Source of the DNA: Elusimicrobiota bacterium
GTDB lineage: Bacteria; Elusimicrobiota; Elusimicrobia; F11
Reading direction: 5' to 3'
DNA: 64,000 nucleotides
Assembly (NCBI GenBank): GCA_046153645.1
Contig: JBJXGI010000042.1
Span: 17,280 to 81,279 of the forward strand
Part shown: one piece after another, positions 1 through 64,000 of the stretch
Layout of the letters: each line of letters opens with the position of its first letter
How positions within the stretch are numbered: position 1 is the first letter of the stretch
The notes under the pieces: generated by a model
What the model was told of the DNA's origin: nothing
The model's database searches: none
Seen by the model: the letters and a program-made list of their open reading frames with translations, nothing else
Made by a program: the position numbers and the translations under genes

Positions 1-2
1 AT

Positions 3-89
3 GAAATGGGAACGGAAGAATTTCTAGAGGCCTTAAGTTATGCTAAAAAATTTGTTGCTCTAATTAGAAAAGAAGTAAAAAATTCTTAA
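3..89 (+). CDS. C-terminal fragment (28 codons) of an unidentified gene running off the window start
   Basis: An open frame from position 3 ends with TAA at 87-89 (…EMGTEEFLEALSYAKKFVALIRKEVKNS*). I did not recognise a family. Confidence 0.3.
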   Translation, partial: EMGTEEFLEALSYAKKFVALIRKEVKNS

Positions 90-431
90 CTAAATAGCTT
101 GCCCCCCACTTTCTCCGGTGCGAATACGGATACATTCTTCCAGTGGAGTTACAAATATTTTTCCATCTCCAATTTTGCCATTCTCATGACGGGCCGCTTT
201 TACAATAGCATCGCAGGCCACTTTAACAAACTCATCATTGCAAGCAATGTCGAGTCTGACTTTGGGAATGAGATTTGGCGCAATAACTTGACCTCGGTAA
301 AGTTCTTCGTCAACTCCTCTCCCGTGTCCAGAAACCCGACTTACGGTAATACGTGAAATATCAGCGGCAATAAGCGCTTCTCGAACAGCATCCAAACGGT
401 CAGGTTGAATAATAGCTGTAATTAGTTTCAT
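90..431 (-). CDS. glnK: Nitrogen regulatory protein P-II (GlnK/GlnB family)
   Basis: The 113-aa product has typical PII length and motifs (MKLITAIIQP…, T-loop RGQV…, DAVREAL). It lies directly downstream of amtB on the same strand. Confidence 0.9.
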   Translation of the reverse strand: MKLITAIIQPDRLDAVREALIAADISRITVSRVSGHGRGVDEELYRGQVIAPNLIPKVRLDIACNDEFVKVACDAIVKAARHENGKIGDGKIFVTPLEECIRIRTGESGGQAI

Positions 432-441
432 GGGTTCCTCC

Positions 442-1764
442 TTAATTTGGGTTGATCAAGCCATATCCATGTTCACCATGGAGGCTATGATCCATTCCAG
501 CCATTTCTTCATTTTCGTCCATTTTAAAACCAACCGTCTTTTCAACCAAAATGACCAGGATAATTGTGGTTATAACTGAAAAGACAACCGTGATTCCAAC
601 AGCTGCGGCTTGAATACCAAGTTGTTGAAAAGCACTCCAACTGCCTCCGGCTTTTTCTGCAGCTTCAATCATCCAACTCTCTCGAATGAAGAACGATAAA
701 AAGAGAGCGCCCGCAATTCCAGCTGTTCCATGAATACCAAACACATCTAAACTATCGTCATAGCCAAGTTTGGTTTTAAGCATAATTGTGAAATAACAAA
801 TAATAGAAGCAATAAACCCAAGGATAAGCGCGCCCAAAGGCTGTACAACACCAGCGGCAGGAGTTATCACAACAAGGCCAGCCAAAATTCCAGAACAAAC
901 ACCAAGGCTTGTTGCTTTTTTATGATGTAAAGCTTCAATAATCATCCAAGTTAAAGCACCTGAAGCTGCGGCCACTTGAGTCACTGTAAGCGCTCGAGCG
1001 GTGTCCAAACTACTTGAAACGGAACTCCCCGCGTTAAACCCAAACCAACCAACCCATAACAAACCTGCGCCCATGAGTGTCATGACTAAATTGTTCGGAT
1101 GCATCGCAGTTTGAGGATATCCTCGCCTTTTTCCAAAATAAATTGACATAACCAAGGCGCTGATTCCCGCTGAAATATGAACCACGGTTCCACCCGCAAA
1201 ATCGATAGCACCTTTAGGTCCTAAGTTAAACAAAAACCCATCTGAGGCCCAAACCCAATGACAAAGTGGGTTATAAACGACAAGACTCCACAGAGCAATG
1301 AAAACGCAATACCCACGGAACTTCACTCGTTCCGCAAAAGCTCCTGCAATAAGAGCTGGAGTGATGATGGCAAACTTTCCCTGGAACATCGCAAAGACGT
1401 ACTCAGGAATACCCAAACTCATGATTGAATTATCGAGACCTTTAAGAAAAACATAATCGGAATTCCATCCAATAAAACCACCCAGAACATTGGGCCCAAA
1501 ACTCATCGAGTAACCACACACAACCCAAAGAACTCCAATAATAGCCATTGCGGCAAAACTGTGCATCATTGTTCCAATGACATTTTTTGTTCGGACAAGC
1601 CCGCCATAGAACATGGCAAGCCCTGGCACCATCAAAAGAACCAAAGCGGTGGAAGTCAGCATCCAAGCTTCAGCCCCTGAATCAATCGGCGTGGTTCCAT
1701 CTGATGCCTTTAAAATCACTGGCATCATCAAGACCGCCAATAGCAGTCTTAACTTCTTTTTCAT
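442..1764 (-). CDS. amtB: Ammonium transporter AmtB
   Basis: A 440-aa polytopic membrane protein with an N-terminal signal-like segment and Amt/MEP signature regions (…DFAGGTVVHISAG…, …GAIAERVKF…). It is operonic with glnK. Confidence 0.9.
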   Translation of the reverse strand: MKKKLRLLLAVLMMPVILKASDGTTPIDSGAEAWMLTSTALVLLMVPGLAMFYGGLVRTKNVIGTMMHSFAAMAIIGVLWVVCGYSMSFGPNVLGGFIGWNSDYVFLKGLDNSIMSLGIPEYVFAMFQGKFAIITPALIAGAFAERVKFRGYCVFIALWSLVVYNPLCHWVWASDGFLFNLGPKGAIDFAGGTVVHISAGISALVMSIYFGKRRGYPQTAMHPNNLVMTLMGAGLLWVGWFGFNAGSSVSSSLDTARALTVTQVAAASGALTWMIIEALHHKKATSLGVCSGILAGLVVITPAAGVVQPLGALILGFIASIICYFTIMLKTKLGYDDSLDVFGIHGTAGIAGALFLSFFIRESWMIEAAEKAGGSWSAFQQLGIQAAAVGITVVFSVITTIILVILVEKTVGFKMDENEEMAGMDHSLHGEHGYGLINPN

Positions 1765-1895
1765 ACATCCCCCCGGAAACGTATTTTATTGAGCACTTTT
1801 ACTCAATAATTATGTTTTTACTTAAAAAATCATAACATCTAGAAAAAATTTCTGAAATTGAGGCCGTAATTTAGCAATCTCTCTTAACAAATACA

Positions 1896-2300
1896 ATGAG
1901 TTCATTTTTCATATTTTTATTGGTCTTAGGGATCGTCACTTTCGTTGTATCGATTGTGATGGCAGCGCTTATTCCATTTTGGGGCATCATTGACTGTGCC
2001 ATTTCAGAAGAAGAAACCAAACAAAATAAAATTCTCTGGTTGTTGCTTATGTTATTAACTTGGTGGATAGGTGGACTAATTTATGGAATCTTTGGGACAA
2101 AAACTCCAAATTTAAAAAAAACCGCATGGGGAAGCATTTCTCTTTTTTTTGCCGGGCTCATTATTCTTGGTTCTACACTCTTTTTTATTCCTCAACTAAA
2201 GTTCCAGTTTCTAGAGAAATTAAAAAATAAGTTTCAAAGCTCCCCCAAGGCGGTAATAACAATAAACACACCGCCTCTTCCAACTCCAACTAAAAACTAA
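1896..2300 (+). CDS. Small membrane protein with a PLDc_N-like (cardiolipin-synthase N-terminal-like) motif
   Basis: The 134-aa product has 3-4 hydrophobic helices and the motif KILWLLLMLLTWWIGGLIYGIFG, which resembles PLDc_N (PF13396). Its stop overlaps typA by 4 nt (convergent). Confidence 0.4.
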   Translation: MSSFFIFLLVLGIVTFVVSIVMAALIPFWGIIDCAISEEETKQNKILWLLLMLLTWWIGGLIYGIFGTKTPNLKKTAWGSISLFFAGLIILGSTLFFIPQLKFQFLEKLKNKFQSSPKAVITINTPPLPTPTKN

Positions 2301-4114
2301 TTTTCTGAACGTTTTCTCATCGTCCGATCGAGTATTTTTTTACGAATTCGAATATTTTTAGGCGTCACTTCAACCAATTCGTCAATTTCAATAAATTCAA
2401 TTGACTGCTCTAAAGAAAGAACCCGTGGAGGAGTCAGCATAATCGCATCATCAGAACCAGAAGCTCTCATATTGGACAATGCCTTTTTCTTACAAGGGTT
2501 CACTATCATTGAGGTATCGCGCGCGCTTTCACCAATAACCATCCCATCATAAACAGGCGTATTAGGCCCAACAAAAAGAGAACCACGCTCCTGTAATCCT
2601 TCCAACGCGTAACCAGTTGTAATTCCATTTTCTTGCGCAATAAGCACACCTTTTAATCGTGTTCGTTCCCCTTTGGTCTTGGGAATATAATCGTAAAAAC
2701 TATGATGCATAAGGCCACTTCCACGAGTGAGTGTTAAGAATTCAGACTTAAAACCAATAAGAGCGCGAGCGGAAATCACATACTCTAATCGAACACGATT
2801 TCCTTCAAGTTGCATATTCTTTAATTCCGAACCACGAGATCCCAAACACTCTAACGTCACACCTTGATAAGTGTCTTCAACATCGATAACAAGAAACTCA
2901 GCCGGTTCTTTTTTAATGCCGTCAATCATTTTGTCGATAACTTCAGGCTTAGAAACAGCCAATTCATACCCTTCCCGTCGCATGGTTTCAATCAAGATCG
3001 ATAAATGAAGTTCTCCACGACCCGCCACACGAAATGTCCCTGAGTCACCATTTTCTTCAATGCGAAGACCAACGTTAATCTCTTGCTCATGCATCAACCG
3101 TTCTCGTAAATGACGAGAGGTTAAAAATTCGCCGTCTTGTCCAGCGAAAGGACTGTCGTTGACCATAAAATCCATGGCCAGAGTGGGTTCATCGATTAAC
3201 ATCGGTGGAAGTGCTTCAGGATTTTCAAGGGAAGCAATGGTGTCGCCCACATGAACTTCTTCAACCCCAGAAACCGCCACAATATCCCCCGCGAGCGCTT
3301 CTTCAATTTCAATTTGTTTTAGACCCGAATATTTCAAAATTTTTGTAGCTCGATAAACTTTTTTCTTTCCTGTGCTATCAATAAGTGTGACTTGTTGATT
3401 TTTTTTCATGCTCCCAGCAAAGATTCGACCAATAGCAATTCGTCCTACGAAGTTGTCATAACCTAAAATGGTAACTAACATTTGTAGTGGCTTTTCAAAG
3501 TCCGAAGTAGGCCCAGGAACATGTTTTACAATGGTATCGAAGAGCGCTTTAAGGTCGCTGGCTTTATTTTCTAAATGCAGGGTCGCCCACCCATCTCGAC
3601 CAGAAGCATAAACAGTAGGGAAATCGAGCTGACCATCAGAAGCACCCAAATCCATGAAGAGTTGAAAGGTTTTATCTAGCGCTTCGTGTGGCTTTGCACC
3701 GGCGCGGTCCACTTTATTAACGACAACGATAGGAGATAAACCCAATTCCAGAGATTTCTTGAGCACAAAACGAGTTTGTGGCATAGGTCCATCATAAGCA
3801 TCGATGAGCAACAATACACCATCTACCATTTTAAGGATTCGTTCTACTTCCCCACCAAAGTCGGCGTGACCGGGAGTATCAACGATATTAATCGTGCATC
3901 CATCAAAAACGACAGATGTATTTTTCGCAAGAATGGTAATACCGCGTTCACGTTCTAAATCATTTGAGTCCATAACAGTTTCTTGCGCTTCATCTGCTTT
4001 AACTTTGAACTCGCCCGTTTGTTTTAACATGGCATCAACCAAGGTTGTTTTTCCATGGTCAACGTGGGCAATAATGGCAATATTTCTTACATCGTGTCTT
4101 CTATTAGTAGTCAT
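2297..4114 (-). CDS. typA: Translational GTPase TypA/BipA
   Basis: The product has the G-domain motifs [14 protein letters not shown] and NKVD plus the TypA-specific C-terminal domain. The ORF-track frame extends to 4207, but the conserved N-terminus ([24 protein letters not shown]) starts at the ATG at 4112-4114. Confidence 0.9.
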
Positions 4115-4133
4115 TGGATTTATTTCTTCTTTT

Positions 4134-4778
4134 TTAGGATGAGAGTGTTTTACGAACTTTGTGTCTGAGCCATAAAATGAGTCCCATGGTGCCAGCGACA
4201 ATAGCAACTGATGACAGTGACTCCATATGATTAATACTCATGGCTAAACCTTGGAAAGAATCTCGTGTTAAATAACCTAAATATCCGAGAATTAAACATC
4301 TGGGAATAGAACCGAGAAAAGTCCACAAGGTAAATTGTATAAAGGGAACTCGCAAAACGCCCGCAGCAGCCGAGATGAGAGAAAGCGGAACAATCGGCAA
4401 CGCTCGAAGTAAAAAAATCATCAGACTCATCCTGTTTGTCAGTTTACCTTCTAGTTTAATTAAATTATCCCAGGTAAAACCTAAAAACCCTGAGAATTTA
4501 TCAATCACAGGTTTTCCGCCATAATAAGCAATAAAAAAAGTGAAATAAGCGCCAATGGTCGATGCCACCGCACCAGGCAGAACAATTTTTAAAAAAATAG
4601 GGCCAAAAGCTTGAACGAAACTTAAACCTGAGTCAATGAGTAGTGCACCAGCCCCCATAATGATGAGTGGGGATGGAATCGGAATAATAACAGACTCAAT
4701 AATAACCCCAACAAAAACCGTTATCGGGCCATGCGTCTTTAAGGCTTCCATGATGTGAAAAGTAATTTGGCTGAACAT
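4134..4778 (-). CDS. DedA/TVP38/SNARE-associated family membrane protein
   Basis: The 214-aa product has a DedA-type core (…IESVIIPIPSPLIIMGAGALL…, GYLGYLTRD) and multiple TM helices. Confidence 0.75.
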   Translation of the reverse strand: MFSQITFHIMEALKTHGPITVFVGVIIESVIIPIPSPLIIMGAGALLIDSGLSFVQAFGPIFLKIVLPGAVASTIGAYFTFFIAYYGGKPVIDKFSGFLGFTWDNLIKLEGKLTNRMSLMIFLLRALPIVPLSLISAAAGVLRVPFIQFTLWTFLGSIPRCLILGYLGYLTRDSFQGLAMSINHMESLSSVAIVAGTMGLILWLRHKVRKTLSS

Positions 4779-4835
4779 ATCAATTAAGAGACACGTGTTT
4801 TAGCAATCTTTGAGACGAAGGAGAAATGATTTCTA

Positions 4836-5279
4836 TCAAATACCAAACAATAAAATAAAACCAAATAAAGAAAGCATCCAATAATCTAAAGGGAAACCCA
4901 AAAACCAACGCTTATGCCACCATACATTTTCCCGATTAAACTTTTTCCAACCATAATGTGGATTAAGAACAAACCATAAAAAATCCTCGGACACCCAAAA
5001 CAAATCATAAGCTCCAATCACGTTCAGTTCTTGCCTAACACTCCAATACCCATTCCAAACAAAAGGGAGATGGAACATTCCAAAAACAAAAGTAAATGCC
5101 CACACATGGTATCCTGTTAAAGGTCGCCCTCCGTATAACCAATCTAACAACGGATGTTTTTCAACTCTCCAAGTTGGCAAATTTGCGGCCCATCCATCTT
5201 TCCCTTCAATTTCAATTTCCATTTTTGCCCAAACAAATGAAGCGAAAAATATAAACAAAATATATGAAATAGTAGTCAT
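4836..5279 (-). CDS. Hypothetical Trp/aromatic-rich small membrane protein
   Basis: The 147-aa product has N- and C-terminal TM helices and very high W/F/Y content. Its start overlaps the stop of the upstream glycosyltransferase gene by 4 nt (translational coupling). I did not recognise a family. Confidence 0.45.
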   Translation of the reverse strand: MTTISYILFIFFASFVWAKMEIEIEGKDGWAANLPTWRVEKHPLLDWLYGGRPLTGYHVWAFTFVFGMFHLPFVWNGYWSVRQELNVIGAYDLFWVSEDFLWFVLNPHYGWKKFNRENVWWHKRWFLGFPLDYWMLSLFGFILLFGI

Positions 5280-6415
5280 TTAATTTTAATTCCTTTTTGA
5301 ATATGACTTACAACGCTTTTGGCAATTTCAAAAGCGGCTTGAGGTCGTGATAGTTTAAGCGCCTGTTCTTTATAATGAGCTAGCGTATCAGGAGAGGTCA
5401 GCAGCTTTTTTATTTCATTAACCATATCCTCTATATTAAAAACGGAAAGCCCCGCATGGTTTAATTGAATATATTCAACATTCTTTTCTTCTTGACCCGG
5501 AATAGCCGATATCATAAGGATCATAGCGCCTTTACTCAAACTTTCTGAAAGAGTCAACCCCCCTGGCTTGGTCACAACAATATCAGCAACTGTTAAAAGC
5601 TCATCCATATTATTGACAAAACCCAAACTGATTAATTTTGAAGGCGCTGGGATTTTTAGTTGGTCAATTTTCTTTTTCATCACAACATTTTTTCCCGAGA
5701 CAGTAATAATTTGAATGGGAATTTTTAAATTAATGACTTGCCGCACCATCTGTTCAAGTGAAATGAAACCTTCTCCTCCTGAGAGAAGAAGAAGGACGGG
5801 GATGTTTTCTTTCATCTCTAGTTGATGGAAAATATCACTCTTAACAACTTGCTTTAAAAACTGTTGCGAAATCGGGATTCCCGTGACAGATATTCGCGCA
5901 GGTTCAACTCCCAAATTCAACAATTTCCCCACAATCCCAGGCTGAGCAACAAAATACCTATCTACGATAGGATGTACCCAACTTGGATGTAAATCGAAGT
6001 CAGTAATAACTGTTTGAATCGAAATACCTAAAATAGAATGAGCCTTTTTAATAGAAAGAATTTGGGGGATAAAAAAGTGTGTGCTTAAAACCAAATCGGG
6101 CTTGTAGTTATCTATAAAATGAAAAAAACGAGCGGAGTTCCACTGTTGAATAGCACGAATGAACTTAGAGTTTTTCCCCTTAAGATTTCTTTTCTCAGTA
6201 ACTTCATAAATTTTCCCCCAAAAACGGGGGACATTTTTGACAATTAATGAATATCCCGCTTCATACGCTTTTCGAAAAGAAGGGGTCACATAATCCATTG
6301 CATTGACATGTTTGACCTCAACTTTGGGATAAAATTTTATAAATGCCTCTTGAATGGCTTCCGCGGCTTTAACATGCCCAGCGCCAGTGGACACAGAGGT
6401 TAAAAGCACTCTCAT
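5276..6415 (-). CDS. MGDG-synthase-like / UgtP-like diacylglycerol glycosyltransferase (GT28 family)
   Basis: The N-terminus MRVLLTSVSTGAGHVKAAEAIQEAF resembles the MGDG_synth domain. The C-terminal half is a GT28 Rossmann-like domain (…TKPGGLTLSESL…). Confidence 0.65.
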   Translation of the reverse strand: MRVLLTSVSTGAGHVKAAEAIQEAFIKFYPKVEVKHVNAMDYVTPSFRKAYEAGYSLIVKNVPRFWGKIYEVTEKRNLKGKNSKFIRAIQQWNSARFFHFIDNYKPDLVLSTHFFIPQILSIKKAHSILGISIQTVITDFDLHPSWVHPIVDRYFVAQPGIVGKLLNLGVEPARISVTGIPISQQFLKQVVKSDIFHQLEMKENIPVLLLLSGGEGFISLEQMVRQVINLKIPIQIITVSGKNVVMKKKIDQLKIPAPSKLISLGFVNNMDELLTVADIVVTKPGGLTLSESLSKGAMILMISAIPGQEEKNVEYIQLNHAGLSVFNIEDMVNEIKKLLTSPDTLAHYKEQALKLSRPQAAFEIAKSVVSHIQKGIKIK

Positions 6416-6550
6416 GAATAAAAAAGAAGGGACTGAGAGTGAGAGGATCTTTTAAAAAGTCGATGAAATATGTGTGCTAATAAAAACAGGAGAGGAATAC
6501 CAGCAATAAAAATAAAAGTCAAAACGATTTTGAAGATTAAATTCATACAT

Positions 6551-7369
6551 TCAAATGGGTATTTTTAATACCGGAGAAGGAAAAGAGACTAATGTCGAGG
6601 GAGCAAACTCTTCATTTCCAACACTCGCCCATTGTACGAGTTCTAATTTTCCATCAAAATGTTCGACCAATGCCGTACAACTTTCAACCCAATCACCATC
6701 ATTGCAATAAAGAATACCATCAATGGTTTTGATTTCAGCCTTATGAATGTGTCCACAAATAATTCCATCAACACCTTGTTGTTTGGCAGAGTCGGCAACA
6801 GTCTGCTCATAGGTAGACATAAAACTAACGGCATTTTTCACTTTTGATTTCAGATAAGCCGAAATAGACCAATAATCGAAACCTAAAAACCGGCGGATAA
6901 CGTTAAACCAATGGTTCAAAGTAAGTGCAATTTCATAAGCATGATCACCCAATTTAACAAGCCACCGGGCATGTTGCATGACCCCATCGAACTGATCCCC
7001 ATGCATGACCAAAAATTTTCTACCATCGGCCATTTTATGAACCATTTTTGAGGACATAGAAATCTCTCCAAATCGAATGTTTCCAAAGTGTCTTAAAAAT
7101 TCATCATGATTTCCCGGAACATAAAATACTTTTGTTCCCTTACGCGCTTTTCGAAGAATTTTTTGAATAACATCATTATGGCTTTGTGTCCAATACCAAG
7201 AACTTTTTAGTTGCCATCCGTCAATGATATCACCGACGAGATACAAATATCTTGATTCGTTATATTTGAAAAAATCCAGGAGAAAATCGGCCTTGGAATT
7301 GCGGGTTCCCAAATGAATATCAGAAATCCAAATGGTTCTATATTGTTTGACAGTTATTTCTTCAGCCAT
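6551..7369 (-). CDS. LpxH-family calcineurin-like metallophosphoesterase (UDP-2,3-diacylglucosamine diphosphatase-like)
   Basis: Metal-binding motifs are present in the expected order: ISDIHLG (DxH), LVGDIIDGW (GD), VPGNHDEF (GNHD/E). Confidence 0.65.
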   Translation of the reverse strand: MAEEITVKQYRTIWISDIHLGTRNSKADFLLDFFKYNESRYLYLVGDIIDGWQLKSSWYWTQSHNDVIQKILRKARKGTKVFYVPGNHDEFLRHFGNIRFGEISMSSKMVHKMADGRKFLVMHGDQFDGVMQHARWLVKLGDHAYEIALTLNHWFNVIRRFLGFDYWSISAYLKSKVKNAVSFMSTYEQTVADSAKQQGVDGIICGHIHKAEIKTIDGILYCNDGDWVESCTALVEHFDGKLELVQWASVGNEEFAPSTLVSFPSPVLKIPI

Positions 7370-7454
7370 ACAAAATACAGCATAATGGCAAAAAGGGAAA
7401 TATCCTATCTTCTGAGGGTAAAATGAATATTACAACTGCGTGACAATCAACAAA

Positions 7455-8873
7455 TTATGGCCAGGTGTACTTAACGGTATAAGCGAGGGTAGCCTCTCCG
7501 TCTTTTTTGACAGGTATTTGAAACTCCATGGTCTGCGACTCTTTTTTGTCCCATTTGTGAGAAGCATCTAAAATCTTCCATTCATTCCAACGATATAAAT
7601 GTTCCACCACTGTAACAACCACATCCGATGCTTTGTGATTGCGCAATTTAATTTCAAATGATTCTGTAGAACTCTTTTTATCGGTAACAAAATTTGTACG
7701 TTTTCTTTCTCCTACCACATCAAAAGCATTTCCCATTTTAATTCTAACGCGCTCATCTTTAGCGGTGTGGTCAATCCAGTCTTCGCCAATAAACTCAACA
7801 GATCCATCTGTATCTTTTTTATAAACCCTGACTCGTCCTTTGGGAAGTGGCAACCCCAAATTATTCTCCTTGGAATTTTTAAATTCTAATACAACAAAAA
7901 CCTTGGTATCGGATCCTGTACCATAATTAAAATCACTTCGACGATATTCATCGTAACCACCATACCAGCCTTGAGAACCATCGTAAACAAATATTTTTTT
8001 AAGAGGCACATGAGCGGCTGAAGCCATTTCGATTTGTTTTATTTCATTTTGTTTTAGGGTAACAGGCCGTTGCAAAGTATAAAGGTGATATTCAAAAAAA
8101 GATTTCTCAGAAAATTGAGGAGCGGCGGATTCCATAACAGCATCTGCCATCATCACGTTTCTTTTTGTCTGGTGAGACCGCTCTAAGTTTTGAACCCTGT
8201 TCACATCACCAGCAACAAGTTTTAGTTTGGCTTCATTAAAAGATGCCCCTGAATTATTTGTAATGGTCACCCAGGCATTTAAGTCCATTTTATCGTCATT
8301 GGTATTGCTGACCAATACATAATCAGAAGACCATCCCATTCCTGAAGTTAAATAACTCAATTCACAATTCTGTTCTCCTGCTTTTTTTGCATGAACTTGC
8401 CAAAGCAACGTGGGCTTGGTTAATAATCCCTCTGGGAGTTCAGGAAGAATGGGGTTTCCTGGCGGATTCAAATATATTTTCTTTCCGACCTGCAGTACTT
8501 TTCCTCCATTTTTTGAGAGAAGGATTCCCTTCATTAATTCGCGGCGATCGCCATTAACCCCTGTGAACCGTTCCAGCTCAATTTCCTGGCCTAAATATTT
8601 CTCCAGAATTTTTTCTTGATTGATTAAATCGTATTGAAAATTTTGTTCGATAACAGAAACAGAGTCAGGATCAACAAGAGATTTAAAATGAACTGAAGTA
8701 GGATCAATATGAGAGGGAACATCGCTCACCACTATCTCATTTTGACCTGATCTAAAATTAAATTTTCTCAATTCCCGAACAAGACCGAGATTATCGTTAT
8801 AAATGGTGACATCAGCTGAGAAAAGAAAACCTATAAAACTAAAAGATAGTAAACCGAATAGTAATTTTTTCAT
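7455..8873 (-). CDS. Secreted hypothetical protein (possibly DUF4139/DUF4140-type)
   Basis: The 472-aa product has an N-terminal signal peptide (MKKLLFGLLSFSFIGFLFSA). The family assignment is from length and general resemblance only. Confidence 0.35.
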   Translation of the reverse strand: MKKLLFGLLSFSFIGFLFSADVTIYNDNLGLVRELRKFNFRSGQNEIVVSDVPSHIDPTSVHFKSLVDPDSVSVIEQNFQYDLINQEKILEKYLGQEIELERFTGVNGDRRELMKGILLSKNGGKVLQVGKKIYLNPPGNPILPELPEGLLTKPTLLWQVHAKKAGEQNCELSYLTSGMGWSSDYVLVSNTNDDKMDLNAWVTITNNSGASFNEAKLKLVAGDVNRVQNLERSHQTKRNVMMADAVMESAAPQFSEKSFFEYHLYTLQRPVTLKQNEIKQIEMASAAHVPLKKIFVYDGSQGWYGGYDEYRRSDFNYGTGSDTKVFVVLEFKNSKENNLGLPLPKGRVRVYKKDTDGSVEFIGEDWIDHTAKDERVRIKMGNAFDVVGERKRTNFVTDKKSSTESFEIKLRNHKASDVVVTVVEHLYRWNEWKILDASHKWDKKESQTMEFQIPVKKDGEATLAYTVKYTWP

Positions 8874-8882
8874 GTGTTTCTC

Positions 8883-9467
8883 CTAAGGGTAAAGCAACAA
8901 TTCTTTCCAATCACCTTTACTAAATTCATAAAGTTTTCGCTCGTGAAGCCGAAATGGTTTCATCGTCCAAAATTCCATGCGTATTGGCTTTAAACAAAAT
9001 CCACCCCAATAATCCGGCCGCGGAATAGGTTTGCCCAAGAATTTCATTTTTAATTTCAGGATTTCTGAGACAAATTGAGAGCGGCTTTGAAGTGATCTTG
9101 ACTGTTTCGATGCCCACGCCCCAATTTGACTATTGATGGGTCTTGACTGAAAATACTCATCTGATTCTTGGCTACTGATTTCTTTGACGACCCCTTCAAC
9201 AATGACTTGCTTTTCAAGCGGTTGCCAATAAAAACACATGGCCGCGTATGGATTCTCTTTTAACTGAGATCCTTTTCGACTTTCTTTATTTGTAAAAAAT
9301 ATAAAACCGTTCTCATCAAATGATTTTAATAAAACAGTTCTAATACTGGGTTTGGCTTGAGAAGAACAAGTGGAAAGAGTTACTGCCGTGGGTTCTTTCA
9401 AACCACACTTCTGGGCTTTGGAATATATATCTTTAAATTTTTTAACCAGTTGGGGTGTCAACATCAT
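8883..9467 (-). CDS. pdxH: Pyridoxamine 5'-phosphate oxidase
   Basis: The 194-aa product has the PNPOx fold signatures (…PSIRTVLLKSFDENGFIFFTN…, C-terminal …WGGFCLKPIRMEFW… LHER). Confidence 0.85.
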   Translation of the reverse strand: MMLTPQLVKKFKDIYSKAQKCGLKEPTAVTLSTCSSQAKPSIRTVLLKSFDENGFIFFTNKESRKGSQLKENPYAAMCFYWQPLEKQVIVEGVVKEISSQESDEYFQSRPINSQIGAWASKQSRSLQSRSQFVSEILKLKMKFLGKPIPRPDYWGGFCLKPIRMEFWTMKPFRLHERKLYEFSKGDWKELLLYP

Positions 9468-9562
9468 TAAATTACCAGAAACAGGATGAAACCTCCGTCA
9501 TCCCTCGACAAAAACAATTGAACGCTACGGGGATGACGGATTTTCATCACAAATGCGAAACT

Positions 9563-10066
9563 TTAGTTTTTGAGCGCGCCTATAGCGTTAACATAATTCG
9601 GCTCTTGGGCGATTTCTGGAACTTGTTCTGAATACTTCACATTCCCTGTTTCGTCAATAACAACCACAGCTCGAGAAAGAAGACCGGCAAGAGCACCTTC
9701 AGCGATTCTCACGCCATAAGTATCACCAAAACTTCTATTCCTTAATTCAGATGTAGAAATAACGTTTTTGATGCCTTCAGCGCCGCAAAAACGATTATGC
9801 GCAAATGGCAAATCAACAGAAACACATACAACAACAGTGTTGGCTAATTTTGAAGCTTCTTCATTGAATTTACGAACAGATGTTTGACACACAGGGGTAT
9901 CAATGCTCGGGAAAATATTAAGAACGACTTTTTTACCTGAGAAATCTTTCAACGAAACATCTGAAAGATCAGTTTTGGTTAACACAAAATCAGGAGCTTT
10001 ACTCCCAACTTTGGGAAGGTCTCCTTTGGTATTAAGTGGGTTTCCTTTGAATGTAATTTTTGCCAT
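9563..10066 (-). CDS. tpx: Thiol peroxidase (Tpx, atypical 2-Cys peroxiredoxin)
   Basis: The catalytic region is …[12 protein letters not shown]…. The likely start is the ATG preceded by AGGAGG (MAKITFKG…); the ORF track begins 21 codons upstream. Confidence 0.85.
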
Positions 10067-10151
10067 AAATCCTCCTAAAGATTTTATAGTTGTAAGTAAG
10101 TTAAAGACATTATGCGAAAAAAAGTTCACACTTTGTTAAACTCATTTTTAT

Positions 10152-11303
10152 ATGACCTATTTAACACTCATTGGTGCATGGCTTGTCTTTTTAATAGTTT
10201 GTGGTGCTGCCCTCGAGTATTTCTGGGGAATAAGGAGCATTGGTTTTCTCAAACACGTTCTCCCAACTGAGTCAAACTACCCACGAATTTCTATTATTAT
10301 TCCTGCTCGCAATGAAGAAACGCATATAGAAGAAGCACTAAAATCTGTTCTTTCATTAGATTATCCAGCCTTAGAAATTATGGTGATTAATGATAGATCA
10401 ACTGATAAAACAGGTGTCATTCTTGAAAAAATGGCCCACCAAAACTCGAGCTTAAAAGTAATCCATATTACCGATCTTCCCCAAAACTGGCTTGGCAAAA
10501 ACCACGCTCTTTTTTTTGGCGCTCAAAAAGCCAACGGTGAATTTCTCCTTTTTGCAGACGCTGACATTATAATGGAACCATCCTTACTTAAAAAAGCCAT
10601 CACCTATGTCCAATCTGAAAAAACGGACCATTTAACTTTGTTTCCAGATGTCAAAATGCCAGGGTTTTGGCTAAATCTTTTTACTGTTGGATTTTCTATT
10701 TTTCTTTGTTTATTTCTTAAACCTTGGCGAGCCAATAACCCGAAAAGCAAAGCCTTTATTGGGATTGGGGCCTTTAACCTCATAAGAAAATCAATCTACG
10801 AAAAGATTGGAACACATGAAAAAATCCGCTTAAGGCCTGATGACGATATTATGTTAGGAAAGTTAGTTAAGAAAAATAATTTTAAGCAAAATGTCTTATT
10901 TGGCACGGACTTACTTTGTGTCGAATGGTACAGCTCTATTAAAGAACTGATCAATGGACTTATGAAAAATTCTTTTTCAGGGGTGAACTACAAATTATGG
11001 CTCCTTACTCTTGGTAGTTTGGCTCACATCATTCTTATTATTTGGCCATTTATCGCTGTTTTTATAACGACAGGGCGGTCTTTAATTTTATACCAACTAA
11101 CCATTTTGTTCTTGGTAATGGTAGGAGCCCAACAAGCCTTATTAAATAAAAAAAATATATTTTACGGATTTGGCTTACCTTTGGCCTCAATTATGTTCTT
11201 ATATATTATATGGAAGGCCGGCTTAAAGACCCTTAGACAAGGCGGCATTTTTTGGAGAGATACTTTTTATTCATTAGATGAACTTAAAAAGAACAATATT
11301 TAA
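10152..11303 (+). CDS. Family 2 glycosyltransferase with C-terminal membrane domain
   Basis: GT-A motifs are present (ISIIIPARNEE, DRSTD, FADAD = DxD) and the product has multiple C-terminal TM helices. Confidence 0.75.
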   Translation: MTYLTLIGAWLVFLIVCGAALEYFWGIRSIGFLKHVLPTESNYPRISIIIPARNEETHIEEALKSVLSLDYPALEIMVINDRSTDKTGVILEKMAHQNSSLKVIHITDLPQNWLGKNHALFFGAQKANGEFLLFADADIIMEPSLLKKAITYVQSEKTDHLTLFPDVKMPGFWLNLFTVGFSIFLCLFLKPWRANNPKSKAFIGIGAFNLIRKSIYEKIGTHEKIRLRPDDDIMLGKLVKKNNFKQNVLFGTDLLCVEWYSSIKELINGLMKNSFSGVNYKLWLLTLGSLAHIILIIWPFIAVFITTGRSLILYQLTILFLVMVGAQQALLNKKNIFYGFGLPLASIMFLYIIWKAGLKTLRQGGIFWRDTFYSLDELKKNNI

Positions 11304-11304
11304 A

Positions 11305-12321
11305 CTAAATAGAACTGACTTGTACGAGTTGCTTACCAATATTGTCACCAGAAAACAATCCGATAAAAGCCTTGGGCGCGTTTTCTAAGCCCTGAATCAT
11401 ACTTTCCTTCGATTTAATTTTTCCTGACATAACTAAGTCTTCTAATTCATTCAACGCTTGTTCGTATTCATCCTGATAATCATGAACGAGAAAACCTTCC
11501 ATTCTGGCTCGCTTAACCAATAAATACAGGAGATTTCTTGGACCAAATTCGGTTTTTTCTCTATTTGCAATTGAAATCTGACCACAAATAATAATCCGAG
11601 CCTTCAAATTAATTTGAGTTATAACAGCATCTGAAATTTCGCCGCCTACATTGTCAAAATAAATATCAACCCCTTGAGGACAATGGTCTTTTATTGACTT
11701 ACGAATATTATCAGCTGTTTTATAATTGAACGCGGCATCAAAGCCACATTCTTCCTTCAAAAATTTTATTTTAATATCTGATCCTGCAATTCCAACCACT
11801 TGACATCCAACCAGCTTCGCCAGTTGCCCTACAACAGAACCAACAGCCCCAGCCGCTCCTGAAATTAAAATTGTCTCTCCTTTTTTTGGTTGCCCAATTT
11901 TTTTAAGTGCAAAATAAGCGGTAAGCCCTGTCATTCCCAAAACACCCAAAGCCATTGACAACTGATTTTTGGGATAACTCAATTTACGCAAACCTTCCCC
12001 ATTCGAAATAGCATAGTCCTGCCATCCCAACCGACCTGACACAATGTCACCTTCTTTGAATTTCAAATGTCGAGAATGAACAACCTGACCAACAACCCCA
12101 CCTTCCAGAACTTCATTAATTTCTAATGGTTTTACATAAGAACGGACATTTCGCATTCGTCCGCGCATATAAGGATCAACAGAAAGAAAAATTGTTTTTA
12201 CAAGAATTTCATTAATTTGGAGCTCTGGTACAGAAACCTGTGAGAACTCAAAATTTTCAACACTAGGGTTCCCCGTTGGCCTTTGTTTTAATCTCCATTG
12301 TCGATTAACAAGAGGTGTCAT
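11305..12321 (-). CDS. NADP-dependent oxidoreductase, medium-chain dehydrogenase/reductase family (YncB/PTGR-like)
   Basis: The 338-aa product has an N-terminus typical of the family (…NFEFSQVSVPE…) and a Rossmann motif SGAAGAVGSVVGQLAK. Confidence 0.75.
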   Translation of the reverse strand: MTPLVNRQWRLKQRPTGNPSVENFEFSQVSVPELQINEILVKTIFLSVDPYMRGRMRNVRSYVKPLEINEVLEGGVVGQVVHSRHLKFKEGDIVSGRLGWQDYAISNGEGLRKLSYPKNQLSMALGVLGMTGLTAYFALKKIGQPKKGETILISGAAGAVGSVVGQLAKLVGCQVVGIAGSDIKIKFLKEECGFDAAFNYKTADNIRKSIKDHCPQGVDIYFDNVGGEISDAVITQINLKARIIICGQISIANREKTEFGPRNLLYLLVKRARMEGFLVHDYQDEYEQALNELEDLVMSGKIKSKESMIQGLENAPKAFIGLFSGDNIGKQLVQVSSI

Positions 12322-12722
12322 GAGTCACGCAATAGTTTTTCTATTTGAGAAGGAAGACTTCCATCTGGATAAACCATAAATTCATCAATTAAATATTGCA
12401 CAGAAATTTTTATTTCATTTTCATCAGAAATTCTTGATTTTTCTGAAATTTCTCTAAAATCTAATTTTCGAAATTTCCACACATACTTCCAACGATTGTG
12501 TGAATGCATAGGCGGGGCTCCTAAAAAAAGCGGGGCTGTTATACAAACTGAAAGATTTTTCCAGATTGTTAAAACAGCCCACGCTGACAAAGGAATTGAT
12601 TCTTTTTTAATGTCGCTAAAATCACGCTTATTTTTAAAATCTATTAAAAACCCAGACAAGCGTTCTTTAACAACGTCCATTTTTTTATAGGAGAGGTTTA
12701 ATCGTTTCCCAGTTTTGAACAA
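12318..12722 (-). CDS. Hypothetical protein
   Basis: A 134-aa ORF overlapping neighbours on both sides (4 nt downstream, 38 nt upstream). No recognisable motif. Its coding status is uncertain. Confidence 0.3.
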   Translation of the reverse strand: MFKTGKRLNLSYKKMDVVKERLSGFLIDFKNKRDFSDIKKESIPLSAWAVLTIWKNLSVCITAPLFLGAPPMHSHNRWKYVWKFRKLDFREISEKSRISDENEIKISVQYLIDEFMVYPDGSLPSQIEKLLRDS

Positions 12723-12933
12723 TAAAATTCACATCAGACAAAGTAAAACCTTTGGCCTTGCCCATTCTTTCTTCACCATCTTTGGTCGTATAAAGATTTC
12801 TTTTTTCTAATAAGGCCCCCGTGTCTTTACCATCCACAATCCAACGAACAATTCTCAATTGATTTGTGCCACGACCGCTTTCTTGAGACATTAAAACTTT
12901 GACAACATTACATTCGATATTTTTTTCTTCCAT
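12685..12933 (-). CDS. Small YdbC/PC4-like putative ssDNA-binding protein
   Basis: The 82-aa product has a pattern (…LRIVRWIVDGKDTGALLEKRNLYTTKDGEERMGKAKGFTLSD…) resembling the bacterial PC4/YdbC family. This is by recall only. Confidence 0.35.
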   Translation of the reverse strand: MEEKNIECNVVKVLMSQESGRGTNQLRIVRWIVDGKDTGALLEKRNLYTTKDGEERMGKAKGFTLSDVNFIVQNWETIKPLL

Positions 12934-12934
12934 T

Positions 12935-13759
12935 TTATTCTCCGTTTCTTGGGTTTAACCAATTTTCAATTTTTACAAAACATTCTTCTGCTAATTCCGC
13001 CTCAAAAAGCTCATGATCACCATTTTCATATTCATAGAGGTTTTTATCTTGGGAACCAATTGTACTTAAAAAATCACGACTCACCTGCTCTGAAACCAAA
13101 TGATCGTTGTGCCCATGAAACAAAATCACCGGCATGAGAAGTTTAGAAGCATTTTCATAAATCTCTTCAACGGTTTTTTTGAATTCAACGCCCAAACGGG
13201 CCGAGGCTTTCGAATGATTGAGAGGATCTTTGGGCTTTTCATCAAAAGTCGAGTTAATCTTGTTTATTGGTTTTAATGGTAATTTTCTAGAAAAACGAGG
13301 GAAAATGACATTAAAAAATTTTGCCAAAACCCAAAATGATGAAGGAATATTTGGTTCAAACGCGGGACTTTCTAAAATGAGACCTTTAATAAGTTTTGGG
13401 AAATGAACACTTAAGTCTGTTGCAATAACTCCACCCAAACTATGACCAGTCAGAAAAAAAGGGCCCTCATCAAGAACAATTTCTTTCCTAAAAATTTCAA
13501 AATCTTTCCTAAAAACTTCCCATGAATCAACATAACCGCGCTGTCCCTGAGATCGTCCATGACCTCTCAGATCATAGGAGTAAAAACTCCATCCTCGTTG
13601 TGAGAAGTACTCGCCAGCAAGAGTGAACCGACCACTATGCTCACCGAGCCCATGAATAGCAAGAATGTTTCCTTTTTTTATTGGAGAGGCTGCTAACCAC
13701 TGCTGAGAGAAGAGTCCAATTCCTTGAAAACCTTTAAACAATTTTTCACTATGCAGCAT
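12935..13759 (-). CDS. Alpha/beta hydrolase (lysophospholipase / monoacylglycerol lipase-like)
   Basis: It has the HGLGEHSGRF motif, the nucleophile elbow GHSLGG, and a C-terminal His region (FHGHNDHLV). Confidence 0.75.
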   Translation of the reverse strand: MLHSEKLFKGFQGIGLFSQQWLAASPIKKGNILAIHGLGEHSGRFTLAGEYFSQRGWSFYSYDLRGHGRSQGQRGYVDSWEVFRKDFEIFRKEIVLDEGPFFLTGHSLGGVIATDLSVHFPKLIKGLILESPAFEPNIPSSFWVLAKFFNVIFPRFSRKLPLKPINKINSTFDEKPKDPLNHSKASARLGVEFKKTVEEIYENASKLLMPVILFHGHNDHLVSEQVSRDFLSTIGSQDKNLYEYENGDHELFEAELAEECFVKIENWLNPRNGE

Positions 13760-13777
13760 GAGACGGCTATGGAAATG

Positions 13778-14797
13778 TTAGTTGGACCATTCTTTTAAAA
13801 CACCACGCGTATCAACATGAACAAAGGGCCCATGAGAATGAGTGGCGCGGTAATGACCAATTCCACCTTGCAATGGTTTAAAAGAAGGATCCTGATTAAG
13901 CGCGAGAACTATTTGAGAGAGAATTTCAGCGTCTTTTTGATTTACTTGTCCATCATGATTTAAATCGTCCATGTTTCCATCTCGATTATTATCAATATAA
14001 ACATCGGCTGCATCACCAAACATATGCCGACTCAACTTTGCATTCCGAAGCGATCGATTATAATGAGGCGTTCTAAAACCACTCATGACAGTTAATTTTT
14101 CACAAGGAATGCCTTCCAGATTAACTGTCTCAAGAATGTATTCGAGTTTAAAAATAAGCTTCTCTTTTAATGCCACATATTTAGGATATCGTCCTGCCTG
14201 TTTACAAATAAATTCACCAATAGAAAAATGGGGCGAAACAAGCGTATTTTTATTTTCGGGAGTCACTTCAACAAACCCATCCGGATACGGATACAGATTT
14301 TTTTTATCTTTTGAAACAATGGGATATGACCCGATTTTATATCCATTCAACAATCCATTTTTGATTTTTTTCGCTGGGACGAGAATAAAAGCATTAATTT
14401 GAATTTTTTCTGTGCTGTCTGTTTTTCCAATCACGATTGTGGCAATACCCGATTGTTTAGGTGCGGTCCAACTCCATAAAGAAGGAGAATGATAATCAAC
14501 TTGACCAAAATCAGCCTGAAAGGAAAAAAACTGGTCTGAATTTGCGTGAGGAATATCAATGAGAACTGTTTCTCCTGGTAAAACAAATAGAGGCGCCACT
14601 TTCCAATTGGTTACTTCATTTTTATAACGAACGGAAAAATTGGCTTTTTCAGTATCAAAAGATTTAATCATTGAATCAGGAATAACAGCAGTACCAAACT
14701 GAGAAGAGAATGGAATAAGGACAGTTAAAATCATTAAACCAAAAGCTTTAAGATTGTTTTTGAAACTTGTATTCAATTTAAAAAAATCATTTTTCAT
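13778..14797 (-). CDS. MepK/YcbK-like peptidase M15A (DUF882) with an N-terminal extension domain
   Basis: It has a signal peptide. The C-terminal half carries the M15A zinc ligands (…SGFRTPHYN…SRHMFGDAADV…HSHGPFVHVD). It is adjacent to and co-oriented with a YcbB-type L,D-transpeptidase, as in the E. coli ycbB-ycbK pair. Confidence 0.65.
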   Translation of the reverse strand: MKNDFFKLNTSFKNNLKAFGLMILTVLIPFSSQFGTAVIPDSMIKSFDTEKANFSVRYKNEVTNWKVAPLFVLPGETVLIDIPHANSDQFFSFQADFGQVDYHSPSLWSWTAPKQSGIATIVIGKTDSTEKIQINAFILVPAKKIKNGLLNGYKIGSYPIVSKDKKNLYPYPDGFVEVTPENKNTLVSPHFSIGEFICKQAGRYPKYVALKEKLIFKLEYILETVNLEGIPCEKLTVMSGFRTPHYNRSLRNAKLSRHMFGDAADVYIDNNRDGNMDDLNHDGQVNQKDAEILSQIVLALNQDPSFKPLQGGIGHYRATHSHGPFVHVDTRGVLKEWSN

Positions 14798-14799
14798 TT

Positions 14800-16431
14800 T
14801 TAATATTTCTGTAACGCTTGAATAAGAGTTTGATCTCTCCCATATAAATCAGTTCTAAACTGAACATTTCCGTGTTCATCTGCCCAGGCAGTCCAATATA
14901 GCAAGTGAATCCGGATCGGACTAGGGATCAGGATAGTTTGATTGGCGCGTTTTTTCAAGGCGTTTTTTATACTTTCTTCACTTTCAAAAGGTGTACCTGA
15001 TAACAAATAGCTGGCCAATTCAACAGGTTTTTCAATTCTGATACAGCCTGAACTGAAATCTCGTATTGTTTTTTGAAAAAGTGAACGTGAGGGCGTATCA
15101 TGAAGGTAAACATCAAACTGGTTAGGAAAATGAAACTTTATTTGCCCCAATGCATTTTGAGCTCCTGGTTGCTGCCTGAAATGATAAGGCATTGCTTCCG
15201 GATCTACCTTACTCCAATCAACAGAAGTATGATCAATTTTAGTGGCCTTTTCACCATGATGACTAAAAACTTCAAAACCATATTTTGTTAAATAATCAGG
15301 TTCCTCGGCAATGTGCTCAAGAATATCCACCTTGGCTATTTTTTTAGGAACGTTCCATGGGGGGTTAAGAACGATATACGTCATGGTGCTACTGAAAACA
15401 GGTGTGCGCCTCATTTTTCTTCCCACAATCACTTTCATATTAATTGCTTCGTGATCATTATCATAAAGCTGTAATCGAAAATCTGGGATATTAACAAAGA
15501 TATGTCGGCGTCCTAAATCAGCGGGGAGCCATCGACATCTTTCTAAATTTGCTTCTAACTGAGCAATCCGAACTTCAACAGGAATTCGAAGGACATCTGA
15601 AGTTGATTTGCCTAAAATTCCATCTTCATCAAGCCCGTGTCTTTTCTGAAAGTTACCAAGTGCTCGCTCTAAAGGAGCGTCAAATATTTTTTTCTCGTTA
15701 AATCTCAGATTTAAATCCCCAGTGAGAATCAACATCTTCCTTAATAAAGGAACTCTATCATCAATATCTCCCTTGCGAATTGGCCTTCCTTCCGGAATTT
15801 TTGGCCATCCTCCTTTTTCTTGCAGTGTTTTGTATTTAGATAAAACACTTTTGAGACGTTGGTAAAATGGGTGGGATGGCAATAAATCTCTCAACATGGT
15901 TCGAAGATTATCATGCTTAAGTGCGGCTTCAAGAATATTGGGTAAATCACCCGTACGTCGATTGGCAAACCATTCGTTATCTACTTTATAGGGGTTCAAG
16001 CGCCCAGACAACAAATGAGAACCATAGGTTAAAAAACTATCTGTGAGAAAAATTTCAAGCTTGAGCTGCACAGATATATTATCTGTGTTAGATTTCTTAT
16101 ATTGCTCTATTAATTCTTGTAGTAAATCGACTCGGTAATCATGAGGCCGTAACCCTTCACGATCTGATTGTCGCAAAGCACGCAACAATTCATTAGCACC
16201 AGAATAAATTTTCCCCTCATTAATCCAAGCCGAGTGATATTCTCTGTTTTTATAAAACTGCTCCAACAGTAAAGATGAATAAGGAGACGCTTCTAATATT
16301 TGCCCCTGCTTTTTAAGAGATTGATCAAAAAAAAGTTTTAAATTATCAGAAATTTCTGTACTGGCAATACCAGGAACAACTTGTGAAACAAGTAATATTA
16401 AAAAGAATAGTTTTTGAGATAGTCGCTTCAT
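14800..16431 (-). CDS. L,D-transpeptidase, YcbB/LdtD type (PG-binding + YkuD catalytic domain)
   Basis: The 543-aa product has a signal peptide and the YkuD catalytic motif (…LHDTPSRSLF…SSGCIRIEKP). Its length and architecture match YcbB. Confidence 0.8.
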   Translation of the reverse strand: MKRLSQKLFFLILLVSQVVPGIASTEISDNLKLFFDQSLKKQGQILEASPYSSLLLEQFYKNREYHSAWINEGKIYSGANELLRALRQSDREGLRPHDYRVDLLQELIEQYKKSNTDNISVQLKLEIFLTDSFLTYGSHLLSGRLNPYKVDNEWFANRRTGDLPNILEAALKHDNLRTMLRDLLPSHPFYQRLKSVLSKYKTLQEKGGWPKIPEGRPIRKGDIDDRVPLLRKMLILTGDLNLRFNEKKIFDAPLERALGNFQKRHGLDEDGILGKSTSDVLRIPVEVRIAQLEANLERCRWLPADLGRRHIFVNIPDFRLQLYDNDHEAINMKVIVGRKMRRTPVFSSTMTYIVLNPPWNVPKKIAKVDILEHIAEEPDYLTKYGFEVFSHHGEKATKIDHTSVDWSKVDPEAMPYHFRQQPGAQNALGQIKFHFPNQFDVYLHDTPSRSLFQKTIRDFSSGCIRIEKPVELASYLLSGTPFESEESIKNALKKRANQTILIPSPIRIHLLYWTAWADEHGNVQFRTDLYGRDQTLIQALQKY

Positions 16432-16479
16432 AAAGAACTTTAAATATGAGTGAAATAATGAAAAAGAAACAGGGCAATA

Positions 16480-17325
16480 TTAAAATTTTCCAATAATAGA
16501 AAGGTGCCGACCTGTTTTTCCTTTTGGACGCGTGGGGTGAAGTCCTTCAAGTCGGTGAGAAAAAAATAAGTTGTTTTCATGTATTGTGCAAAATCCTGAT
16601 TGAAAAATTTGAGAAGGTTTAATGCCAACTTTCAAAAGTTGCAACATATTAGCCTTTGGCACATCCAAAAAATAACGACCGTCGCTTTTTATTCTTATAA
16701 ATAAATGATTATCAGCTATTTTTGATTCAAATTTATTTTTAACATCAGATCCTACTTCATAACATTGACCACAAGCACTAGGCCCTAAAGCAGCTATCAT
16801 ATCATCAGTTGAAGCTCCGAGGGAAACTAACTGATGCACTGCTTTTAAAGTAATTTCCTGAAGAGTGCCTTGCCAACCAGCATGAATAGAACAAAATAAT
16901 CCGGATTTTCTATCTCCAATTAAAATTGATTGACAATCAGCTGTTTTAACGCCTAAAATTATATTTTTTAAATTTGAGAATAGGGCATCTCCTAAATTTT
17001 CTTCAGATGAAATTGAAGAACAATCAACCTTATTAATTATGTCTGAATGGACTTGTTTATTACAATAAAGATGTGCAGGTTCCTTATCAATTGCTTTTAA
17101 AAACCTTCGCCGATTTTCGATTACATTTTCTTGAGTATCGTCTTCGATAAAAGCGAGATTGAGAGAATTTTCAGGAAACGGGCTTACACCCGAAAATCGG
17201 GTGCTAAAGGCATTAATAAAACCATCTTTTTCAAGAGGCAAACAAACCAAATATTCTATGGGTACGTTCCCAAAAGAAGTCTCGACTTCTTTTTTACGCC
17301 ATGAAAAAGAAGAAAGATCGGCCAC
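16480..17325 (-). CDS. pgeF: Peptidoglycan editing factor PgeF / YfiH (DUF152, Cu-oxidase_4) family
   Basis: Conserved regions are present (…KQVHSDII…, TADCQSILI, CSIHAGWQGT, …PSACGQCYEVG…). Confidence 0.8.
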   Translation of the reverse strand: MADLSSFSWRKKEVETSFGNVPIEYLVCLPLEKDGFINAFSTRFSGVSPFPENSLNLAFIEDDTQENVIENRRRFLKAIDKEPAHLYCNKQVHSDIINKVDCSSISSEENLGDALFSNLKNIILGVKTADCQSILIGDRKSGLFCSIHAGWQGTLQEITLKAVHQLVSLGASTDDMIAALGPSACGQCYEVGSDVKNKFESKIADNHLFIRIKSDGRYFLDVPKANMLQLLKVGIKPSQIFQSGFCTIHENNLFFSHRLEGLHPTRPKGKTGRHLSIIGKF

Positions 17326-17331
17326 AAAAAA

Positions 17332-19008
17332 TTAATGGACTAATTTTTTATATCGAATTCGGTGAGGTTGAGCCGCCTGAGAACCCAATCTTTCAATTCG
17401 TTTTCGTTCGTAGTCATTATAATTACCTTCACTCCACACGACCTGACTGTCTCCCTCAAAGGCCATAATATGGGTGGCGATACGATCCAAAAACCATCGA
17501 TCGTGACTAATGACAATGGTACTTCCAGCAAATTCAACAATCGCATCTTCAAGAGCGCGCAAGGTATTAACATCAAGATCATTACTGGGTTCGTCAAGAA
17601 GGAGCAAATTCCCTCCGGACTTCAACATTTTAGCCAGGTGAACACGGTTTCTTTCTCCGCCAGAAAGTGAACCAACATGCTTTTGCTGATCTTGACCAGA
17701 AAAATTAAAACGCGCACAATAAGCTCGTGAATTAATTTCTTTTTTCCCTAAAGTGACAACATCCAATCCACCAGAAATTTCTTCCCACACCGTTTTTTCG
17801 GAATTCAAAGCATCACGCATTTGATCAACATAAGAGATTTTCACTGTTTCACCAATACGAAGATCTCCTTGGGTTGGTTTAACTTGTCCGGTCAATAATT
17901 TAAAAAGCGTAGTTTTTCCTGCTCCATTAGGCCCAATGACGCCAACAATGGCTCCTGGTGGAATAGTAAAATTCACATTTTCAAAAAGGATGTTATCTCC
18001 AAAAGACATTCCTAAATTTTTAGCCTCGGCTACAATATCACCCAGACGAGGTCCGGGTGGTATGTAAATTTCTAATTCCTCAGCCAATTTAACAGGATCC
18101 TGCTCCAATAATTCTTGGTATCTAACAACCCGCGCTTTCCCTTTGGCTTGACGACCACTCGGACTCATTCTGATCCATTCTAATTCTCGGGCCAGTGTTT
18201 TCTGACGCTGGGTTTCAGATTTTTCTTCTTGTGAGAGTCTTTTTTGTTTTTGGTCTAACCATGAAGAGTAATTACCTTCCCAAGGAATTCCCATACCACG
18301 ATCCAACTCCAATATCCACCCAGCAATATTGTCTAAGAAATATCGATCATGGGTAATTGCGACAACTGTGCCTTTATATTCTTTGAGAAAATTCTCTAAC
18401 CAAGCAACACTTTCCGCATCAAGATGATTCGTGGGTTCATCTAATAGTAAAATATCAGGCGACTGCAGAAGCAAACGACACAAAGCCACCCGTCGACGTT
18501 CACCTCCAGATAAGCTAGAAACAGAAGAATCACCGGCGGGACATCTCAAGGCATCCATAGCAATTTCCAAAGTTCGGTCTAACTCCCACCCATTTAAGGC
18601 TTCAATTTTTTCTTGAATTTCTGACTGACGGTTTAATAATTTTTCCATGGTATTGGGATCCATGTCATCGGTAAACTTTCCACTAATTTCTTCATATTGT
18701 TTCAGCAAATCTGTTACTTCTTTTAGACCCTGCGCAATATTATCGCGAACACTTAATTTTGGATCTAATTCGGGCTCTTGTGACAAATATCCAATAGAAA
18801 CCTTATTTCCAGGAAAGGCTTCGCCAGTAAATTCTTTTTCAATTCCTGCGATAATTTTGAGCAATGTACTTTTCCCGGCCCCATTTAAACCCAAAACACC
18901 AATTTTCGCTCCATAATAAAACGACAAACTAATATCTTTCAAAACTTGTTTTTTAGGCGGATAGGTTTTGCTCAGGCGAATCATTGTATAGACAAAATCT
19001 TTAGACAT
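17332..19008 (-). CDS. ettA: ABC-F family translational throttle ATPase EttA
   Basis: The 558-aa product has two ABC cassettes (GLNGAGKST…LSGGERRR; GPNGAGKTT…LSGGERNR). The N-terminus MSKDFVYTMIRLSKTYPP is typical of EttA/YjjK. Confidence 0.85.
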   Translation of the reverse strand: MSKDFVYTMIRLSKTYPPKKQVLKDISLSFYYGAKIGVLGLNGAGKSTLLKIIAGIEKEFTGEAFPGNKVSIGYLSQEPELDPKLSVRDNIAQGLKEVTDLLKQYEEISGKFTDDMDPNTMEKLLNRQSEIQEKIEALNGWELDRTLEIAMDALRCPAGDSSVSSLSGGERRRVALCRLLLQSPDILLLDEPTNHLDAESVAWLENFLKEYKGTVVAITHDRYFLDNIAGWILELDRGMGIPWEGNYSSWLDQKQKRLSQEEKSETQRQKTLARELEWIRMSPSGRQAKGKARVVRYQELLEQDPVKLAEELEIYIPPGPRLGDIVAEAKNLGMSFGDNILFENVNFTIPPGAIVGVIGPNGAGKTTLFKLLTGQVKPTQGDLRIGETVKISYVDQMRDALNSEKTVWEEISGGLDVVTLGKKEINSRAYCARFNFSGQDQQKHVGSLSGGERNRVHLAKMLKSGGNLLLLDEPSNDLDVNTLRALEDAIVEFAGSTIVISHDRWFLDRIATHIMAFEGDSQVVWSEGNYNDYERKRIERLGSQAAQPHRIRYKKLVH

Positions 19009-19074
19009 CTTGGTTCCTCCAGAAACTGATAAAATTCATGGGCACCATTTTACCTATTCAGGAAGGGAACCCAA

Positions 19075-21273
19075 TTGAAAATTAAGACAACAAAGTGGAT
19101 GATTATCGGAATTCTTCTTTTTTTTATCGGAGGAGCATTTATCGTAGGGGGCATTCTCAAAGGGACTTTAAAGGATTTGCCCTCAGTAAAAACTTTAGAG
19201 CAATACGTCCCTCCACTTGTCACCCAGGTTCTCGACACTTCCGGGTCCGCCGTTGGCGAATTTTTTACTGAACGCAGGACCACCATTCCTTTAAACCAAA
19301 TCCCCATGGATCTTAGGCGCGCCGTCATTGCCATTGAAGATACCGACTTTAATAAACATTGGGGTGTTAATCCCAAAGCCATCGTTCGTGCAACACTGGC
19401 TAACTTACGAGCGGGACGACTGGTACAAGGCGGATCTACTCTCACTCAACAACTCGCCAAAACTATTTTTTTAACCCGGAAGAAAACATTGGGCCGAAAA
19501 GTAAAAGAAATGCTCCTTACGCTTCAAATTGAAAAAAATTATTCAAAAGATGAGATTATGGAGCTTTACTTAAATCAAATTTATTTCGGAGGGGGTGCTT
19601 ATGGCGTAGAAGCAGCTTCTCGACTTTATTTTGGGAAACGTACTCAAGAATTGAATCTATCCGAGTGCGCTCTTCTCGGAGGGCTCATCAGGCTGCCTAA
19701 CCGATACTCCCCTGTTAACAATCCTGAAATATCTAAAGATCGACGAGCCACTGTGTTAAAGCGCATGAGAGAAGTGGGTTATATAACAGAATTAGAAGAA
19801 AAAGAAGCCGCTGGTCAACCCATTTTAAATGTTAAAGCGGGTTTTAAAGCCAAAGACGCCCCCTACTTCGTAGAAGAAGTATTCAAAACACTCGAACCTA
19901 CATTTGGGTCTGAAACCTTAGAACAAAGCGGGCTTAACATTCACACCACTTTAGATCTCAACATGCAAAGAGCCGCAGAACTAGTTTTAGAAAAACATCT
20001 TTCAACTTATGACGCATTTTACGCTACGGCCACATTAGCTGAATATATAAAAGATGCAAAAGAAAAAGCACTGGACAAAACAAAAGTCAATATTTCAACA
20101 ACACCTCCTAAAATTCAAGGGGCTTTGGTTGTTATGGATGTTCACACGGGGGCTATCCGCACTATGATTGGTGGACGAGATTTTTATAAATCTCAATTTA
20201 ACAGAGTCACTCAAGCCAAACGTCAACCAGGCTCTTCTTTTAAAGCATTTGCTGTCGCCGCCGCATTAGAAGGACCTTTTACAGCAGCCTCTGTTGTTGA
20301 CGATTATCCTTTGGTTTATGTGGATGTGGAATCTGATGCCACTCTTTTAGCAGAAACAACAACTTATGCCGAAACCACAACCGCCATTTTGGACAATCTG
20401 CAATTAACACCTGAACAGTTTTGGGGTAAACCCAAAAAAGAGCGTGACGAAATCTTAAAAAAATATTGGCGCCCTCAAAATTATGACGGAAAATATTTGG
20501 GACCTTTGACCATACGAAAAGGGTTACAAAAATCAAGAAACCTAGTTACCATTCGACTGGTAGGAAGTACAGGACCAAGAACCGTGGTTCAAATGGCAAA
20601 AAAAGCAGGAATTGAAAGCCATGTTAGTTCGGTGCTTTCAACAGGACTTGGAACCTCTGTTACCACTTTACTCGAACTAACCAATGCTTATGGAACTTTT
20701 GCCTCAGGTGGCCTTTGGGCGCAACCTTATTTCATTGAAAAAATTACAGATCGAAGAGGAAAAGTTTTACAAGAAACCAGTCCTAAGGTAGAAGCCAGAG
20801 TTAACCCACAAACAGCTTTTTTAATCACCAATCTATTGAGAGGAGTGATTGAATATGGAACAGGCGCTTATGCCAGAAGAATTGGAAAACCTTTGGGAGG
20901 AAAAACAGGAACCACACAAGATCAAAGAGATCTTTTGTTTATTGGATTTTCTCCTGATTTAGTCTGTGGAGTTTGGATTGGTTATGATGATTTTCGTCCC
21001 TTAAAAAAAGGGCTGAGCGCCTCTCACATTGCCGTTCCGCTTTGGACAGAATTCATGAAGGACGCATTAAAAGATATGCCAGCAAAAGATTTTCCCGTGC
21101 CTCCAAAAATTGAATACGCAAAAATTGACGCCGATACTGGTTATCTAGCGCTTTCCACTTGTCCCAAGGTTTTCCTAGAAGCCTTTAAAGAAGGAACGGT
21201 GCCAACAGAATTTTGCCCTTATGATCACTTGAATAGCAGCGGAATCAGCGGAGAAGAAGAAATATTAGAGTAA
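19075..21273 (+). CDS. mrcA: Class A penicillin-binding protein (PBP1A-type transglycosylase/transpeptidase)
   Basis: It has an N-terminal TM anchor, the GT51 motifs (EDTDFNKHWGVNP, RLVQGGSTLTQQLAK), and a transpeptidase domain (…SSFKAF…, KTGTT). Confidence 0.85.
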   Translation: MKIKTTKWMIIGILLFFIGGAFIVGGILKGTLKDLPSVKTLEQYVPPLVTQVLDTSGSAVGEFFTERRTTIPLNQIPMDLRRAVIAIEDTDFNKHWGVNPKAIVRATLANLRAGRLVQGGSTLTQQLAKTIFLTRKKTLGRKVKEMLLTLQIEKNYSKDEIMELYLNQIYFGGGAYGVEAASRLYFGKRTQELNLSECALLGGLIRLPNRYSPVNNPEISKDRRATVLKRMREVGYITELEEKEAAGQPILNVKAGFKAKDAPYFVEEVFKTLEPTFGSETLEQSGLNIHTTLDLNMQRAAELVLEKHLSTYDAFYATATLAEYIKDAKEKALDKTKVNISTTPPKIQGALVVMDVHTGAIRTMIGGRDFYKSQFNRVTQAKRQPGSSFKAFAVAAALEGPFTAASVVDDYPLVYVDVESDATLLAETTTYAETTTAILDNLQLTPEQFWGKPKKERDEILKKYWRPQNYDGKYLGPLTIRKGLQKSRNLVTIRLVGSTGPRTVVQMAKKAGIESHVSSVLSTGLGTSVTTLLELTNAYGTFASGGLWAQPYFIEKITDRRGKVLQETSPKVEARVNPQTAFLITNLLRGVIEYGTGAYARRIGKPLGGKTGTTQDQRDLLFIGFSPDLVCGVWIGYDDFRPLKKGLSASHIAVPLWTEFMKDALKDMPAKDFPVPPKIEYAKIDADTGYLALSTCPKVFLEAFKEGTVPTEFCPYDHLNSSGISGEEEILE

Positions 21274-21322
21274 TTTTTACAGCATATTGAACATTTCTCC
21301 GGAAGGACTGATAACTAAAAGT

Positions 21323-22063
21323 TCAAGAAACTGAAGATTTCAAATAGTCACGATTAAGGCGGGCAATAAAGTTTTGAGAGATTTCTTTGGGGCAAGCGGC
21401 GGTGCATTCTCCGATGTTGGTACAACCACCAAAACCTTCAGCGTCCATTTGTGTAACCATATTTTTGGCGCGCATGGAACGTTCGGGTTGACCTTGAGGC
21501 AGATAGCCTAAGTGAGAAATTTTTGCAGCAGTAAATAACATGGCTGAAGCGTTGGGACAAGCGGCCACGCAAGCGCCGCATCCTATACAAGCCGCCGCAT
21601 CCATTGCTAAATCAGCATTTTGTTTTGGAACAGGTGTTGTATTGGCTTCAGGTGCACTGCCTGTTCGAACAGAAATAAATCCACCCGATTGAATAATTCG
21701 ATCGAAAGAACTTCGATCAACACATAAATCTTTGATGACAGGAAATGCTTTGGCTCTCCACGGTTCGATGGTAATTGTATCACCATCTTTAAACGATCTC
21801 ATGTGGAGCTGACAAGTGGTGGTGGCAGGCATTGGGCCATGGGCAACACCATTAATCATGCATCCACAAGTTCCACAAATTCCTTCACGACAATCACTAT
21901 CAAAAGCCACCGGATCCTCACCACGTGAGGTCAACTGTTCATTTAAAACATCAATCATCTCAAGAAACGACATATGTTCACTAATATCGTGAACTTTATA
22001 TTCCACTATTTTTCCTGGAGTTTGTTGATTTTTTTGCCGCCAAATTCGAAGAGTTAAATTCAT
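21323..22063 (-). CDS. sdhB: Succinate dehydrogenase/fumarate reductase iron-sulfur subunit
   Basis: The Cys clusters ([10 protein letters not shown]; [12 protein letters not shown]; [12 protein letters not shown]) are those of the 2Fe-2S/4Fe-4S/3Fe-4S subunit. Confidence 0.85.
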
Positions 22064-23977
22064 TTATTTATAACTCCTTTGAGCCAAATGGATATTTTCA
22101 AAATTGAGAGGTTCTTTATGTAACGTCGGTTCTGAATTTTCACCTTTGTACTCCCAGGCCGCTACATAAGAATATTTCGAGTCGTCTCGTAACGCTTCAC
22201 CTTCAGGCGTTTGACTCTCTTCTCTAAAGTGACCACCACAAGATTCTGATCTTTGCAGAGCATCCCTACACATCAGTTCAGCTAATTCAAAAAAATCTGC
22301 GACACGCCCAGCACGCTCAAGTGATTGATTTAATTCTTCACCAACCCCAGGAATATTTATTTCTTTCCAGAATTTTTCTTTGAGTTCAGGAATTCTTTGT
22401 AAAGCAGTTTTAAGACCGATCTCTGTTCGAGACATTCCACAATAATCCCAAACTAATTTACCGAGTTCTTTATGGAAAGAGTCAACTGATCTTTTCCCTT
22501 TGGCTGATAAAAAACGATTAAGCCGCCCTGAAACTTCAGCTTCAGCTTGTTTAAAAATGGCGTGATCTGTTGAATATTGAGATGATTTATTTTTTGACAA
22601 ATAATCACCAATGGTATAGGGAATTACAAAATAACCATCGGCTAAACCCTGCATAAGCGCACTTGCTCCTAAACGATTGGCCCCGTGGTCAGAAAAATTA
22701 GCTTCTCCAATAACGAAGAGTCCATCAATGGTACTCATCAAATTATAATCCACCCAAAGTCCACCCATCGTATAGTGAATGGCTGGGTAAATTCTCATCG
22801 GAACTTTGTATGGATTTTCTCCGGTGATTCGGTTATACATGTCAAAAAGATTAGCGTATCGTTCTCTAATTTTATCTTCGCCAAGTCTTTTAATGGCATC
22901 AGAAAAATCAAGGTATACACCTAACCCACCAGGCCCCACTCCTCGGCCTTCGTCACAAACTTGTTTGGCGTTACGCGAAGCGACATCTCGAGGAACTAAA
23001 TTTCCATAACTAGGGTATTTCCTCTCAAGATAATAATCTCTTTCTAATTCTGGAATCTGATCAGGAGACCGATTATCTCCTTTGTTTTTAGGAACCCAAA
23101 TTCGACCATCATTACGCAGAGACTCCGACATGAGAGTTAATTTAGACTGGTAATCGCCACTAACAGGAATACAAGTCGGATGAATTTGTGTGTAACAAGG
23201 GTTTGCAAAGGCCGCCCCTTTTTTATGGGCTCGCCAAATGGCAGTGGTATTGCAGCCTTTGGCATTGGTAGAAAGATAATAAACATTTCCATAACCACCG
23301 GTGGCAAGCACAACGGCATCGGCAGAATAAGAAGAAATTTTTCCGCTCACCATATCACGCACAACAATTCCCTTTGCTTGATTGTTCTCAACAACCAATT
23401 CCATCATCTCAGAACGAGGGAACATTTTTACTTGTCCTAAACCAATTTGCCGAGAAAGTGATGAATAGGCCCCAATAAGGAGTTGCTGCCCGGTTTGACC
23501 TTTGGCATAAAATGTTCGAGAAACTTGCGCGCCACCGAAAGAGCGATTATCTAAATAACCACTATATTCTCTGGCAAAGGGAACACCTTGTGCTACACAT
23601 TGGTCAATAATATTAACGCTTAACTGAGCTAAACGATAAACATTGGCTTCACGCGCTCGATAGTCGCCACCTTTAATTGTGTCGTAAAAAAGCCGATAAA
23701 TACTATCACCGTCGTTCTGATAATTTTTGGCAGCGTTAATGCCTCCTTGAGCGGCAATGGAATGCGCGCGGCGGGGACTATCTTGATAACAAAAACATAG
23801 AACATTGTAACCCAATTCAGCAAATGATGCGGCCGCCGAAGCGCCTGCCAAACCAGAACCAACAACAATAATGGTGTATTTTCGTTTGTTGGTTGCATTG
23901 ACTATCTTTAAATCGTTTTTATGGTTGTCCCATTTTTTTTCAATAGGCCCCACAGGAATTCTTGAATTAAGTTCCAT
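22064..23977 (-). CDS. sdhA: Succinate dehydrogenase/fumarate reductase flavoprotein subunit
   Basis: The 637-aa product has the FAD-binding N-terminus ([14 protein letters not shown]) and the covalent-FAD His region (…[14 protein letters not shown]…). Confidence 0.9.
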
Positions 23978-23987
23978 AATTTCCTTA

Positions 23988-24644
23988 TTACTTTAGTATT
24001 CCCATGAGTACTGCCAAAGGAATGGCGGAGTATCCCAATGGAATGGCGATCGCAATGAACAGCGCTAAATATTGGCGAAAAAAATTTATTTTTGGATGAT
24101 TGAGACCCAACGTTTGAAATACACTATAAACTCCGTGATACAAATGCATTCCCAATGAAATCATTGCCAATAAATAAACAAACGAAACCAGTTTACTCGA
24201 GAACCCAACAACAATATTGTTATACACATCGCCCGAAATAAAAGCAGGGTGTACGCTACCAACAGTTAAATGCAATAAATGGAAGACAACATAAAAAGCC
24301 AAAAAAAGACCACTCCAAATCATAAACCGTGAAGGCGCATTGGCTTGAACCATTGTGTGATTTTCATATTTTTCTGGGCGGCTATTTTTATTTAAGCGAG
24401 TCAACTGAACGGTAAAAATAAAATGGAGTACAACAGAAAAAAGTAAAACAACACGAGTGCCCCACAAGAGACCTTTGGTTTCGTGCAAAAACTCCGCATA
24501 ATCATTAATTTTTTCAGGTCCTAAAAAAACCTGCAAGTTACCAAGCATATGCCCCACAACAAACCCGAGCATAAGAAGCCCTGTTACTGCCACAACAATT
24601 TTTTTACCAATAGAAGAACTTAAAAAACAAGAGCAATTTTTCAT
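23988..24644 (-). CDS. sdhC: Succinate dehydrogenase/fumarate reductase cytochrome b subunit (b558 family, type B)
   Basis: A 218-aa protein with 5 TM helices and conserved His residues. It sits directly upstream of sdhA/sdhB in the Bacteroides/Bacillus-type operon order. Confidence 0.7.
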
Positions 24645-25096
24645 TTGAATAAATTTAGCACTTCTTCAATGTGCCCATCTACTTTTACTTTTGGAAATAT
24701 CTGCGTTATCTTTCCAGTTTCATTAATAATAAAAGTGGTTCGCTCGATTCCCATATATTTTTTCCCATACATACTCTTTTCTTTCCACACACCGTAAGCT
24801 TGAATCATTTCTTTTGATGGGTCGCTTAACAAAGGAAAAGAAAGAGAGAATTTCTTTTTAAATTTCTGGTGGGATTCAATTGGGTCAGCGCTCACGCCAT
24901 AAATCACTACATTCTTCTTAGAGAAGGCTTTTATTTCATCTCGAAAGCCACAAGCTTCTTTGGTACAACCGGGAGTGTCATCTTTCGGATAAAAATAAAG
25001 AACGACATTTTTTCCTTTTAAATCTTTTAGAGAAACCATCTCATCATTATCGTTTTGGAGTTTAAAATCAGGTGCTTTATCGCCAATTTTCAACAT
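24641..25096 (-). CDS. bcp: Peroxiredoxin Bcp (thioredoxin-dependent thiol peroxidase)
   Basis: The 151-aa product has the …VVLYFYPKDDTPGCTKEAC… peroxidatic Cys motif. Confidence 0.85.
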   Translation of the reverse strand: MLKIGDKAPDFKLQNDNDEMVSLKDLKGKNVVLYFYPKDDTPGCTKEACGFRDEIKAFSKKNVVIYGVSADPIESHQKFKKKFSLSFPLLSDPSKEMIQAYGVWKEKSMYGKKYMGIERTTFIINETGKITQIFPKVKVDGHIEEVLNLFK

Positions 25097-25104
25097 AAGG
25101 TCTC

Positions 25105-25899
25105 CTAGGGTTTATTTAAAACTGAATTTAAAGTCCAGTCATATTGATATTTCACTTTTGCTGGAAAATCTGTTTTTAATTTTTGATCAATTAAATCGGC
25201 ATCTGGTCTTAATGTGGGATCAGTTAAAGAAGACAAATAAACACCTGTCCCACCAAATCCTCGAAAGTCTTCTTCATACCACTTCATTAAAGAAGAAATC
25301 ACCACCGTGTCATTTTCAATTTTTAAATGTTTAGAAGAATTGACAAATCGCAGTTCGTTTTCTTTGAGTGTTTCATCTAAAGTAGAAGGATCATAAGCCC
25401 GATTTATTAATGGAGGACAATCAATCGCAGCGCACACAAGAGCAAAATGAATTCGATGATTTAAATTGGGGAGTGAAATACCTTCGATGGGGCCCCCTCT
25501 TCTTTTATTGGCACGAATAACTCTATTTTCAATTTCGTCTAAAGAAAGTTCAATTTTTCTCACTTTAAATTTTTCTTTAAAAATATTGAAGTCGTCACTC
25601 ACTTTCTTTAATTTCGGTCGATTTAAAATAAATTGAATCGCATGCGCATTATAAGCATTAATCCAAAAAGCCAATTGTTCTTTTTCGTTACATTTAGAAA
25701 GATCAGCATTTTCTAAAAGCATGAGGTATTTTTTGAGATCGCCCCCATTTTTTGAACGAATACCCTCATAATCAACAAATCCCTGATCATCTACATTTTT
25801 TTTCAAAATCTTGTCGAAAACGGAATGATTCAGACAAGCAGCCCAGGATAATAGTGATGTAAATATTAAGACAACAAACAACCCAATCCTCTTAAACAT
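25105..25899 (-). CDS. DUF547 domain-containing protein
   Basis: It has a signal peptide and a …FWINAYNAHAIQFIL… core characteristic of DUF547. It overlaps pgl by 8 nt. Confidence 0.55.
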   Translation of the reverse strand: MFKRIGLFVVLIFTSLLSWAACLNHSVFDKILKKNVDDQGFVDYEGIRSKNGGDLKKYLMLLENADLSKCNEKEQLAFWINAYNAHAIQFILNRPKLKKVSDDFNIFKEKFKVRKIELSLDEIENRVIRANKRRGGPIEGISLPNLNHRIHFALVCAAIDCPPLINRAYDPSTLDETLKENELRFVNSSKHLKIENDTVVISSLMKWYEEDFRGFGGTGVYLSSLTDPTLRPDADLIDQKLKTDFPAKVKYQYDWTLNSVLNKP

Positions 25900-26659
25900 T
25901 TTTTACCTCGTCCCTTATTTCATTGGGCAATTTAGATGCGGCACCCTTATTTAACAACCAAATTAATTCTCCCTTAATAGAGATAATTTTTTGTGCGGGG
26001 TACCGGTCTTGCGCAAAATCAGTTCTAAATATTTCTTTAATAATAGGCGCCTTAGATTCGCCCTGAACTAAAAAGAAGATTCTTTCCGCATTGTTAATAA
26101 CAGGATAGGTTAAAGTGATTCGATGGCTATTAAGCCGCTCTACAAAATTAGAAGTGACCAGTTTATTTTTTTCATTCAGTGCCGCTGTTCCTGGAAATAA
26201 TGAAGCGGTGTGACCATCTTCACCAATCCCCATTAACATGAAATCAAACACAGGAACAGAATAGGTCAATTTAAAAAACGCCTTTATTTCACTTTCATAA
26301 GCTTTTGCCCCAGCTGATGGCGGAGTCATTTCTCCTTTCATGCGAAAAATATTATTAGTTGGAATCGGAACCTTCGATAATAAATTATCCATTGCCAATT
26401 TATAATTACTGTCTTTATGGTCAGGAGAAACACATCTCTCATCAACCCAAAACACAAACGTTTTAGACCAAGGAACTCGCGATTTAAAATAGGTATCGCT
26501 TAACAGCTGGAATAACTTAACGGGAGTTGATCCGCCCGACAACACCAAAGTAAAACGACCATTTTTCTCAACCGCTTTGCTCGCAGACTCGACAATAGAT
26601 AAAGCAGCCTCTTTATAAAAATCTTCGTCGTGGAGAGCAACTTTAATTTGGCGTGACAT
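25892..26659 (-). CDS. pgl: 6-phosphogluconolactonase
   Basis: The …FTLVLSGGSTP… and …FWVDERCV… motifs belong to the NagB/RpiA/Pgl fold. Confidence 0.8.
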   Translation of the reverse strand: MSRQIKVALHDEDFYKEAALSIVESASKAVEKNGRFTLVLSGGSTPVKLFQLLSDTYFKSRVPWSKTFVFWVDERCVSPDHKDSNYKLAMDNLLSKVPIPTNNIFRMKGEMTPPSAGAKAYESEIKAFFKLTYSVPVFDFMLMGIGEDGHTASLFPGTAALNEKNKLVTSNFVERLNSHRITLTYPVINNAERIFFLVQGESKAPIIKEIFRTDFAQDRYPAQKIISIKGELIWLLNKGAASKLPNEIRDEVKNV

Positions 26660-26660
26660 T

Positions 26661-29477
26661 TTATTTACTAAGCACTTTTCTTAAGATGATTTCGATGTTT
26701 TTAAGCCCACGCAGGCCATCTTTGAAATGAATCCTTAAAGCTCTTCTATTTTTGTGCTGAAGGGCTGATAAATCACCCAACGCTTGAGCCTCTTTAAGCG
26801 TGCTAAAAGTAAAAGGTTCGCCAGCAATCGATAAATCTTTTTTATCATCTGATGTGATTTGTAAAAAGATTCCGGAGTTATCCCCTCCTTTATGAAGCTG
26901 CCCGGTTGAATGCAAGAACCGTGGACCAAACCCGATGGTGGTAGCAATATTTTTTTGATCCAAAACTAACTTTCGAATTTTTTGGAGTTGTTGCTCATAA
27001 CCTATGTTACGCGTTAAATAAGCAAGAAGGGCAAAGTAATCTCCGGGTTTAATTGAATTGAACACTTCACTTAAAATTGCCTCAAGTGATTGAGTTTCTT
27101 TCAAAAGATTCGCAGCGGCAAAAACAGAAACTCCCTCTTTTTCAAATATAGGAAGTGGCGCGCCCAAATTTCCTTTTGACGTAAAGGTTTCCAAAAACTC
27201 TTTGGTTAAATCTTTTGATTCTTGTACGTTCGGTTGATCGAAAGGATTAATATCGAGAATCTTACCGGCAATCCCCGTAGCAAATTCCCATCTAAAAAAT
27301 TCGCCAATCATCTCTTCTTCTGAATTCAATTTAATATCAATAATCGGATGACCCGCTTTTTTAAGTGCCTTTAAATTATTCGAGGTCTTGCTATCAATTT
27401 TGGTATGAATAGAAATGAATACGCGGTCATGAGCGTAACCTTTCACTCGAATGGGCTCTGATTCGACAGGGAGAATCCCAACCCCTTCTTTACCGGTACT
27501 TTCAGCAATTAGCTGTTCAACCCAGGTTGAAAAACTTGCGATATCTTTTGAAAGAATAAATGTGACTTTGTTACGCCCTTGTTTGGCCAGCACTCCTAAA
27601 ATAGCGCCCAAAACCAAACCGGGGTTTTTGTCGGTTGGAATTTGAGAACTACAAGCAGCGCTCATTGAATTGGCGATTGATGTTATTTTATGAACATCGA
27701 ATCCCATAAGCGCGGCGGGCAACATGCCAAAAAAGGACAAGGCGGAATATCGCCCACCAATATCTGAGGGGTTTAAAACAATATGGCGGAATTTTTTCTC
27801 TTTGGCAATTTTTTCCATCTGAGTACCGGGATCAGTAATCGCAATAAAGTGATCGCCCGCTTTATCACCTTTTTTCTTTTTGACCAAGTCATAAAAATAA
27901 GAAAAGAAGGCATTGGGTTCAGTTGTTGAGCCTGATTTACTGGCAACGATATAAAGAGTTTTTTCTGGTTTTGATCGACCGGCACGTTCCAAAACAGAAC
28001 CGGGTTCGGTACTATCTAAAATAGCGAATTCAGGGAAACCAGGTTTTTTGCCATAGGTCAGTCTCAACACCTCTGGACATAAACTCGATCCACCCATTCC
28101 CAAAAGAAGAATGTTGGTAAATTTATTTTTTCGAACATCGTCAGAAATTGATTTAAGAAGGGCCAATTGCCTTTCTACTTTAGAAACCACATCTAACCAA
28201 CCCAGAGAGTTACTGATAATCTTTTTATGCGCCTCATCTGATTTCCAAAGAGTGGCATCTTTATCCCATACACGTTTCACCCATGATTCTTTTTGAGCTT
28301 GAGAAATGACGGAAGCAACGTCTTGGTGGTACTTTCCGATATTAAAATTCATGGTTTTAAATTGTTGACTAGTGAGAAGTTCTTTTTTTACATTTACCAC
28401 CTTCATTAAACTTTCAAAAGAACCTGAGAATGATTTCACGCCTTCTTCTTGTAGTTGATTCATAAGATCATCAAAAGAAATACCAAGCTTTTCAATAGCG
28501 GGAAGAACTTGTTTTGCCTCATTCCATCCTGATTCTAATTTATTGGCCACTTTTCCATGGTCACGGAATGCATCGATGGTTGGTACTGGCATGGTATTAA
28601 CTGTTAAAGGTCCCACCAATTCATCAATATAAATAGTATCAGGAACTCTTTTGTCTTTGGCTCCCGTGCTCGCCCACAATAATCGTTGAACTTGAGCGCC
28701 TTTGGCTTCCAATTTTTTATACCGAGGAGAAGCTACGACATCCACAAAATGCATATAGGCTAATTTTGCATTCGCCAAACCGGCTTTATTCACGAGTGAA
28801 ACGGCTTGATTATTTCCTTTGGCAACCAAGTCGTCTAAATGTTTATTAACAATAGTATCAACACGACTCACGAAAAAACTAGCAACAGATGAAATCTGAC
28901 TAATTTTTTGCCCTTTTTTTACCCTCATTTCTAACGCTTTTACATAAGCCTCTAACACTTCTTTATAAGACTCGAGCGAGAATAAAAGAGTCACATTAAT
29001 ATTAACCCCGAGAGATAATAATTTTTCAATGGCGGGAATGCCGGCTTTGGTGCCAGGGACTTTAATCATTAAATTTGAACGTTTTACTTTTTTAACCAAA
29101 CGAAGCGCCTCTTGAACTGTGGCTTCTGTGTCATTCGCTAAATTGGGATTTACTTCCAAACTCACATAACCATCCGTTCCTTTACTGGAAATAAAAACTT
29201 TTTTTAGCGCATCAGCGGCTTGCTGAATGTCTTTGACGGCCAATTCTTCAAAGATTTCTTCTGTTGATAAATTTTGTGAGGCAAGTTTTTTAATTTCAGC
29301 GTCATATTCTGAACTTGATGAAATAGCTTTTTCAAAAATGGTGGGATTAGAGGTCATTCCTCGAAGACCATCTTGTTCTATATACTTTTTTAGTTCACCT
29401 GACTTAAAAAGTGACCGACTAATATAATCCAGCCAAAAACTTTGTTTTTCATTCCATAATTGTTGCAGCGTATTCAT
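26661..29477 (-). CDS. Bifunctional transaldolase / glucose-6-phosphate isomerase
   Basis: The 938-aa product has an N-terminal transaldolase domain (…GMTSNPTIFEKAI…, KVPGT) fused to a C-terminal PGI domain (…GMGGSSL…, …DSTEP…). Confidence 0.85.
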   Translation of the reverse strand: MNTLQQLWNEKQSFWLDYISRSLFKSGELKKYIEQDGLRGMTSNPTIFEKAISSSSEYDAEIKKLASQNLSTEEIFEELAVKDIQQAADALKKVFISSKGTDGYVSLEVNPNLANDTEATVQEALRLVKKVKRSNLMIKVPGTKAGIPAIEKLLSLGVNINVTLLFSLESYKEVLEAYVKALEMRVKKGQKISQISSVASFFVSRVDTIVNKHLDDLVAKGNNQAVSLVNKAGLANAKLAYMHFVDVVASPRYKKLEAKGAQVQRLLWASTGAKDKRVPDTIYIDELVGPLTVNTMPVPTIDAFRDHGKVANKLESGWNEAKQVLPAIEKLGISFDDLMNQLQEEGVKSFSGSFESLMKVVNVKKELLTSQQFKTMNFNIGKYHQDVASVISQAQKESWVKRVWDKDATLWKSDEAHKKIISNSLGWLDVVSKVERQLALLKSISDDVRKNKFTNILLLGMGGSSLCPEVLRLTYGKKPGFPEFAILDSTEPGSVLERAGRSKPEKTLYIVASKSGSTTEPNAFFSYFYDLVKKKKGDKAGDHFIAITDPGTQMEKIAKEKKFRHIVLNPSDIGGRYSALSFFGMLPAALMGFDVHKITSIANSMSAACSSQIPTDKNPGLVLGAILGVLAKQGRNKVTFILSKDIASFSTWVEQLIAESTGKEGVGILPVESEPIRVKGYAHDRVFISIHTKIDSKTSNNLKALKKAGHPIIDIKLNSEEEMIGEFFRWEFATGIAGKILDINPFDQPNVQESKDLTKEFLETFTSKGNLGAPLPIFEKEGVSVFAAANLLKETQSLEAILSEVFNSIKPGDYFALLAYLTRNIGYEQQLQKIRKLVLDQKNIATTIGFGPRFLHSTGQLHKGGDNSGIFLQITSDDKKDLSIAGEPFTFSTLKEAQALGDLSALQHKNRRALRIHFKDGLRGLKNIEIILRKVLSK

Positions 29478-29495
29478 AACTTTCTCCTTGGCATT

Positions 29496-30674
29496 TTACA
29501 CGGTCAATTTAATAAATTTTCTTTTTCCTACTTTTAAAACAACAGGACGAACGAGCGAAATTTTCTCTCCCAAAATAACTTTTTTCCCATCTAATTGAAC
29601 ACCACCTTGTTCTATTAAACGGCGTGCTTCATTTTTTGATGGGAGCAATTTGGCCTTCATAATAATTTCAATAACATCAGTTAAGCCAGGGCTGACTTGA
29701 AAAGATTCCATTTCTTCCGGGTTTTCTTTTTTAGAAAAAACCTGCTCAAAATGATTGAGCGCTTCCTGAGCTGCTTGAATTCCATGATACTTTTCAACAA
29801 TAAACCCAGCCAATTTCTGTTTGGCCACTTTTGGATGCAACGTTTTAAGGTCAGTCACATTTTCTTCGGTTAAAAGTTCAAAATATTTCCACATAAGCGC
29901 ATCCGGAACTGACATCAGCTTCCCAAACATATCATTAGGAACATCTTTCAAGCCCACATGGTTACCATACGATTTAGACATTTTTCGAACACCGTCTAGT
30001 CCTTCCAACAAAGGAAGTGTCATCACCACTTGCGGTTCTTGCCCATTTTCTTTTTGAAGTTGGCGACCCATGAGTAAATTAAACAATTGATCATGCCCAC
30101 CTAATTCAATATCGGCTTTAATCGCGACAGAATCATAACCCTGAAATAAAGGATACATGAGTTCTAAGAGTGAAATAGGAAGTCCATTTTTCTTACGCTC
30201 AGAAAAATCGTCCCGCTCCATAAGTTGCTGAACGGTATGAGTTCTTAAAAGGGCACGAGGTAAAAACTGTGGGCTTTTCCGGTCAAATAAATCATATAAC
30301 CATTCGCCATTCAAATGAACTTCGGTTTTTGATTTATCAAGAATATGAAACACCTGTTCTTGATAGGTTTTAATGTTATTGGAAATAATCTCTTCTGTTA
30401 AAGGAGGCCGCGTGGTATCTCGCCCCGAAGGATCACCAATGGACGCTGTAAAATCACCAATAATAAAAACAACCGTGTGGCCCAATTCTTGAAATGTTTT
30501 GAGTTTAGTGAGAACCACTGTGTGCCCTAGGTGAATATCAGGAGCTGTTGGGTCTACTCCCAATTTAATTCTTAAGGGGCGACCCAAGGCCAGTTTTTTC
30601 TTGAGTTCTTCAAGAGAAACAACATTGGTTGTACCTCGCAAAATGCGAGCGATATCGTTTTCAATATTTTTCAT
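29496..30674 (-). CDS. tyrS: Tyrosine--tRNA ligase
   Basis: It has class I HIGH (HLGH) and KMSKS motifs and a C-terminal S4 domain. Confidence 0.9.
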
Positions 30675-30733
30675 TTAGAATCGTGTTTGGTCGGAAAATT
30701 GAGATTATAAAAATATGATGGAATTTACTTCCA

Positions 30734-31099
30734 TTATTTTGCCGGCCTAGAAGGCCAGCGCACCGTCATTACAAGAGACTCTTCAACAGAACGAAACGAA
30801 TGAGGCACATCGGGACCGAAGAGAACAAAATCCCCTTCTTTCTTAAGAGAAACTTCTTGGTCCGGAAAAAGTAAGACGAAGTGACCACGAATCAGGACAT
30901 TAAGAGTTCTAACGGGATTTCCAGGGGCCCATTGATCACGGGTTTCCCCTTTTGCATGTGTATACCATTTCATTTCTACCTCTTCACTTCTCAATGGATT
31001 GTCCTGACCAGGCATGAAATGTCCGAGAAACCAGCCACGCGTATTTTTTGAAGCATCGTTAACGTTCCCAAAAATTTGAGTCGGGATATTTGATTTCAT
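30734..31099 (-). CDS. Small cupin-fold hypothetical protein
   Basis: A 121-aa ORF with a weak cupin-like beta-rich pattern (…GHFVLLFPDQEV…GDFVLFGPDVPH). I did not recognise a specific family. Confidence 0.4.
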   Translation of the reverse strand: MKSNIPTQIFGNVNDASKNTRGWFLGHFMPGQDNPLRSEEVEMKWYTHAKGETRDQWAPGNPVRTLNVLIRGHFVLLFPDQEVSLKKEGDFVLFGPDVPHSFRSVEESLVMTVRWPSRPAK

Positions 31100-31238
31100 G
31101 AGGTTTCTCCTTATAAGTCGCCACCCAATATATAAATCACAACCGTGTGTTTTTATTTGTGTTTAATACTAAATAAATTTTTAATTTTTTTAGACAGGTA
31201 TTCTAGAACTATAAATTAAGGAAATATCATTCAAACAT

Positions 31239-31271
31239 AAAAAAACCGGTCGTTAACGAAATTAACGCCGG
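31239..31271 (-). terminator. Rho-independent terminator of the cinA-ksgA transcript
   Basis: On the minus strand, a GC-rich hairpin CCGGCGTTAA-(TTTCG)-TTAACGACCGG is followed immediately by TTTTTTT, just downstream of the ksgA stop. Confidence 0.6.
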
Positions 31272-31316
31272 ATTATAGAAGTATAACAGGAGTTCCAAAA
31301 TTTCTCCAGGGGAAAT

Positions 31317-32096
31317 TTAACTATTCTTTAATTTTGTTAAAGCAATAAATTGTTCGGGGGAGAGGTTTTGAGCTCTTAACGTGGGACTAATATTGAGTAG
31401 CGCTAGCATTTTTCCAATGGCTTCTTTATTCATTTGAAGGCCGTGAGAAAGAGAGTTATAAATGGTCTTTCTTCTCTGTTGAAAGGCCGCCTGAACGACT
31501 TTTTGACAGGCTGGAATATCATCTGTTAAAGGGGTTTTAAGTCTGAAAAGCTTTATTACTGAAGACTTTACCTTTGGCGGGGGGTTAAATGAAGATTCGG
31601 ATAAATCGAATACCTTTTCAGATCTGCAAGAAAGCGCCATACCCACAGAAAGAGCGCCATATTCTTTATCCCCAACCTTAGCGCAGATTCGATCTCCCAC
31701 TTCTTTTTGAACCATAATGACAGCTTCGGTCCAATTCTTCCAATCGCATAATCGTCTCAAAATCGGGGACGTAATATTATAAGGAAGGTTTCCGATAATT
31801 TTAAATGAATCAGAATTCAACTGATTATCAATAATTTTAAAGTCTAAATCCAAAATATCTTGATTAATAATTTGAACAGAACCTGGCGCATAATTTTTCT
31901 TTTCTAAAAGAGCGATCATTTGAGGATCCACTTCCACAGCAATCACTTTGCATTTCTTGAATAATAAATCAGTTAAAACTCCTTTACCGGGACCAATTTC
32001 AAGAACTTGATCTGCTGAGGATAAGTTAAGGGCATCCACAATTCTTTGTGCTGCGTGTTGATTGGTGAGAAAATGTTGCCCGTATTTAGCACCCAT
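31317..32096 (-). CDS. rsmA: 16S rRNA (adenine1518/1519-N6)-dimethyltransferase
   Basis: MGAKYGQHFLTNQHAAQRIV…, the SAM motif EIGPGKGVLTD, and the NLPYNI motif identify it. Confidence 0.9.
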   Translation of the reverse strand: MGAKYGQHFLTNQHAAQRIVDALNLSSADQVLEIGPGKGVLTDLLFKKCKVIAVEVDPQMIALLEKKNYAPGSVQIINQDILDLDFKIIDNQLNSDSFKIIGNLPYNITSPILRRLCDWKNWTEAVIMVQKEVGDRICAKVGDKEYGALSVGMALSCRSEKVFDLSESSFNPPPKVKSSVIKLFRLKTPLTDDIPACQKVVQAAFQQRRKTIYNSLSHGLQMNKEAIGKMLALLNISPTLRAQNLSPEQFIALTKLKNS

Positions 32097-32099
32097 TAA

Positions 32100-33356
32100 T
32101 TAAGCTTCCAACTGTTGTAATAATAGAAGAAGGGCTTGATAACAGCTTTTTTGACGAATTTGAAAACGATCTCCGGTGAGTTGAAATTGTTTAACTTCAA
32201 CATTTTTGGGGCCTGCATATCCCACATAAATAAGGCCGACTGGTTTTTCTTTGGTTCCACCTTGGGGACCCGCAATCCCTGTAATAGAAAGCGCATGAGT
32301 CGCTTTGGATTTATTTTTAACGCCCAAAACCATTTCACGCGCGCATTCGTCTGACACGGCGCCAAACTTTTTTAAAGTTGAAGGGTTAACGCCCAAATGG
32401 CGAACTTTAGAGGCATTTTGGTATGTCACCAAACCTTCCAGAAAAATTTTTGATGAGCCCGGAATATCCGTCAGTAATTTTGATAATAAGCCACCTGTAC
32501 AAGATTCGGCGACAGCTAAGGTTTTTCTAGCTTTAAGTAATTTATTAAAAATTATTTTTTCAAGGGGCTCAGTTTCATTCGTAAAAATAAAAGAACCAAT
32601 TCTTTTCTTTATTTCATGAGAAACAACCTTAATAACTTGATTTACCTGTGATGAAGAACTTCCTTCCACTAAAAACTTTACAGATACAATTCCTTGAGAG
32701 GCCAAAATACCATGAGTAATGACACATCCATTTAAAGTTAAATATTGATCCACCACGGGGCGAACCAATTGATCAATTTTTGATTCAGGCACTCCCATCA
32801 CCTGAAACACTTGTTGCTTAATCACTTTATGAGGGTTCAACTTTTTTAAAACAGGAAGCACGAAGTGCTTAAAAATGGGGACTAATTCTCTGGTTGGTCC
32901 TGGTAATAAAATAACAGTTTTATTTTTTATTTGAATAAGTTGCCCGGGTGCTGTGCCGAATGAATTTGGCAATACTTTTCCAGTTTTTAATACATAAGCC
33001 TGACGTTTATTTTGCGGAGGCATGGGAATGCCCCTTTTGGAAAACTTCTTTTCGATGTCTTCAACCAAACTCGGATTCAACAGAAGCGGACGCTTTAATA
33101 TCTTTGACCACACATCGCGGGTAATGTCATCAAAAGTAGGCCCCAAACCACCCGCACAAAGAATAACATCTGCCTGAGCAAACGAATAACGAAATGCTTG
33201 CTCCATAAGTTTGGGCTCATCGCTGACTGTTTGTTCAAGATCAATGGTGTAACCCAAAGATAAAAGCTCTGGTCCCATATAAGAGACATGTGTGTTCACT
33301 TTTCCGAGCAACAACTCCGTCCCTACACAAATGATATGAACTCGTTTTTTAGACAT
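32100..33356 (-). CDS. cinA: Competence/damage-inducible protein CinA (MoCF-binding + CinA C-terminal deamidase domain)
   Basis: The 418-aa product has the N-terminal MoaB/MogA-like domain (…ICVGTELLLG…) and the C-terminal PncC-like domain (…LAVAESCTGGLL…). Confidence 0.85.
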   Translation of the reverse strand: MSKKRVHIICVGTELLLGKVNTHVSYMGPELLSLGYTIDLEQTVSDEPKLMEQAFRYSFAQADVILCAGGLGPTFDDITRDVWSKILKRPLLLNPSLVEDIEKKFSKRGIPMPPQNKRQAYVLKTGKVLPNSFGTAPGQLIQIKNKTVILLPGPTRELVPIFKHFVLPVLKKLNPHKVIKQQVFQVMGVPESKIDQLVRPVVDQYLTLNGCVITHGILASQGIVSVKFLVEGSSSSQVNQVIKVVSHEIKKRIGSFIFTNETEPLEKIIFNKLLKARKTLAVAESCTGGLLSKLLTDIPGSSKIFLEGLVTYQNASKVRHLGVNPSTLKKFGAVSDECAREMVLGVKNKSKATHALSITGIAGPQGGTKEKPVGLIYVGYAGPKNVEVKQFQLTGDRFQIRQKSCYQALLLLLQQLEA

Positions 33357-33362
33357 TAAATA

Positions 33363-33656
33363 TTAATTGTACATTCCTGGTTCAGAAGGAGGGTTACTAT
33401 CCAAAGGAATGGGACCAAATTTGGCTTCATATTTTTGGATATTATCAGCCAATGCTGCCAAAAAACGTTTGGCGTGCTTAGGACTTGAAATAATTCGTGA
33501 GCGCACTTTGGCTTTTGGTTGTTGAGGAGAAAGAAACATAAAATCCATTAGAAATTCTTGTTCGGAATGGGTAATGAACGCTAAGTTGCAATACATACCT
33601 TGTGCAGTCACATCGTCAATTTCAATTGCGAGTTGCTTCTTTTCTGGTTCTGCCAT
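33363..33656 (-). CDS. DUF3467 domain protein
   Basis: A 97-aa product with …YCNLAFITHSEQEFLMDF… resembling DUF3467. Confidence 0.5.
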   Translation of the reverse strand: MAEPEKKQLAIEIDDVTAQGMYCNLAFITHSEQEFLMDFMFLSPQQPKAKVRSRIISSPKHAKRFLAALADNIQKYEAKFGPIPLDSNPPSEPGMYN

Positions 33657-33674
33657 AAGAGACTCCTTTCGTTT

Positions 33675-34400
33675 TTAAGTAAGGTGGGATTCTTGTATCC
33701 CAAGATAACATTGTTTAACACGATCATTTGATAAAAGTTGGGTGGTGATATCTTGAAGAACAATACAACCAGTTTCCATAACATAGCCGCGCTCTGCCAC
33801 AGATAATGCAGCTTTCGCATTTTGTTCAACAAGCAAAATCGTAACCCCTTCTTGATGAAGTCCTTTAATAATTTGAAATACCTTATTAACAATAACGGGC
33901 GCCAAACCCATCGAAGGTTCATCTAGACAAAGTAATTTGGGTCGACTCATGAGAGCTCGACCCATAGCCAGCATCTGTTGTTCTCCACCAGAAAGTGTTC
34001 CACCTAATTGTTTGCTGCGTTCTTTCAAAACAGGGAAAGACTCTAAAATATTTTCTAAATCTTGTTTAATTTTTTGATGGTCTTTTCTAAAAAATGAACC
34101 CATAGATAAATTTTCTTGAACGGTTAATAAAGGAAATATTTTTCGCCCTTCCGGAATTTGAACAACACCTTTACGAGTAATTTCATAAGCAGGTAACCCA
34201 TTAATTTTCTGATGATTAAAGAAAATTTCACCTGAAGACGGCTTTAAAAGACCTGATAATGTTTTTAAAAAAGTACTTTTTCCAGAACCATTAGCACCAA
34301 TGAGCGCAACTGCTTCGCCTTCACCTACTTCTAAATTAATTCCGTGCAAAGCTTTAATATTTCCATAACCCACATGCAAATTTTTGACTTCTAAAATCAT
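33675..34400 (-). CDS. livF: Branched-chain amino acid ABC transporter ATP-binding protein LivF
   Basis: It has Walker A GANGSGKST, LSGGEQQM and Walker B LLCLDEP motifs and sits last in the liv operon. Confidence 0.85.
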   Translation of the reverse strand: MILEVKNLHVGYGNIKALHGINLEVGEGEAVALIGANGSGKSTFLKTLSGLLKPSSGEIFFNHQKINGLPAYEITRKGVVQIPEGRKIFPLLTVQENLSMGSFFRKDHQKIKQDLENILESFPVLKERSKQLGGTLSGGEQQMLAMGRALMSRPKLLCLDEPSMGLAPVIVNKVFQIIKGLHQEGVTILLVEQNAKAALSVAERGYVMETGCIVLQDITTQLLSNDRVKQCYLGIQESHLT

Positions 34401-35165
34401 TTATATATGCTCCGTCCCTAAGTACGCCTCAATAACTTTAGAGTTACATTGAATATCATCAGGAGTGCCTTCGGCAATTTTAATGCCATGATCCAGCACA
34501 TGAACCGTTTTTGAAATTTTCATCACTAAACTCATGCGGTGTTCAATCATTAAAATAGTAATGCTTTCTTGTGAAATTTTATGAATGAGTTTGGTAAGTT
34601 CAATAGATTCTTGGTGATTCATGCCAGCCGTTGGTTCATCTAATAATAAAAGACGTGGTTCCGTGGCCAGCGCGCGAGCAATTTCTAGCAATCTTTGTTC
34701 ACCATAGGCTAAATTACCAGCCAATTCATGTGCATGTTTTTCGAGCCCTACAAACTCGAGTCGTTCTTTCGCAGATTTAGCAATTTCTTTTTCTTCTCGA
34801 TAAAAAGCAGATGTCCGAAATAAAGCACTAAAAAGTTCTGAGCGAGTACGGCAATGACGACCGACCATAACATTTTCAAGCACCGTCATATTTTTAAAAA
34901 GTCGAATATTTTGAAATGTTCGAGCTATCCCACGGCGAATGATCCACTGCGGCGTTTCATGATCAATCCGCTCACCAGAAAATTCTATTTCACCTTCATC
35001 GGGAGTGTAAACACCTGTCAATAAATTAAAAAAGGTTGTTTTCCCCGCCCCATTAGGGCCAATCAGACTTACAATTTCCCCAGTTGAAATTTGGAAATCA
35101 ACGTCTTGAACTGCTTTAAGCCCACCAAATGACTTAGATAGTTTTTTCGTGTTCAACAGATTCAT
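34401..35165 (-). CDS. livG: Branched-chain amino acid ABC transporter ATP-binding protein LivG
   Basis: GPNGAGKTT, LAYGEQRLLEIARAL and LLLLDEP are ABC motifs. A LivG-type C-terminal extension is present. Confidence 0.85.
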   Translation of the reverse strand: MNLLNTKKLSKSFGGLKAVQDVDFQISTGEIVSLIGPNGAGKTTFFNLLTGVYTPDEGEIEFSGERIDHETPQWIIRRGIARTFQNIRLFKNMTVLENVMVGRHCRTRSELFSALFRTSAFYREEKEIAKSAKERLEFVGLEKHAHELAGNLAYGEQRLLEIARALATEPRLLLLDEPTAGMNHQESIELTKLIHKISQESITILMIEHRMSLVMKISKTVHVLDHGIKIAEGTPDDIQCNSKVIEAYLGTEHI

Positions 35166-36175
35166 TTCTGTTCCAAATGAATACTCGAATCTTTTGGAAT
35201 TCCTCTAAATCGTCTTCGACTGGGCCACAAACCTTCAGGCCTTTTAATGGCTATAACCACAAGTGCGATTCCAAATAAGAAATAACGCCAGCTAACAAGC
35301 TCAGCTCCTAAAATATTACGCAAAATTTCCGGTACCAAAATAACAATAGCCACACCCAACAACGTCCCAATCACTGACCCCATCCCACCAATGACCACCA
35401 TCGCCACCAACATCACAGATTCCCAAAACGTAAATGATTCTGGAGTCACAAAATTTTCCCACCGCATAAAAATACATCCTGCAATACCCGCAAACCCCGC
35501 ACTGATAACAAACCCAATCATTTTCATTCGTGTGAGTTCTATTCCTGTTAAACGAGCGGCCACTTCGTCCTCCCGAATGGCCATCCAAGCCCGACCCATC
35601 CGTGAATTTTTCAATCTCACACTAATTAAAATACATAACATCACAAACCCAAAAATAAGAAAATAAAAATCTCGATTTGAACTAATGGTCCAAAAGAAAA
35701 AGGGAATTGGTTTGACGTTTGAATTGGTTAATAAAGAAATTCCTTTCGGACCATTGGTTAAACCATCCCAATTATTTAAAACAATCCGAGTAATTTCTCC
35801 AAATCCTAAGGTAACGATGGCCAAGTAGTCGCCTCGCAAACGTAAAACAGGTGCGCCGATTAAAAACCGAATGAGCATTGTAATCAAAGTTGAGGTAACG
35901 AGCGCCATCCAAAAATTCCAGCCATACCCTGATAAAAGCGCCATGGAATAAGCCCCGATCGCATAAAAGGCCATAAAACCCAAATCGAGCAAACCTAAAA
36001 AACCAACCACCAAATTAAGACCCAATGCCATCATCATGTATAAACCCATAATTCCGAATATTCGAATGACATAGGAATAAGAAGTGGATTCAACAAAAAA
36101 CGGGAAAGTACCAAACAAAACCAAGAGGGAAAAAATAGTAATAAATTTTCTGGGTATTTTTAAAAACCAACTCAT
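35162..36175 (-). CDS. livM: Branched-chain amino acid ABC transporter permease LivM
   Basis: A 337-aa polytopic permease of the BPD_transp_2 family, overlapping livG and livH by 4 nt. Confidence 0.8.
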   Translation of the reverse strand: MSWFLKIPRKFITIFSLLVLFGTFPFFVESTSYSYVIRIFGIMGLYMMMALGLNLVVGFLGLLDLGFMAFYAIGAYSMALLSGYGWNFWMALVTSTLITMLIRFLIGAPVLRLRGDYLAIVTLGFGEITRIVLNNWDGLTNGPKGISLLTNSNVKPIPFFFWTISSNRDFYFLIFGFVMLCILISVRLKNSRMGRAWMAIREDEVAARLTGIELTRMKMIGFVISAGFAGIAGCIFMRWENFVTPESFTFWESVMLVAMVVIGGMGSVIGTLLGVAIVILVPEILRNILGAELVSWRYFLFGIALVVIAIKRPEGLWPSRRRFRGIPKDSSIHLEQK

Positions 36176-37008
36176 ACTTTATCAGCAGATTTTTCGCCAA
36201 GAATTCCTGATGGGCGAAAAATGAGAACTAAAATTAAAATGCCAAAAGAAAAAACATCTTTCCATTCAGATTCTGGCAAAAATGCGGCCCCCAATGATTC
36301 TGCCACTCCTAAAATAAGCCCACCCAACATGGCACCTGGAACATTGCCGATTCCACCTAAAACAGCAGCGGTGAAAGCTTTCATGCCCGGCATAAAACCC
36401 ATGTTGTATTTTATTGATCCGTAGTAAAGACTGTATAAAACTCCAGCAGCACCTCCCAATAAAGCCCCGATAAAAAATGTGATAGAAATCATTCGATTAA
36501 CTGGGATTCCCATAAGTTCCGCTGCTGCTTTATCTTGAGAGCAGGCACGAATAGCTTGGCCATATTTTGATTTGTTGATAAATAACCAAAGACCTGTCAT
36601 GAATATCAAACTGCTCAATAAAATAATCAATTGAATTTCGGAAATAGAAATATAGCCCAATGAAAAACGTGTCTTTGAAGATATAGAAGGAAAGGGAAGA
36701 AAATCATCTCTCCACAAAAAAACCGCGTTTTGAAGAACAATAGAAACACCAATTGCAGAAATAAGCGGCGCCAAACGAGGAGCCTGTCTCAAAGGCGCGT
36801 AGGCCAATCTTTCAACCCCCACAGATAAAACACCACTTATTATCATTGCAGAAAGAAAAGCTAAAAAGATAGAAACAGAGAAAGGTAAAAAAGGAGTGAG
36901 AGTAAAAATGAGCCATCCAGAAAAGGAACCCACCATAAAAATTTCGGAATGCGCAAAATTAACCATTCGCAAAATCCCATAAACCATGGTGTAACCTAAA
37001 GCAATCAA
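36172..37008 (-). CDS. livH: Branched-chain amino acid ABC transporter permease LivH (N-terminus probably extends to about 37068 with a non-canonical start)
   Basis: It has the LivH core (…ALGYTMVYGIL…NFAHSE…). The track start is a TTG. The in-frame upstream 20 codons encode the conserved LivH N-terminus (QSFFEQLFNGLTLGSIYA), with no ATG/GTG available. Confidence 0.8.
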   Translation of the reverse strand: MIALGYTMVYGILRMVNFAHSEIFMVGSFSGWLIFTLTPFLPFSVSIFLAFLSAMIISGVLSVGVERLAYAPLRQAPRLAPLISAIGVSIVLQNAVFLWRDDFLPFPSISSKTRFSLGYISISEIQLIILLSSLIFMTGLWLFINKSKYGQAIRACSQDKAAAELMGIPVNRMISITFFIGALLGGAAGVLYSLYYGSIKYNMGFMPGMKAFTAAVLGGIGNVPGAMLGGLILGVAESLGAAFLPESEWKDVFSFGILILVLIFRPSGILGEKSADKV

Positions 37009-37070
37009 CGCATAAATTGATCCAAGGGTAAGGCCATTAAATAATTGTTCAAAAAAACTTTGAATGATGC

Positions 37071-38228
37071 TTATTTCTCCTGTGCCCGCTCAATATGGTT
37101 AAAAGCACCATTTTTGACCTGAAAGAGTGTAATCGTTTTGTTTAGTGTATCTCCTTTTTCATCAAAAGAAGTTTCCCCAAGAACACCGTTGAATTTTATG
37201 GTTTTCAAATATTCAATTATTTTGACTCTATCCATTCCGGCATTTTTAATCGCTTCAATAAAAATCGATGCCACTTCATATCCATAATGATCATAAGATT
37301 TCATTTCTTCTCCAGGATATTTTGATTTATAACGTGCTACAAAATCCCTAGCTGAATCTAAAATTTCTGGCGGACTGCCCAAAAATGTCACATAAGCTCC
37401 TTCCGCTGCAGGACCTGCTACTTTTAAGAATGCTGGATCATAATTGGCTTCGCACGTCACAAAGGCCCCTTTAAAACCGACGTCTCTGGCTTGGCGCACC
37501 AAAGCGCCACCCTCTGAAAACATGCCGCCAAAATAAATGGCCTGAGGACCCGTTGCCTTAACGCGAGTTAACAAGGACCTAAAATCTCTATCTCCAATTT
37601 GTAATCCTTCAAAATCAGTTACTGTCCCATTTAATTCTTCGAAACGTTTTTTGAATTCTTCAGCGACACCTTGACCATAGGCTGTTTTGTCATGAATAAT
37701 ACCCACTTTTGATAATTTCAAATCATTTATTACAAACTCAGCGCCCACACTGCCTTGAATATTATCGGTGGTATTAACTCGAAACACGCTTTTTGGAAAT
37801 GTCCACTGAGGTGAGAGTTGCTGGAGCGTTAAATCAGGATTTGAAGAAGCCGGAGATATCATCACAAGTCCTGCTTGCGCATAGATTCTGGAGGCTGGAA
37901 TAGAACAACCAGAATTAAAATGACCAATAACACCTAACACATTTCTATCCGCGACAATTCGATTGGCTATATTAACTGCTTCTTTTGGGTCAGAACGATC
38001 ATCAAAAACCACCAATTCAATTGGTTCTGACAAATCTTTGGCTGAATTCGATTCCTCAATTCTCATTTCAATGGCTCGTTTAATTCCTTGCCCTAAAGAA
38101 GCGATATCTCCTGTTAAAGGAAGGGCAATAGCAATTTTTGTTTTTTTGAGTTCTTGTTTACATCCGGTGATTGCAATAAAAGTGAGAGTAAAGAGAATTA
38201 ATATTTTTTTTGCTGAAATGATCTTCAT
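37071..38228 (-). CDS. livJ: Branched-chain amino acid ABC transporter substrate-binding lipoprotein (LivJ/LivK-like)
   Basis: It has a signal peptide with lipobox (…IAITGC) and a type I periplasmic binding fold (…ALPLTGDIASLGQ…). Confidence 0.8.
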   Translation of the reverse strand: MKIISAKKILILFTLTFIAITGCKQELKKTKIAIALPLTGDIASLGQGIKRAIEMRIEESNSAKDLSEPIELVVFDDRSDPKEAVNIANRIVADRNVLGVIGHFNSGCSIPASRIYAQAGLVMISPASSNPDLTLQQLSPQWTFPKSVFRVNTTDNIQGSVGAEFVINDLKLSKVGIIHDKTAYGQGVAEEFKKRFEELNGTVTDFEGLQIGDRDFRSLLTRVKATGPQAIYFGGMFSEGGALVRQARDVGFKGAFVTCEANYDPAFLKVAGPAAEGAYVTFLGSPPEILDSARDFVARYKSKYPGEEMKSYDHYGYEVASIFIEAIKNAGMDRVKIIEYLKTIKFNGVLGETSFDEKGDTLNKTITLFQVKNGAFNHIERAQEK

Positions 38229-38602
38229 CCGGCCAACTCCTTTTCTTCAGGTTTTTTCCAAATAGATGTTGCGTGACCCAAAATTTTTAACTGAGCCAAG
38301 CTGATATAAATAAATAAGACATACATGATAATAGATCGGTAAAAGGGTGTGCTATCAAAACCAGGCTGCAGTCTCCATCGGATAGTAAAAGCGCTCAAAA
38401 CAACCAAAAATCCAAAAAAGCCGCCCGAAAAAATAGACCAAGAAACAAATCGGGAAAACCAGACCGAATTAACAATAATAAGAATCAAAATACACAGAGG
38501 AAAAACCCATGAAAAAAAATGATTTTGTAAATTTTTTTGATAGTTATACATGAACAAAACCGTTGAAGCTAATTGTGAAACGATAAGAATTATTCTGCCC
38601 AT
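38225..38602 (-). CDS. Hypothetical small membrane protein
   Basis: A 125-aa product with 3-4 TM helices, overlapping the livJ start by 4 nt. No family recognised. Confidence 0.4.
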   Translation of the reverse strand: MGRIILIVSQLASTVLFMYNYQKNLQNHFFSWVFPLCILILIIVNSVWFSRFVSWSIFSGGFFGFLVVLSAFTIRWRLQPGFDSTPFYRSIIMYVLFIYISLAQLKILGHATSIWKKPEEKELAG

Positions 38603-38611
38603 GCCTATCCT

Positions 38612-39676
38612 TTAAAACTTAAGATGCTCTGCGATTGATTTCATATTGGCCTTGACCGATGTCGGGTGTTGAGTGACTGCCAATGCTCGGTCAGGATCTT
38701 TTAAGCCATGACCCGTAATAATGGCCACGACAGTTGTATTCTCACTGAGATTTACTTTTCCAAGCTTAATATATTTTTTTAAACCCGCAATTCCCGCAGC
38801 GCTGGCCGGCTCACAAAAAATCCCTTCCAGAGACGACATCATTTTATAGGCTTCTAAAATTTCATCATCAGAAACAAAATCAATTGCACCACCAGACTCA
38901 TCACGTGCCTGCTCTGCTCTTTTCCACGATGCGGGATTTCCAATTTTAATAGCGGTCGCAATTGTGTGAGGATCTCTAATTGGAGATCCATGAACAATTG
39001 GAGCCGCTCCTTCTGCTTGAAAACCCATCATTTTTGGTTTTGATGAAGATTTTTTGAGATCAAAAAATTCAACGTACCCTTTCCAATAGGCGGTGATGTT
39101 TCCTGCATTGCCGACTGGCATAAATTGATATTCAGGGGCACTCCCCAATTCTTCAATAATTTCAAATGCTCCTGTTTTTTGACCTTCGATCCTATATTCG
39201 TTTAAAGAGTTAACCATTGTGATCGGATATTTTTCGGAAATTTCTTTTACAAGTTCCAGCGCTTCATCAAAGTTACCATCAATAGCCAATACTTGGGCTC
39301 CGTACATAAGTGCTTGAGAAAGCTTCCCCAATGCAATATTTCCATCCGGTATCAATACAACACATTTAAGTCCTGCGCGAGCCGCATAAGCAGCCGCAGC
39401 GGCAGAGGTATTGCCGGTTGAGGCAGATATGATTGATTTTGATCCCGCCTCTACAGCCTTAGAAACCGCCATGGTCATTCCCCGATCTTTAAAAGATCCA
39501 GTTGGATTCATTCCCTCAAGTTTAAGATAGAGTTTTATTTGAGGTACGCCTAAGGCAGCTGCAAGGCGATGCACTCTTACTAACGGCGTACTTCCTTCAT
39601 GCAAAAAAATAGGACATGTTTTTTCGGTAACAGGGAGAAAAGCTCTATAACGGTCAATGACACCTTTAAACGGCAT
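38612..39676 (-). CDS. thrC: Threonine synthase
   Basis: It has the PLP lysine motif …TGSFKDRGMT… and typical size (354 aa). It lies downstream of hom. Confidence 0.9.
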   Translation of the reverse strand: MPFKGVIDRYRAFLPVTEKTCPIFLHEGSTPLVRVHRLAAALGVPQIKLYLKLEGMNPTGSFKDRGMTMAVSKAVEAGSKSIISASTGNTSAAAAAYAARAGLKCVVLIPDGNIALGKLSQALMYGAQVLAIDGNFDEALELVKEISEKYPITMVNSLNEYRIEGQKTGAFEIIEELGSAPEYQFMPVGNAGNITAYWKGYVEFFDLKKSSSKPKMMGFQAEGAAPIVHGSPIRDPHTIATAIKIGNPASWKRAEQARDESGGAIDFVSDDEILEAYKMMSSLEGIFCEPASAAGIAGLKKYIKLGKVNLSENTTVVAIITGHGLKDPDRALAVTQHPTSVKANMKSIAEHLKF

Positions 39677-40977
39677 TAAATTGTCCTCAAAATAACGGTA
39701 TCAGATTTGGTTGTGTTTAAATCGTTAATGGCTTTAACAGCTTCTTGAACATTTTTTTCTCTGCTTTGGTGTGTTAATAAAACAATGGGAATGGGTTTTT
39801 TTAAATTTTGTCCTTCATTGGTATCTTGATATACAGAGGCAATCGATACTTCATTTTTTCCAAGGATACTGGTGATTTTAGCCAGCACACCTGGACGATC
39901 TGCCGTCATAATCCTCAAATAGAATTTAGACTCAATTTCATTCATTTGGCCTAACTTTACTTGATAATCTTTAAATTGGCTCACATAAGGCAACCAACCT
40001 GCCGTGCCATTAACAATTTGGCGACAAAGAAAAATAATATCTGAGACAACCGCGCTTGAAGTAGGAAACCGACCTGCGCCTTTTCCAGAAAGCATAACAT
40101 CACCAACGGCATTGCCATAGAGCGCCACCGCATTATATTCATTGCGAACATTGGCGAAGGGATGCGTTTTTGGAACAACCGTGGGATGAACTCGCAGGAC
40201 CCAACCATGAGGCGTATTTTCAGCAATAGCCAACAGTTTAATGGTGCTATTGAGTCTTGTTTGAATCAAATGAATATCAATAAGCTCAAGATGCGTAATC
40301 CCTTCGCAGTGTACTTTTGCAGGTGGAATCCAATCGCCTGCTGCCAACGAGCCTAAAATGGAAATTTTTTGTGCCGCATCAATTCCTTCCACATCAAACG
40401 AAGGATCGGCTTCGGCAAAACCCGCTTTTTGAGCCTCCACCAAAGCTTTCTTAAAACTCAGTCCCAATTCTTGCATCTTAGTTAAAATAAAATTAGTTGT
40501 TCCATTTAAGATACCAATGATTTTATCCACTTCATTTGCTGCCAAGCCTTCATTAAGTGCCTGAACAACAGGAATCCCTCCGCCTACTGCTGCTTCGAAA
40601 TAAACCAACTTACGATATTCACGAGCAAGCCCAAAAATTTCATTCCAATACTTCGACAAAATCGCTTTGTTTGCGGTGACAACATGTTTTCCATTTTTCA
40701 AACTCTCAACAACTAAAGATTTTGCCGGTTCAATTCCACCAAACAATTCAATCACACAATCCACCTCTGGATCATTAACGATGTCTCGCCAGTTATTGGT
40801 TTGTTCAATATGTTTTGGAATTAAAGGAGATCTTTTTCTCGAACGACTGCACACCCATTTAACAGAAATAGGGGCCCCCACTCTTTGTTCAATATCGTCC
40901 TTATGATCATTCAAAAGCTGCATGGTACCTACGCCAACCGTACCAAAACCTGCGATAGCGATTTTTACTTCTTTCAT
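39676..40977 (-). CDS. hom: Homoserine dehydrogenase (with C-terminal ACT domain)
   Basis: It has the NAD-binding N-terminus (IAIAGFGTVG), a catalytic region, and a C-terminal ACT-like domain (…VLAKITSILG…). Confidence 0.9.
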   Translation of the reverse strand: MKEVKIAIAGFGTVGVGTMQLLNDHKDDIEQRVGAPISVKWVCSRSRKRSPLIPKHIEQTNNWRDIVNDPEVDCVIELFGGIEPAKSLVVESLKNGKHVVTANKAILSKYWNEIFGLAREYRKLVYFEAAVGGGIPVVQALNEGLAANEVDKIIGILNGTTNFILTKMQELGLSFKKALVEAQKAGFAEADPSFDVEGIDAAQKISILGSLAAGDWIPPAKVHCEGITHLELIDIHLIQTRLNSTIKLLAIAENTPHGWVLRVHPTVVPKTHPFANVRNEYNAVALYGNAVGDVMLSGKGAGRFPTSSAVVSDIIFLCRQIVNGTAGWLPYVSQFKDYQVKLGQMNEIESKFYLRIMTADRPGVLAKITSILGKNEVSIASVYQDTNEGQNLKKPIPIVLLTHQSREKNVQEAVKAINDLNTTKSDTVILRTI

Positions 40978-42215
40978 TTTTTCCCTTCCGCTTGTTGTTT
41001 AAAAAAAGTTTTCGGCTCTTTAATATTTACACCGGAAATTTTTTGGAATTTCTTAAGTCGAATAAGCGCGTCATAAAAACGATTATCATGTGTAACCAAA
41101 GCAAAACGTGCCCAACCTTCCCCTTCTTTACCAAAACCAATACCAGGAGAAATGGCAATACCCGTTTCTCTTATTAACTCTTCGCAAAATTTTAATGAGC
41201 CCATTTTTTTGTATTGCCCAGGAATTTTCGCCCATAAATACATGGTCGCTTTTGGTTTTTGTAAATGCCAGCCTAAGCTTTTCAATCCTTCATACAAATA
41301 ATCTCTTCTTCGCTGATAAGTGGCTACCAATTCTGTTACTGAATTGGGCCACATCTCTAAAGCTTTCACACCCGCCAACTGAATAAATGTCGGAGAACCA
41401 TAATCAATGTAGGATTTAAATTTGGTTAAAGGCCCTAATAGTTTTTCTGGACCACAAGCCCATCCCAAACGCCAACCAGCCATGTTGTAAGTTTTGGAAA
41501 ACGAATGAAATTCAAGGCCCACATCACGTGCACCTGGCACTTCAAAAAAACTAAAAGGATTATGGCCATCAAATGCAATTTCGGAATAAGCATTGTCATA
41601 ACAAAGTAAAATTCCATATTTTTTACAAAAACGAATTGCTTCCTTAACATAGGATTTATCATCTAGCGTGGCGGCTGTTGGATTATTGGGGTAATTCAAA
41701 AACATGATTCGAGATTTACGCGCAATTTTCTCGGGAATTTTTTCTAGTTCAGGAAGATAATTATTTTTTTCATTGATTGGCATCAGATACGGTTTGGCTT
41801 CCGCCAAAACAACTCCATAAAAATGAACGGGATAACAAGGACTTGGAACCAAGGCATAATCACCCGGCTTTAAATACGAAGCACATAAGTGCGCAATACC
41901 TTCTTTTGAACCAATCAATGAACACACTTCATTTTCAGAATCTAAATTAACATCAAAACGTTTTTTCATCCAATTCGTAACAGCCTTTCTGAATTTTGGC
42001 ATTCCTTTGGCTTGAGGATAACGCAATGTTTTTGGATGATTTCGAACCGTGTCCGCCACTCGATCAACAATTACTGAAGGTGTTGGGATATCAGGATTTC
42101 CCATAGATAAATCAATTACATCTAATTTATTTTTGGATGCTTCCAGCGCCAAAGTTTTAATTCGTCCAAAAATATAGGGGGGCAAATTCGCCAATTTCTG
42201 TGGTGGTTTAATCAT
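40974..42215 (-). CDS. PLP-dependent class I/II aminotransferase (aspartate / LL-diaminopimelate aminotransferase-like)
   Basis: It has …DLSMGNPDIPTP…, …NYPNNPT…, and a …SFSKTYNMAGWRLGW… lysine motif. It heads the aminotransferase-hom-thrC string. Confidence 0.7.
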   Translation of the reverse strand: MIKPPQKLANLPPYIFGRIKTLALEASKNKLDVIDLSMGNPDIPTPSVIVDRVADTVRNHPKTLRYPQAKGMPKFRKAVTNWMKKRFDVNLDSENEVCSLIGSKEGIAHLCASYLKPGDYALVPSPCYPVHFYGVVLAEAKPYLMPINEKNNYLPELEKIPEKIARKSRIMFLNYPNNPTAATLDDKSYVKEAIRFCKKYGILLCYDNAYSEIAFDGHNPFSFFEVPGARDVGLEFHSFSKTYNMAGWRLGWACGPEKLLGPLTKFKSYIDYGSPTFIQLAGVKALEMWPNSVTELVATYQRRRDYLYEGLKSLGWHLQKPKATMYLWAKIPGQYKKMGSLKFCEELIRETGIAISPGIGFGKEGEGWARFALVTHDNRFYDALIRLKKFQKISGVNIKEPKTFFKQQAEGKK

Positions 42216-42271
42216 AGGATGGGGATTTTATTAAAACAGAAGGCATTTGGGTGAGCGAATGACGAAAAGGC

Positions 42272-42315
42272 AAAAAAAAGCACCTTCAAAGAAAACTTTT
42301 AAATTTCTTTGAAGG
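42272..42315 (-). terminator. Rho-independent terminator downstream of the HU gene
   Basis: A 12-bp perfect stem (CCTTCAAAGAAA / TTTCTTTGAAGG) with a 9-nt loop is followed on the minus strand by TTTTTTTT. Confidence 0.6.
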
Positions 42316-42343
42316 CACCGCTAAAAGATCAGAATCGTTCTTT

Positions 42344-42628
42344 TTAGAAGCTTGGTGTTTTTACAAGTTTTTTCAAAGCAAGACTGGGCTTAAAAGAAAT
42401 CTTTCGCCCAATAGGAATTTGAATTGTTTCCCCTGTTTTTGGGTTTCTACCAGGTCGTGCTTTTCGTGACTTCACTTTAAACGTGCCAAGGCCAGAAAGG
42501 GATATTTTCCCTCCCTCTGATATGCTGGCTCTAATTGAACCAACCACGGCCTTCACAGCTCTTATTGCCTCAGATCGTTTAAGGCGGGCTTCTTTTGTAA
42601 CTCGATCAATTAAATCGTTTTTCTTCAC
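42344..42628 (-). CDS. hup: HU family DNA-binding protein
   Basis: The 94-aa product matches HU/IHF in fold and arm region (…GFGTFKVKSRKARPGRNPKTGETIQIP…). Confidence 0.85.
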   Translation of the reverse strand: MKKNDLIDRVTKEARLKRSEAIRAVKAVVGSIRASISEGGKISLSGLGTFKVKSRKARPGRNPKTGETIQIPIGRKISFKPSLALKKLVKTPSF

Positions 42629-42809
42629 AACTCTCCTCCTCGACGGATTAAATATTTGCGCCCAGGTAACATTGACTTCCTTCTTTGTACGTCGAGTTCT
42701 TCAAGCTTTCAAGTCTTTTTTTAAAAATAAGTTGAAATCTTAAAGAGTTTTTCTAAGAGGGTTAAGAAGGGCAATGAAAAAACGAAGGAACTAATTGATA
42801 ATGACGTAT

Positions 42810-44069
42810 TTACGGAAATCCTTTGTAGTGGAAATATGATTTTACAGAAACACCACAGGAAGAATAAATTTTTTGAGAAATATTTTTATTAAATCGAGAC
42901 GCTGCATGACCCGCTTCTAACTGTAGTTTTAATTTTTTACTTTGATTAAATGCTTTTTTGAAATAGTGTATAGACGAAAAATTTTTATTTAAATTAAGCT
43001 CTCCAAAACCCAGTAAACAATATACCAATCCTCTTTTATCCGAACACTTTTTAAATAAAACCTCACTTTTCTTCAAATCTTTACGAGCTTGGAGAAAAAA
43101 TTTTCTCGAAATATTTAGCTGTGCTCGACTCCAAAGTACAAATGCCAAAGGACCTGTTTGATTTAAAAACGAATATTTTTTAATGGCCCGATTCATGCAG
43201 GAAACAGCCCTATTTAAGTTTCCCATCATTCGAAAAGCATTACCCTGTCCGCAAGAAGAGTAAGCCAAGCCAAACTCGTCATGCTGGGATTGGAAATACC
43301 GATAAGCCTGAGAGTATAAAGCCAAAGATTCTTGTGGGAAACCTTTCATTCGAAAAGTTCCTCCCAGTCCACAGCGTGCGTAAGCCAAACCATTATCGTC
43401 TTTTATTTTTTTGTAGAAAATAAGACTCTTCTTAAGAAAATATTCCGCAAATGCAATTTGCCCACTAAATCGAAAGGTTGTGCCTATGGCCCATAGGGTA
43501 TAGGCTTGACCTTCAAAATCTTTGTTTTTTTCATAATATTTTAGGCAAATCTTAAAAAGTTTCTGAGCATCATCCCACTTCCCCAATCCCCTTAAACACA
43601 TTCCCTCACCTAAATAAGCATCAACACAATACCTCTTAAAAATAGGAGTTTTTAGACGAGCATTTAAAGAAATTACTCTCCGATAATACTTAATCGCCAA
43701 AAAAAACTTTTCTATCTGACGATGATTATCTCCCAATTTAAGAAGAACTTGCGCATAATTCTGTTCATCTTTAAATTTTTTAATAAGAGAAAGTGCTTTT
43801 TTCCCATATTTAATAGCTTTAAAAAAATCTCCCTGAATCTGAGATAATTCTAATTTGAGTAAAAGATAATCAATTTGATTTGGGCGAGGTAAAGATGAGA
43901 AATGAATTTTAGAGAGAAAAAAAGAACACCCCCGAAGATTCCCATCTTCGAGGGTGTTTTTTGCATCATTAAATAATTTGAATATTTTTTCTTTTAACAG
44001 AGTTCGATTAACGTTTGGAATGTTGGAAACGTCTTCGAGCTTTTGGTTGACCAGGTTTTTTACGTTCAA
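42810..44069 (-). CDS. Tetratricopeptide-repeat (TPR) protein
   Basis: The 419-aa product has many A/Y/W/G-rich 34-residue repeats. The track start (TTG) overlaps the end of rpsI by about 60 nt, so the real start is probably further downstream. Confidence 0.6.
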   Translation of the reverse strand: MNVKNLVNQKLEDVSNIPNVNRTLLKEKIFKLFNDAKNTLEDGNLRGCSFFLSKIHFSSLPRPNQIDYLLLKLELSQIQGDFFKAIKYGKKALSLIKKFKDEQNYAQVLLKLGDNHRQIEKFFLAIKYYRRVISLNARLKTPIFKRYCVDAYLGEGMCLRGLGKWDDAQKLFKICLKYYEKNKDFEGQAYTLWAIGTTFRFSGQIAFAEYFLKKSLIFYKKIKDDNGLAYARCGLGGTFRMKGFPQESLALYSQAYRYFQSQHDEFGLAYSSCGQGNAFRMMGNLNRAVSCMNRAIKKYSFLNQTGPLAFVLWSRAQLNISRKFFLQARKDLKKSEVLFKKCSDKRGLVYCLLGFGELNLNKNFSSIHYFKKAFNQSKKLKLQLEAGHAASRFNKNISQKIYSSCGVSVKSYFHYKGFP

Positions 44070-44415
44070 CCATACGAGGATCTCTGGTTAAGAGTCCTTC
44101 TTTTCTAAGGAGACCGCGAAGCCCAGGATCAATTTCAACCATTGCGCGAGCAATCCCTAATTTAACAGCACCTGATTGACCAGTAACACCGCCACCGGAA
44201 ACGGTAATAAAAATATCATAACCACCGAAAGAACGAGAATGTTGTAAAGGTTCAGTGGCTGCCGTGCGCGCTGTCACATGACCACCAAAATAATCATTAA
44301 TGGGTTTATCATTAACAGTTAAGCGACCAGTACCAGGAATAACTCTGACACGAGCAATACTTTCTTTTCTTCGTCCTGTTGTCCAAATTGGGAATTCAAT
44401 TGTTGAAGATGACAT
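44008..44415 (-). CDS. rpsI: 30S ribosomal protein S9
   Basis: The C-terminus …RKKPGQPKARRRFQHSKR is the S9 signature. Confidence 0.9.
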   Translation of the reverse strand: MSSSTIEFPIWTTGRRKESIARVRVIPGTGRLTVNDKPINDYFGGHVTARTAATEPLQHSRSFGGYDIFITVSGGGVTGQSGAVKLGIARAMVEIDPGLRGLLRKEGLLTRDPRMVERKKPGQPKARRRFQHSKR

Positions 44416-44434
44416 AATATATTTATCCTTTTAA

Positions 44435-44887
44435 TTAATTCTGTGCCGCAGCAACAGGTGCTTTGGGTTGAGCAAATTGGGCACCATGAGGATGAGTTCC
44501 CCCACGATATACCTTAAGGCGAGCAATTTGATCTTTCCGGAGTCGGGTTTTTGCAAGCATACCAGAAACCGCTAAAGTTATAGCTCGTTCTGGCTTTTTC
44601 TCAAGCAACTCTTTATAAGGAGTCATTGTATCTCCGCCAGGATAACCAGAATGACGGAAATCAATCTTTTGAACGGGTTTATTGTTTCCTGTAATCCGAA
44701 TCCCTTGCGCATTAATGATGACGACATGGTCGCCACAATCAACATGGGGGGTGTATAAACTCTTGCTTTTCCCTGAAAGTTTATTGGCTACCACCGTAGC
44801 CAGTCTTCCTAGGACTTGATTTGAAGCATCAATAAGATGCCATTTTCTAATAACTGCCTTACTATTTGCTTGATATGTAGTTCTCAT
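44435..44887 (-). CDS. rplM: 50S ribosomal protein L13
   Basis: MRTTYQANSKAVIRKWHLIDA…LGRLAT… is the L13 signature. It is upstream of rpsI, as usual. Confidence 0.9.
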   Translation of the reverse strand: MRTTYQANSKAVIRKWHLIDASNQVLGRLATVVANKLSGKSKSLYTPHVDCGDHVVIINAQGIRITGNNKPVQKIDFRHSGYPGGDTMTPYKELLEKKPERAITLAVSGMLAKTRLRKDQIARLKVYRGGTHPHGAQFAQPKAPVAAAQN

Positions 44888-44929
44888 AAGTCGCTCCGTA
44901 TACTAATTAAATTGTGGTCAGTCAAGAAA

Positions 44930-46114
44930 TTATTTTTTCGTAACATCTAAAATAATTTTGATGTCAGCTTTCTTTTTTAACTCATCCACATATTTTTCAT
45001 AATTTTTCTTCATCTCATCTTGAAAAAGATAAGCAGCCAAATCTAGTTTAATATCATCATGTTTAAGCTTTTGAGCCGCTCTCTTCTCTTCTACTTTCAT
45101 AATGTGATAACCAAATTCTGTTTCGATAGGATCAGATATACTGCCAACTGGAAGAATAAAGGCAACTTTGTCGAATTCTGGAACCATTTGCCCTTTAGAA
45201 AAATATCCTAAATCTCCTCCTGTTTTTGCACTTGGCCCATCTGACTTTTGCTTAGCCAATTCAATGAAATCAGCACCTTTTTCGAGTTCCTTCTTAATAG
45301 CTTTGGCTTTGTTAAGCGCTTCTGACCTTTTTTTGACATCATCTTTTCTAGAGGACTTGACTAAAATATGCCTAGCGCGCACCGATTCACTTAAGCGCGA
45401 TTTCAACAGTTCAGTCATTTGATCAATTTCATTTTCAGGGTTTGGCTTAAAATCAGGTTGATTAAATTTTTTCTCAATCTGAGAATAGAGCGATTTGACT
45501 TTATTTTCATAATCTACAGATAATTCTCTCGCTTCCGGATCTCCCGCATTGGCAGGCTGACCATCTTTAAATGGAGAAGCAACACGCCCCTTAACAGCAT
45601 CTTCAGTTAAACGGAGAACTTTTAATTGGTCTTCAATTTTCTGGAAAAATTCTTTTTCGGAAATGTTTTGATCGGTTAACTCTTTAATAAAATCTTTATA
45701 TTCCGAAGAAGTTAAATCTCTTTCATAATCCTCTTTAGTGGGTTTCACGCCAGGTTTAAGAATTTTAAAACGATTTTTAATTTGAAGAATACCCTCTTCT
45801 AACTGCCGCTTGGGAACCAAAATATTCTTCTTTTTTGCTTCCTGAAGCAAAACTTTCTCTTCGACCATTTGATTAAGCAGCATTTCTTTAGTATTTTTTT
45901 CCCAATCAGGACTTAATTTTTGATCTGGCGCTTGTTTTTGCTGCTCTTGAAGAGCCAACCAGTTGCTCTCAAATTCATTCAAGAATATAGCTTCTCCATT
46001 AATGGTTGCGATACTCTTACCCACAACTTCGGCAGAAATAAAATTCCCATTGGGTGATAGAAAAAAAAGCCCAAAGATTAAAAAAACCATCTTATTTTTA
46101 TTAAAAAAATTCAT
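44930..46114 (-). CDS. Periplasmic parvulin-type peptidyl-prolyl isomerase (SurA/PrsA-like)
   Basis: It has a signal peptide, an N-terminal chaperone-like region, and a parvulin domain (…ARHILVK…GGDLGYFSKGQMVPEFD…GYHIMKV). Confidence 0.75.
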   Translation of the reverse strand: MNFFNKNKMVFLIFGLFFLSPNGNFISAEVVGKSIATINGEAIFLNEFESNWLALQEQQKQAPDQKLSPDWEKNTKEMLLNQMVEEKVLLQEAKKKNILVPKRQLEEGILQIKNRFKILKPGVKPTKEDYERDLTSSEYKDFIKELTDQNISEKEFFQKIEDQLKVLRLTEDAVKGRVASPFKDGQPANAGDPEARELSVDYENKVKSLYSQIEKKFNQPDFKPNPENEIDQMTELLKSRLSESVRARHILVKSSRKDDVKKRSEALNKAKAIKKELEKGADFIELAKQKSDGPSAKTGGDLGYFSKGQMVPEFDKVAFILPVGSISDPIETEFGYHIMKVEEKRAAQKLKHDDIKLDLAAYLFQDEMKKNYEKYVDELKKKADIKIILDVTKK

Positions 46115-46206
46115 ATTTACCTTCTTTAAGCATATTGATAAATCGAAAACATATGATTTATAATTGTTTTAGAAACCACTAAAAAGAACATGTTCCACGT
46201 GGAACA

Positions 46207-47247
46207 TCAAATAATACCTTTGGCCACCAATTCTTCGGCAATTTGAACTGCGTTTAAAGCAGCACCCTTCAATAAATTATCTGATACAACCCACAAAGAG
46301 AGACCTTTCTCAGTAGCCAGGTCCCTACGTACTCGACCGACAAATGTTTCGTATTTTCCGGAAGCGAAAATTGGCATGGGATAAATTCCCTTCTCAGGCT
46401 CGTCCTGAACAATAACTCCAGGAGCATTTCGAAGTAAAGAAAGAGCCTCTGTCACACTTACAGGTTTTTCAGTCTCAATCCAAATTGCTTCAGAATGGGA
46501 ACGAAAGACCGGGACACGAACACAAGTGGCAGAAACTTCGATTGATTCAGATTCCATTATTTTCTTGGTTTCAAAAACCATCTTCATTTCTTCTTTGGTA
46601 TAGCCATTATCAGTAAAAACATCAATTTGTGGGACCAAATTAAGTGCAATTTGATGTGGAATCTTAGCTGGAGCAGGAATACTCTCTCCCTTAGCCCAGG
46701 CTTTAGTTTGATTCTCTAAATCTTGAATTCCTTTGCCTCCAGCACCAGAAACAGCTTGGTAGGTGGCAACTCGAATTTTTTTAATAACAAAAGCATCATG
46801 CAAAGGCTTCAGAGCTACGACCATTTGAATGGTGGAACAATTCGGATTCGCAATTATTTTTTTATCTTTCGATAGGCAATGGGAATTAACCTCAGGAACA
46901 ACGAGGGGTATGGCAGGATCCATTCTCCAAGCACTGGAATTATCAATAACAAATGTTCCATTTTTTGAAAATAGCGGAGCCAATTCTTTACTTGCTGTAG
47001 CCCCAGCAGAAAAAATAGCGACATCTAAACCTAAAATTGATTGATTATCAATTGTTTTAATTAAAATCTCTTTGCCATTGAACTTCGTTTTTTTTCCGAG
47101 AGACCGTTCACTTGCAAATAGCTTAAGTTCAGCAATAGGGAATTTTCTATCTTCCAGGGTTTTAATCATTTCTAAACCAACTGCCCCAGTAGCACCTACA
47201 ACCGCAACATTAAATGTTTTTTTATTCGTTTTAATCATTGTTTCCAT
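46207..47247 (-). CDS. asd: Aspartate-semialdehyde dehydrogenase
   Basis: It has …VAVVGATGAVG… and an active-site Cys region (…ANPNCSTIQMV…). Confidence 0.85.
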   Translation of the reverse strand: METMIKTNKKTFNVAVVGATGAVGLEMIKTLEDRKFPIAELKLFASERSLGKKTKFNGKEILIKTIDNQSILGLDVAIFSAGATASKELAPLFSKNGTFVIDNSSAWRMDPAIPLVVPEVNSHCLSKDKKIIANPNCSTIQMVVALKPLHDAFVIKKIRVATYQAVSGAGGKGIQDLENQTKAWAKGESIPAPAKIPHQIALNLVPQIDVFTDNGYTKEEMKMVFETKKIMESESIEVSATCVRVPVFRSHSEAIWIETEKPVSVTEALSLLRNAPGVIVQDEPEKGIYPMPIFASGKYETFVGRVRRDLATEKGLSLWVVSDNLLKGAALNAVQIAEELVAKGII

Positions 47248-47420
47248 ATAATATTTATTGATGAAATTATTCAGGATCTAAGCACGAAGGTTATCGAAAT
47301 TCAATAAAGGAAAGTCGCAACAACATCGGCAGAAAATGCGAAAAAGATTATAGCATAGAGTGCGAATTTTTATAAGAGAAATATCGATTTTTTTATACTT
47401 ATTTTTGATATTGTTTTTAT

Positions 47421-47963
47421 ATGAAAAATCACTTTATTATTTGGGCTTTTGGGCCAGACAAACCTGGAATAGTTGCCGAAATTACAAAATTTCTATTCGA
47501 AGAAGAATGCAATCTTGAAGACTCTTCAATGATGCGACTTGGTTCAGAATTCGGAATCTTTATGATTTTTACTGGACCCAAAAAAATATTAAACACTAAA
47601 AATAAAGAAAGAATAAAAAAGATTGAATTTCACTTTCGCTTTAATATTGGAATAAAAGAAATTTCGAAAAAAGAAGCTAAATCTAACAAGATAAAAACAA
47701 ACTCTTATATCGTCAAAGTGACAGGACCTGACACTGCCGGAATCGTCTTTAAAATCACTTCCATTTTGGCAAAATTTGGTTTTAATATTTCAGATCTCTC
47801 AACCCATCGAACCAATTATAAAGGAAAGCCGGGATATATTTTATTCATTGAAGGAGAAATTAAAGCAGGGACATTCGCCTTTATAGATGGGGAACTAAAA
47901 AAAATGAGTAAAAACCTAAATATTCATGCTGATATCAAACCAATAGAAGTCGCCGCGTTATAA
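47421..47963 (+). CDS. Tandem ACT-domain protein (GcvR-like regulatory protein)
   Basis: It has two ACT-like segments (…FGPDKPGIVAEITKFL…; …VTGPDTAGIVFKITSIL…). Confidence 0.55.
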   Translation: MKNHFIIWAFGPDKPGIVAEITKFLFEEECNLEDSSMMRLGSEFGIFMIFTGPKKILNTKNKERIKKIEFHFRFNIGIKEISKKEAKSNKIKTNSYIVKVTGPDTAGIVFKITSILAKFGFNISDLSTHRTNYKGKPGYILFIEGEIKAGTFAFIDGELKKMSKNLNIHADIKPIEVAAL

Positions 47964-48485
47964 ATGACTGTCGAATCAATTCGTCTGTTTCCAGAGCCTG
48001 TTTTATCTACTCCTTGTCAAAAAATTACTTCTTTTGACGATCAACTTTATAATTTGGCTAAAAACTTAGAAGAAACTCTTTATCATTCTCCTGGTGTTGG
48101 ATTGGCTGCTCCGCAAATTGGAGTTTCACTTCAAATAGCGGTCATTGATGTGGGGCGAAAACAAACAAAAAAAACTGCTGAGCCAAACCATGGATTTCTA
48201 ACAATAATAAATCCTGTCATTCTGACAGGTGAGGGAACGCAAATCCCAAGAGAGGGTTGTTTGTCCGTTCCTGATTTACTAGCCAACGTTAATAGATTTC
48301 AAAAAGTACACATACAGTATCAAGATTTATTGGGAGCAAAACAAGAAATAATTGTCGAGGGCTTTGAAGCTCTTGCTTTTCAACATGAAATAGACCATTT
48401 AAATGGGCTTCTTTTTTTAGACCGAGTTACCAATATAAAAACTGATATTTTCAGAAGAAAAAAAGATCGCCAAAAACACACCTAA
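47964..48485 (+). CDS. def: Peptide deformylase
   Basis: It has the three PDF motifs: GVGLAAPQIG, EGCLSVP, HEIDHLNG. Confidence 0.9.
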   Translation: MTVESIRLFPEPVLSTPCQKITSFDDQLYNLAKNLEETLYHSPGVGLAAPQIGVSLQIAVIDVGRKQTKKTAEPNHGFLTIINPVILTGEGTQIPREGCLSVPDLLANVNRFQKVHIQYQDLLGAKQEIIVEGFEALAFQHEIDHLNGLLFLDRVTNIKTDIFRRKKDRQKHT

Positions 48486-48588
48486 AAAACAACTTGTTTT
48501 TAAATCTTCCGACGGAAAATTATTGGCAAGAATTTCATCTCACCGATACACTTAAATCTATTCAAAACAAGGATAAGGATGAGGTACA

Positions 48589-50262
48589 GTGAATTTCCCT
48601 AAATTTAAAGATTTATTTTCACTTTGGTTTCCCATGGCAACACCCGCTGCATCTGAAGAGAACGTGGTTGAAGACTTCACTGTTCTCAACGCAGAAACCG
48701 ACCTGTACAATGAAAATTCTCGATTAATAAAATCAAAAAATAACGAACAAAATAACGTATTTCAAAAAATTAGATTTGATAATTTTATACGTCTTTGTAC
48801 GGCATTGCCGGTATTTGTGGTTTCAGTTCTCTTATGGTGGGGTGGGGCTTTAAACCATATTTTCGCTATAACAATTACATTTATCTTGTTTAGTTTTGTT
48901 CAATTTACTGCTTGTTTGTTTTTTCTCCAAACTAAAAAACCCAAAGTATTAGATACATTTTTATGCTCTATGGATTTAGTGGCCATGGGAACGGGTATAC
49001 ACTTGACGGGGGGAATGAATAGCCCTCTTATGTTTATGTTTTTCATTCCATTTATCATTCAAGCCTTCCATCGTAATTGGAAAATGATCATATTTTACGG
49101 AATTGGCGGAATCATCGTTTTAAGTCTCGTAGAACTTTTCTCACTTGAGCCAAAATCATCTTTTCCCATATTAGACTTCACAGCCAGAGTTTTCTTTCAC
49201 GCTCTGACCACAACCATCGCTGCTTTAGGAGTTTATTTGTTAGAAAAAAAAGAAGTGGGGGATGCCATTGGACTATCTCGACTGAGATTGATTAATAGAA
49301 TTACTCAAAGATTAAATCACGTACAAGCCTATAGTGACGTTCTTTTTACCTCCAGAGAAATTTTAGATTTATTGCAATCAGAGTGGGGAAACTCATATTG
49401 GTTTCAATTCCTACTGATTGAAGAAGATGGTTTTAACTTGAAAAACATTTCATCAAAGAAGAACTCTGATTGGGATATCTTAGAACAAGAATCGTATAAA
49501 GTTTTTGTTAATTCATTCGAAAACAAAATACTTTCTATACAGAAATTCGAGGAAACACTAAAAACAGGGGAACATTTTTCCATTTTAGGTTCGTATCAAC
49601 TTTTTTCAATTACTGGGTCTGATAACAAACCACACGGCATTCTTGTTGTTGGTTCCAAAAAAACATCCGCTTTTTCAAGTGAAGACAACAAATTCCTACA
49701 ATTCATTGTGAAATCAATAGGATTAACACTTCAAAGGCTTTATGTTTTTGATGAATTACGAAAAATAACGGAAATGGAAAGTTGTGCCGCGGCAATAAAC
49801 CTAAATTCAAGTCGAAGCATAAACTTAGTTTATAGTTCAATTATTGAAGGGATCCTTTCTGTCATTAACGCAGATCAAGCTTGCCTTATGATGTGGAGCA
49901 ACGAAACTCAAACTCTTACTCCTATAGAAGCAAAAGGCCCTTACGCTCAAAAAGAACTTGAAATTAAATTCCCAATGGGAGAGGGGATTTTAAATCATGT
50001 GTTAAAAACAGGGGAAGTTATTTTCTGCAACGGGGTGATAGAAGATAAAATTTATCAATCTCAAAAAATACCTATGAAATCTTTTATTTGTCTCCCTTTA
50101 TGGAATGTAAGAGGAAAACCCATCGGAGTTATTACAGCTATGAAATTCATTGAAGAGAAAGGATTTTCAAGCACTGAAATTGGCGTGGCTGCCACTTTTG
50201 CCGCTCGTTGCTCCGTTGCGCTCGAAAATGCCATTAACCAACCACAAAAAATGGCCGCTTAA
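48589..50262 (+). CDS. Membrane protein with N-terminal polytopic domain and C-terminal GAF domain(s), no recognisable output domain
   Basis: It has a GTG start with upstream AGGATGAGG, about 6 TM helices in residues 60-215, and a C-terminal GAF-like region (…LSVINADQACLMMWS…GEGILNHV…FICLPLWN…GVITAM). Confidence 0.6.
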   Translation: MNFPKFKDLFSLWFPMATPAASEENVVEDFTVLNAETDLYNENSRLIKSKNNEQNNVFQKIRFDNFIRLCTALPVFVVSVLLWWGGALNHIFAITITFILFSFVQFTACLFFLQTKKPKVLDTFLCSMDLVAMGTGIHLTGGMNSPLMFMFFIPFIIQAFHRNWKMIIFYGIGGIIVLSLVELFSLEPKSSFPILDFTARVFFHALTTTIAALGVYLLEKKEVGDAIGLSRLRLINRITQRLNHVQAYSDVLFTSREILDLLQSEWGNSYWFQFLLIEEDGFNLKNISSKKNSDWDILEQESYKVFVNSFENKILSIQKFEETLKTGEHFSILGSYQLFSITGSDNKPHGILVVGSKKTSAFSSEDNKFLQFIVKSIGLTLQRLYVFDELRKITEMESCAAAINLNSSRSINLVYSSIIEGILSVINADQACLMMWSNETQTLTPIEAKGPYAQKELEIKFPMGEGILNHVLKTGEVIFCNGVIEDKIYQSQKIPMKSFICLPLWNVRGKPIGVITAMKFIEEKGFSSTEIGVAATFAARCSVALENAINQPQKMAA

Positions 50263-51533
50263 TTTTTCTTTTTCTCAGATTTTTTATCTAATTTTTTATC
50301 GGTTTTTTTATCGACAGGTATTGAATCTTCCTTGGGATCGGGTTTCATTTTATATTGAGAAAAAGGTTTTTCAGCGCCAAACGAATTTTCGTTTCCCGAA
50401 GGCAAATAGGCCGCCTTGGTATAACGACAGAGTGGATTCCAAATAAGCCACTCTCCGACACCCTGATCAGCGGATGCTTCAATTTGATCACGAACATGAT
50501 TTGCTGTGTATTTAACTCCTAAACTAAAATCCTGAAGCCAAGGCCGCAGCTGAACTGGTGAATTTTTTAAGACTTTCTTCGTGTCTTTGATACTTCGGTA
50601 AATTGTCTCGTACGGGCTAGAATTTGGATCTTTTAAACCAAATTCTCCAGGGTAATAGTGTGATGGATACATCATGGGTGAAATAATATCCACATGAGAA
50701 ATCATGCGATCCATTTTTTGTCCTATTCCCATATCATCATCATAAGATCCTGTCAGGCCAAAAACATCAATAGAAAAAGGTGTGTTCAGAGCCTTCATTC
50801 TTTTATGTGTTGCTTCTAGGAATTGAGCCAGCGCATCAATAGAGTTTGCTTTTGAATGTGGCTTAGAATAAACACACTGTTTTGTGGGACCATCAGAAGG
50901 AAATCGAATGTAATCAAATTGAATCTCTTGAAACCCGAGTGCGACAGCTTTTTCGGCAATGGCAATATTATAATTCCAAACATTTTTATCATAAGGGTCA
51001 GCCCATGCGGAGCCTTTCCGATCAACCCAAATATCTTTGCGGTACCCTTTTTCAACAGCTTTAGAAATAGGAAGAGAAGATTTAATGGCCCACTCTGGTT
51101 TCCACTTAGCCACTCGATTATCATGAAAAACCGCAATTCTCGCAATACAATAAATTCCTCGCTCTTTTAAAAATTGAAGATATTCTTTGATATCTGGCAT
51201 TGCTTTAACAAAATTCTCTTTACCATCTAATTTCACACCAGGAATATAAACCTCTCCATCTGATTCTTTTACATCAATAACAACTGTGTTAATTTCTGTA
51301 TCGGCGAGGAGTCTTTCAAAACGGGGTCTTAATTTTTTACTTCCTGTAACCCAAGAGGTTAAATGAATTCCTTTTACACAAGGGGGAGGGCCATCAATGG
51401 CATCGCCCCATAAAACAATAGGCGCAGTCGATTTTTGAATTTGGGGAGAGGCTTCCTCTTGAGCATTAGACGAGCATCCAATAACCCCCAAGCTAAAAAG
51501 AGCTAAAAATAGAAAGGCAGAATTTTTTTTCAA
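50259..51533 (-). CDS. Lipoprotein, putative TIM-barrel glycoside-hydrolase-like (GHL10/DUF4015-like) with Lys-rich C-terminal tail
   Basis: It has a lipobox (…GVIGCSS). The central region resembles DUF4015-type putative glycosyl hydrolases, by recall. The C-terminus is KKTDKKLDKKSEKKKN. Confidence 0.4.
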   Translation of the reverse strand: MKKNSAFLFLALFSLGVIGCSSNAQEEASPQIQKSTAPIVLWGDAIDGPPPCVKGIHLTSWVTGSKKLRPRFERLLADTEINTVVIDVKESDGEVYIPGVKLDGKENFVKAMPDIKEYLQFLKERGIYCIARIAVFHDNRVAKWKPEWAIKSSLPISKAVEKGYRKDIWVDRKGSAWADPYDKNVWNYNIAIAEKAVALGFQEIQFDYIRFPSDGPTKQCVYSKPHSKANSIDALAQFLEATHKRMKALNTPFSIDVFGLTGSYDDDMGIGQKMDRMISHVDIISPMMYPSHYYPGEFGLKDPNSSPYETIYRSIKDTKKVLKNSPVQLRPWLQDFSLGVKYTANHVRDQIEASADQGVGEWLIWNPLCRYTKAAYLPSGNENSFGAEKPFSQYKMKPDPKEDSIPVDKKTDKKLDKKSEKKKN

Positions 51534-51540
51534 GATGACT

Positions 51541-52029
51541 TTAGAGAGAGGTTTCGATTTTCAAAATTTTAAAAGTTGTTTTCCCACCAGGTAAATTAAT
51601 TTCTACTTCTTCATTAACTTTATGTCCTAATAAACCTTGTGCGATAGGGGCATGAACAGAAATTTTTCCAGCTTCAGGATCTGCTTCTTCGGTGCCAACC
51701 AACGTATATTCATATTCTTCATTGTCACTTAAATCTTTAATTTTGACTTTCGTGCCAATAATAACTTCCCCTTTCGGGAGATCAAGATCGTCTATAATTT
51801 TAGCTTGGTTTAACTTGGTATGAATCTCAGCAATTCTGCGAAGTGTTTCGCTCTGTTTTTCGCGCGCGAAATGATATCCGGCATTTTCTCTCAAATCTCC
51901 CTGCTCTCGGGTTTCTCCGATTTCAATGGAAAGATCTTTCTTTCTTTGTTCTAACATTTTTAATTCCTGCATTAGCTTTTCATAGCCAGCACGGGAAACA
52001 TAAGTTTCGCTCACAATAAAGCTCCTCAA
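51541..52029 (-). CDS. greA: Transcription elongation factor GreA
   Basis: The 162-aa product has the coiled-coil N-terminus with acidic tip (…GDLRENAGYHFA…) and the FKBP-like C-terminus. Confidence 0.9.
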   Translation of the reverse strand: MRSFIVSETYVSRAGYEKLMQELKMLEQRKKDLSIEIGETREQGDLRENAGYHFAREKQSETLRRIAEIHTKLNQAKIIDDLDLPKGEVIIGTKVKIKDLSDNEEYEYTLVGTEEADPEAGKISVHAPIAQGLLGHKVNEEVEINLPGGKTTFKILKIETSL

Positions 52030-52041
52030 ACCTTAAATAAT

Positions 52042-54144
52042 CTACAACAGTTGTTTTTTTAACTCTTCGACTTCAGACGTCGGCTTTTGACATTGTCCAT
52101 TGGCACAAACATAGACTACTGATTTTTCTTCCGAAATCTCCAAGCTCTCAACGAATGGAATGATCTTAGCAAGTTTATTTAAAAATGTTCCATTTTCTAT
52201 TGGTAAAACCATAATTCCAGGCTTTCTAAACTTAAATACCGTTTTCAGCAATTCTTGAAATTTTGATTGGCTTTTTTCCCCAATGACCACAATATGCCCA
52301 GGATTTTTTTGTATTAACAATAACCCCTGAAGCGCATAAGAAAGACCAAGTGGATGAATATCAATTATTTTAGAGAACGCATGAAGAGTTTTTTCGCCCA
52401 TCTCAACCCATTTTTGGTTTCCAGTTAAATATCCTAAACGGAGTCCATTTCTTACCGCCACCGAATTGCCAGAAGGAATCACATTATCCGTATCATCCTT
52501 CATTCTGACAATAAGATCTGGGAGAGAGGTGTTCATGAAATACCCTCCATTAATGGGATCAAAAAATAATTGATTCTGTTTCTCATGAAGGTCCATGGCC
52601 CAGGTTAACCATTCTTGATTCCCGGTTGATTCAAAAAGATTCAATAAACCTTCGACCAACATGGCATAATCAACTTGTTGCCCCAATATTTTTCGCTCGC
52701 CATCTTTCCATCGGCGATACAATTCCTTTTTTTCGCCGTCATAAAGATTCTCTAAAATAAACCGCGCTGTCCGCTCCGCTGAGTCAATATAACTTTTATT
52801 TGAAAATACTTGCCCTGCCACAGAAAGTGAAGAAATGAGAAGACCGTTCCATTCAGTAATGACTTTTTCGTCACGATGAGGGCGTATTCGTTTTAGCCGT
52901 TCTTTGAAAAGAATATTTTTGCATTCTGTTAAAACAGTCGATATTTCATCTTTGGATTTATTAAAACGCTGCGCAGTTTCCTCAAGGCTCTGCCCCAGGA
53001 CCAGGATATTCTTTCCTAATTCACCCGAATGCGGATCCATAAAATTTCCGTTCACACTCAGACCAAAATGAAAAATAAAAATTTCGGCTTTTTGCTCAGG
53101 TAACAAGTTTGATAATTGAGCCAGCGTCCATAAATAGAAGGTCCCTTCTTGCCCCTCGCTATCTGCATCTTCACCAGAGAAAAAACCACCCTGAGAATGT
53201 TGTAAATCTCTCAAACAATACCCAATTGATTCGTCAGTAATTCTTGTCCATTTAGCATCGCCCGTCACTTTATAAAGATGCGAACACACGCCAATTAACT
53301 GCGCATTATCATAAAGCATCTTTTCAAAGTGAGGAACAACCCACCTCTCATCAGTTGAATAACGAGCAAACCCACCACCCAACTGATCATAAAGACCGCC
53401 CTCACCCATTTTTTCCATTGTCACTTGAACCATGTGTAAAGCAGTGGGGTCTTGTGTGATCTCGTGATAATTGAGGAGAAAATTTAAATAGACTGGCATT
53501 GGGAATTTCGGCGCCTTTCCAAAACCACCATTGACTGAATCAAATAACTTTTTAAGTGATTCAAAAGCTTTTAACGAAGCCACTTCAAAAGAAGGCAGCT
53601 CATTAGATTGATTTAAATTATATTTTGAAGATTCTTGAATAGACTCAACAATGCTAGAGGAAGCTTCCACAACTTGGTCCTTATTATTTATATATGCCAT
53701 GGCTAATTGTTCAATAACCGTTTTAAAACCAGGGCGACCATATCGATCTGAAGGAGGAAAATAGGTTCCCGCATAAAAAGGTTTGAGCTCTGGAGTTAGC
53801 CAAACGGACATAGGCCATCCTCCTGAACCTGTTAAAGCTTGAACGGCTGCCATGTAAATGGCATCAACATCCGGACGTTCTTCTCTATCAATTTTTATAT
53901 TAATGAAGTGTTTATTCATCAGCTCAGCAGTTTCAACGTCTTCAAAAGATTCGTGGGCCATCACATGGCACCAATGGCAAGTTGAATACCCAATGGAAAG
54001 AAAAATGGACTTATTAAGCTCCTTGGCTTTTAAAAATGCCTCTTCACCCCACGGATACCAATCAACGGGGTTATACGCATGCTGTAATAAATAAGGACTT
54101 TTTTCATGAATAAGCCTATTCGGAGATAAAGGTAATGAATTCAT
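52042..54144 (-). CDS. yyaL: Thioredoxin-domain protein YyaL (DUF255 + six-hairpin glycosidase-like domain)
   Basis: The N-terminus …[22 protein letters not shown]…[13 protein letters not shown]… is the DUF255/thioredoxin signature. Its length is about 700 aa. Confidence 0.8.
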
Positions 54145-54148
54145 TAAA

Positions 54149-55798
54149 TTATTGATAAACCCATATTTTTTCTGAAGAGCTTTTCAACTTAAACACCAAG
54201 AGGTCCTCTTTTTCAAATATTTTTTCATAACTGGGACTTTGTTCTAATTCACCAATAGACTGGGTTAATTCTTTCAACGTATAAGGAATCGAGTTCCCTT
54301 TTCGATCACAAACAATATATTCCGGGTTGGCCAGATGTTTGATTTGTAACACCCCCATATGATCTCCCACAGGAAATATTTGGACAAAACGGCGAGAATC
54401 AAAATGAGGGAGTAAATTTTGTTGCCCCGCTAGTGAAGCATCGAATGGAATTATTTTTTTTATTTCTTCAAAAGCCAAAATTTTATTTTTATGTGTAAAA
54501 CGGGAAAATTTTGGAGAGCAGTAAACTCCAATAGCCGCAGTAATAAATATCGCCCCTAAACATATTTGACGTTTATTAATAAACCATGGTTTTTGGTTTA
54601 ATTTCATAAATCCAAAAACAGCGCCAACAAATAAAAAAGCTTGCGAAGGCAAGGCGTAAATATCAGCTAAATTGAGTTGAGTTTGAGCTTGTGAAAGAAT
54701 ATGTGGGGCCAAACTTAAAATAACGGGAATAAGAAATAAAGGAGAAAGAAGTGGCAACCCCAATACGGGGAAAATGTAACACAACGACGTAAAATATTTT
54801 TGAGGGTAATAACATAACGCCTGAAATAGGGCACCTGGATTAAAAAACATATTAATAATGATCTCTCGAGTTGTTTTACCAAAAATGGGGTAACGTTCTG
54901 CCATTAATGAAGTTTCTCCCGTTTGAATAAACGTGGGAATAAAAAATTTAAATTGATATATAAAAATTCCCAGCGCGCACAATATTAAACAAAAGCCGAC
55001 CTTTTTCCAGCCTTTTTGAAAAACGAGAAAAATACCAAAACCAGTTAAAACAATTGAAACATCTTCCTTGGCGAAAAGCGCAAATAGCGCAAATAAAAAA
55101 GTGGCCACCTTTTTTCCAGATATCCAAGCCAACAATGCCAAAAAAAGCATCGGGATTTGCCATGAATCAGGATGAAAGTCATTTTGAATATTGTGCGCAA
55201 TGTAAGGTGAAGACGCATAAAGTAAAAACCCAATTAATGAATAGGAAAAAGAACCTGTTAGTTTTTTTATAATTAATCCCAATACCGGAATTCCACTGGC
55301 AATAAATAAAGCCTGAAAAACCAAAAGCACTTCTGCCCCAGGATAAAATTTATAGAAAAAAGAAATGGGCCATAAAATCCAATTGGTATGAATGGCCATA
55401 AAACATTGCTCTAAAAGAGAAGAGTAAAACCAATGCCCATAGGCTGTATTGAAACAAATATTGGAAAAAAACCCCAAATCCAGCGCGTGTGTTTGCAAAG
55501 AGGTGTGAGCGTAAAGTTTATAACTAACAACACCAGAAACATAACAACACCACAGAAGAAAAAACAAAATGACCTGCCTCTGTAAACTTAATTGGTCTAA
55601 ATATTGTCTCAATTGAGAAAAGAAAGTTATCCCGTTTTTAAAAAAAATAACCCATAAACCCACAAGGGCTAGAATAATAATAATGAATGTTTTAAGTGAA
55701 CGAATCGAAAGAGGACTACCGAAAAATTCCGTTTGAATAGAAAAGTGCCAAGGAAAAAGGGCGTTGAAAATACCCAGAAAAATAATAACGAAAATCAT
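54149..55798 (-). CDS. Large polytopic membrane protein (possibly DUF2079 / GT-C-like)
   Basis: The track ORF runs to 55933, but its first 45 codons overlap the tRNA-Ser gene (GFESPPLR is the tRNA translated). The first ATG after the tRNA (55796-55798) gives a 549-aa protein with at least 12 TM helices. Confidence 0.5.
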
Positions 55799-55874
55799 CA
55801 AATAAAAATATTTTTTCAATTGAGAACGCTTCCAGTTTAAATATTGAATTGGGTATAGACCAAGAAATTTGGAA

Positions 55875-55965
55875 CGGAGGGGGGGGGATTCGAACCCCCG
55901 ATATAGCTTTTCAACCATATAGCGGTTTAGCAAACCGCCGCACTAGGCCACTATGCGACCCCTCC
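55875..55965 (-). tRNA. tRNA-Ser (anticodon GCU), class II with long variable arm
   Basis: Minus-strand sequence GGAGGGG-TC-GCAT…GTGC-G-GCGGT-TTGCTAA-ACCGC-(variable arm ATATGG…CTATAT)-C-GGGGG-TTCGAAT-CCCCC-CCCCTCC-G. It has a 7-bp acceptor, a 5-bp anticodon stem, anticodon GCT, and a T-loop TTCGAAT. CCA is not encoded. Confidence 0.8.
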
Positions 55966-56019
55966 AAAAGAAATCATTATAAACTATTTTCTTAAGCTAT
56001 GATAAAAAGAGATTATTCT

Positions 56020-56313
56020 TCAGTCTCTTAATCCTTCTTGCATATAATCAACCACGAGATTAATGATTTGTTTAACGGTCTGACTACAAGATTTGAAAGA
56101 TATCCGTTCAAGAACTTCAAAACCATAATTTCGAAAAATATCACTGATAAGCGCGTGAATAAAAGACTGGGTTGCAGTGTCTACCTTATCGAAATCAAGG
56201 ACAACATCTTCATTTTTGTTAAGAGCAGGAACAATATCATTTAAGCGAATATTTCTTGCCACATCTTTGTTTTCGGCGAAGGCACCCGCCTTATCAAAAA
56301 TGGAAATGTTCAT
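56020..56313 (-). CDS. Small STAS-like (DUF4325-type) protein
   Basis: A 97-aa product. Its size and pattern (…VVLDFDKVDTATQSFIHALISDIF…) resemble the STAS-like DUF4325 family, by recall. It overlaps the upstream ATPase gene by 4 nt. Confidence 0.5.
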   Translation of the reverse strand: MNISIFDKAGAFAENKDVARNIRLNDIVPALNKNEDVVLDFDKVDTATQSFIHALISDIFRNYGFEVLERISFKSCSQTVKQIINLVVDYMQEGLRD

Positions 56314-57269
56314 ATAAATTTGGGTTTATGAAAACGTGCTTCTTTACGTTCACGTATCGCAGTGCTGTAGGTTTTTCGGATCGCTTCTAAAAGAAGTGAA
56401 AATTCTGCTGTCTGATCAAGCGTCATATCAATTCCAACAAGGGTGCCAAACCAATGAGGCATGTTTTCTCCTATTGAATGTCGATCTTTAAACGGATCGG
56501 CGTGCAACGAAGATCTCTTACTTGTTTTTTTAAGCAATTTATAAAAACCGCTCCCACTATAGACGACAAAATAATCTCTGTTCACATGGGCTATAGATTT
56601 AATAAAAAAAAGACCCGCTCCTGCATTTTGTTCGGTCCCGCCTTCATTTTTTGTTTTTCCTGTGATTCCCGGCATTAACGCCATACGAATCCCATCTATA
56701 TCCGTTTTGGCCAAATGGGACTGATTGATTGAAGCTTTGATTCCCATTCCAGTGTCCGCAATTCCAATTCGAATCACATTACTCTTTGGATAATATTGGG
56801 CACAAAGAAGAGCTCCATATAGAGATTCTGAATGTTCAAGCACATTTCTCACCAATTCACTGACTATATAACCGATTGTTTTGGCCTGCTCAGCTTCCAC
56901 ATGGAGAAGTGGAATCATTTCAGTAATAAACTTGCTTAATTCTTCGGAGGTTTTAATTTGAGTAAGTGGAATAAATCGTCCGGCTGGTTCATGTTCAGTG
57001 ATGCGAATATCCGTTGGAACATTTAAAATTTTAAACAGTCCCATCCGAACCAAGTAATGTTTTGAACGCGCTTCTAATTTTTCACAATGGAAATTTTCCG
57101 GTTTAATGGTCATGCCAAGCGCCGCAATCATAGAGAGCACAAAAGGGTGAACGGAAATCCATTTACTATTGGCCGTCATTTCTAATATTTCAGGTGTTGA
57201 TGGATCAAAGCTTCGCAAAAAAGGATCTATATTTCCTAAAAACGCACTATTGGGTAAGTGTATTCTCAT
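56310..57269 (-). CDS. GHKL/HATPase_c-type ATPase (RsbW/SpoIIAB anti-sigma-kinase-like) with uncharacterised N-terminal domain
   Basis: Bergerat-fold motifs appear in order: N-box ELVRNVLEHS, G1 IADTGMGI, G2 NAGAGLFF. The preferred start is the ATG at 57267-57269 (MRIHLP…). The track start is an upstream TTG at 57338, whose extra 23 codons are encoded by promoter/operator-like DNA. Confidence 0.6.
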   Translation of the reverse strand: MRIHLPNSAFLGNIDPFLRSFDPSTPEILEMTANSKWISVHPFVLSMIAALGMTIKPENFHCEKLEARSKHYLVRMGLFKILNVPTDIRITEHEPAGRFIPLTQIKTSEELSKFITEMIPLLHVEAEQAKTIGYIVSELVRNVLEHSESLYGALLCAQYYPKSNVIRIGIADTGMGIKASINQSHLAKTDIDGIRMALMPGITGKTKNEGGTEQNAGAGLFFIKSIAHVNRDYFVVYSGSGFYKLLKKTSKRSSLHADPFKDRHSIGENMPHWFGTLVGIDMTLDQTAEFSLLLEAIRKTYSTAIRERKEARFHKPKFI

Positions 57270-57275
57270 ATCAGA

Positions 57276-57326
57276 ATTATACCGGGAATCCCGGTATTTT
57301 GTCAATATTCCGGGATTCCCGGTATA
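57276..57326 (-). promoter_or_regulatory. Consensus sigma70-type promoter with two GC-rich palindromic operator sites (putative leaderless transcript of the GHKL-STAS dyad)
   Basis: Minus strand: TTGACA (57305-57300), an 18-nt spacer, TATAAT (57281-57276), then 6 nt, then ATG. Site A, TACCGGGA(T)TCCCGGTA, fills the spacer and overlaps the -10. Site B, the reverse-orientation copy ATACCGGGAATCCCGGAATA, abuts the -35 upstream. The half-site is CCGGGA. Confidence 0.5.
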
Positions 57327-57358
57327 TTGACCCTCCAAACTTCACTGAGTGTTGTGAG

Positions 57359-58282
57359 TTATTGAGGACTTAAATATTGAGAAGGAATAACTTCTCTGGA
57401 ATCCATTGAAATAGGCCGCCATAACAACTGAACTCTAGAGGGGCCACCATAATTCACGAAATCTATTCGAATGGGAAATTTTCCTTGTTTAAAATCGTTT
57501 AAACTAACCACAATGGGTTCACGCCAATTAAAATTATTATCAACAATCAGTTTATCATCAATCCAAACTTTAATTCCATCGTCTGCCACGCCAATAATCT
57601 CATATTTTCCTGAAGACGGAAACGTAATCCACCCCTTCCACCGAGCAGAAAAAATACTTAAGTCGCCGAAGTTTTCAATAGGATAGGCATTTCCCCAATT
57701 GAAATCAACAGCTAAATCTTTCCGGGAATAAATTAAATCTTTGAACTCACTCCCTCTAAAGTACTCGCATATAAGGCCGCGTTTTTCATTTAATTTATTT
57801 TGCCTTATCTGCCATATTCCAATTCCTATAAATAATACGAAAGCAAACAAAGAAATAAATTTCCAATAAGGATAAACAAAACGATAAAAACCATTTTTAA
57901 TAAAAGATAAAAACCGGTAATAAATTGAAAGCTGTGGGTAAACGCTATAAATACTTTTCTCAATGAGATCTTCCGCTTTTTTAAGCATCTTTAAAAAAAT
58001 ATCGACCTGTTCAACATGAGCATTTTCATCATGCCCATTATTGGCCAGAGAATAACTTTCAATTTGATTTAAAATGGTCATTTCTGATAAAAACTTTTCA
58101 CTCTGAGGAAGGTGTTTAGCAAGATCTTTCATTGAATTTAAAATAAATGGCTTGGAAAATTCAATCAAATCAAAATTCTCTGAATCAATCAGATTTTTTA
58201 TCCCTTCGATATTGGATTTAAGTTTGTTAAATTTCTTAGAAATTTCTTCAATACTCATTTTTCTCTCCATTCGATAACCCAA
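57359..58282 (-). CDS. Membrane-anchored PA14-domain protein (cytoplasmic N-domain, 1 TM, periplasmic PA14), paralog 1
   Basis: The TM helix is FISLFAFVLFIGIGIW. The C-terminus is PA14-like (…FSARWKGWITFPSSGKYEIIGVADDGIKVWIDDKLIVDNNFNW…RVQLLW). The track start is TTG; ATG alternatives lie 4 or 8 codons downstream. Confidence 0.6.
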   Translation of the reverse strand: MGYRMERKMSIEEISKKFNKLKSNIEGIKNLIDSENFDLIEFSKPFILNSMKDLAKHLPQSEKFLSEMTILNQIESYSLANNGHDENAHVEQVDIFLKMLKKAEDLIEKSIYSVYPQLSIYYRFLSFIKNGFYRFVYPYWKFISLFAFVLFIGIGIWQIRQNKLNEKRGLICEYFRGSEFKDLIYSRKDLAVDFNWGNAYPIENFGDLSIFSARWKGWITFPSSGKYEIIGVADDGIKVWIDDKLIVDNNFNWREPIVVSLNDFKQGKFPIRIDFVNYGGPSRVQLLWRPISMDSREVIPSQYLSPQ

Positions 58283-58319
58283 AGTAAATATTCATAGATT
58301 GTATTAAATATTATTTCAA

Positions 58320-59576
58320 CTAGGCCTTTATTAAATCCAGCATAAATTTAATTTGTGACGCACTACCAACAATCATTAAAAGTATGATTGATATCAATAA
58401 AAAATTCTTTTTTTCTCTAAAAAAACTCTGTATTGCTTGCGCGTATAACAAAGCCCATCCTAACCATAACCAAGAAAGGTATCGAAAATCCATAGAACAA
58501 GAATAAGGGCTCCGAGCAAGATAAAAATAAGTAATGGGCACCACACCAACTAAAACTATTCCAAATAATTGGGTTGTTTTATTTAAGTTAATTTTAGAAA
58601 CACTCATCAGGCACACCAAAAATCTAACAACAAAAACAACCCAGGCCGTGTTTATTAAGAAAAAGGGATAATCGTGTTGGCCAAAAAGAGAACTGGAAAA
58701 ACGATACAAAAAGTAATTTGTACATTTTGAATAATAACCGACAAAATTGAGCGCATATGGATTATCAAATTGGCCACCAATGAGACCAGGAATTGAAAAA
58801 ATGACTTTAAATGGAGATTCTTGGAGCCTTAATTCACCTCCTAAAATATCCCAATTAACAGGGAATAATTTACCCGTATAATAATAGTTGTGACCAATAA
58901 TCCAGGGGAGAAATAGGGTCGTGGCACTGCCTAAGATAAAAAAATAAGAAAACGCGGTGTTCCAAGGAATCTTCTTTAAAACAGCTGACACTAAAACAAT
59001 TGAGCTCGAAATCATCATACACATAACAATATTTGATTTGGTATAGAGAGCCGCGGTTGTAACAAGGCCCAGCAAAACCAAAATGACTTTCTTTTTAGAA
59101 TGAGAAAAATAAATATAACTTAAAAAGAAAAATAACATGCTTAATAATGAAAAAAGTGAATCGTTATTATAAGTAGTAAACATATACAGAAAAGCGGGTG
59201 CCGTCGAAATAAACAATAAAACCACCATTGCTATCCAAACCTTTATTTTTATAAGCCTCAAAAATAAAATAATAATAATCAAACAAAGAAGCCCGTAGAC
59301 AACAGAAAGTTTTCGAATATTTTCTACATGATGACCCCATTTTTTAATAACAAAGCTGTTGATTAAATAATAAAGCGGTGGATGATAGGTTTGCCAGGCT
59401 TCATCAGGAGAGGGCAGTCTATCTTGATAGGCAATAATGTTTGTGTATTCTACGTGCCCTTCAAAATCATACGTTCTTGCATCATCAGGAGAATATCGGA
59501 TATACATCAAGGCAAAAAGGACCCAAAAAACAAGAAATAAACCAAGTAAAAAAAAATTAGAAATTTTTTTGGTCAA
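58320..59576 (-). CDS. GT-C superfamily polytopic glycosyltransferase (ArnT/PMT-like)
   Basis: The first extracytoplasmic loop after TM1 has acidic motifs (SPDDARTYDFEGH) and …TYHPPLYYLI…, which resembles the KPPL.YW motif of ArnT/GT83. It has about 10 TM helices and overlaps the UGM gene by 4 nt. Confidence 0.5.
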   Translation of the reverse strand: MTKKISNFFLLGLFLVFWVLFALMYIRYSPDDARTYDFEGHVEYTNIIAYQDRLPSPDEAWQTYHPPLYYLINSFVIKKWGHHVENIRKLSVVYGLLCLIIIILFLRLIKIKVWIAMVVLLFISTAPAFLYMFTTYNNDSLFSLLSMLFFFLSYIYFSHSKKKVILVLLGLVTTAALYTKSNIVMCMMISSSIVLVSAVLKKIPWNTAFSYFFILGSATTLFLPWIIGHNYYYTGKLFPVNWDILGGELRLQESPFKVIFSIPGLIGGQFDNPYALNFVGYYSKCTNYFLYRFSSSLFGQHDYPFFLINTAWVVFVVRFLVCLMSVSKINLNKTTQLFGIVLVGVVPITYFYLARSPYSCSMDFRYLSWLWLGWALLYAQAIQSFFREKKNFLLISIILLMIVGSASQIKFMLDLIKA

Positions 59577-61087
59577 GTTTTAGGCCTAATTGATTTTGGA
59601 ACATCTCTTAAACCAGACGACTGATTAGAATTCTGTTCAGCTTCTTCTATATATTCCGCGTCTTGATTGACATTCCAAGGGTCAAAAGAGTCAGACCCGG
59701 AAATAATATTTTGGACAGTGAGCATGGCTGTCATCATGGCATGATCTTGATTATTATATTTATGCATCCCATTTCTTCCTACGAAATGTAAATGGGGATA
59801 ATCACTATCAACTGTTTTTCGAATTAAATCAACACAATCCTTATAAACATCGTCATAAACGGGGTAGGCTTTGGGTTGTCTGATAACGAATCCATCTTTA
59901 ATGTCAGCTTCATGGGCTAATCCTAATTTTACCAACTCTTGTTGCGCTAATTTAACCAGGTCTTTATCAGGCATTTCCCATAAACCGTCACCTTTAAAGC
60001 AAAAATATTCTAACGAATAACACGTCATGTTAGGATCAGGCACCATTTCCGGTGACCACGACTTAAAATTCTGAATTCTGCCCACCTGAACACTAGAATC
60101 GTGAATATAAATCCATTGATCTGGGAGGTTCACTTTATCTTTCAAAATAACGCCGACACAAATAAAATCGCGGTAATGTAATTTACTAGCAGCGCTCATA
60201 ACGTCTTTATTGGGAACAGGTGAGAGCGCATGAATAACTTCACCCAAAGGAGCGGATGAAATAACGTGCTCCGCATTTATTTCTTTAACATCTTGTTCTT
60301 TAGTAATCCTCACTGTCCATAAAGAATTAGTTTTATCGAATTGAAAATGTGACGCTTTATAACCCATATAAACCAGGCCGCCCATCTTTTGAATCTTTTC
60401 AGAACACACGTCCCACATCATCCCCGGGCCTTTTCGAGGATAACGAAACTCGTCTATAAGAGTTTTAATTTTTGTTTTCGATTTTTTAAAAGGGGATAAA
60501 GTTCTAAACGAATTTATTATGGCGCTGCCCAACGACAATTTCCCAATCCGTTGAGCGGCCCAATCAGCGGAAATATCTTTACACTTCATTCCCCACACTT
60601 TTTCCGTATAAGTTTTGAAGAATATCTGAAAAAGTCTTTTACCAAATTGATTACTCACCCAATCTTCTAGATTGGTTGCATTTTTTACGGGAAACAATTG
60701 CGCCCATAAAAAAGATGAGATACATAACATGGTTTCAATGGGGCCCAAATTAAAAAAAGCTTCAAAGGGACGCAACGGGTAGGAGTAAAACTTCCCTTTA
60801 TAAAAAATACGAGAAACTCTTTTACGAACAATAAGGTCTTTCTCTAAAAGCTCCGTCCACAAATCTTCCACCGCTTTGGATTTAGAATAAAACCGGTGCC
60901 CGCCAATATCACTGTAATACCCTTTATAATCAATTGTTTTAGAAATACCACCGACGTATTTTTCATCGGTTTCTACCACAATTACGAGTTTTCCTTGTTT
61001 TGCCAATAAATAAGCTGCGGTAAGGCCGGCAGGGCCGGCTCCAATAACGACCACTGATGTTTTTAAATTATTGTTGTTTTCCACCAA
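59573..61087 (-). CDS. UDP-galactopyranose mutase-like flavoenzyme, long (eukaryote-type) form
   Basis: It has an FAD Rossmann motif (VVIGAGPAGLTAAY…VETDEKYVGG…DIGGHRF). Internal (…FFKTYTEKVWGM…) and C-terminal (…FVGRNGMHKYNNQDHAMMTAMLTVQNIISG) motifs parallel Glf/UGM, especially the 500-aa fungal/kinetoplastid type. Confidence 0.6.
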   Translation of the reverse strand: MVENNNNLKTSVVVIGAGPAGLTAAYLLAKQGKLVIVVETDEKYVGGISKTIDYKGYYSDIGGHRFYSKSKAVEDLWTELLEKDLIVRKRVSRIFYKGKFYSYPLRPFEAFFNLGPIETMLCISSFLWAQLFPVKNATNLEDWVSNQFGKRLFQIFFKTYTEKVWGMKCKDISADWAAQRIGKLSLGSAIINSFRTLSPFKKSKTKIKTLIDEFRYPRKGPGMMWDVCSEKIQKMGGLVYMGYKASHFQFDKTNSLWTVRITKEQDVKEINAEHVISSAPLGEVIHALSPVPNKDVMSAASKLHYRDFICVGVILKDKVNLPDQWIYIHDSSVQVGRIQNFKSWSPEMVPDPNMTCYSLEYFCFKGDGLWEMPDKDLVKLAQQELVKLGLAHEADIKDGFVIRQPKAYPVYDDVYKDCVDLIRKTVDSDYPHLHFVGRNGMHKYNNQDHAMMTAMLTVQNIISGSDSFDPWNVNQDAEYIEEAEQNSNQSSGLRDVPKSIRPKT

Positions 61088-61161
61088 TAAGCTCCAAATC
61101 TACAGACCTTTAAATTTTTAATATATACTTGTGCACACAAACCCTTAACCTTTAATAGCAA

Positions 61162-62073
61162 ATGGAAGAAACTAATAATCTCATAAAAAAAGCGACTCTG
61201 GTTCTAGATTCCGCTTTTGCAATGCTACATCAAGATCCATCGACAGCAAAACTACTTATTTTTAGAACTATCATAATATTAAAAAGAACCTACGAGGGGA
61301 TAAGAATTGGAACAAATGATGATCAGCAATATGAAATCCCAAACACATCAATTATCTATGAAGACTATGTACAAGAATTATTTAAAACTTCCCTTATAGA
61401 TTTAGAAAAAATTTCCATTTCAGACAGCACACTGAAGATAACGTTAATTCAAACTAAAGATGAGCTAGAAAAACTCAAAAAAGAATTGGGTTTAAATTCT
61501 TTAAAAAAATATAAAAATAAAATACTAAAAATTTTTCTTAGTAATTTTTTTCTGAAAAAAATATTACCAACATTAGTTTTTTCTTTCACTTCTTTATTTG
61601 TTATAAAAATAGTTTATCATCACGTCATTGATAAAAAACATGGACTAACTACAGAATATTTCTCGGACCATAATTTATTATCACGAACGTTCGTAAACCA
61701 CAATCGGGAAATCGATTTTGACTGGGGATATTCTGGTCCTCTGCCTAATGGTCAAGCAGATTTTTTCTCAATTAGATGGGAAAGTTATTTATTCGTCCCA
61801 GAAGACAATGAATATAGTTTTATAACACTGTCCGATGACGGGGTTCGGCTTTGGATTAATGATTTTTTACTTATTGATGACTGGATAAATCATCCTCCTA
61901 TTTATAATGAAAATAAAATACGCCTCCCAAAGGGATTCCATAAATTTAAGCTAGAATATTATGAGTATGATCTTACAGCAGGTGTAAGAGTCTTTTGGAG
62001 ACCGCTAACGAGTAAAAAGAAAGAAATTATCAAACAAAAATTCTTCTATCTCGAAAATCCTATCAAAGGTTAA
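61162..62073 (+). CDS. Membrane-anchored PA14-domain protein, paralog 2
   Basis: Same architecture as 57359-58282. The post-TM region (…EYFSDHNLLSRTFVNHNREIDFDWGY…FFSIRWESYLFVPEDNEYSFITLSDDGVRLWINDFLLIDDW…VRVFWRP) is clearly homologous to paralog 1. Confidence 0.6.
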   Translation: MEETNNLIKKATLVLDSAFAMLHQDPSTAKLLIFRTIIILKRTYEGIRIGTNDDQQYEIPNTSIIYEDYVQELFKTSLIDLEKISISDSTLKITLIQTKDELEKLKKELGLNSLKKYKNKILKIFLSNFFLKKILPTLVFSFTSLFVIKIVYHHVIDKKHGLTTEYFSDHNLLSRTFVNHNREIDFDWGYSGPLPNGQADFFSIRWESYLFVPEDNEYSFITLSDDGVRLWINDFLLIDDWINHPPIYNENKIRLPKGFHKFKLEYYEYDLTAGVRVFWRPLTSKKKEIIKQKFFYLENPIKG

Positions 62074-62187
62074 ACTTCAATCAATCACCTACAACGCATT
62101 AAATTTCAGATTTCTTACCTCCACAAGTCATTATTACAGTTATTTCCCATCAGTTTTATCACGATTGGAGCCATTCTTAGTTTAGCA

Positions 62188-63495
62188 ATGCCAGCTGGTA
62201 CCAACTTTGTTTGGGATGAAAATGGTCATTGGTCTACGGCCGTGGCTCAGATGAAAAGTTTTCTTAGTGGAATATCTTACCCCGCTGAGTTTTCCTCGAT
62301 TTATGGCAATTTAGTTGCTTATCCTGGCTTTGTTCTAAGCCACCTGGTTATTTGGTTAATCCAACTCATGGATATATCTGTTCCTATCTATGGGACATTT
62401 CATCTATATCTAGCACGACTTCTTTCAGGTTTTGGTATTGCAATTTGCCTACATCGGTTTTGTACTTTAGCAGAAAGTGACCATCAACCAACCTGGGGAA
62501 TTGTAAGTATTCTCAGTCTATTTCTATCACCTTTATTCCTACAACGCTCGTTTGGCTTAAGCACCGATATTATGACTCACGCGCTGTCTATATTAGCTGT
62601 ATCTGTTATTTTTTTTTGGGACCGACTTAATTTTTTTGATGTATTTCTATTTTTTTTCTTTGGATTTGGAACTGCATTAGCGAAACCAAATGTGTTATTA
62701 CTCTTTTTGAGCGTTTTGGTTTATTGTCATTTCATTTATAAGCAGGAAGAAATTATATCGACCCATAAACTATTTTTTTTCAATCTAACAAAAGCTCAGC
62801 TTTTTTTCTGGGCAGGAACTCTCATTTTTTTATTATTAGGTATTCAACATAGTATTTATTTTTTTTCGCATCAAAACAATGTCGCTGTTATTGCTGTAAA
62901 ACCGAATATTTCATCTGCCAGACAAATCGATTTTATTCTTAGAGAACCCTTATTTACTCTGAATATTTTTTGGAGGGAATTTATTGAAAATTTCTCAACC
63001 CACTATTTTTGGGGGCAGTCAATAGAAAAAAAATACCCTGCTGTATATTCATTATTTGCAGTAAATCTATGGCAATCAATTTTCACAACTGCCATGATCT
63101 TTGAATTTAGTATGATTTTTTTTCACATTTCTTTACGAAAAATATATTTCAATTTTCACAATATATTTATAGGACTGCTTTTTCCTTTTGTTGGTATTGT
63201 TCTTTATGCTCTTAGCATAATGTTAACAGCTTATGTGGGCTGGACACCTGTGGGATATCATTTTGTAACGGGGATTCAGTTCCGATATTTTATTCCCATT
63301 TTTATTATTGGGCTCAGTGTCTTATTTCATTCCTTATCTAAATTGACAAAAAATCCAAATTCTTTGGGAGAAGAAATCTATAATGCATCAATTTCAAACC
63401 ATTTAATCTCACTAACAATCAAAGGATTTTGTTTTGTAATTTTGGTTTGTTATGGTCTTTTCTTTTATTTAGGCGTTATTGGTAAACCCGTTTGA
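62188..63495 (+). CDS. Polytopic membrane protein, candidate GT-C-like glycosyltransferase (N-terminus probably extends upstream)
   Basis: It has at least 10 TM helices and an acidic motif FVWDENGHW right after the track ATG. The in-frame upstream 38 codons encode a basic + hydrophobic segment (…KFQISYLHKSLLQLFPISFITIGAILSLA) that would form TM1 before the DE loop. No ATG/GTG/TTG is available there. Confidence 0.45.
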   Translation: MPAGTNFVWDENGHWSTAVAQMKSFLSGISYPAEFSSIYGNLVAYPGFVLSHLVIWLIQLMDISVPIYGTFHLYLARLLSGFGIAICLHRFCTLAESDHQPTWGIVSILSLFLSPLFLQRSFGLSTDIMTHALSILAVSVIFFWDRLNFFDVFLFFFFGFGTALAKPNVLLLFLSVLVYCHFIYKQEEIISTHKLFFFNLTKAQLFFWAGTLIFLLLGIQHSIYFFSHQNNVAVIAVKPNISSARQIDFILREPLFTLNIFWREFIENFSTHYFWGQSIEKKYPAVYSLFAVNLWQSIFTTAMIFEFSMIFFHISLRKIYFNFHNIFIGLLFPFVGIVLYALSIMLTAYVGWTPVGYHFVTGIQFRYFIPIFIIGLSVLFHSLSKLTKNPNSLGEEIYNASISNHLISLTIKGFCFVILVCYGLFFYLGVIGKPV

Positions 63496-64000
63496 GATTC
63501 ATTCTCAACGATAGCCAGAAGATTACTAATTGCTCCTAAAAAATGAAATGTTTTGAATCTAATTTTCCGGTTTCGAAATACTTGTCGATTTATTTCCACA
63601 AATTCTTTTAGACTTAGCAAATCTAGATGAGATTCGTCAGCCCATCTACTCATTCCAACACATCGGAGAAATAATCTATGAATTTTTTTGGGAAGCCAAT
63701 GAAAAAAAGGAAGCATCGTATGGAACTCCACCCAGTGATATCGATGGGGCGTAATAATAGCTATATATTTTTGAGATGATCTATCTAAAAGCTCTAAATG
63801 TTCTTTTTTTTGAATCTCATTTCCAACATGTTCAATAACTGCAGAAGATATAACTAAATCAAATCTTTCGGAACTGGAAATTCCATTTAAAAATCTATCA
63901 AATGGAATCAAATTAAAACCTAATTTCGAGGCCATTTGTAAACAATTCTCAGGAGATGTCACAGAAACATGACATCCTAAAAGTTTGGCCTGTCTTGAGA
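63465..64000 (-). CDS. Class I SAM-dependent methyltransferase (5' end outside window)
   Basis: The frame stays open to the window edge. Motif I (…AKLLGCHVS…) is encoded near 63970-64000, and downstream motifs follow (…FDLVISSAVIEHV…). It is convergent with the preceding membrane protein, overlapping it by about 30 nt. Confidence 0.55.
   Translation of the reverse strand, partial: SRQAKLLGCHVSVTSPENCLQMASKLGFNLIPFDRFLNGISSSERFDLVISSAVIEHVGNEIQKKEHLELLDRSSQKYIAIITPHRYHWVEFHTMLPFFHWLPKKIHRLFLRCVGMSRWADESHLDLLSLKEFVEINRQVFRNRKIRFKTFHFLGAISNLLAIVENESQTGLPITPK

Follow-up and report, generated by a model that had tools for sequence, protein, structure and literature searches.

A GHKL kinase-like and STAS-like gene pair with its own operators, shared by Bacteria and Archaea

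What does a gene pair encoding a GHKL-type ATPase and a STAS-like protein do when no output is encoded next door? The pair considered here, K and S, lies in a 64,000-nucleotide stretch of an Elusimicrobiota MAG (the window), flanked by genes for a PA14 protein and a tRNA-Ser. K (56310..57269, minus strand; ATG at 57269) encodes a 319-residue STAS-GHKL protein that resembles Ser/Thr kinases, is a relative of VapK and CapK, and is 100% identical to NCBI protein P0001. S (56020..56313, minus strand) encodes an acidic, 97-residue STAS-like DUF4325 protein, and the tRNA-Ser(GCT) gene (55874-55966, minus strand) is situated 53 nt downstream of it. The K stop codon (TGA) and the S start codon (ATG) have the sequence ATGA in common, a 4-nt overlap.

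The original prediction described a GHKL and DUF4325-type dyad of the SpoIIAB/RsbW kinase type, translationally coupled through this overlap, with its own operator-bearing promoter and with neither a sigma factor nor a PP2C phosphatase as a partner, and the locus bears this out: both ORFs are present, the window neighbours scanned against Pfam include no sigma factor or PP2C, and consensus promoter hexamers and two palindromes are positioned upstream of K. The predicted K length of 320 residues was one too many, and a 342-residue reading from a TTG at 57338, proposed by the ORF lister, is too long and not real, because that TTG lies upstream of the promoter.

Kinship with CapK/CapS and VapK/VapS

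The original prediction gave a GHKL-STAS unit of this sort no assigned function, a view now out of date, since the kind of system in which a kinase acts on a STAS substrate was published in June 2026 (Chambers et al., EMBO J 2026, PMC13373217). ssDNA activates CapK (HTH-STAS-GHKL), which phosphorylates the repressor CapS (STAS-wHTH) at Ser54; CapS is released as a result, and the pair is found upstream of CBASS, Bub and Thoeris operons (PMC13373217). [quoted passage not shown] Using the VapK, VapS, CapK and CapS sequences from the supplementary files of that paper, hhalign aligns the K family with VapK at 98.75% probability (E 1.4e-16, 244 columns over both domains) and with CapK at 98.2% (E 4e-14). 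S aligns with VapS (E 3.6e-5), and its profile matches PDB 9z7o, 'Escherichia VapS', at E 0.008; profile alignment of S and CapS gives no significant sequence match. The homology of K to VapK and CapK, and of S to VapS, thus places the pair in the kinase-plus-STAS-substrate kind.

K is built of three segments. Residues 1-124 (56898..57269, minus strand) form a STAS-like sensor domain with the invariant elements PNSAFLGN, W37, P42 and YLxRMGLF; residues ~126-288 (56406..56894, minus strand) form a Bergerat-fold GHKL kinase domain; and residues 289-319 (56313..56405, minus strand) form a clade-specific C-terminal helix and basic tail, with a net charge of +5 and a near-invariant F318, for which VapK has no equivalent. 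The Bergerat ATP-binding motifs are complete, as predicted, with the N-box (E138/N142/H146) in ELVRNVLEHS at 138-147, G1 (D172xGxG176) in DTGMG at 172-176, and G2 (G217xG219) in GAGLFF at 217-222; N142, which corresponds to the kind of catalytic N-box asparagine identified as N218 in CapK (PMC13373217), is invariant together with D172, G174, G176, G217 and G219 in all 58 family members compared, down to 21% identity. Of the two HMM matches that had been anticipated, the one to DUF4325 is clear (50.1 bits for S, the cut-off being 23), whereas K scores 21.5 bits with Pfam HATPase_c_2, under the gathering cut-off of 27.4.

An AF2 model of K computed from a diverse alignment has a pLDDT of 92.8 and a pTM of 0.91; with only 71-85% identical homologues the model was unusable (pLDDT 41.6), which was cured by including cluster representatives of 30-50% identity. 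The nearest structures to its GHKL half are SpoIIAB and RsbW, with histidine kinases, MutL and topoisomerase II all below 10 in this comparison, and NCBIfam gives a weak spIIAB match. The N-terminal domain, said earlier to be a roughly 150-residue region that could not be placed, is a beta-alpha repeat in the model and can in fact be placed: we take it to be STAS-like, like its counterparts in VapK and CapK, because it aligns with the STAS domains of both and has the corresponding secondary-structure pattern. Foldseek against the PDB provides no independent proof of the STAS fold, and a PDB profile search with this domain alone returned a single, non-significant match, to the pendrin STAS domain. 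Two invariant aromatic residues, F10 and W37, are in loops corresponding to those of CapK W68 and VapK F54, for which stacking on ssDNA has been proposed (PMC13373217), with the caveat that the loop alignments contain indels; in the wider family the W37 column is aromatic in 37 of 58 members, and the position two residues later in 16 of 58.

The putative phospho-site of S is also conserved. T48-Q49-S50-F51 is invariant and appears to coincide with the position of the VapS S48 and CapS S54 phospho-sites. The profile alignment places VapS S48 opposite Q49, with S50 and T48 each one residue away, and at the motif level S50 in TQS50F matches CapS S54 in DSS54F, so that S50 is the likeliest acceptor, with T48 as an alternative.

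The pair resembles VapK/VapS in several respects: K has the same STAS-GHKL architecture with no HTH, and S is a small STAS-like DUF4325-type protein whose gene comes directly after that of K. A conserved hydroxyl residue at the start of helix alpha-2 and an aromatic residue in a sensor-domain loop may be further points of correspondence. However, S stops at residue 97 without the VapC-blocking C-terminal helix (VapS 94-116), K has its additional basic C-terminal helix, no VapC/PIN gene accompanies the pair in the window or among recurrent neighbour families, and the pair differs further in having its own conserved palindromic operator, a presumably leaderless transcript, and Archaea among its hosts. 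Lacking both the VapC/PIN gene and the VapS helix, it is not a VapKSC system. With CapK/CapS it shares homologous STAS and GHKL domains in K, including the YLxR(M/L)G(L/F)F motif, the order of the two genes, and palindromes at the pair's own promoter, which imply autoregulation; but the N-terminal HTH is missing from K and the C-terminal wHTH from S, and no conserved immune operon follows. A CapKS-type controller of a neighbouring operon was accordingly rejected, on the absence of the wHTH and of conserved downstream sequence. S is 94-108 residues long across the clade, and the 97-residue form consists of the STAS-like domain only. The lack of both the CapS wHTH and the VapS C-terminal helix excludes the two known outputs, and nothing that would replace them is visible. 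K-S is thus a relative, by homology, of the CapK/CapS and VapK/VapS DNA-damage sensors that is without their output parts; those systems join a portable ssDNA-sensing module to varied outputs (PMC13373217), and K-S appears to be the bare module.

Promoter and operators

The most telling feature of the cassette is its operator. The promoter is a perfect TTGACA-18-TATAAT (57305..57276), accompanied by two copies of the palindrome ACCGGGAWTCCCGGT, one at 57309-57323, before the -35 hexamer, and one at 57281-57295, within the spacer; the operator palindrome is TACCGGGAWTCCCGGTA, the site also being given as TACCGGGAATCCCGGTA. The distal operator O1 (TATACCGGGAATCCCGGAAT; 57308..57324, minus strand) is directly upstream of the -35 hexamer TTGACA (57300..57305, minus strand), and the proximal operator O2 (TACCGGGATTCCCGGTA; 57280..57296, minus strand) fills the 18-nt spacer and abuts the -10 hexamer TATAAT (57276..57281, minus strand), with the two hexamers matching the consensus at 12 of 12 positions. 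Only 6 nt separate the -10 hexamer from the K ATG, and the K-S mRNA should therefore be leaderless.

These sites are specific to the cassette. The window contains three matches to the palindrome with up to two mismatches, against 0.04 expected, and the palindrome recurs ~60 nt ahead of the K start codon in almost all of 79 loci. In 789 kb of related loci, 114 of 116 occurrences fall at two fixed positions no more than 100 nt upstream of K. The bacterial layout is O1, TTGACA, O2/TATAAT, 5 to 11 nt, and the start codon, the distance from -10 to start codon being 5-11 nt in 45 of 46 bacterial-type loci. In archaeal copies the sigma-70 hexamers are swapped for TTTATAAATA (a TATA box), while O1 remains complete upstream and the interval from the TATA box to the ATG contains a half-site. 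This retention of the operator through a promoter exchange amounts to a natural experiment in which a cassette has adapted to another transcription machinery. A clade with 46% identity has the same leaderless layout and ATGA overlap and a different promoter repeat, ATACCCGTAGATCGTAT / ATACGACCTACGGGTAT. Because the operator is kept through the promoter swap, is confined to the cassette, and is replaced by a clade-specific repeat in the more distant relatives, we argue that this candidate operator is read by a protein that the module itself encodes.

K is basic (pI 9.45) with a +5 tail and S is acidic (pI 5.4), and we therefore favor K, or a K-S complex, as the operator reader. Co-variation gave no answer, as variation within the clade is sporadic only (CCGGG to CCWGG) and a metagenome scan with the 46%-identical relative recovered only one phage lineage. 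There is no HTH in K, no wHTH in S, and no recognisable DNA-binding domain in either, and the identity of the repressor is for this reason a guess.

Distribution, pairing and selection

Relatives are present in 415 of 185,579 species-level genomes scanned, and K matches 3190 protein clusters built at 90% identity (E <= 1e-3), which makes K-S far more widely spread than capKS and vapKSC, for which 443 and 289 loci are reported (PMC13373217). The best 120 of the 3190 K matches are all 71-85% identical. Eighty loci that were fetched are 65-75% identical and come from many bacterial and archaeal phyla, with Elusimicrobia dominant and with Omnitrophota, Planctomycetes, Chlamydiae, Delta- and Gammaproteobacteria, Saganbacteria, Spirochaetia, CPR bacteria, DPANN archaea, Methanosarcinales and Thermoplasmatota also represented. 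The expected co-occurrence of the two genes is borne out, and the pairing is nearly obligate: S follows K directly in 77 of 78 complete loci, with the 4-nt overlap in 74 of those 77, and several divergent clades have K-S fusion proteins.

The conservation could in principle reflect either constraint or recent transfer. Synonymous sites are saturated (median pS 0.86; pN 0.20-0.24), and dN/dS estimated from unsaturated pairs is ~0.10 for K and 0.14 for S, a combination that points to constraint. Judged from these substitution rates, K-S is under strong purifying selection in lineages that include Elusimicrobia, CPR bacteria and DPANN archaea, and the comparisons indicate a cassette that has passed between Bacteria and Archaea with very little change. 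The archaeal copies all fall into one cluster of a neighbour-joining K tree, with host taxa scrambled inside it, and bacterial phyla are interleaved. There is no conserved sequence downstream of the S stop codon across related loci, and the closest copy (85% identical) has different flanks, between ThiF and ThrRS; from such comparisons the mobile unit is delimited as the ~1.3 kb from operator O1 to the S stop. A search for an empty insertion site by way of the upstream PA14 protein found that protein not to be on record. We also observed a degraded second copy of the cassette in one locus (L062) and two copies in one MAG (L014 and L044).

The flanking genes bear on two further explanations. 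The first is that the pair is a switch for the adjacent envelope-glycan/PA14 genes, as put forward in the original prediction, or for the tRNA-Ser, and it draws on an adjacency seen in this window only. The flanks are unrelated in ~80 other genomes, the 85%-identical copy among them, and the neighbours there are mostly housekeeping genes; 145 flanking ORFs in other genomes represent 158 Pfam families, none of which occurs in more than three loci, and a tRNA is found within ~400 nt of the cassette in only 3 of 60 loci (and anywhere in the locus in 5 of 60). A role as local regulator is thus scarcely credible.

The second is that K-S is an ordinary Rsb/SpoIIA partner-switching pair whose sigma factor and PP2C phosphatase are encoded elsewhere. 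The structural proximity of the GHKL half to SpoIIAB and RsbW, together with the weak spIIAB match, is consistent with this, but K is about twice the size of those proteins owing to an integral STAS sensor domain that is missing from RsbW, it resembles VapK and CapK far more closely, and S, unlike SpoIIAA and RsbV, belongs to the divergent DUF4325 family. Moreover, neither sigma factors nor PP2C are among the recurrent families of the 145 neighbour ORFs, and DPANN, Methanosarcinales and Thermoplasmatota, whose genomes have no sigma factors, also possess the cassette, there with TATA-box promoters. The neighbours, the archaeal hosts and the extra STAS domain led us to reject a classical module, and we regard the version with remote partners as highly improbable.

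A toxin-antitoxin (addiction) module deserves more weight, and we consider it a genuine possibility that nevertheless falls well short of probable. K, as a kinase acting on an essential conserved target, would most plausibly be the toxic component and its partner would neutralise it; the operator would then be an instance of classic toxin-antitoxin autoregulation, and the persistence and spread of the cassette would be selfish rather than protective. Like type II systems such as HipBA, K-S is a mobile unit of two small, translationally coupled and apparently tightly autoregulated genes with operators overlapping the -35 and -10 elements, it has unrelated flanks and a K tree that indicates horizontal transfer, and some copies are beside Phd/ParE, AbiEii, MNT or BrnTA modules. 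The degraded and duplicate copies described above fit this explanation, as does the fact that its relative VapKSC is a toxin-antitoxin system. On the other hand, there is no known toxin fold and no DNA-binding antitoxin domain, the VapC toxin of VapKSC is absent, and identities of 65-75% in a cassette that spans two domains of life and is saturated at synonymous sites are far above those of typical toxin-antitoxin pairs.

A probable autonomous switch and its mobile relatives

The explanation that we prefer, and hold to be probable with moderate confidence, is that K-S is an autonomous kinase-substrate switch, activated by a signal and repressing its own promoter. In the resting state, a repressor encoded by the module, probably the K-S complex touching DNA through the basic K protein, would occupy the two palindromic operators that bracket the -35 hexamer and overlap the -10, and would keep the leaderless K-S transcript low. 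A signal, most likely ssDNA arising from DNA damage or phage replication and bound in a groove between the STAS and GHKL domains, would activate K, which would then phosphorylate S on S50 or possibly T48. The resulting change in the K-S partnership would derepress the promoter. As no output is encoded next door, the output should be either an intrinsic property of K or S directed at some widely conserved component of the cell, in the style of toxin-antitoxin or abortive-infection systems, or exerted in trans on other operator-bearing promoters. Either K or S would then have an unrecognised intrinsic activity, or the sensor alone is selectable. Within a parent kind first described in 2026, K-S stands out as an autonomous and extremely conserved unit that has crossed between domains and had its promoter replaced, and as two small proteins and a 17-bp site it is experimentally tractable.

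Relatives of the dyad are found in mobile elements. The 46%-identical clade is a moron between phage head and tape-measure genes, and more distant K-S dyads (22-30% identity) are positioned beside the integrase of Marinitoga phage MPV1 and, in Streptococcus Javan prophages, between lysin and paratox. Small plasmids carry single, longer K-like proteins (343 and 339 aa) for which no separate S gene is annotated, one of them beside BrnTA. The PADLOC DrmA model PDLC02567 is matched by K at positions 32-248 and by S at 320-390 of its 1750 positions. The locus is not DISARM DrmA, as only this N-terminal part and not the helicase core is matched, and the partial match suggests instead that a fused K-S module is part of some DrmA proteins. 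Taken with the mobile-element dyads, these segments point to stand-alone and fused K-S modules as a general theme in mobile and conflict contexts. The idea of a conflict-system module contained in the original prediction therefore gains from the VapK/VapS and CapK/CapS homology, the DrmA match and the prophage moron relatives, but not from defence-island enrichment, which is not seen in the sampled loci, with few PADLOC matches among the neighbours.

Viral genomes provide a further perspective on the operators. The cassette is absent from the viral contigs scanned, and a scan of them for the operator alone gave 29 matches, of which most single ones are at chance level by estimate and, on the same estimate, only four paired ones appear meaningful. 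The latter (L099, L113, L115 and L122) have operator-like sites with the 28-nt spacing of the cassette and contain no K-S gene; in L122 the pair is directly upstream of a 110-aa gene. These pairs, and the precedent of CapS as a repressor released by CapK phosphorylation (PMC13373217), could be accommodated if the K-S repressor acts in trans on operator-bearing promoters elsewhere in the genome or in invading phages, as an 'orphan' CapKS-like controller. We think this unlikely, given that the 64-kb window has no second good operator site, that nearly all motif occurrences in related loci are at the cassette's own promoter, and that S has no DNA-binding domain.

The self-repressing switch that we favor can also be extended to a more speculative and rather doubtful reading, in which K-S is a minimal, host-independent sensor of stress or infection that serves as its own effector in Bacteria and Archaea alike, and in which some phages carry the paired operator to exploit or titrate it. 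Such a switch would work in both domains because it is leaderless, brings its own repressor-operator pair, and would have as its target a universally conserved component or ssDNA itself.

Operator sequence and operator-like sites outside the cassette

Each putative operator of the cassette, in the window (57280-57324) and in all related loci, contains two CCGG tetranucleotides, and CCWGG variants of these are tolerated. Both CCGG and CCWGG are frequent targets of DNA methyltransferases and restriction enzymes. Elsewhere in the window, an operator-like sequence, ACCGGCAATCCCCGT (27264-27278), has two mismatches and a disrupted palindrome, and is probably a chance match.

Two operator-like sites also occur in each of four IMG/VR viral contigs (L122:10954-10996, L115:1735-1777, L113:9290-9332, and L099:1989-2031), none of which has a K (STAS-GHKL kinase-like) or S (DUF4325) gene. 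Their spacing of exactly 28 nt equals that between O1 and O2, the two putative operators of the cassette. In L122 the pair is flanked by an endolysin-like gene on one side and a 110-aa gene on the other; the pairs in L115 and L113 fall within ORFs. These paired viral sites may act as targets in trans or as decoys, or they may be remnants.

Remnant and rearranged promoter regions

In a Methanosarcinales contig (L062:6940-6995), a complete putative operator is joined directly to the final S codons (…DYMQEID*), 2.6 kb away from the intact cassette; apparently this is what a deletion has left of a second cassette copy. Two other related loci (L053:5900-6000 and L057:5900-6000) have three tandem copies of an operator-plus-TTGACA unit rather than the usual two operators, which indicates a duplication of the promoter region. 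In a Woesearchaeota locus (L069:5890-6000), short tandem ACGACAAAC-like repeats stand where the promoter region normally is, and the closest operator copy is 276 nt upstream.

A K-S segment in the DrmA model

The N-terminal segment of the PADLOC model for the DISARM protein DrmA (PDLC02567, positions 32-248 and 320-390) matches K and then S, which suggests that some DrmA helicases contain a fused K-S sensor module.

Neighboring genes in the window

The envelope-glycan cluster (57359-62073), which the original prediction had considered as a possible target of the K-S pair, has no relation to the cassette. Two PA14-domain proteins, both with N-terminal helical and transmembrane regions, lie at its sides, with a PMT_2-like glycosyltransferase and an FAD oxidoreductase between them; the match of the latter to UDP-galactopyranose mutase is weak and sub-threshold. 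tRNA-Ser (55874-55966, minus strand) is preceded by a promoter-like TTATCA-18-TATAAT (56005..55976). The DUF2079 ORF (54149-55933, minus strand), 594 aa as listed, has a TTG start within tRNA-Ser, and its real start must be farther downstream.

Follow-up and report, generated by a model that had tools for sequence, protein, structure and literature searches.

On balance, we favor reading the segment at positions 57270-57324 on the minus strand of the 64-kb window (the whole stretch of Elusimicrobiota DNA analysed here) as the built-in, self-contained and probably autorepressed leaderless promoter-operator of a mobile cassette. The cassette itself, about 1.35 kb from the distal operator dyad to the stop of its second gene, is best read as a horizontally mobile two-gene unit. 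Its first gene (56310..57269, minus strand) encodes a 319-aa ATPase with an RsbW/SpoIIAB-like GHKL core at residues ~110-285, preceded by an extra N-terminal domain and followed by a basic C-terminal helix. The Pfam match to HATPase_c_2 is weak and a structure search returned the GHKL fold; the protein can be placed with the GHKL (HATPase_c_2) kinase fold. The second gene (56020..56313, minus strand) encodes a 97-aa STAS-like protein, which matches Pfam DUF4325 (E 2e-13) and is acidic (pI 4.9), and its start overlaps the ATPase stop in an ATGA that is kept in related loci. Neither Pfam nor the structure search found a known DNA-binding fold in either cassette protein, and PADLOC and NCBIfam gave no toxin-antitoxin family assignment. 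The neighbours of the cassette in the window are PA14, DUF2079 and glycosyltransferase-like genes according to Pfam. The cassette also adjoins a tRNA-Ser gene there.

The 89-nt gap between the stop of the PA14 gene (TAA, 57361-57359, minus strand) and the ATPase ATG (57267..57269, minus strand) holds a promoter that a consensus scan scored as a 12/12 sigma-70 match. Counted from the A of the ATG, the -35 hexamer TTGACA (57300..57305, minus strand) lies at -36 to -31 and the -10 hexamer TATAAT (57276..57281, minus strand) at -12 to -7, with a spacer of 18 nt between them. The 6-nt discriminator TCTGAT (57270..57275, minus strand) follows, unconserved and without a Shine-Dalgarno (SD) sequence. 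This is the succession of TTGACA, 18 nt, TATAAT, 6 nt and ATG that the sequence-only reading had described, and the coordinates, on the minus strand, agree with it. A lone 12/12 match says little, since one turns up in 15% of shuffled 64-kb windows; the case for more than chance comes from the dyads, the geometry and the cross-phylum conservation combined. We counted a sigma-70 promoter as scorable if it reached 9/12 or more and its -10 ended 4-9 nt ahead of the start, and 67 of 93 unique family loci have one. Of these 67 loci, 53 have the exact TTGACA and 32 the exact TATAAT, all 67 fit TAnnnT at the -10, and the information content of the discriminator in the family profile is zero. Both the hexamer match and the positional conservation are those of a predicted sigma-70-type promoter.

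Two exact copies of a palindrome, each of 13 bp or of 17 bp counting the TA flanks, are set into this promoter 28 bp apart from centre to centre. The distal dyad CCGGGAATCCCGG (57310..57322, minus-strand reading) is an exact palindrome covering -53 to -41 (centre -47) and lies 4 nt upstream of the -35. The proximal dyad CCGGGATTCCCGG (57282..57294, minus strand) covers -25 to -13 (centre -19) and fills the promoter spacer, its TA flank being the first two bases of the -10. What had been described as a 14-mer palindrome is in fact a 13-mer, CCGGGA-W-TCCCGG (6+1+6). The claim of two copies stood, but the "opposite orientation" assigned to them hangs on the central A/T alone, a base that is unconstrained family-wide (the same in both copies in 49 loci, complementary in 31). 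The observed number of palindrome matches was reached in 0/100 shuffles. There are no further exact copies in the 64-kb window, where the four remaining matches carry two mismatches each and lie within long ORFs, and the 10-kb flanks of 22 other loci contain no extra dyads, the palindrome occurring there at the cassette only. The wider regulon of palindrome sites that had been envisaged is absent from the window and from these flanks, and within this DNA the dyads are private to the cassette.

Several other identities of the site were rejected. A dispersed REP/MITE-like repeat does not fit two copies only in 64 kb with the two-mismatch matches inside ORFs. No intrinsic terminator was called at the site and no T-run follows the stem; Rfam gave nothing above threshold and, below it, generic hairpin (miRNA) models only. 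An inverton was dismissed as well, with the -35 facing the ATPase in essentially all loci and no recombinase conserved nearby.

A scan of metagenomes with the paired dyads alone as query returned at least 120 loci, and in about 90 of those listed the ATPase start lies directly beside the pair. Among the matches listed, the dyad end is 12 nt from the start codon in 52 of 90; the inter-dyad spacing is 15 nt in 66 of 80 loci, and the proximal dyad abuts the -10 in nearly all canonical loci. Because this set was selected for perfect dyads, its statistics on dyad conservation are biased, and only the 20 protein-selected loci form an unbiased set for that question. CCGGGA-type sites are present in 17 of these 20 and the full canonical arrangement in 12, from at least 8 phyla. 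The distal dyad upstream of the -35 is kept in 12 of the 20 protein-selected loci and in about 90 metagenome loci among the matches listed. Homologous loci of many phyla share the promoter and the two dyads in their DNA sequence, which supports the sequence-only reading. The pair combines dyad symmetry, a fixed register with the promoter and conservation beyond that of the neighbouring DNA, the marks of a putative repressor-operator.

A single dyad is not diagnostic, because a single-palindrome scan of viral contigs gave 29 matches, close to a rough chance estimate for a collection of unmeasured size. These matches were terminator-like stems or collagen-like coding sequence, and the cassette was present in 0 of the 29. 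The cassette-free dyad pairs in metagenomes are mostly GC-rich collagen-like GxPG coding repeats or decayed cassettes. Two cassette-free pairs lie upstream of AAA_14 ATPase genes (L067, L164).

The mRNA of the ATPase is predicted to be leaderless, with transcription starting at the A of the ATG (57269), which is the 7th nucleotide past the -10. Exactly 6 nt separate the end of the -10 from the start codon in 47 of the 93 unique loci (47/67 scorable), and the discriminator is 7 nt long in 9/67. Start codons among the 67 scorable loci are ATG in 61 and GTG in 6. An SD-like 4-mer is absent upstream of the ATG in the window, and an SD-like motif occurs in one of the 67 scorable loci. This conserved geometry, together with a discriminator without information, agrees with the leaderless arrangement proposed from the window. 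Leaderless expression is nevertheless not a strict requirement: some loci have 1-3 extra nucleotides before the start, and in four (L002, L082, L136, L148) the start codon follows a genuine leader containing AAGGAG or GAGAGGG. In this genome, SD motifs were counted at 11/43 long ORFs against a background of 10%, an estimate too crude, given rough start calls, to count as evidence.

Among the groups in which the cassette occurs, in unrelated contexts, are Elusimicrobiota, Omnitrophota, Spirochaetia, Saganbacteria, candidate-phyla-radiation (CPR) bacteria, Proteobacteria and Woesearchaeota. The ATPase family comprises more than 3,000 protein clusters, and each protein search returned about 3,100. 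Protein identity is 55-85% across phyla and domains, and therefore we consider the genes to be transferred as a mobile pair. The closest relative, at 85% aa identity, has another genomic context, and its homology starts ~8 nt upstream of the distal dyad. The 3' flanks of 79 loci are unrelated and share no 3'-end motif or second repeat. A comparison of neighbouring genes found no gene, regulator or recombinase conserved beside the cassette; no third gene conserved in or beside it was found, nor a sigma factor or output partner. In archaeal-type loci, a TATA box ~27 nt before the ATG stands in for the sigma-70 hexamers, and the dyads are kept; for L013, L019, L086, L091, L108 and L130 the box is placed at 30-31 nt before the ATG. 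A comparable operator is absent from the distant homologues L021 and L022 (25-28% identity) and from a Streptococcus prophage pair. The operator class tracks the cassette lineage and not host taxonomy.

In a sister subfamily, the two palindromes are replaced by a single inverted repeat with 15-bp arms flanking the -35, and the geometry of -10, 6-7 nt and ATG is kept. Its arms are complementary in 92% of cells and 11 of 15 positions have changed on both sides, which 0/500 shuffles equalled; one arm position shows five different pair types. Residue 12 of the ATPase is Arg with the arm GTAGAG or GTCGAG in seven unique loci (L016, L018, L174-L177, L184; an eighth Arg locus, L185, shares its upstream DNA with L184) and Gly or Ala with the arm GTATAG in five loci. 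The Arg and Gly/Ala states are interleaved on a tree that omits the ATPase N-terminus, an unbootstrapped neighbour-joining tree of 18 sequences. In the CCGGGA-type loci, the motif PNSAF[LI]GN is invariant in about 110, with single substitutions in 2, and holds at 52-55% identity. Neither the STAS-like protein nor the C-terminal tail of the ATPase tracks the operator class. The earlier suggestion that the N-terminal part of the ATPase is the regulator thus has correlative support from residue 12 with its operator base and from PNSAF[LI]GN. Residue 12 and the operator base could, however, be linked through co-inheritance of adjacent DNA, because the codon lies only ~35 nt from the operator and one recombination block would carry both. 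Likewise, covariation at all arm positions is also to be expected of a hairpin or cruciform or of template-switch "palindrome correction", and the symmetric covariation of the sister arms includes freely varying positions.

In the mechanism we propose, RNA polymerase would start at the A of the ATG and produce an mRNA without a leader or an SD sequence. The consensus promoter together with the leaderless start would make expression independent of host-specific translation signals, which would explain how the same cassette works in very different hosts. A dyad-symmetric oligomeric protein would occupy both sites and block RNA polymerase. The binding protein would most likely be a cassette product because there is no other cassette gene and no conserved neighbour. 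The best repressor candidate is the basic ATPase, which would act by way of its N-terminal segment, and the ATPase itself is the most likely regulator judged from the sequence comparisons. The acidic STAS-like partner may modulate the ATPase, by analogy with anti-sigma/anti-anti-sigma partner switching. More tentatively, and as a possibility that we would not call probable, an anti-sigma-type GHKL kinase/ATPase might serve as a sequence-specific DNA-binding autorepressor through an unrecognised N-terminal element, with residue 12 contacting one base per half-site, and might switch between operator DNA and the STAS-like partner. With a consensus promoter or a TATA box joined to a leaderless start as its host-independent signal, the cassette could then work in Bacteria, in CPR bacteria and in DPANN archaea.

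Instead of being read by a protein, the dyads could act as DNA structure, a cruciform or hairpin making the promoter sensitive to supercoiling or insulating the cassette from outside transcription. We regard this as unlikely, although folding of the 84-nt region gives -22.4 kcal/mol (z = -6.8), its 24-nt arms are 92% complementary in the window, nearly all arm positions of the sister subfamily co-vary with complementarity kept, and the same 17-mer forms a terminator-like stem in unrelated viral contigs. In the two-palindrome class, however, the central bases do not co-vary (49 the same, 31 complementary), which means that selection does not maintain pairing between the copies, and a long hairpin joining both palindromes was rejected for this class. 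There is also no T-run and no terminator call, imperfect copies differ mostly by a change on one side, at position 3/3', and template-switch mutation also yields symmetric change with no need for selection on pairing. The fixed register with the -35/-10 or the TATA box and the link to residue 12 fit read-out by a protein better. That protein might be a host regulator encoded elsewhere, with the ATPase operon as one member of a larger regulon, a reading we hold to be improbable. It would suit two cassette proteins without a known DNA-binding fold and the few cassette-free dyad pairs, such as those before the AAA_14 genes in L067 and L164. Yet most such pairs are GxPG coding repeats or remnants of decayed cassettes, no second site occurs in the 64 kb or in the 10-kb flanks of 22 loci, and no regulator gene is conserved beside the cassette. 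Moreover, the same operator is found from Elusimicrobiota to Woesearchaeota, which would not have a host factor in common, and its class goes with the lineage of the cassette, not the taxonomy of the host.

The position of the dyad pair at the 5' edge of the cassette would also be compatible with a site that serves primarily for recombination or mobility and overlaps the promoter only secondarily. Copies of the cassette that are 85% identical occupy unrelated contexts, homology begins within ~8 nt of the distal dyad, the 28-bp unit and the whole cassette have been duplicated in tandem (L119), two loci keep the dyads after losing both genes (L096, L120, compared with L161, L168), the inter-dyad segment appears inverted once (L090/L142, one sequence), and a tRNA-Ser gene adjoins the cassette in the window. 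Such a role is nevertheless very unlikely: there is no matching 3' repeat or motif in 79 loci and no recombinase in or beside the cassette, and it would leave unexplained why the dyads keep a strict register with the -35, the -10 and the ATG and why they are retained beside a TATA box. The least tenable alternative, effectively refuted, takes the upstream conservation as coding for an N-terminal peptide of a real TTG-initiated ORF. The mechanical ORF does carry a TTG-initiated extension (57270..57338, minus strand), and the window keeps this frame open, as do some homologues annotated at 330-366 aa with "conserved" ...TGNPG..YRDSRYN... residues. The sequence-only reading took this frame for a probable artefact, and we agree that it is operator-promoter DNA read through and not coding; the extended gene calls translate the conserved operator DNA. 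An in-frame stop occurs within 23 codons upstream in 72 of the 93 unique loci (within 7 codons in 41), the homologues are mostly 319-321 aa long, and NCBI annotates this MAG protein as the 319-aa form that begins at the ATG. Furthermore, the variation of the spacer between 17 and 18 nt changes the upstream frame, what is conserved is a dyad symmetry of the DNA, and the 6 nt preceding the ATG show no conservation.

The proposed autorepressed, leaderless promoter-operator of a mobile cassette has counterparts among known systems, none of which matches it throughout. The C-protein operons with C-box promoters (PvuII, AhdI, Esp1396I) are likewise mobile and self-regulating, carry a pair of neighbouring dyad-symmetric sites that directly precede or overlap the core promoter, and commonly have a leaderless first-gene mRNA as predicted here. 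A sharp peak in the distance from the C-box to the start codon has been taken as a signature of leaderless expression, and C-box promoters, which lack a recognisable -10, depend on an activator (PMC2632904). The cassette promoter, unlike these, is near-consensus, and repression would therefore be the expected mode. The distance from the site to the ATG is 12 nt in the cassette and 17-18 nt for the C-box, and C proteins are small Xre-type helix-turn-helix proteins, whereas the first cassette gene encodes a 319-aa GHKL ATPase without a helix-turn-helix. A C-protein/C-box unit was rejected, there being no Xre controller and no restriction endonuclease or methyltransferase genes.

The cI mRNA of phage lambda transcribed from PRM is leaderless, and cI regulates its own promoter from 17-bp dyad operators, with OR3 at about -19 inside the promoter and OR2 at about -42 abutting the -35. 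The cassette resembles PRM in the leaderless first-gene mRNA predicted for it, in the proposed control of the promoter by the first gene product, and in its 17-bp dyads within the promoter and abutting the -35. In contrast to the consensus-like cassette promoter, PRM is weak and needs activation from OR2; the distal cassette site is centred at -47 instead of -42, and there are two sites instead of three. The cassette also differs in having no divergent lytic promoter with a conserved target and no cI-like helix-turn-helix protein. Type II toxin-antitoxin operons such as hipBA and relBE share with the cassette the compact two-gene layout with overlapping stop and start codons, the pairing of a small acidic with a larger basic protein, palindromic operators over the -35 and -10, and scattering by horizontal transfer; HipA, a Ser/Thr kinase, can be counted as a further likeness. 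However, no RHH, HTH or AbrB domain was detected in the cassette, and gene order and sizes differ. The RsbW-RsbV and SpoIIAB-SpoIIAA modules likewise join a GHKL kinase fold to a downstream STAS-like gene, but the cassette ATPase has an extra N-terminal domain of 105 residues and a basic C-terminal helix, its partner belongs to DUF4325 whereas RsbV and SpoIIAA are canonical STAS proteins, and a sigma factor or other output gene is not part of the unit.

The palindrome sequence occurs in none of the literature searched, in which DUF4325 is scarcely mentioned (passing mentions only) and no paper combines STAS, "anti-phage" and "histidine kinase-like ATPase". A regulatory region of about 50 bp conserved at the nucleotide level from Elusimicrobiota to Woesearchaeota is unusual, and it is carried by an ATPase family of more than 3,000 protein clusters without a described function. 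For thousands of gene models wrongly extended upstream, the comparison settles the start codon, and the 60-bp promoter-operator element is directly testable in E. coli. The natural pairs of Arg or Gly with G or T are ready-made material for a specificity swap, and if the ATPase is the repressor, it would bear a new DNA-binding element on an anti-sigma-like kinase. The archaeal-type variants re-use the same operators with another transcription machinery. Taken together, the consensus promoter with its predicted leaderless start and the private operators make a plausible general recipe by which a mobile cassette may be both expressed and kept in check in any host.

The promoter of the ATPase gene lies on the minus strand, downstream of the stop codon TAA of the PA14-domain gene (57361-57359). 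It consists of a distal palindrome CCGGGAATCCCGG (57322-57310), AATA (57309-57306), the -35 hexamer TTGACA (57305-57300), a spacer that starts with AAATA (57299-57295) and continues into the proximal palindrome CCGGGATTCCCGG (57294-57282), the -10 hexamer TATAAT (57281-57276), TCTGAT (57275-57270) and the ATG start codon (57269-57267). The 89-nt gap between the PA14-domain gene and the ATG and the 18-nt spacer, as described in the sequence-only reading, agree with these coordinates; the palindrome, taken there for a 14-mer, is 13 bp long (6+1+6). The promoter scored 12 of 12 in a consensus scan, and as 15% of shuffled windows also had a perfect sigma-70 match, the match alone is weak evidence. 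The two exact palindrome copies are 28 bp apart from centre to centre and form, with their flanks, an inverted repeat with 24-nt arms. No other site in the window matches with fewer than two mismatches; none of 100 shuffles reached the number of matches observed, and the four matches with two mismatches all lie within long ORFs. On the opposite strand, there is a mirror promoter-like site, TTGTCA-18-TATATT (57299-57328, plus strand; 10 of 12), whose spacer is the distal dyad. With its A-tract upstream of this dyad, the family consensus gives a similar outward-facing TTGTCA...TATTTT match. No conserved target gene was found for the plus-strand site, which may be a mere by-product of symmetry.

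Clusters homologous to the ATPase number more than 3,000, and the top matches, mostly 319-321 aa long, are 70-85% identical across different phyla. Scanning one genome per species, we selected by protein 20 loci, the window counted, from Omnitrophota, Elusimicrobiota, Spirochaetia, Saganbacteria, Saccharibacteria, Berkelbacteria, Proteobacteria and Woesearchaeota. The complete order of distal dyad, TTGACA, proximal dyad, TATAAT-like -10, 5-7 nt and ATG was present in 12 of the 20, and CCGGGA-type sites in 17. A metagenome scan with paired dyads alone, leaving promoter, ATG and gene unspecified, gave at least 120 loci. Among the matches listed, an ATPase start adjoined the dyad pair in about 90 loci, and in 52 of these 90 the dyad end lay exactly 12 nt (the -10 and a further 6) from the start codon. 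Deduplication left 93 unique loci among the matches listed, 67 of which had a sigma-70-like promoter with the -10 ending 4-9 nt before the start. In these 67, the discriminator measured 6 nt in 47 and 7 nt in 9, the hexamers were exactly TTGACA in 53 and TATAAT in 32, translation started at ATG in 61 and GTG in 6, and one locus had a Shine-Dalgarno-like motif. The six bases from the -10 to the ATG had zero information content among the unique loci listed, and the inter-dyad gap was 15 nt in 66 of 80 loci of this deduplicated set. The conserved promoter-operator is very probably real: the initial observation of a promoter with paired operators was confirmed with minor corrections, and its interpretation is supported to the extent that sequence analysis allows.

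The longer reading frame that starts at a TTG upstream of the ATG had been regarded as a probable artefact, which the homologous loci bear out. Among the 93 unique loci listed, an in-frame stop lies at most 23 codons upstream of the ATG in 72 and within seven codons in 41. The spacer of 17 or 18 nt among loci alters the reading frame, and nothing but the chance in-frame reading of TAT-AAT and TTG-ACA keeps the TTG frame open in the window. In longer-annotated homologues, the "conserved" N-terminal ...TGNPG..LT.YRDSRYN... is a translation of dyads and hexamers, and the NCBI annotation in an Elusimicrobiota MAG (database protein P0001) is exactly the 319-aa ATG form. Judged from these loci, the TTG extension is non-coding. 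It is likely that the cassette mRNA is leaderless; a constant site-to-ATG distance served as the diagnostic of leaderless transcripts in C-box systems (PMC2632904).

Several variants depart from this arrangement. In six unique loci among those listed (L013, L019, L086, L091, L108 and L130), of which two belong to records with Woesearchaeota in the title, the dyads are retained without sigma-70 hexamers. In these loci TTTATA(A/T)A begins 30-31 nt ahead of the ATG, where an archaeal TATA box would be expected if the ATG is the transcription start. In the Woesearchaeota locus L012 (4697-5001), dyads, TATA box and ATG are followed by an immediate stop codon. Between this stop codon and the ATPase ORF, repeats of the CGACAAAC type extend over about 220 bp and look like an insertion separating promoter from gene. 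Four leadered loci (L002, L082, L136 and L148) have a true leader with AAGGAG or GAGAGGG, the second dyad being displaced in three of the four to just past the -10. In two CPR loci (L014 and L015), the half-sites are split, with single ACCGGGAAT and ATTCCCGGT flanking the -35. A large sister subfamily, in which LS[NY]xDYL[RG]NF replaces the N-terminal motif LPNSAFLGN, has a single inverted repeat around the -35 (TTTACA or TTGACA). Each arm is about 14-15 nt long, and the right arm abuts the -10, which is followed by 6-7 nt and the ATG. In 13 loci of this subfamily, 92% of the cells of the arms were complementary and 11 of 15 positions were altered on both sides, a covariation that neither 500 shuffles nor slid registers come near. 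Common to all variants are a dyad-symmetric element around or over the core promoter and a start codon at the expected transcription start.

The ATPase (56310-57269, minus strand; 319 aa from the ATG; pI 9.1) matches HATPase_c_2 below the Pfam threshold. An extra N-terminal domain spans about 105 residues, and the C-terminal helix is long and basic. The stop codon of the ATPase gene overlaps the start codon of the acidic STAS-like protein (56020-56313, minus strand; 97 aa; pI 4.9; DUF4325 STAS-like domain) as ATGA. In PADLOC, a single 1,750-position DrmA (DISARM) model is matched by both proteins within its N-terminal 400 positions. Distant HATPase and DUF4325 pairs occur on plasmids and directly 3' of a lysin gene in Streptococcus prophages (L173, 1288-2477). 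The DrmA match and these occurrences hint at an accessory or defence-type module in the case of the wider family.

In the window, the cassette lies between the PA14-domain gene and a tRNA-Ser(GCU) gene (55874-55966, minus strand), located 54 nt past the STAS-like stop codon and preceded by a promoter-like TTATCA-18-TATAAT (55976-56005). A mechanical 594-aa ORF with a TTG start (54149-55933) extends into this tRNA gene, so the true start of the DUF2079 membrane protein must lie further downstream. A cluster of glycosyltransferase-like and FAD-oxidoreductase genes is bracketed by 307-aa and 303-aa proteins (57359-58282, minus strand; 61162-62073, plus strand), both apparently with a helical region at the N-terminus, a hydrophobic segment and a PA14-like domain at the C-terminus, PA14 being Pfam-confirmed for the former and judged by eye for the latter.

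The closest relative of the cassette (85% amino-acid identity) is flanked by ThiF/rhodanese and ThrRS genes, and its DNA homology to the window sets in about 8 nt before the distal dyad. We found no shared sequence beyond the STAS-like stop codon in the 79 loci compared, no recurring flanking gene across loci and no further palindrome copies elsewhere in the 10-kb loci. The homology edge, the unrelated flanks and the private palindrome thus delimit a unit of about 1.35 kb, bounded by the distal dyad and the STAS-like stop codon, which carries no third gene.

Rearranged copies were also observed. A 28-bp unit of dyad plus TATATTGACAAA occurs three times in tandem upstream of the ATPase in L078, L088, L100 and L110, and the entire cassette is tandemly duplicated with identical promoter regions in L119 (2998-6725). 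In L096 (about 7119-7159) and L120 (about 2503-2543), the dyad pair and the -35 remain, but the -10 and both genes are gone; L161 and L168 have an intact cassette between the same flanks on either side. Additional remnants are L095 and L112, the latter with about 15 ATPase codons. In L090/L142, a single sequence variant, the inter-dyad segment reads AAATATCAATATTG in place of ATATTGACAAA, apparently through inversion of the -35-bearing segment between the mutually inverted palindromes. Perfect dyad pairs without the cassette precede AAA_14-type ATPase genes by 71 nt in L067 (5976-6016) and by 173 nt in L164 (175-215); they may be chance, a relic or a second target. The identical 17-mer TACCGGGAWTCCCGGTA forms the stem of terminator-like hairpins with A-/T-run flanks in unrelated viral contigs (L025, L031, L045 and L036) and also occurs within collagen-like GxPG coding repeats; these copies are unrelated to the cassette, and their number is near a rough chance estimate.

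Domain and structure searches found no helix-turn-helix, ribbon-helix-helix or other DNA-binding fold in either cassette protein. The motif PNSAF[LI]GN is invariant in about 110 listed loci with CCGGGA-type sites, except for single substitutions in two, is kept even where overall identity is 52-55%, and is replaced in the sister subfamily, where the arms differ; the STAS-like protein and the C-terminal tail of the ATPase are alike in both operator classes. In the sister subfamily, all seven unique loci with GTAGAG or GTCGAG arms have Arg at residue 12 (an eighth, L185, was left out as its upstream DNA duplicates that of L184), and the five loci with GTATAG arms have Gly or Ala there. On a tree computed without the first 20 residues, from a small sample and with no bootstrap support, the two states are interleaved, as in L175/L178 and L177/L183. 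The motif/arm pattern, the unchanged STAS-like protein and C-terminal tail, and the tracking of residue 12 point to the ATPase N-terminus as the reader of the dyads.

An Arg-guanine contact would naturally explain the pairing of residue 12 with the arms. The same link might reflect co-inheritance in one recombination block, the residue-12 codon being only about 35 nt from the operator, and symmetric arm changes could arise without selection by template-switch "palindrome correction". That the dyads act as cruciforms or hairpins instead of protein sites seems unlikely to us. We propose the ATPase as the repressor tentatively, with somewhat less than even confidence.

Among known systems, the C-box/C-protein promoters of restriction-modification operons are the nearest in logic: they combine two dyad sites with autoregulation and leaderless mRNAs, the last two of which are predicted for the cassette. 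The lambda PRM/OR region and autoregulated toxin-antitoxin operons follow a similar logic. However, the regulator that defines each of these three systems is missing, as the cassette has no helix-turn-helix, C-protein or antitoxin domain, and it therefore belongs to none of them. Its promoter is also predicted from the consensus match to be strong and not activator-dependent. The protein pair resembles RsbW/RsbV-type modules, although no sigma factor or other output gene accompanies it. The palindrome was not found in the literature searched, where DUF4325 has isolated single mentions only. The element is an undescribed promoter-operator, conserved across domains, of an uncharacterised mobile cassette, with a logic of a known kind.

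The mechanism that we propose goes beyond the anatomy, conservation, geometry and self-contained nature of the unit, which the sequences show. Transcription would begin at the A of the ATG, producing a leaderless mRNA, and RNA polymerase would be blocked by an oligomeric protein, putatively the cassette's own basic ATPase, that occupies the sites at -19 and -47. The acidic STAS-like partner may modulate the ATPase, by analogy with partner switching. The consensus promoter and leaderless start would make expression free of host Shine-Dalgarno usage, which would fit the spread of the cassette to CPR bacteria and DPANN archaea.

Follow-up and report, generated by a model that had tools for sequence, protein, structure and literature searches.

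The window, that is, the whole 64,000-nucleotide stretch of Elusimicrobiota DNA that was analyzed, contains two genes encoding bitopic PA14-domain proteins, PA14-A and PA14-B, each located next to a gene for a polytopic membrane protein (GT-C-A and GT-C-B, respectively) (Table 1). The open reading frames named in the original prediction, 57359-58282 on the minus strand and 61162-62073 on the plus strand, are both present. The former extends mechanically to a TTG codon at 58282; the sequence GGAGAG upstream of the ATG at 58258 suggests the latter as the likely start of PA14-A, and the resulting 299-aa protein agrees with the NCBI annotation (P0001, 'PA14 domain-containing protein').

The two arms of the locus are separated by a 74-bp intergenic region, in which no promoter was established. 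The left arm has the gene order FAD-dependent oxidoreductase, GT-C-A and PA14-A, whereas in the right arm PA14-B precedes GT-C-B. The start of GT-C-A and the oxidoreductase gene upstream overlap by 4 bp. The gaps between the PA14 and GT-C genes are 37-61 bp in pair A and 24-114 bp in pair B, and no terminators were predicted between the genes of either pair, which makes their co-transcription plausible.

The low-GC glycan region also encodes a third polytopic membrane protein of the DUF2079 family, which we take to belong to the GT-C clan; its true start is located downstream of the mechanical one, because the latter overlaps tRNA-Ser. PA14-A is trailed at a distance of ∼20 bp, with no change of strand, by an HATPase_c_2-like gene and then a STAS-like gene (DUF4325). 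This pair has a sigma-70 promoter of its own, a perfect consensus match accompanied by palindromes, differs in composition (GC 0.384 vs 0.336), and is absent from the other loci with membrane-anchored PA14 proteins (hereafter, anchors). A SurA-like gene is present in the window, and the host is presumably diderm.

Table 1. Features of the PA14/GT-C locus, in window coordinates
Feature	Coordinates	Strand	Description
DUF2079 protein	54149..55873	-	Polytopic membrane protein; Pfam DUF2079, 190.4 bits; GC 0.341
tRNA-Ser	55874-55966		
PA14-A	57359..58258	-	Bitopic PA14 protein, 299 aa; start ATG 58258
PA14-A, PA14 domain	57392..57784	-	Pfam; alignment with RsgI3 modules
PA14-A, TM helix	57806..57862	-	Residues 133-151, KFISLFAFVLFIGIGIWQI; hydropathy scan
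PA14-A, N-domain	57878..58258	-	Residues 1-127; up-down four-helix bundle plus helix running into TM
GT-C-A	58320..59576	-	GT-C-like, 418 aa, ∼8-9 TM helices; NCBI 'hypothetical protein'
FAD-dependent oxidoreductase	59573..61087	-	PRK07208 family (NCBIfam); first gene of the left arm
Divergent intergenic region	61088..61161	.	74 bp
PA14-B	61162..62073	+	Bitopic, 303 aa; ORF identical to NCBI P0005
PA14-B, N-domain		+	Residues 1-133
PA14-B, TM helix	61561-61617	+	Residues 134-152; hydropathy scan
PA14-B, PA14 domain	61633-62034	+	Residues 158-291
Open codons	62074..62187	+	38 codons, sharing the reading frame of PA14-B and GT-C-B
GT-C-B	62188..63495	+	DUF2142 polytopic protein, 435 aa from annotated ATG; NCBI MFN0117419.1 'DUF2142 domain-containing protein'

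Architecture and relationship of the PA14 proteins

The PA14 domain assigned in the original prediction is well supported in both proteins. The Pfam profile PF07691 (gathering cut-off 24 bits) matches PA14-A at 65.5 bits and PA14-B at 83.6 bits, covering positions 2-142 and 1-145 of 147, respectively; GLEYA matches are weak in both. The closest solved relative of these domains is the PA14 dyad of RsgI3 (6qe7), a pectin-binding polysaccharide sensor and the best PDB match of PA14-B (E = 6e-40), whose modules score 73 and 70 bits; RsgI4 of C. clariflavum (6qdi) matches at E = 2e-28.

In the alignment with the RsgI3 modules, the DcisD Ca2+/sugar motif is kept in PA14-A (VADDGIKVW) and PA14-B (LSDDGVRLW), and its 'DDG' is also found in all relatives of the same layout, whereas the non-binding PA14B module of RsgI3 has 'NG' (ANGG) in its place (PMC6852018). 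The CBL2-equivalent loop is NYGGP in PA14-A and EYDLT in PA14-B; its first residue is thus polar in both (N and E), a feature that they share, like DcisD, with RsgI3 (PMC6852018). The stabilising Tyr is kept in PA14-B and replaced by Phe in PA14-A. Judging from these residues, both sugar sites are plausibly intact and would bind sugars in a Ca2+-dependent manner. In the fungal PA14/GLEYA adhesins Flo5 and Epa1, a DcisD-N calcium site binds sugar directly (PMC6852018); these proteins have the PA14 fold in common with PA14-A and PA14-B but are long-stalked adhesins secreted to the cell wall, lack a TM anchor and are not linked to glycosyltransferases.

Hydropathy analysis detected a single hydrophobic helix in each protein, which ends 8-9 residues ahead of the PA14 domain. 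The TM-to-PA14 distance is 2-12 residues in all seven anchors, which puts the lectin at the surface of the membrane, the level at which the active sites of GT-C enzymes are found. The proposed arrangement, in which the N-domain is cytoplasmic and a single TM helix leads to a PA14 domain on the outside, is in line with the positive-inside rule in six of the seven family members, the signal being ambiguous for PA14-A, and the predicted topology likewise places PA14 outside the cytoplasm; we infer this topology for both PA14-A and PA14-B. Neither protein has a second TM segment flanking an extracytoplasmic loop, as in Wzz/WpsH-like co-polymerases; the PA14 domain is C-terminal.

The N-domains are helical, comprise ∼130 aa each, and no relatives of them were found. 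Described as divergent in the original prediction, they indeed do not align with each other, nor is their sequence conserved among the anchors (PA14-A, PA14-B, the metagenomic protein P0012 and the L084/L087 group). Fold matches of the bundle are non-specific. A HEPN identity was rejected, as neither a PF05168 profile match nor profile-profile similarity to HEPN-like relatives was found. At a guess, the bundle might mediate dimerisation or dock onto enzymes of the pathway in the cytoplasm.

Homology between PA14-A and PA14-B covers their TM and PA14 parts (26% identity across 179 aa by BLASTP, E = 1e-23), as had been noticed for the post-TM regions. The two are not close paralogs, since PA14-B is nearer to P0012 (39%) than to PA14-A. 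On the PA14 tree, PA14-A falls outside the grouping of the other anchors and its nearest neighbours are genuine RsgI proteins; bootstrap support for the anchors as one clade is weak. No significant similarity was found between GT-C-A and GT-C-B, and no DNA inverted repeat joins the two arms. The proposed duplication of a PA14 plus GT-C module is therefore abandoned, given the unrelated GT-C partners, the different gene order and the missing repeat; of the suggested mirror-image arrangement, the divergent orientation of the PA14 genes stands.

GT-C-like neighbours and the FAD-dependent oxidoreductase

The placement of each PA14 gene beside a gene for a polytopic protein with GT-C-clan similarity is confirmed. 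GT-C-B matches DUF2142 at 37.5 bits (Pfam cut-off 30.1) over profile positions 123-393 only; the similarity of GT-C-A is borderline, its PMT_2 match of 22.8 bits being below the cut-off of 26.1 (DUF2142, 17 bits). GT-C-A also has a weak match to the NCBIfam LA_3751/3752 putative glycosyltransferase family and no sequence relative in PDB. Its TM1 (residues 8-26) is followed by an acidic motif, PDDARTYDFEGH, and when GT-C-A is aligned with 39 polytopic proteins encoded near PRK07208 genes, D32 is the only column without variation. Among these neighbours, PMT_2 matches five, GT87 two and PIG-V two.

DUF2142 is presumably a member of Pfam clan CL0111. The annotated GT-C-B begins at MPAGTNFVWDENGHW, which resembles a first extracytoplasmic loop, and lacks TM1. 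The open codons just upstream encode a basic tail and a hydrophobic helix, LLQLFPISFITIGAILSLA, which is probably the missing TM1. This segment contains no ATG, GTG or TTG start, the candidate starts being ATT at 62098 and ATC at 62080; a run of 38 open codons would arise by chance with a probability of ∼0.06-0.08, and both other frames have stops. GT-C-B may thus be 5'-damaged. DUF2142 proteins have a GT-C fold and act outside the membrane on C55-P-linked donors (PMC9574508, PMC12599335).

The oxidoreductase has an amine-oxidase/UGM-like fold and matches NCBIfam PRK07208.1-1 at 734.6 bits (cut-off 451). The earlier label 'UGM' is replaced by this family assignment, since its score on the TIGR00031 equivalog is 45.9 (cut-off 303.75) and that on Pfam GLF is 17.6 (cut-off 26.3). 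In other phyla, a polytopic protein is encoded within 3 kb of the PRK07208 gene, often directly adjacent, in 56 of 80 loci. A PA14 gene was found in none of these 80 PRK07208/GT-C clusters; such GT-Cs evidently work without PA14.

Recurrence of membrane-anchored PA14 proteins

PA14-B is matched by 17,928 PA14-bearing representatives with very diverse architectures, and the TM-anchored layout recurs rarely in metagenomes. In a small sample of metagenome loci chosen by similarity to PA14-B, a non-transporter polytopic protein is encoded within 3 kb in six of eight TM-anchored PA14 loci (the window, L001, L084, L087, L143 and L140) versus two of 73 other PA14 loci (p = 2e-6). If, more strictly, a GT-C neighbour with Pfam support is required, 2/8 and 0/73 loci qualify (p = 0.009). 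Where non-anchored PA14 proteins have polytopic neighbours, these are ordinary transporters (MFS, ABC or amino-acid permeases).

Synteny extends to the few relatives found, in which polytopic GT-C-like genes adjoin the anchor genes. In L143 the anchor end and the polytopic gene start are both at coordinate 856, and the two genes in L140 are 27 bp apart. The polytopic partners are not related to one another, and a GT-C assignment is proven only for the DUF2142 protein of the window, L140 and a fusion protein in L148, because the partners in L001, L084, L087 and L143 have no family match. The L148 protein (647 aa) combines PMT_2 (72 bits) and then PA14 (77.5 bits) in a single polypeptide, and its PA14 domain is 45% identical to that of PA14-B.

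Possible roles of the PA14 proteins

We tentatively propose, at a little under even confidence, that PA14-A and PA14-B are trans-acting carbohydrate-binding subunits of GT-C enzymes, tethered to the inner membrane. The analogy is with GT-C proteins that carry a fused, acceptor-binding carbohydrate-binding module (CBM), namely AftD (10.1101/2019.12.22.885152), mycobacterial EmbC and the GT136 enzyme ORF12 of Citrobacter (PMC11127046). All have a periplasmic beta-sandwich Ca2+-binding CBM on a polytopic GT-C, which is exactly the layout of the L148 fusion. In the window, by contrast, the CBM would stand apart from the enzyme, on a polypeptide that has a TM anchor and a cytoplasmic domain of its own; it is a PA14 domain, as which the CBMs of EmbC, AftD and GT136 are not described (10.1101/2019.12.22.885152; PMC11127046); and the GT-C partners are small (418 and ∼435-473 aa), without a large periplasmic domain.

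The short tether would keep the PA14 domain close up to the membrane on the periplasmic side, where it would act as a CBM in trans for the neighbouring minimal GT-C (PMT_2-like GT-C-A or DUF2142 GT-C-B). By binding a lipid-linked or nascent envelope glycan, it could hold this glycan at the GT-C active site and set acceptor choice, processivity or chain length; the unlike CBL2 loops would confer distinct glycan specificities. Such a scheme implies a physical or functional coupling of the PA14 proteins to the GT-C proteins. A similar layout is known for the lactococcal DUF2142 GT-C polymerase WpsI, which is paired with WpsH, a proposed regulator of polymer length (PMC9574508, PMC12599335); there, too, a DUF2142 GT-C has a small membrane-anchored partner with its bulk outside the cytoplasm. 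However, WpsH has a predicted N-terminal TM/signal peptide and a C-terminal TM, between which lies a large extracellular loop of the Wzz type, and it lacks PA14, whereas PA14-A and PA14-B combine a single TM with an N-domain in the cytoplasm and a PA14 domain at the C-terminus; a sequence relationship to WpsH is not expected.

Several observations count against the CBM in trans. It assigns no role to the ∼130-aa cytoplasmic domain, unconserved in sequence even among anchors. The partners are mutually unrelated, the 80 PRK07208/GT-C clusters lack PA14, and the fused CBM of GT136 ORF12 is dispensable in vivo (PMC11127046). The nearest relatives of PA14-A are genuine RsgI sensors, the anchor clade is weakly supported, and the possible 5' damage of GT-C-B has to be taken into account.

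Alternatively, the two proteins could be RsgI-like transmembrane glycan sensors, in which PA14 binds a polysaccharide of the periplasm or envelope and the bundle holds or releases a putative regulator; this we consider unlikely. Conceivable regulators are a sigma factor whose gene lies elsewhere and, in the case of PA14-A, the HATPase/STAS-like pair downstream on the same strand. RsgI3 of Clostridium thermocellum, the anti-sigma-I protein with the closest solved PA14 domain, and RsgI4 have the same gross order of cytoplasmic domain, TM and extracytoplasmic PA14 (PMC6852018, PMC10328401), the tree position of PA14-A points the same way, and a sizeable cytoplasmic domain suits a signal transducer. 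However, RsgI_N (PF12791) was not detected at E <= 10 in the N-domain and TM of PA14-A, PA14-B and P0012 (42 bits in the control L112). RsgI_M (PF23750), the conserved periplasmic domain with Asn-Pro autocleavage between TM and sensor (PMC10328401), was likewise not detected at E <= 10 (83.9 bits in L112), and there is no room for such a domain because PA14 starts 8-9 residues past the TM. PA14-A and PA14-B also lack the Pro/Thr linker and the adjacent sigI gene of RsgI (PMC10328401): no sigma-factor gene lies beside them and scanning genes between 40974 and 63962 revealed no sigma domain, whereas in the control L116 a Sigma70_r2 protein is encoded directly upstream. They further differ from RsgI proteins in having a single PA14 module instead of the RsgI3 dyad, a ∼130-aa four-helix bundle instead of an N-domain of ∼50 aa, and GT-C-like neighbours in Elusimicrobiota instead of a sigma neighbour in Firmicutes. 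A conserved partner is hard to reconcile with the unconserved N-domains, whose non-specific fold matches offer no help, and a lectin a few residues off the membrane would be out of reach of the distant polysaccharide sensed by RsgI. The promoter, composition and absence from other anchor loci of the HATPase/STAS pair argue against its involvement.

The proteins might also be stand-alone tethered lectins that act independently of the GT-C enzymes and have as their ligand either the end product of the cluster or a polysaccharide from outside, which seems similarly improbable. At the inner membrane, such lectins might hold an envelope glycopolymer in place or give it order, co-location then reflecting a shared glycan or regulation. 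This would fit the intact PA14 domain and DcisD motif, the wide use of PA14 as a lectin/adhesin module in diverse architectures, and the varied and mostly unassigned partner families, which suggest a loose partnership; the L148 fusion and the shared coordinate in L143, however, argue for a direct functional link, and the very short tether suits action at the membrane surface rather than reach into the envelope. Mere chance, two functionally unlinked PA14 membrane proteins in a variable surface-glycan island, would be in line with their low identity, the separate position of PA14-A, the PA14-free oxidoreductase/GT-C clusters and the low GC typical of mosaic glycan loci, but is very unlikely given two such genes within 5 kb, each adjoining a GT-C-like gene, and a pairing that is repeated in independent metagenome contigs and once as a fusion.

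Between the roles suggested originally, substrate presentation is thus the best supported, by recurrence beside non-transporter polytopic proteins and by the L148 fusion; signalling has a precedent in RsgI3, the defining parts of which are absent.

A GT-C enzyme with a glycan-binding module is a known theme, and the CBM in trans, as a separate tethered PA14 lectin, would be a modest twist on it rather than a new kind of system. It is quite unlikely that the anchors constitute a class of separately encoded PA14 lectins that recognise the acceptor in trans for minimal GT-Cs and in which the bundle couples glycan engagement to the cytoplasmic side; if they do, they would be more than plain CBMs and form a two-sided 'glycan clamp', coupled, for example, to lipid-linked donor synthesis or flipping, and the class would be previously undescribed.

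Two membrane-anchored PA14 proteins

The window belongs to a 180,946-bp contig of an Elusimicrobiota MAG. Both proteins under study, PA14-A and PA14-B, carry the NCBI name 'PA14 domain-containing protein', and their two ORFs lie where the original prediction placed them. The likely start of PA14-A, ATG 58258, is preceded by GGAGAG and yields a 299-aa product, the same as in the NCBI annotation. The proposed domain architecture was borne out. The Pfam PA14 profile matches PA14-A with 65.5 bits and PA14-B with 83.6 bits (cut-off 24), each protein has one hydrophobic helix (residues 133-151 and 134-152, respectively), and BLASTP aligns the two over the hydrophobic segment and everything C-terminal to it (26% identity, E = 1e-23), whereas the ~130 residues at their N-termini stay unaligned, in keeping with the divergence claimed for them.

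The PA14 domains begin 8-9 residues past the TM helix and both retain DcisD, the Ca2+/sugar-binding motif, while the specificity loop CBL2 reads NYGGP in PA14-A and EYDLT in PA14-B. The positive-inside rule favors an N-in orientation for six of the seven anchors (TM-anchored PA14 proteins), PA14-A being ambiguous; we infer an N-in topology with the PA14 domain outside the cytoplasm. In single-sequence AF2 models, the N-domain of PA14-A is predicted, with fair confidence, to be an up-down four-helix bundle running on into the TM helix (pLDDT 77.6); the full-length PA14-B model is unusable (pLDDT 41).

PA14-B was searched exhaustively with phmmer against 1.84 billion representatives, which yielded 17,928 matches. 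The 150 matches listed comprise PA14-B itself and 149 multi-repeat PA14 proteins, none of which aligns to residues 1-134, so that no orthologue or N-domain relative is found among them. The N-domains of PA14-A and PA14-B appear to be orphans. Two word-indexed searches and a profile search recovered a single protein of the same layout, the metagenomic P0012, and a metagenome scan with TM and PA14 patterns added two tandem copies in contig L084, one copy in L087, a short-N anchor in L143 and a large anchor in L140. In the L084/L087 group, the N-domains are marginal HEPN matches (22.3 bits versus a cut-off of 22); a HEPN identity for the window N-domains was rejected, since neither these nor the P0012 N-domain has profile similarity to that group. 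The idea that the PA14 domains form one well-supported 'anchor' clade was likewise discarded: it was seen in one NJ tree and lacked bootstrap support. By these comparisons, the anchor family appears to be small and its phylogeny weakly resolved.

Two further observations concern the relatives. The first of the tandem anchors in L084 (479-1873) has an extra C-terminal domain of ~150 aa, which in L087 is a separate 128-aa ORF (5042-5425) downstream of a 13-TM protein; this domain is a second split/fused pair in these clusters. Directly upstream of P0012, across a 4-bp gap, its locus L001 encodes a protein of 484 aa (704-2158) that has TM helices at its N-terminus and no Pfam or NCBIfam match.

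Gene order and the conserved core

Features of the glycan region, in window positions
Feature	Position	Strand	Description
tRNA-Ser(GCT)	55874-55966	-	overlaps mechanical 5' end of DUF2079 ORF (TTG 55933)
HATPase/STAS pair	56020-57338	-	HATPase_c_2-like protein and STAS-like DUF4325 protein
Promoter/palindromes of HATPase/STAS pair	57276-57326	-	
PA14-A	57359-58258	-	bitopic PA14 protein
GT-C-A	58320-59576	-	GT-C-like polytopic protein
PRK07208-family gene	59573-61087	-	FAD oxidoreductase
Left arm		-	FAD oxidoreductase, 4-bp overlap, GT-C-A, 37-61 bp gap, PA14-A
Divergent spacer between arms			74 bp
PA14-B	61162-62073	+	bitopic PA14 protein
PA14-B/GT-C-B junction	62071-62190		
GT-C-B	62188-63495	+	DUF2142 protein
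Right arm		+	PA14-B, GT-C-B

Upstream of 54 kb, the window carries housekeeping genes, and the low-GC glycan region (0.34 versus 0.376) extends past the window end. The oxidoreductase gene had been taken for UGM; it scores 45.9 bits versus 303.75 on the UGM equivalog and is a PRK07208 member at 734.6 bits. The view of the two arms as a mirrored duplication also had to be abandoned: the order of the PA14 and GT-C genes differs between the arms, and a recent inverted duplication is ruled out by the lack of significant similarity between GT-C-A and GT-C-B and of any DNA inverted repeat joining the arms. The GT-C-like assignment of the neighbors holds for GT-C-B, which exceeds the DUF2142 cut-off, whereas GT-C-A stays below threshold for PMT_2. 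A PDB sequence search with both proteins gave no match. In GT-C-A, TM1 is followed by an acidic PDD...DFEGH loop, and D32 is the sole invariant column in an alignment with 39 polytopic proteins flanking PRK07208 genes elsewhere.

PA14-B and GT-C-B lie in one reading frame with a single TAA between them. The 38 open codons upstream of the annotated Met of GT-C-B contain no ATG, GTG or TTG and encode a basic tail and a TM1-like helix right before that Met (MPAGTNFVWDENGHW); the NCBI annotation gives a 435-aa form without TM1. The tail and helix would fit an independent N-in TM1, and either GT-C-B uses a rare start codon (ATT 62098 or ATC 62080) or mutation or a sequencing error has altered its start. 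The common frame led us to consider a single TAA-interrupted ORF, produced by read-through or a sequencing error, which we rejected because the fusion would place the acidic motif of the GT-C first loop in the cytoplasm.

Synteny was assessed through the conserved oxidoreductase in 80 PRK07208 loci of other phyla (Verrucomicrobiota, Acidobacteriota, Planctomycetota, Proteobacteria and others). A polytopic protein is encoded within 3 kb of the PRK07208 gene in 56 of these loci, in many cases directly adjacent and frequently at a 4-bp gap or overlap. Pfam assigns no family to most of these partners, the few with matches all belong to the GT-C clan except one GtrA, and 40 of them share an invariant Asp after TM1. 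PA14 is absent from all 80 loci. The conserved core is therefore the flavoprotein/GT-C pair, and the PA14 anchors are uncommon additions specific to particular lineages. A literature search on PRK07208 and on this conserved, uncharacterised flavoenzyme/GT-C pair found nothing relevant.

Polytopic neighbors of the anchors

A non-transporter polytopic protein adjoins the anchor in six of the eight loci with a TM-anchored PA14 protein; beside the remaining PA14 proteins, the polytopic neighbors are MFS, ABC and amino-acid permeases and similar. Under this generous definition, Fisher's test gives p = 2e-6, and p = 0.009 when only Pfam-supported GT-C neighbors are counted. The neighbor in L140 is a PMT_2 protein (40 bits), that in L084 has an EDSYITYRYA loop after TM1 and a faint AftB-type match, and in L143 the end coordinate of the anchor gene is also the start coordinate of the polytopic gene. 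In contig L148, a single protein combines PMT_2 (72 bits) with a following PA14 domain (77.5 bits) sharing 45% identity with PA14-B. No other single observation argues as strongly for a functional link as this Rosetta-stone fusion. The PA14 domain of the L148 protein (795-2735) has an unusual order, with the C-terminal two-thirds (profile positions 44-143) first and an N-terminus-like segment (GLIGQYYNDPSFKDLKITRVDSTIDFDWDEGSP) after it, and is either a circular permutation or a truncated tandem.

Glycan presentation or sensing

The transmembrane signalling role suggested originally has a real model in the RsgI proteins, which are sensors built from a cytoplasmic domain, a TM helix and an extracytoplasmic CBM (PMC6852018, PMC10328401). 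Among solved structures, the PA14 dyad of RsgI3, an anti-sigma-I factor of C. thermocellum, is closest in sequence (6qe7, E = 6e-40), followed by 6qdi and anthrax protective antigen. The metagenome scan also recovered bona fide sigI-rsgI-type modules that include PA14 dyads, in contigs L112 (983-2929) and L116 (2-2681), and the second PA14 module of these is the nearest relative of the PA14-A domain. However, the N-domain and TM segments of the window proteins match neither RsgI_N nor RsgI_M even at E <= 10, space for an autocleaving periplasmic domain is lacking, and there is no sigma gene nearby in the window. As positive controls, the metagenomic RsgI of L112 scored 42 bits for RsgI_N and 84 bits for RsgI_M, and that of L116 has a sigma gene upstream. 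PA14-A and PA14-B thus are not RsgI members, though they share the PA14 module. That they are sensors acting through some other partner is the less likely reading. As for the HATPase/STAS pair that lies downstream of PA14-A, it seems to be a unit of its own.

This pair is missing from the other anchor loci and has a GC content of 0.384 versus 0.336 in the flanking glycan genes. Its promoter, a perfect TTGACA-18-TATAAT flanked and interrupted by two copies of a ACCGGGAATCCCGG-type palindrome, stops 6 nt ahead of an internal ATG (57269), which suggests that the pair has its own, possibly leaderless, operator-controlled transcript. [quoted passage not shown] The tRNA-Ser(GCT) gene separates the pair from the DUF2079 gene, so this site may be an insertion point.

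We tentatively favor a role for PA14-A and PA14-B as trans-acting CBM subunits, each of which would present or retain the acceptor glycan for the small GT-C enzyme beside it, the very short tether holding the lectin at the membrane surface. Under this reading, both proteins would bind sugar and be physically coupled to their GT-C proteins. The considerations behind it are the tether itself; the CBL2 loops, which differ between the two proteins; retention of DcisD, which mediates Ca2+ and sugar binding in RsgI3-PA14A, Flo5 and Epa1 and is lost in the non-binding RsgI3-PA14B (PMC6852018); GT-C enzymes acting on polymeric acceptors, such as AftD, EmbC and GT136 ORF12, which commonly have acceptor-binding CBMs (10.1101/2019.12.22.885152, PMC11127046); and DUF2142 GT-C proteins, which act outside the membrane and of which WpsI has a bitopic partner (PMC9574508, PMC12599335). 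The components are all of known kinds, and the idea takes a known principle, GT-C catalysis aided by CBMs, into a split form that is tethered to the membrane.

Known GT-C examples depend on CBMs fused to the enzyme, and our literature search found no paper tying PA14 domains to GT-C enzymes, including PMT_2 and ArnT. To our knowledge, the choice of polymeric acceptors by GT-C glycosyltransferases and the setting of chain length have yet to be explained in most bacterial envelope glycans. All of the evidence here is computational and drawn from a few uncultured genomes, which for the present keeps its practical impact modest. A PA14 sensor module of the RsgI type also occurs outside Firmicutes, in a very different context. 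If the anchors are indeed detachable lectins, a short N-domain, TM helix and PA14 domain beside a polytopic gene would be a genomic marker for unassigned GT-C-like enzymes; four families of polytopic partners without assignment lie beside anchors (L001, L084, L087 and L143). Acceptor specificity would then be swappable through exchange of a small partner gene, which would be usable in glycoengineering and would help to explain mosaic glycan loci.

Follow-up and report, generated by a model that had tools for sequence, protein, structure and literature searches.

What does a flavoprotein with the hallmarks of the eukaryotic UDP-galactopyranose mutase (UGM) do in an uncultured Elusimicrobiota bacterium, where its gene overlaps that of a polytopic membrane protein? 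In fungi, kinetoplastids and nematodes UGM has been validated as a drug target, and the eukaryotic form of the enzyme has hitherto been regarded as distinct from the bacterial form, Glf. The locus lies in a 64,000-nt stretch of DNA (the window), and a check of open reading frames and translations located all of the frames and quoted motifs at the positions that a preliminary description of this DNA had given them (Table 1).

Table 1. Features of the locus, with positions in the window
Feature	Description	Position	Strand	Size or evidence
G	DUF2079 polytopic membrane protein	54149..55798	-	Pfam DUF2079 E 6.4e-56
tRNA-Ser		55874-55966		
F	Single-pass membrane protein, C-terminal PA14 (glycan-binding-type) domain	57359..58282	-	Pfam PA14 E 5.8e-18
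A	Compact GT-C-fold membrane glycosyltransferase candidate, PMT_2/GT39/GT83-like	58320..59576	-	418 aa
B	FAD flavoprotein, PRK07208.1-1 family, predicted long-form (eukaryote-like) UGM homologue	59573..61087	-	504 aa
C	Single-pass PA14 protein	61162..62073	+	Pfam PA14 E 1.6e-23
D	DUF2142 polytopic membrane protein, possibly GT-C-related	62074..63495 (annotated start 62188)	+	435 aa as annotated
E	Possible class I SAM methyltransferase, C-terminal 177 codons	63465..64000, runs past window	-	open frame

The genes are closely packed. The start codon of A overlaps the stop codon of B, with 4 bp shared on the same strand, and F follows 37 bp downstream of A, also on the same strand. B and C are divergently transcribed across a 74-bp intergenic gap. 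The presence of PA14 proteins in the same window as the putative mutase, which had been pointed out before, is confirmed by the Pfam matches of C and F, and these two proteins are paralogues (E about 1e-22). G is set apart from the cluster by the tRNA gene and two unrelated genes, and no similarity could be detected between G and either the A family or the chains in the PDB. The description of the cluster as "accessory" receives mild support from base composition: the GC content of C, D and E is 0.30-0.33, against 0.380±0.026 for other genes, but that of B (0.381) is average.

The three regions that had been taken as hallmarks of UGM are indeed present in B. A GxGxxG Rossmann motif for FAD binding (VIGAGPAGL; NAD_binding_8, E 1.1e-11) is accompanied by DIGGH (60-64), FFKTYTEKVWG (156-166) and FVGRNGMHKYNNQDH...QNIISG (435-464). 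The protein matches the full NCBIfam model PRK07208.1-1 with 734.6 bits (cutoff 451), a family that carries the NCBI name "hypothetical protein" and nothing more, and on which we found no paper in the literature searched. Its closest solved relatives are the eukaryotic UGMs (E 3e-19 with the single sequence, 5e-26 with the family profile), and the similarity extends beyond the FAD-binding fold: it covers about 350 residues and, in addition, the C-terminal motif. The best matches in both sequence and fold are the enzymes of Aspergillus fumigatus (AfUGM, PDB 3UTE/3UKH) and Trypanosoma cruzi (TcUGM, PDB 4DSG). Long-form UGMs have 470-520 aa and contain insertions that Glf, at roughly 370 aa, lacks; B fits this length and aligns end to end with eukaryotic UGMs of 473-513 aa. 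Bacterial Glf (E. coli K-12, PDB 1I8T; also Klebsiella, Deinococcus and Mycobacterium) is homologous too, in that hhalign aligns B with all 367 aa of the E. coli protein (probability 96.4%, E 1.3e-9), relative to which B is about 135 residues longer through three insertion blocks. The curated Glf models, PF03275 and TIGR00031, were derived from short bacterial Glf, and B falls below the thresholds of both (17.6 vs 26.3 bits and 45.9 vs 303.75, respectively). The matches to eukaryotic UGMs support the assignment of B as a probable long-form, eukaryote-like UGM homologue, as had been proposed from its motifs and length.

The active site can be compared residue by residue, using the 20 positions tabulated for AfUGM (PMC3322874), which were transferred to B via sequence, profile and hhalign alignments. 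About 18 of the 20 are kept, including most of the eukaryote-specific ones (AfUGM→B: H63→H64, F66→Y67, R91→R90, F158→F156, M159→F157, Y162→Y160, N163→T161, W167→W165, R182→R180, W315→W325, Y317→Y327, R327→R337, E373→E360, Y419→Y408, R447→R438, Y453→Y444, N457→N446, Q458→Q447), and nearly all of the mapped residues are invariant in an alignment of the PRK07208.1-1 family. The histidine loop over the flavin (G62, G63 and H64, the last corresponding to AfUGM His63 and E. coli His56) is invariant, as are R180 and R337, which align to the essential AfUGM R182 and R327 (KpUGM R174 and R280); in the hhalign alignment, E. coli R170 falls two columns away from R180, beside a gap. The uridine/UDP pocket, formed in AfUGM by Y104, F158, Y162, N/T163, W167, Y419 and Y453, is represented by Y103, F156, Y160, T161, W165, Y408 and Y444, all of them invariant. 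The sole unconserved positions are those of AfUGM P206 and N207 on the mobile flap, a region of low confidence in the model of B.

B thus shares with the eukaryotic enzymes the GGH loop, both catalytic arginines and the uridine pocket. It also matches them at R91, F66, W315, Y317, N457 and Q458 (R90, Y/F67, W325, Y327, N446 and Q447 in B), which makes six of nine eukaryote-specific positions eukaryote-like; residue 67 is Y in B and F in most family members. Two of the other three, T161 and F157, are in the bacterial state, where AfUGM has N163 and M159, and the third, N207, is unconserved. Since N207 contacts the galactose, the sugar handled by B may differ. The overall identity to eukaryotic UGMs is only about 20%, and B differs from them further in an extra C-terminal tail (residues 465-504), which is conserved in its family and lies outside the UGM core. 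With Glf, B shares a nearly identical YTEKxWG motif, the arginines and the tyrosines, but several of its active-site positions follow the eukaryotic pattern.

The same residues bear on whether B is a mutase at all. Database names ("protoporphyrinogen oxidase", which JGI gives to many B homologues, or "NAD(P)/FAD-dependent oxidoreductase" in JGI/NCBI) would make it a redox flavoenzyme of the amine-oxidase/protoporphyrinogen-oxidase (PPO) type, with membrane-protein neighbors unconnected to any ring contraction, and the Pfam Amino_oxidase model does match B above its cutoff (E 4.4e-13). With the PPO model TIGR00562, however, B reaches 55.4 (cutoff 97.85). The PPO profile match (E 1.7e-8) is limited to the FAD motif at the N-terminus; that to UGM (5e-26), by contrast, extends through the substrate domains. 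Furthermore, the GGH histidine, both arginines, the YTxKxW uridine motif, Y408, Y444 and N446 are UGM-specific and invariant in the B family. The preliminary description had named affinity to such oxidases as the result that would overturn the mutase assignment; UGMs are the best matches and the active-site residues are retained, and we consider a redox enzyme very unlikely.

The membrane protein encoded by the overlapping gene, A, carries the motifs YDFEGH, with Asp37 just after the first transmembrane (TM) helix, and WQTYHPPLYY (61-70). An AlphaFold model (pLDDT 93.3) supports a GT-C fold, as each of the 41 highest-ranking Foldseek matches in the PDB is a GT-C enzyme (probability 1.00), with ALG3, Pmt4, PglB, STT3, ArnT, AftA, AftB, PimE, AftD and Emb among the fold matches. 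D37, the GT-C-type acidic residue of the first extracytoplasmic loop, is invariant, H41 is nearly so, and P66, P67 and Y70 are conserved. A itself scores below the cutoff of Pfam PMT_2 (PF13231; 22.8 vs 26.1 bits), and many homologues at 30-35% identity bear PF13231, PF02366 or PF09913. The second polytopic neighbor, D, has the motif VWDENGHW and matches Pfam DUF2142 (37.5 bits, cutoff 30.1). As annotated it lacks its first TM helix, and a conserved TM1 is encoded in frame at 62074-62187 with no canonical start codon. Across 117 distant homologues, P32, D40, E41 and H44 are nearly invariant, and a PDExxHW loop after TM1 is conserved. A sequence search of the PDB with D gave zero matches, and hhalign relates D to the A family over 114 columns (probability 85%, E 6e-6). 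Of the two GT-C-like neighbors that had been proposed, A therefore has the predicted fold, and D is a DUF2142 protein with what appears to be a distant link to the A family.

The PRK07208.1-1 family is far from confined to this organism. More than 8000 flavoproteins match at about 60% identity, and at least 598 stretches of species-representative genomes carry the family, in Verrucomicrobiota, Planctomycetota, Acidobacteriota, Alphaproteobacteria, Bacteroidota, Myxococcota and other phyla. The earlier view that such an enzyme is unexpected in a Gram-negative context can therefore be set aside. We report here that these genes are enriched beside polytopic membrane proteins: in 68 species-representative loci, proteins with at least 7 TM helices account for 22% of the immediate neighbors of the flavoprotein gene and 6% of genes at least four positions away (Fisher p 2.6e-7), and several of these neighbors are PMT_2 proteins. 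In 26 of 80 loci a GtrA-like gene lies immediately downstream (0-45 bp), GtrA being the commonest Pfam family among the operon mates, and GT2 genes are rare (6 of the 80 loci, three of these within 3 kb).

Do B and its neighbors at this locus act together? A-type proteins adjoin a 43%-identical B homologue in one other locus (L083) and B-family genes in two more (L154 and L107); in L089 and L096 they lie close to a distant UGM-like protein. Of 89 loci encoding A-like proteins, just 6 contain a UGM-like gene, and the association of A with B is thus recurrent and not obligatory. Alternatively, the furanose made by B might be used by Leloir transferases of the cytoplasm whose genes lie elsewhere, with unrelated envelope roles for A, D, G and the PA14 proteins. 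The low count fits such a separation, as does the failure to find any homologue of C, D, E, F or G in the 80 flavoprotein loci, whose gene content also changes between phyla (in Verrucomicrobiota, for example, glycine dehydrogenase and glycogen synthase). Against it stand the 4-bp overlap of B and A, the recurrence of their pairing in unrelated contigs (L020 as well as L083, L154 and L107) and the significant enrichment of polytopic proteins beside the family across phyla, and we regard separate roles as unlikely.

GT-C enzymes require a lipid-phosphate donor, and this raises the question of how a furanose would reach them. The closest parallel is three-component periplasmic glycosylation, in which a GtrA flippase, a GtrB GT2 synthase and a GtrC/GT-C transferase cooperate (compare ArnC/ArnT), and to which the pentofuranose systems of Kelly et al. 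belong (summarized in PMC11194591). Like those systems, the locus has a GT-C transferase candidate beside a putative sugar-activating enzyme, and some relatives in other phyla have GtrA directly 3' of the flavoprotein gene; this linkage to GtrA and GT-C-like genes, along with the bacterial host, also distinguishes the B family from eukaryotic UGMs. The locus differs in that both GtrA and GT2 are absent at 54-64 kb, and a UGM-like mutase is the sugar-modifying enzyme in no described system of this type. The single GT2 gene of the window (10152-11303) is 48 kb from the cluster, and no small GT2 gene occurs near A in the window, although such genes adjoin A homologues in L081, L085 and L089.

Because GT2 genes are mostly missing from the family loci, the mutase might itself load the lipid carrier. 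B would then isomerize a polyprenyl-phosphate pyranose, or hand a flavin-bound furanose to polyprenyl phosphate, and so replace the GtrB-type GT2 beside GtrA and GT-C. The frequency of GtrA and scarcity of GT2 among family loci, together with the enrichment of polytopic partners, are in keeping with this idea, and the conserved C-terminal tail could be a docking element. A precedent of sorts is mycobacterial DprE1, a FAD enzyme that acts on a lipid-linked sugar and is found beside the GtrA protein Rv3789. However, the invariant uridine-binding residues (Y103, F156, Y160, T161 and W165) point to a UDP-sugar substrate, B has no hydrophobic segment, GtrA is absent from the window, and the pathway could draw on a GT2 enzyme encoded elsewhere in the genome. 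We know of no biochemical precedent for such a reaction, and judge it distinctly improbable.

The resemblance to galactan or arabinan assembly, which the preliminary description had drawn, proves to be loose. Mycobacterial arabinogalactan synthesis (Glf, GlfT1/2, DprE1/E2, a UbiA-type synthase, the GtrA protein Rv3789 and Aft/Emb) likewise combines a furanose-forming flavoenzyme with GT-C transferases, and AftA, AftB, AftD and Emb are among the fold matches of A. Nonetheless, A is a minimal GT-C protein that lacks the large periplasmic domains of Emb and AftD; no homologue of GlfT, DprE1/E2, a UbiA-type synthase or a phosphoribosyl-transferase was found among the 49 ORFs scanned in the window, and the visible cluster contains no GtrA. 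Classical glf genes are found in clusters for O-antigen or galactan, accompanied by genes for Leloir Galf-transferases such as WbbI; no such transferase gene occurs at the B locus.

On balance we lean, by a small measure, toward B being a UDP-hexopyranose/furanose mutase that feeds periplasmic glycosylation by GT-C enzymes. B would be a cytoplasmic, FAD-dependent nucleotide-sugar mutase of the UGM superfamily, most likely interconverting UDP-galactopyranose and UDP-galactofuranose or a closely related UDP-sugar. By the standard UGM chemistry, N5 of the reduced flavin would attack C1 and displace UDP, the ring would open and contract on a flavin-iminium adduct, and UDP would then re-attack. Translational coupling of B to A, suggested by the overlap of their genes, would tie the mutase to a compact GT-C-fold transferase, with D and the membrane-anchored, lectin-type PA14 proteins C and F flanking the pair. 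We infer that the furanose would be placed on a polyprenyl phosphate carrier, the loaded carrier flipped across the membrane, and the sugar transferred in the periplasm by A and/or D to a glycan of the envelope, which C and F may bind. The literature searched yielded no report of a lipid-linked Galf donor.

The partial protein E may modify the same glycan. The expectation of a SAM methyltransferase running off the window was right as to the frame, which is open to the edge at position 64000, and its identity as a methyltransferase is suggested by weak matches of this C-terminal fragment (Methyltransf_12, E 0.082; UbiG, E 0.014). SAM-binding motif I would fall outside the window, a PDB search with the fragment gave nothing below E 0.18, and its motif FDLVISSAVIEHV aligns to the counterpart in a Methyltransf_23 protein of L089.

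A eukaryote-type active site is thus borne by a very large bacterial family without a functional name, and the family could be the bacterial source or the sister group of eukaryotic UGMs. If its members are mutases, this would provide a functional annotation for thousands of genes and a concrete candidate for the origin of the eukaryotic enzyme, and furanoses would be expected in cell envelopes across many Gram-negative phyla (soil Verrucomicrobiota and Acidobacteriota, methylotrophs and sphingomonads among them). It is a speculative prospect, and one that we hold to be unlikely, that the family as a whole marks an undescribed and widespread bacterial furanosylation pathway, in which a eukaryote-type enzyme resembling UGM would act with a GtrA-like protein and a GT-C transferase to furnish periplasmic glycans with a furanose by way of a lipid-linked furanose donor. 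The recurrent pairing of the flavoprotein with GtrA and GT-C-like proteins, without GT2, raises the question of whether a lipid-linked galactofuranose donor exists and how it would be made.

The flavoprotein B is matched from end to end by the NCBIfam family model PRK07208.1-1 (734.6 bits), under the NCBI name 'hypothetical protein'. Searches of the PDB with B matched the UDP-galactopyranose mutases (UGMs) of Aspergillus fumigatus (AfUGM; E 3e-19 with the single sequence, 5e-26 with the family profile) and Trypanosoma cruzi (TcUGM; 6e-15 and 1e-21), as well as the E. coli enzyme Glf (2.8e-11 and 3.5e-12). When the B family was aligned by hhalign with the Glf encoded in the rfb cluster of E. 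coli K-12, the alignment covered the full Glf length with a probability of 96.4%. The family profile also matched L-amino-acid oxidase (E 9e-11) and protoporphyrinogen oxidase (PPO; E 1.7e-8), in both cases over the N-terminal FAD motif only.

The placement of B relied on profile E-values together with diagnostic residues, in comparison with E. coli Glf and aligned AfUGM fragments. A table of 20 AfUGM active-site residues and their bacterial equivalents was provided by van Straaten et al. (PMC3322874), and these residues were transferred onto B by way of the single-sequence, family-profile and hhalign alignments. Conserved counterparts were found in B for 18 of the 20, nearly all of them invariant in a 20-sequence family alignment. 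They include H64, the histidine of the flavin loop; R180 and R337, the two essential arginines; Y103, F156, Y160, T161 and W165, which form the uridine pocket; and Y408, R438, Y444 and N446. Eukaryotic and bacterial UGMs differ at nine positions, of which B has the eukaryotic state at six (R90, Y/F67, W325, Y327, N446 and Q447) and the bacterial state at two (T161 and F157); the ninth, the AfUGM flap residue N207, which contacts the galactose 4-OH, is not conserved. It is the active-site residues that decide the identity of B, which is a long-form UGM homologue, as the preliminary description had proposed; B did not group with the amine oxidases or PPO, nor did it lack UGM residues. The assignment of B as a PPO or amine oxidase was rejected, given that those matches reach no further than the FAD motif and that the UGM residues are present. 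In its diagnostic residues B agrees with the UGM superfamily, and it would work like a UGM, but it fails curated models of the bacterial Glf and, unlike the eukaryotic UGMs, is a bacterial protein; it is best filed as a putative bacterial long-form variant of UGM.

The C-terminal tail of the family (B residues 465-504, window 59573-59695) is predicted to be disordered, with pLDDT below 50, and contains the invariant residues W471, V473, N474, D476, A477, E478, Y479, E481, R494 and P497. The alignments of B to E. coli Glf and AfUGM stop before this tail, which could be a docking motif.

The preliminary description had considered such an enzyme unexpected in a Gram-negative context, and this was wrong, since the family occurs in many Gram-negative phyla. 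A protein search with B returned at least 8000 matches, those listed being about 58-62% identical to B and named 'NAD(P)/FAD-dependent oxidoreductase' or 'protoporphyrinogen oxidase' in their source databases. A scan of one genome per species confirmed at least 598 relatives, from Verrucomicrobiota, Planctomycetota (including Kuenenia), Acidobacteriota, Gemmatimonadota, Armatimonadota, Myxococcota and Bacteroidota. Many others belong to Alphaproteobacteria, with cultured Methylobacterium, Methylosinus, Beijerinckia, Sphingomonas and Sphingopyxis among them. No paper describing the family turned up in literature searches that covered PRK07208, DUF2142, GtrA with a flavoprotein, and lipid-linked Galf.

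Genes of the cluster and other features of the window
Feature	Position	Strand	Description
Fusion ORF	26661-29477	-	transaldolase and phosphoglucose isomerase domains
GAF-domain gene	48589-50262		membrane protein
DUF4015 gene	50259-51533	-	lipoprotein-like
G	54149-55798	-	DUF2079, E 6e-56
tRNA-Ser	55874-55966	-	
I	56020-56313	-	DUF4325, STAS-like, 97 aa
H	56310-57338	-	HATPase-like, 342 aa
F	57359-58282	-	one transmembrane helix and PA14
A	58320-59576	-	polytopic membrane protein
B	59573-61087	-	flavoprotein
C	61162-62073	+	one transmembrane helix and PA14
D	62188-63495	+	DUF2142
E	63465 to beyond 64000	-	partial gene

Every sequence motif quoted in the preliminary description was found at its position. 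Proteins A, B and D match NCBI entries from an uncultured Elusimicrobiota genome at 100% identity (locus tag ACKVQC_03865 for A). On the minus strand, genes B, A, F, H and I are closely packed, with a 4-bp overlap of B and A and gaps of 37 bp between A and F and 20 bp between F and H. A 74-bp gap separates B from the divergently transcribed C and D. The products of C and F are paralogous membrane-anchored PA14 proteins. The GC content of C, D and E is 0.30-0.33, compared with 0.380±0.026 in other genes; it is likewise on the low side in A, F and G, and average in B (0.381). This composition mildly supports the picture of a conserved core gene with accessory flanking genes. The remainder of the window is housekeeping in character (amino-acid metabolism, ribosomal protein L13, a branched-chain amino-acid ABC transporter, succinate dehydrogenase and PBP1). 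A transaldolase domain (E 3e-80) and a phosphoglucose isomerase domain are fused in a single ORF of 938 aa. About 3 kb from the cluster, a gene for a DUF4015 protein, a putative glycoside hydrolase (E 6e-101), overlaps the membrane GAF-domain gene tail to tail by 4 bp; a link of the DUF4015 protein to envelope glycan turnover is possible.

Genes I and H overlap each other, and both resemble parts of the PADLOC DrmA model, I at positions 320-390 (E 4.9e-5) and H at positions 32-248 (E 3.2e-16). They may be regulators of the cluster, a defence-related remnant, or neither. The pair lies 53 bp upstream of the tRNA-Ser gene and 20 bp downstream of the PA14 gene F, on the same strand as F; given this proximity to F, a separate tRNA-linked island is only one possible reading of the pair.

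The membrane protein A scored 22.8 against PMT_2, below the threshold of 26.1. Matches to PMT_2, PMT or DUF2142 are frequent among its roughly 40 homologues (26-35% identity), some of which are named GT39. A very confident AlphaFold model of A (pLDDT 93.3, pTM 0.93) was compared with the PDB, and the best 41 matches were all GT-C enzymes, among them ALG3, Pmt4, Pmt1/2, PglB, STT3, AglB, ArnT and AftA, together with ALG9/12, PimE, AftD, EmbA/B, AftB and DPY19. The proposal that A is a GT-C protein is borne out by this predicted structure and by an invariant aspartate, D37, in the first periplasmic loop. Protein D is above the DUF2142 threshold; a word-indexed search returned only D itself, and an exhaustive search found distant relatives (117 representatives, at most 32% identity, best E 1e-26) that share a TM1-PDExxHW N-terminus. 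The D and A families align by hhalign with a probability of 85% (E 6e-6). PDB sequence searches with the A family, D and G gave no match. All D homologues have TM1 ahead of PDExxHW, and in D itself TM1 is encoded in frame 5' of the annotated ATG, at 62074-62187 (+), in a stretch that contains no ATG, GTG or TTG; either D starts at a non-canonical codon (ATT 62098 or ATC 62080) or the fault lies in the sequence or its annotation. A Cys-containing loop of about 45 residues found in the homologues is missing from D.

G is a solid DUF2079 protein with no profile similarity to the A family, and no test tied it to the cluster or to GT-C proteins. Its longest ORF (54149-55933) overlaps the tRNA-Ser gene on the same strand, so the true start must lie further downstream, for example at 55798, the start used in the preliminary description. 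The partial gene E had been read as a SAM methyltransferase; a motif of the FDLVISSAVIEHV type, known from class I methyltransferases, is indeed present, but the profile scores of E are marginal.

Gene neighbourhoods in other genomes also associate the flavoprotein with polytopic membrane proteins. Among 68 species-representative loci, genes encoding at least seven transmembrane helices make up 22% of the immediate neighbours versus 6% of genes at least four positions away (odds ratio 4.4, Fisher p 2.6e-7, for loci that are not phylogenetically independent). Such a gene lies within two positions of the flavoprotein in 39 of the 68, and several of these neighbours match PMT_2 (loci L019, L023, L030 and L043). 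The species-representative scan yielded a set of 80 loci, which does not include the window's own genome. In 26 of them the next gene after the flavoprotein, 0-45 bp away on the same strand, is GtrA-like, and GT2 genes occur in just six of the 80. In one locus, L066, the GtrA-like match falls inside an ORF of about 818 codons that also contains the 759-aa polytopic partner, which is read as a fusion of the two. Eight verrucomicrobial loci (L004, L006, L007, L008, L011, L015, L021 and L025) have a conserved protein of 430-520 aa and 7-9 helices directly upstream of the flavoprotein, with a faint match to PIG-V mannosyltransferase (E 0.004); six of the eight have glycine dehydrogenase on the downstream side, and several have glycogen synthase farther upstream. 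The alphaproteobacterial loci (L027-L080, e.g. L045:10001-13862) have a conserved trio of flavoprotein, GtrA-like protein (about 140 aa) and a protein of 600-770 aa with 11-14 helices, which has no Pfam match and carries an invariant DxDD..R..QVRD..GQ.WFD loop. This last partner is only a GT-C candidate, because its match to the archaeal oligosaccharyltransferase AglB is weak (E 0.005) and its family has no profile similarity to that of A (probability 1.5%).

Seen from A, the pairing with a UGM-like protein is recurrent rather than fixed, since a UGM-like gene is present in only 6 of 89 loci with A-like genes. In L083 the A homologue is next to, and divergent from, a 43%-identical flavoprotein; in L154 and L107 the A-like genes adjoin members of the B family; in L020 an A homologue and the flavoprotein are about 850 bp apart; and in L089/L090 and L096 the UGM-like protein near the A-like genes is a more distant one (24% identity, E 1e-22). 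Other A homologues adjoin small GT2 genes, nucleotidyltransferases and GHMP kinases. The closest A homologue (35% identity) lies within a 12-gene sugar cluster (L089:275-13204) that includes a nucleotidyltransferase, a GHMP kinase, a Methyltransf_23 protein, a small GT2, an SDR, a GFO/IDH oxidoreductase, the distant UGM-like flavoprotein (432 aa), an epimerase, a second PMT-like protein and another GT2. This cluster may be a fuller version of what the window cluster belongs to.

Alongside the observed homology, fold, active-site conservation and synteny, we infer an enzyme activity, a sugar, a lipid intermediate, an acceptor and accessory roles. B would use the standard covalent-flavin mechanism to produce a UDP-furanose, which is most likely UDP-Galf; polyprenyl phosphate would carry the furanose to the periplasmic face; A and/or D would move it onto an envelope glycan; and the two PA14 proteins may bind that glycan. 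The weak point of this mechanism is the missing lipid-loading enzyme: the visible cluster of the window contains neither a GT2 nor a GtrA gene, and the literature searches found no report of a lipid-linked Galf donor. This gap, together with the pairing of flavoprotein and GtrA without GT2 in other phyla, leaves room for the mutase itself to work at the lipid carrier. A substrate that is purely lipid is disfavoured by the invariant uridine pocket.

The window cluster is similar to periplasmic glycosylation systems of the GtrABC/ArnT type, and loosely similar to mycobacterial arabinogalactan assembly, but the defining components of both are absent. The comparison with galactan/arabinan-type assembly in the preliminary description therefore holds only as a loose resemblance; more generally, what it observed was confirmed, and its interpretation is supported in part. 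The locus itself is an ordinary example of a family that is very common, and that family, an unannotated eukaryote-type UGM-like enzyme with GtrA and GT-C partners, merits follow-up.
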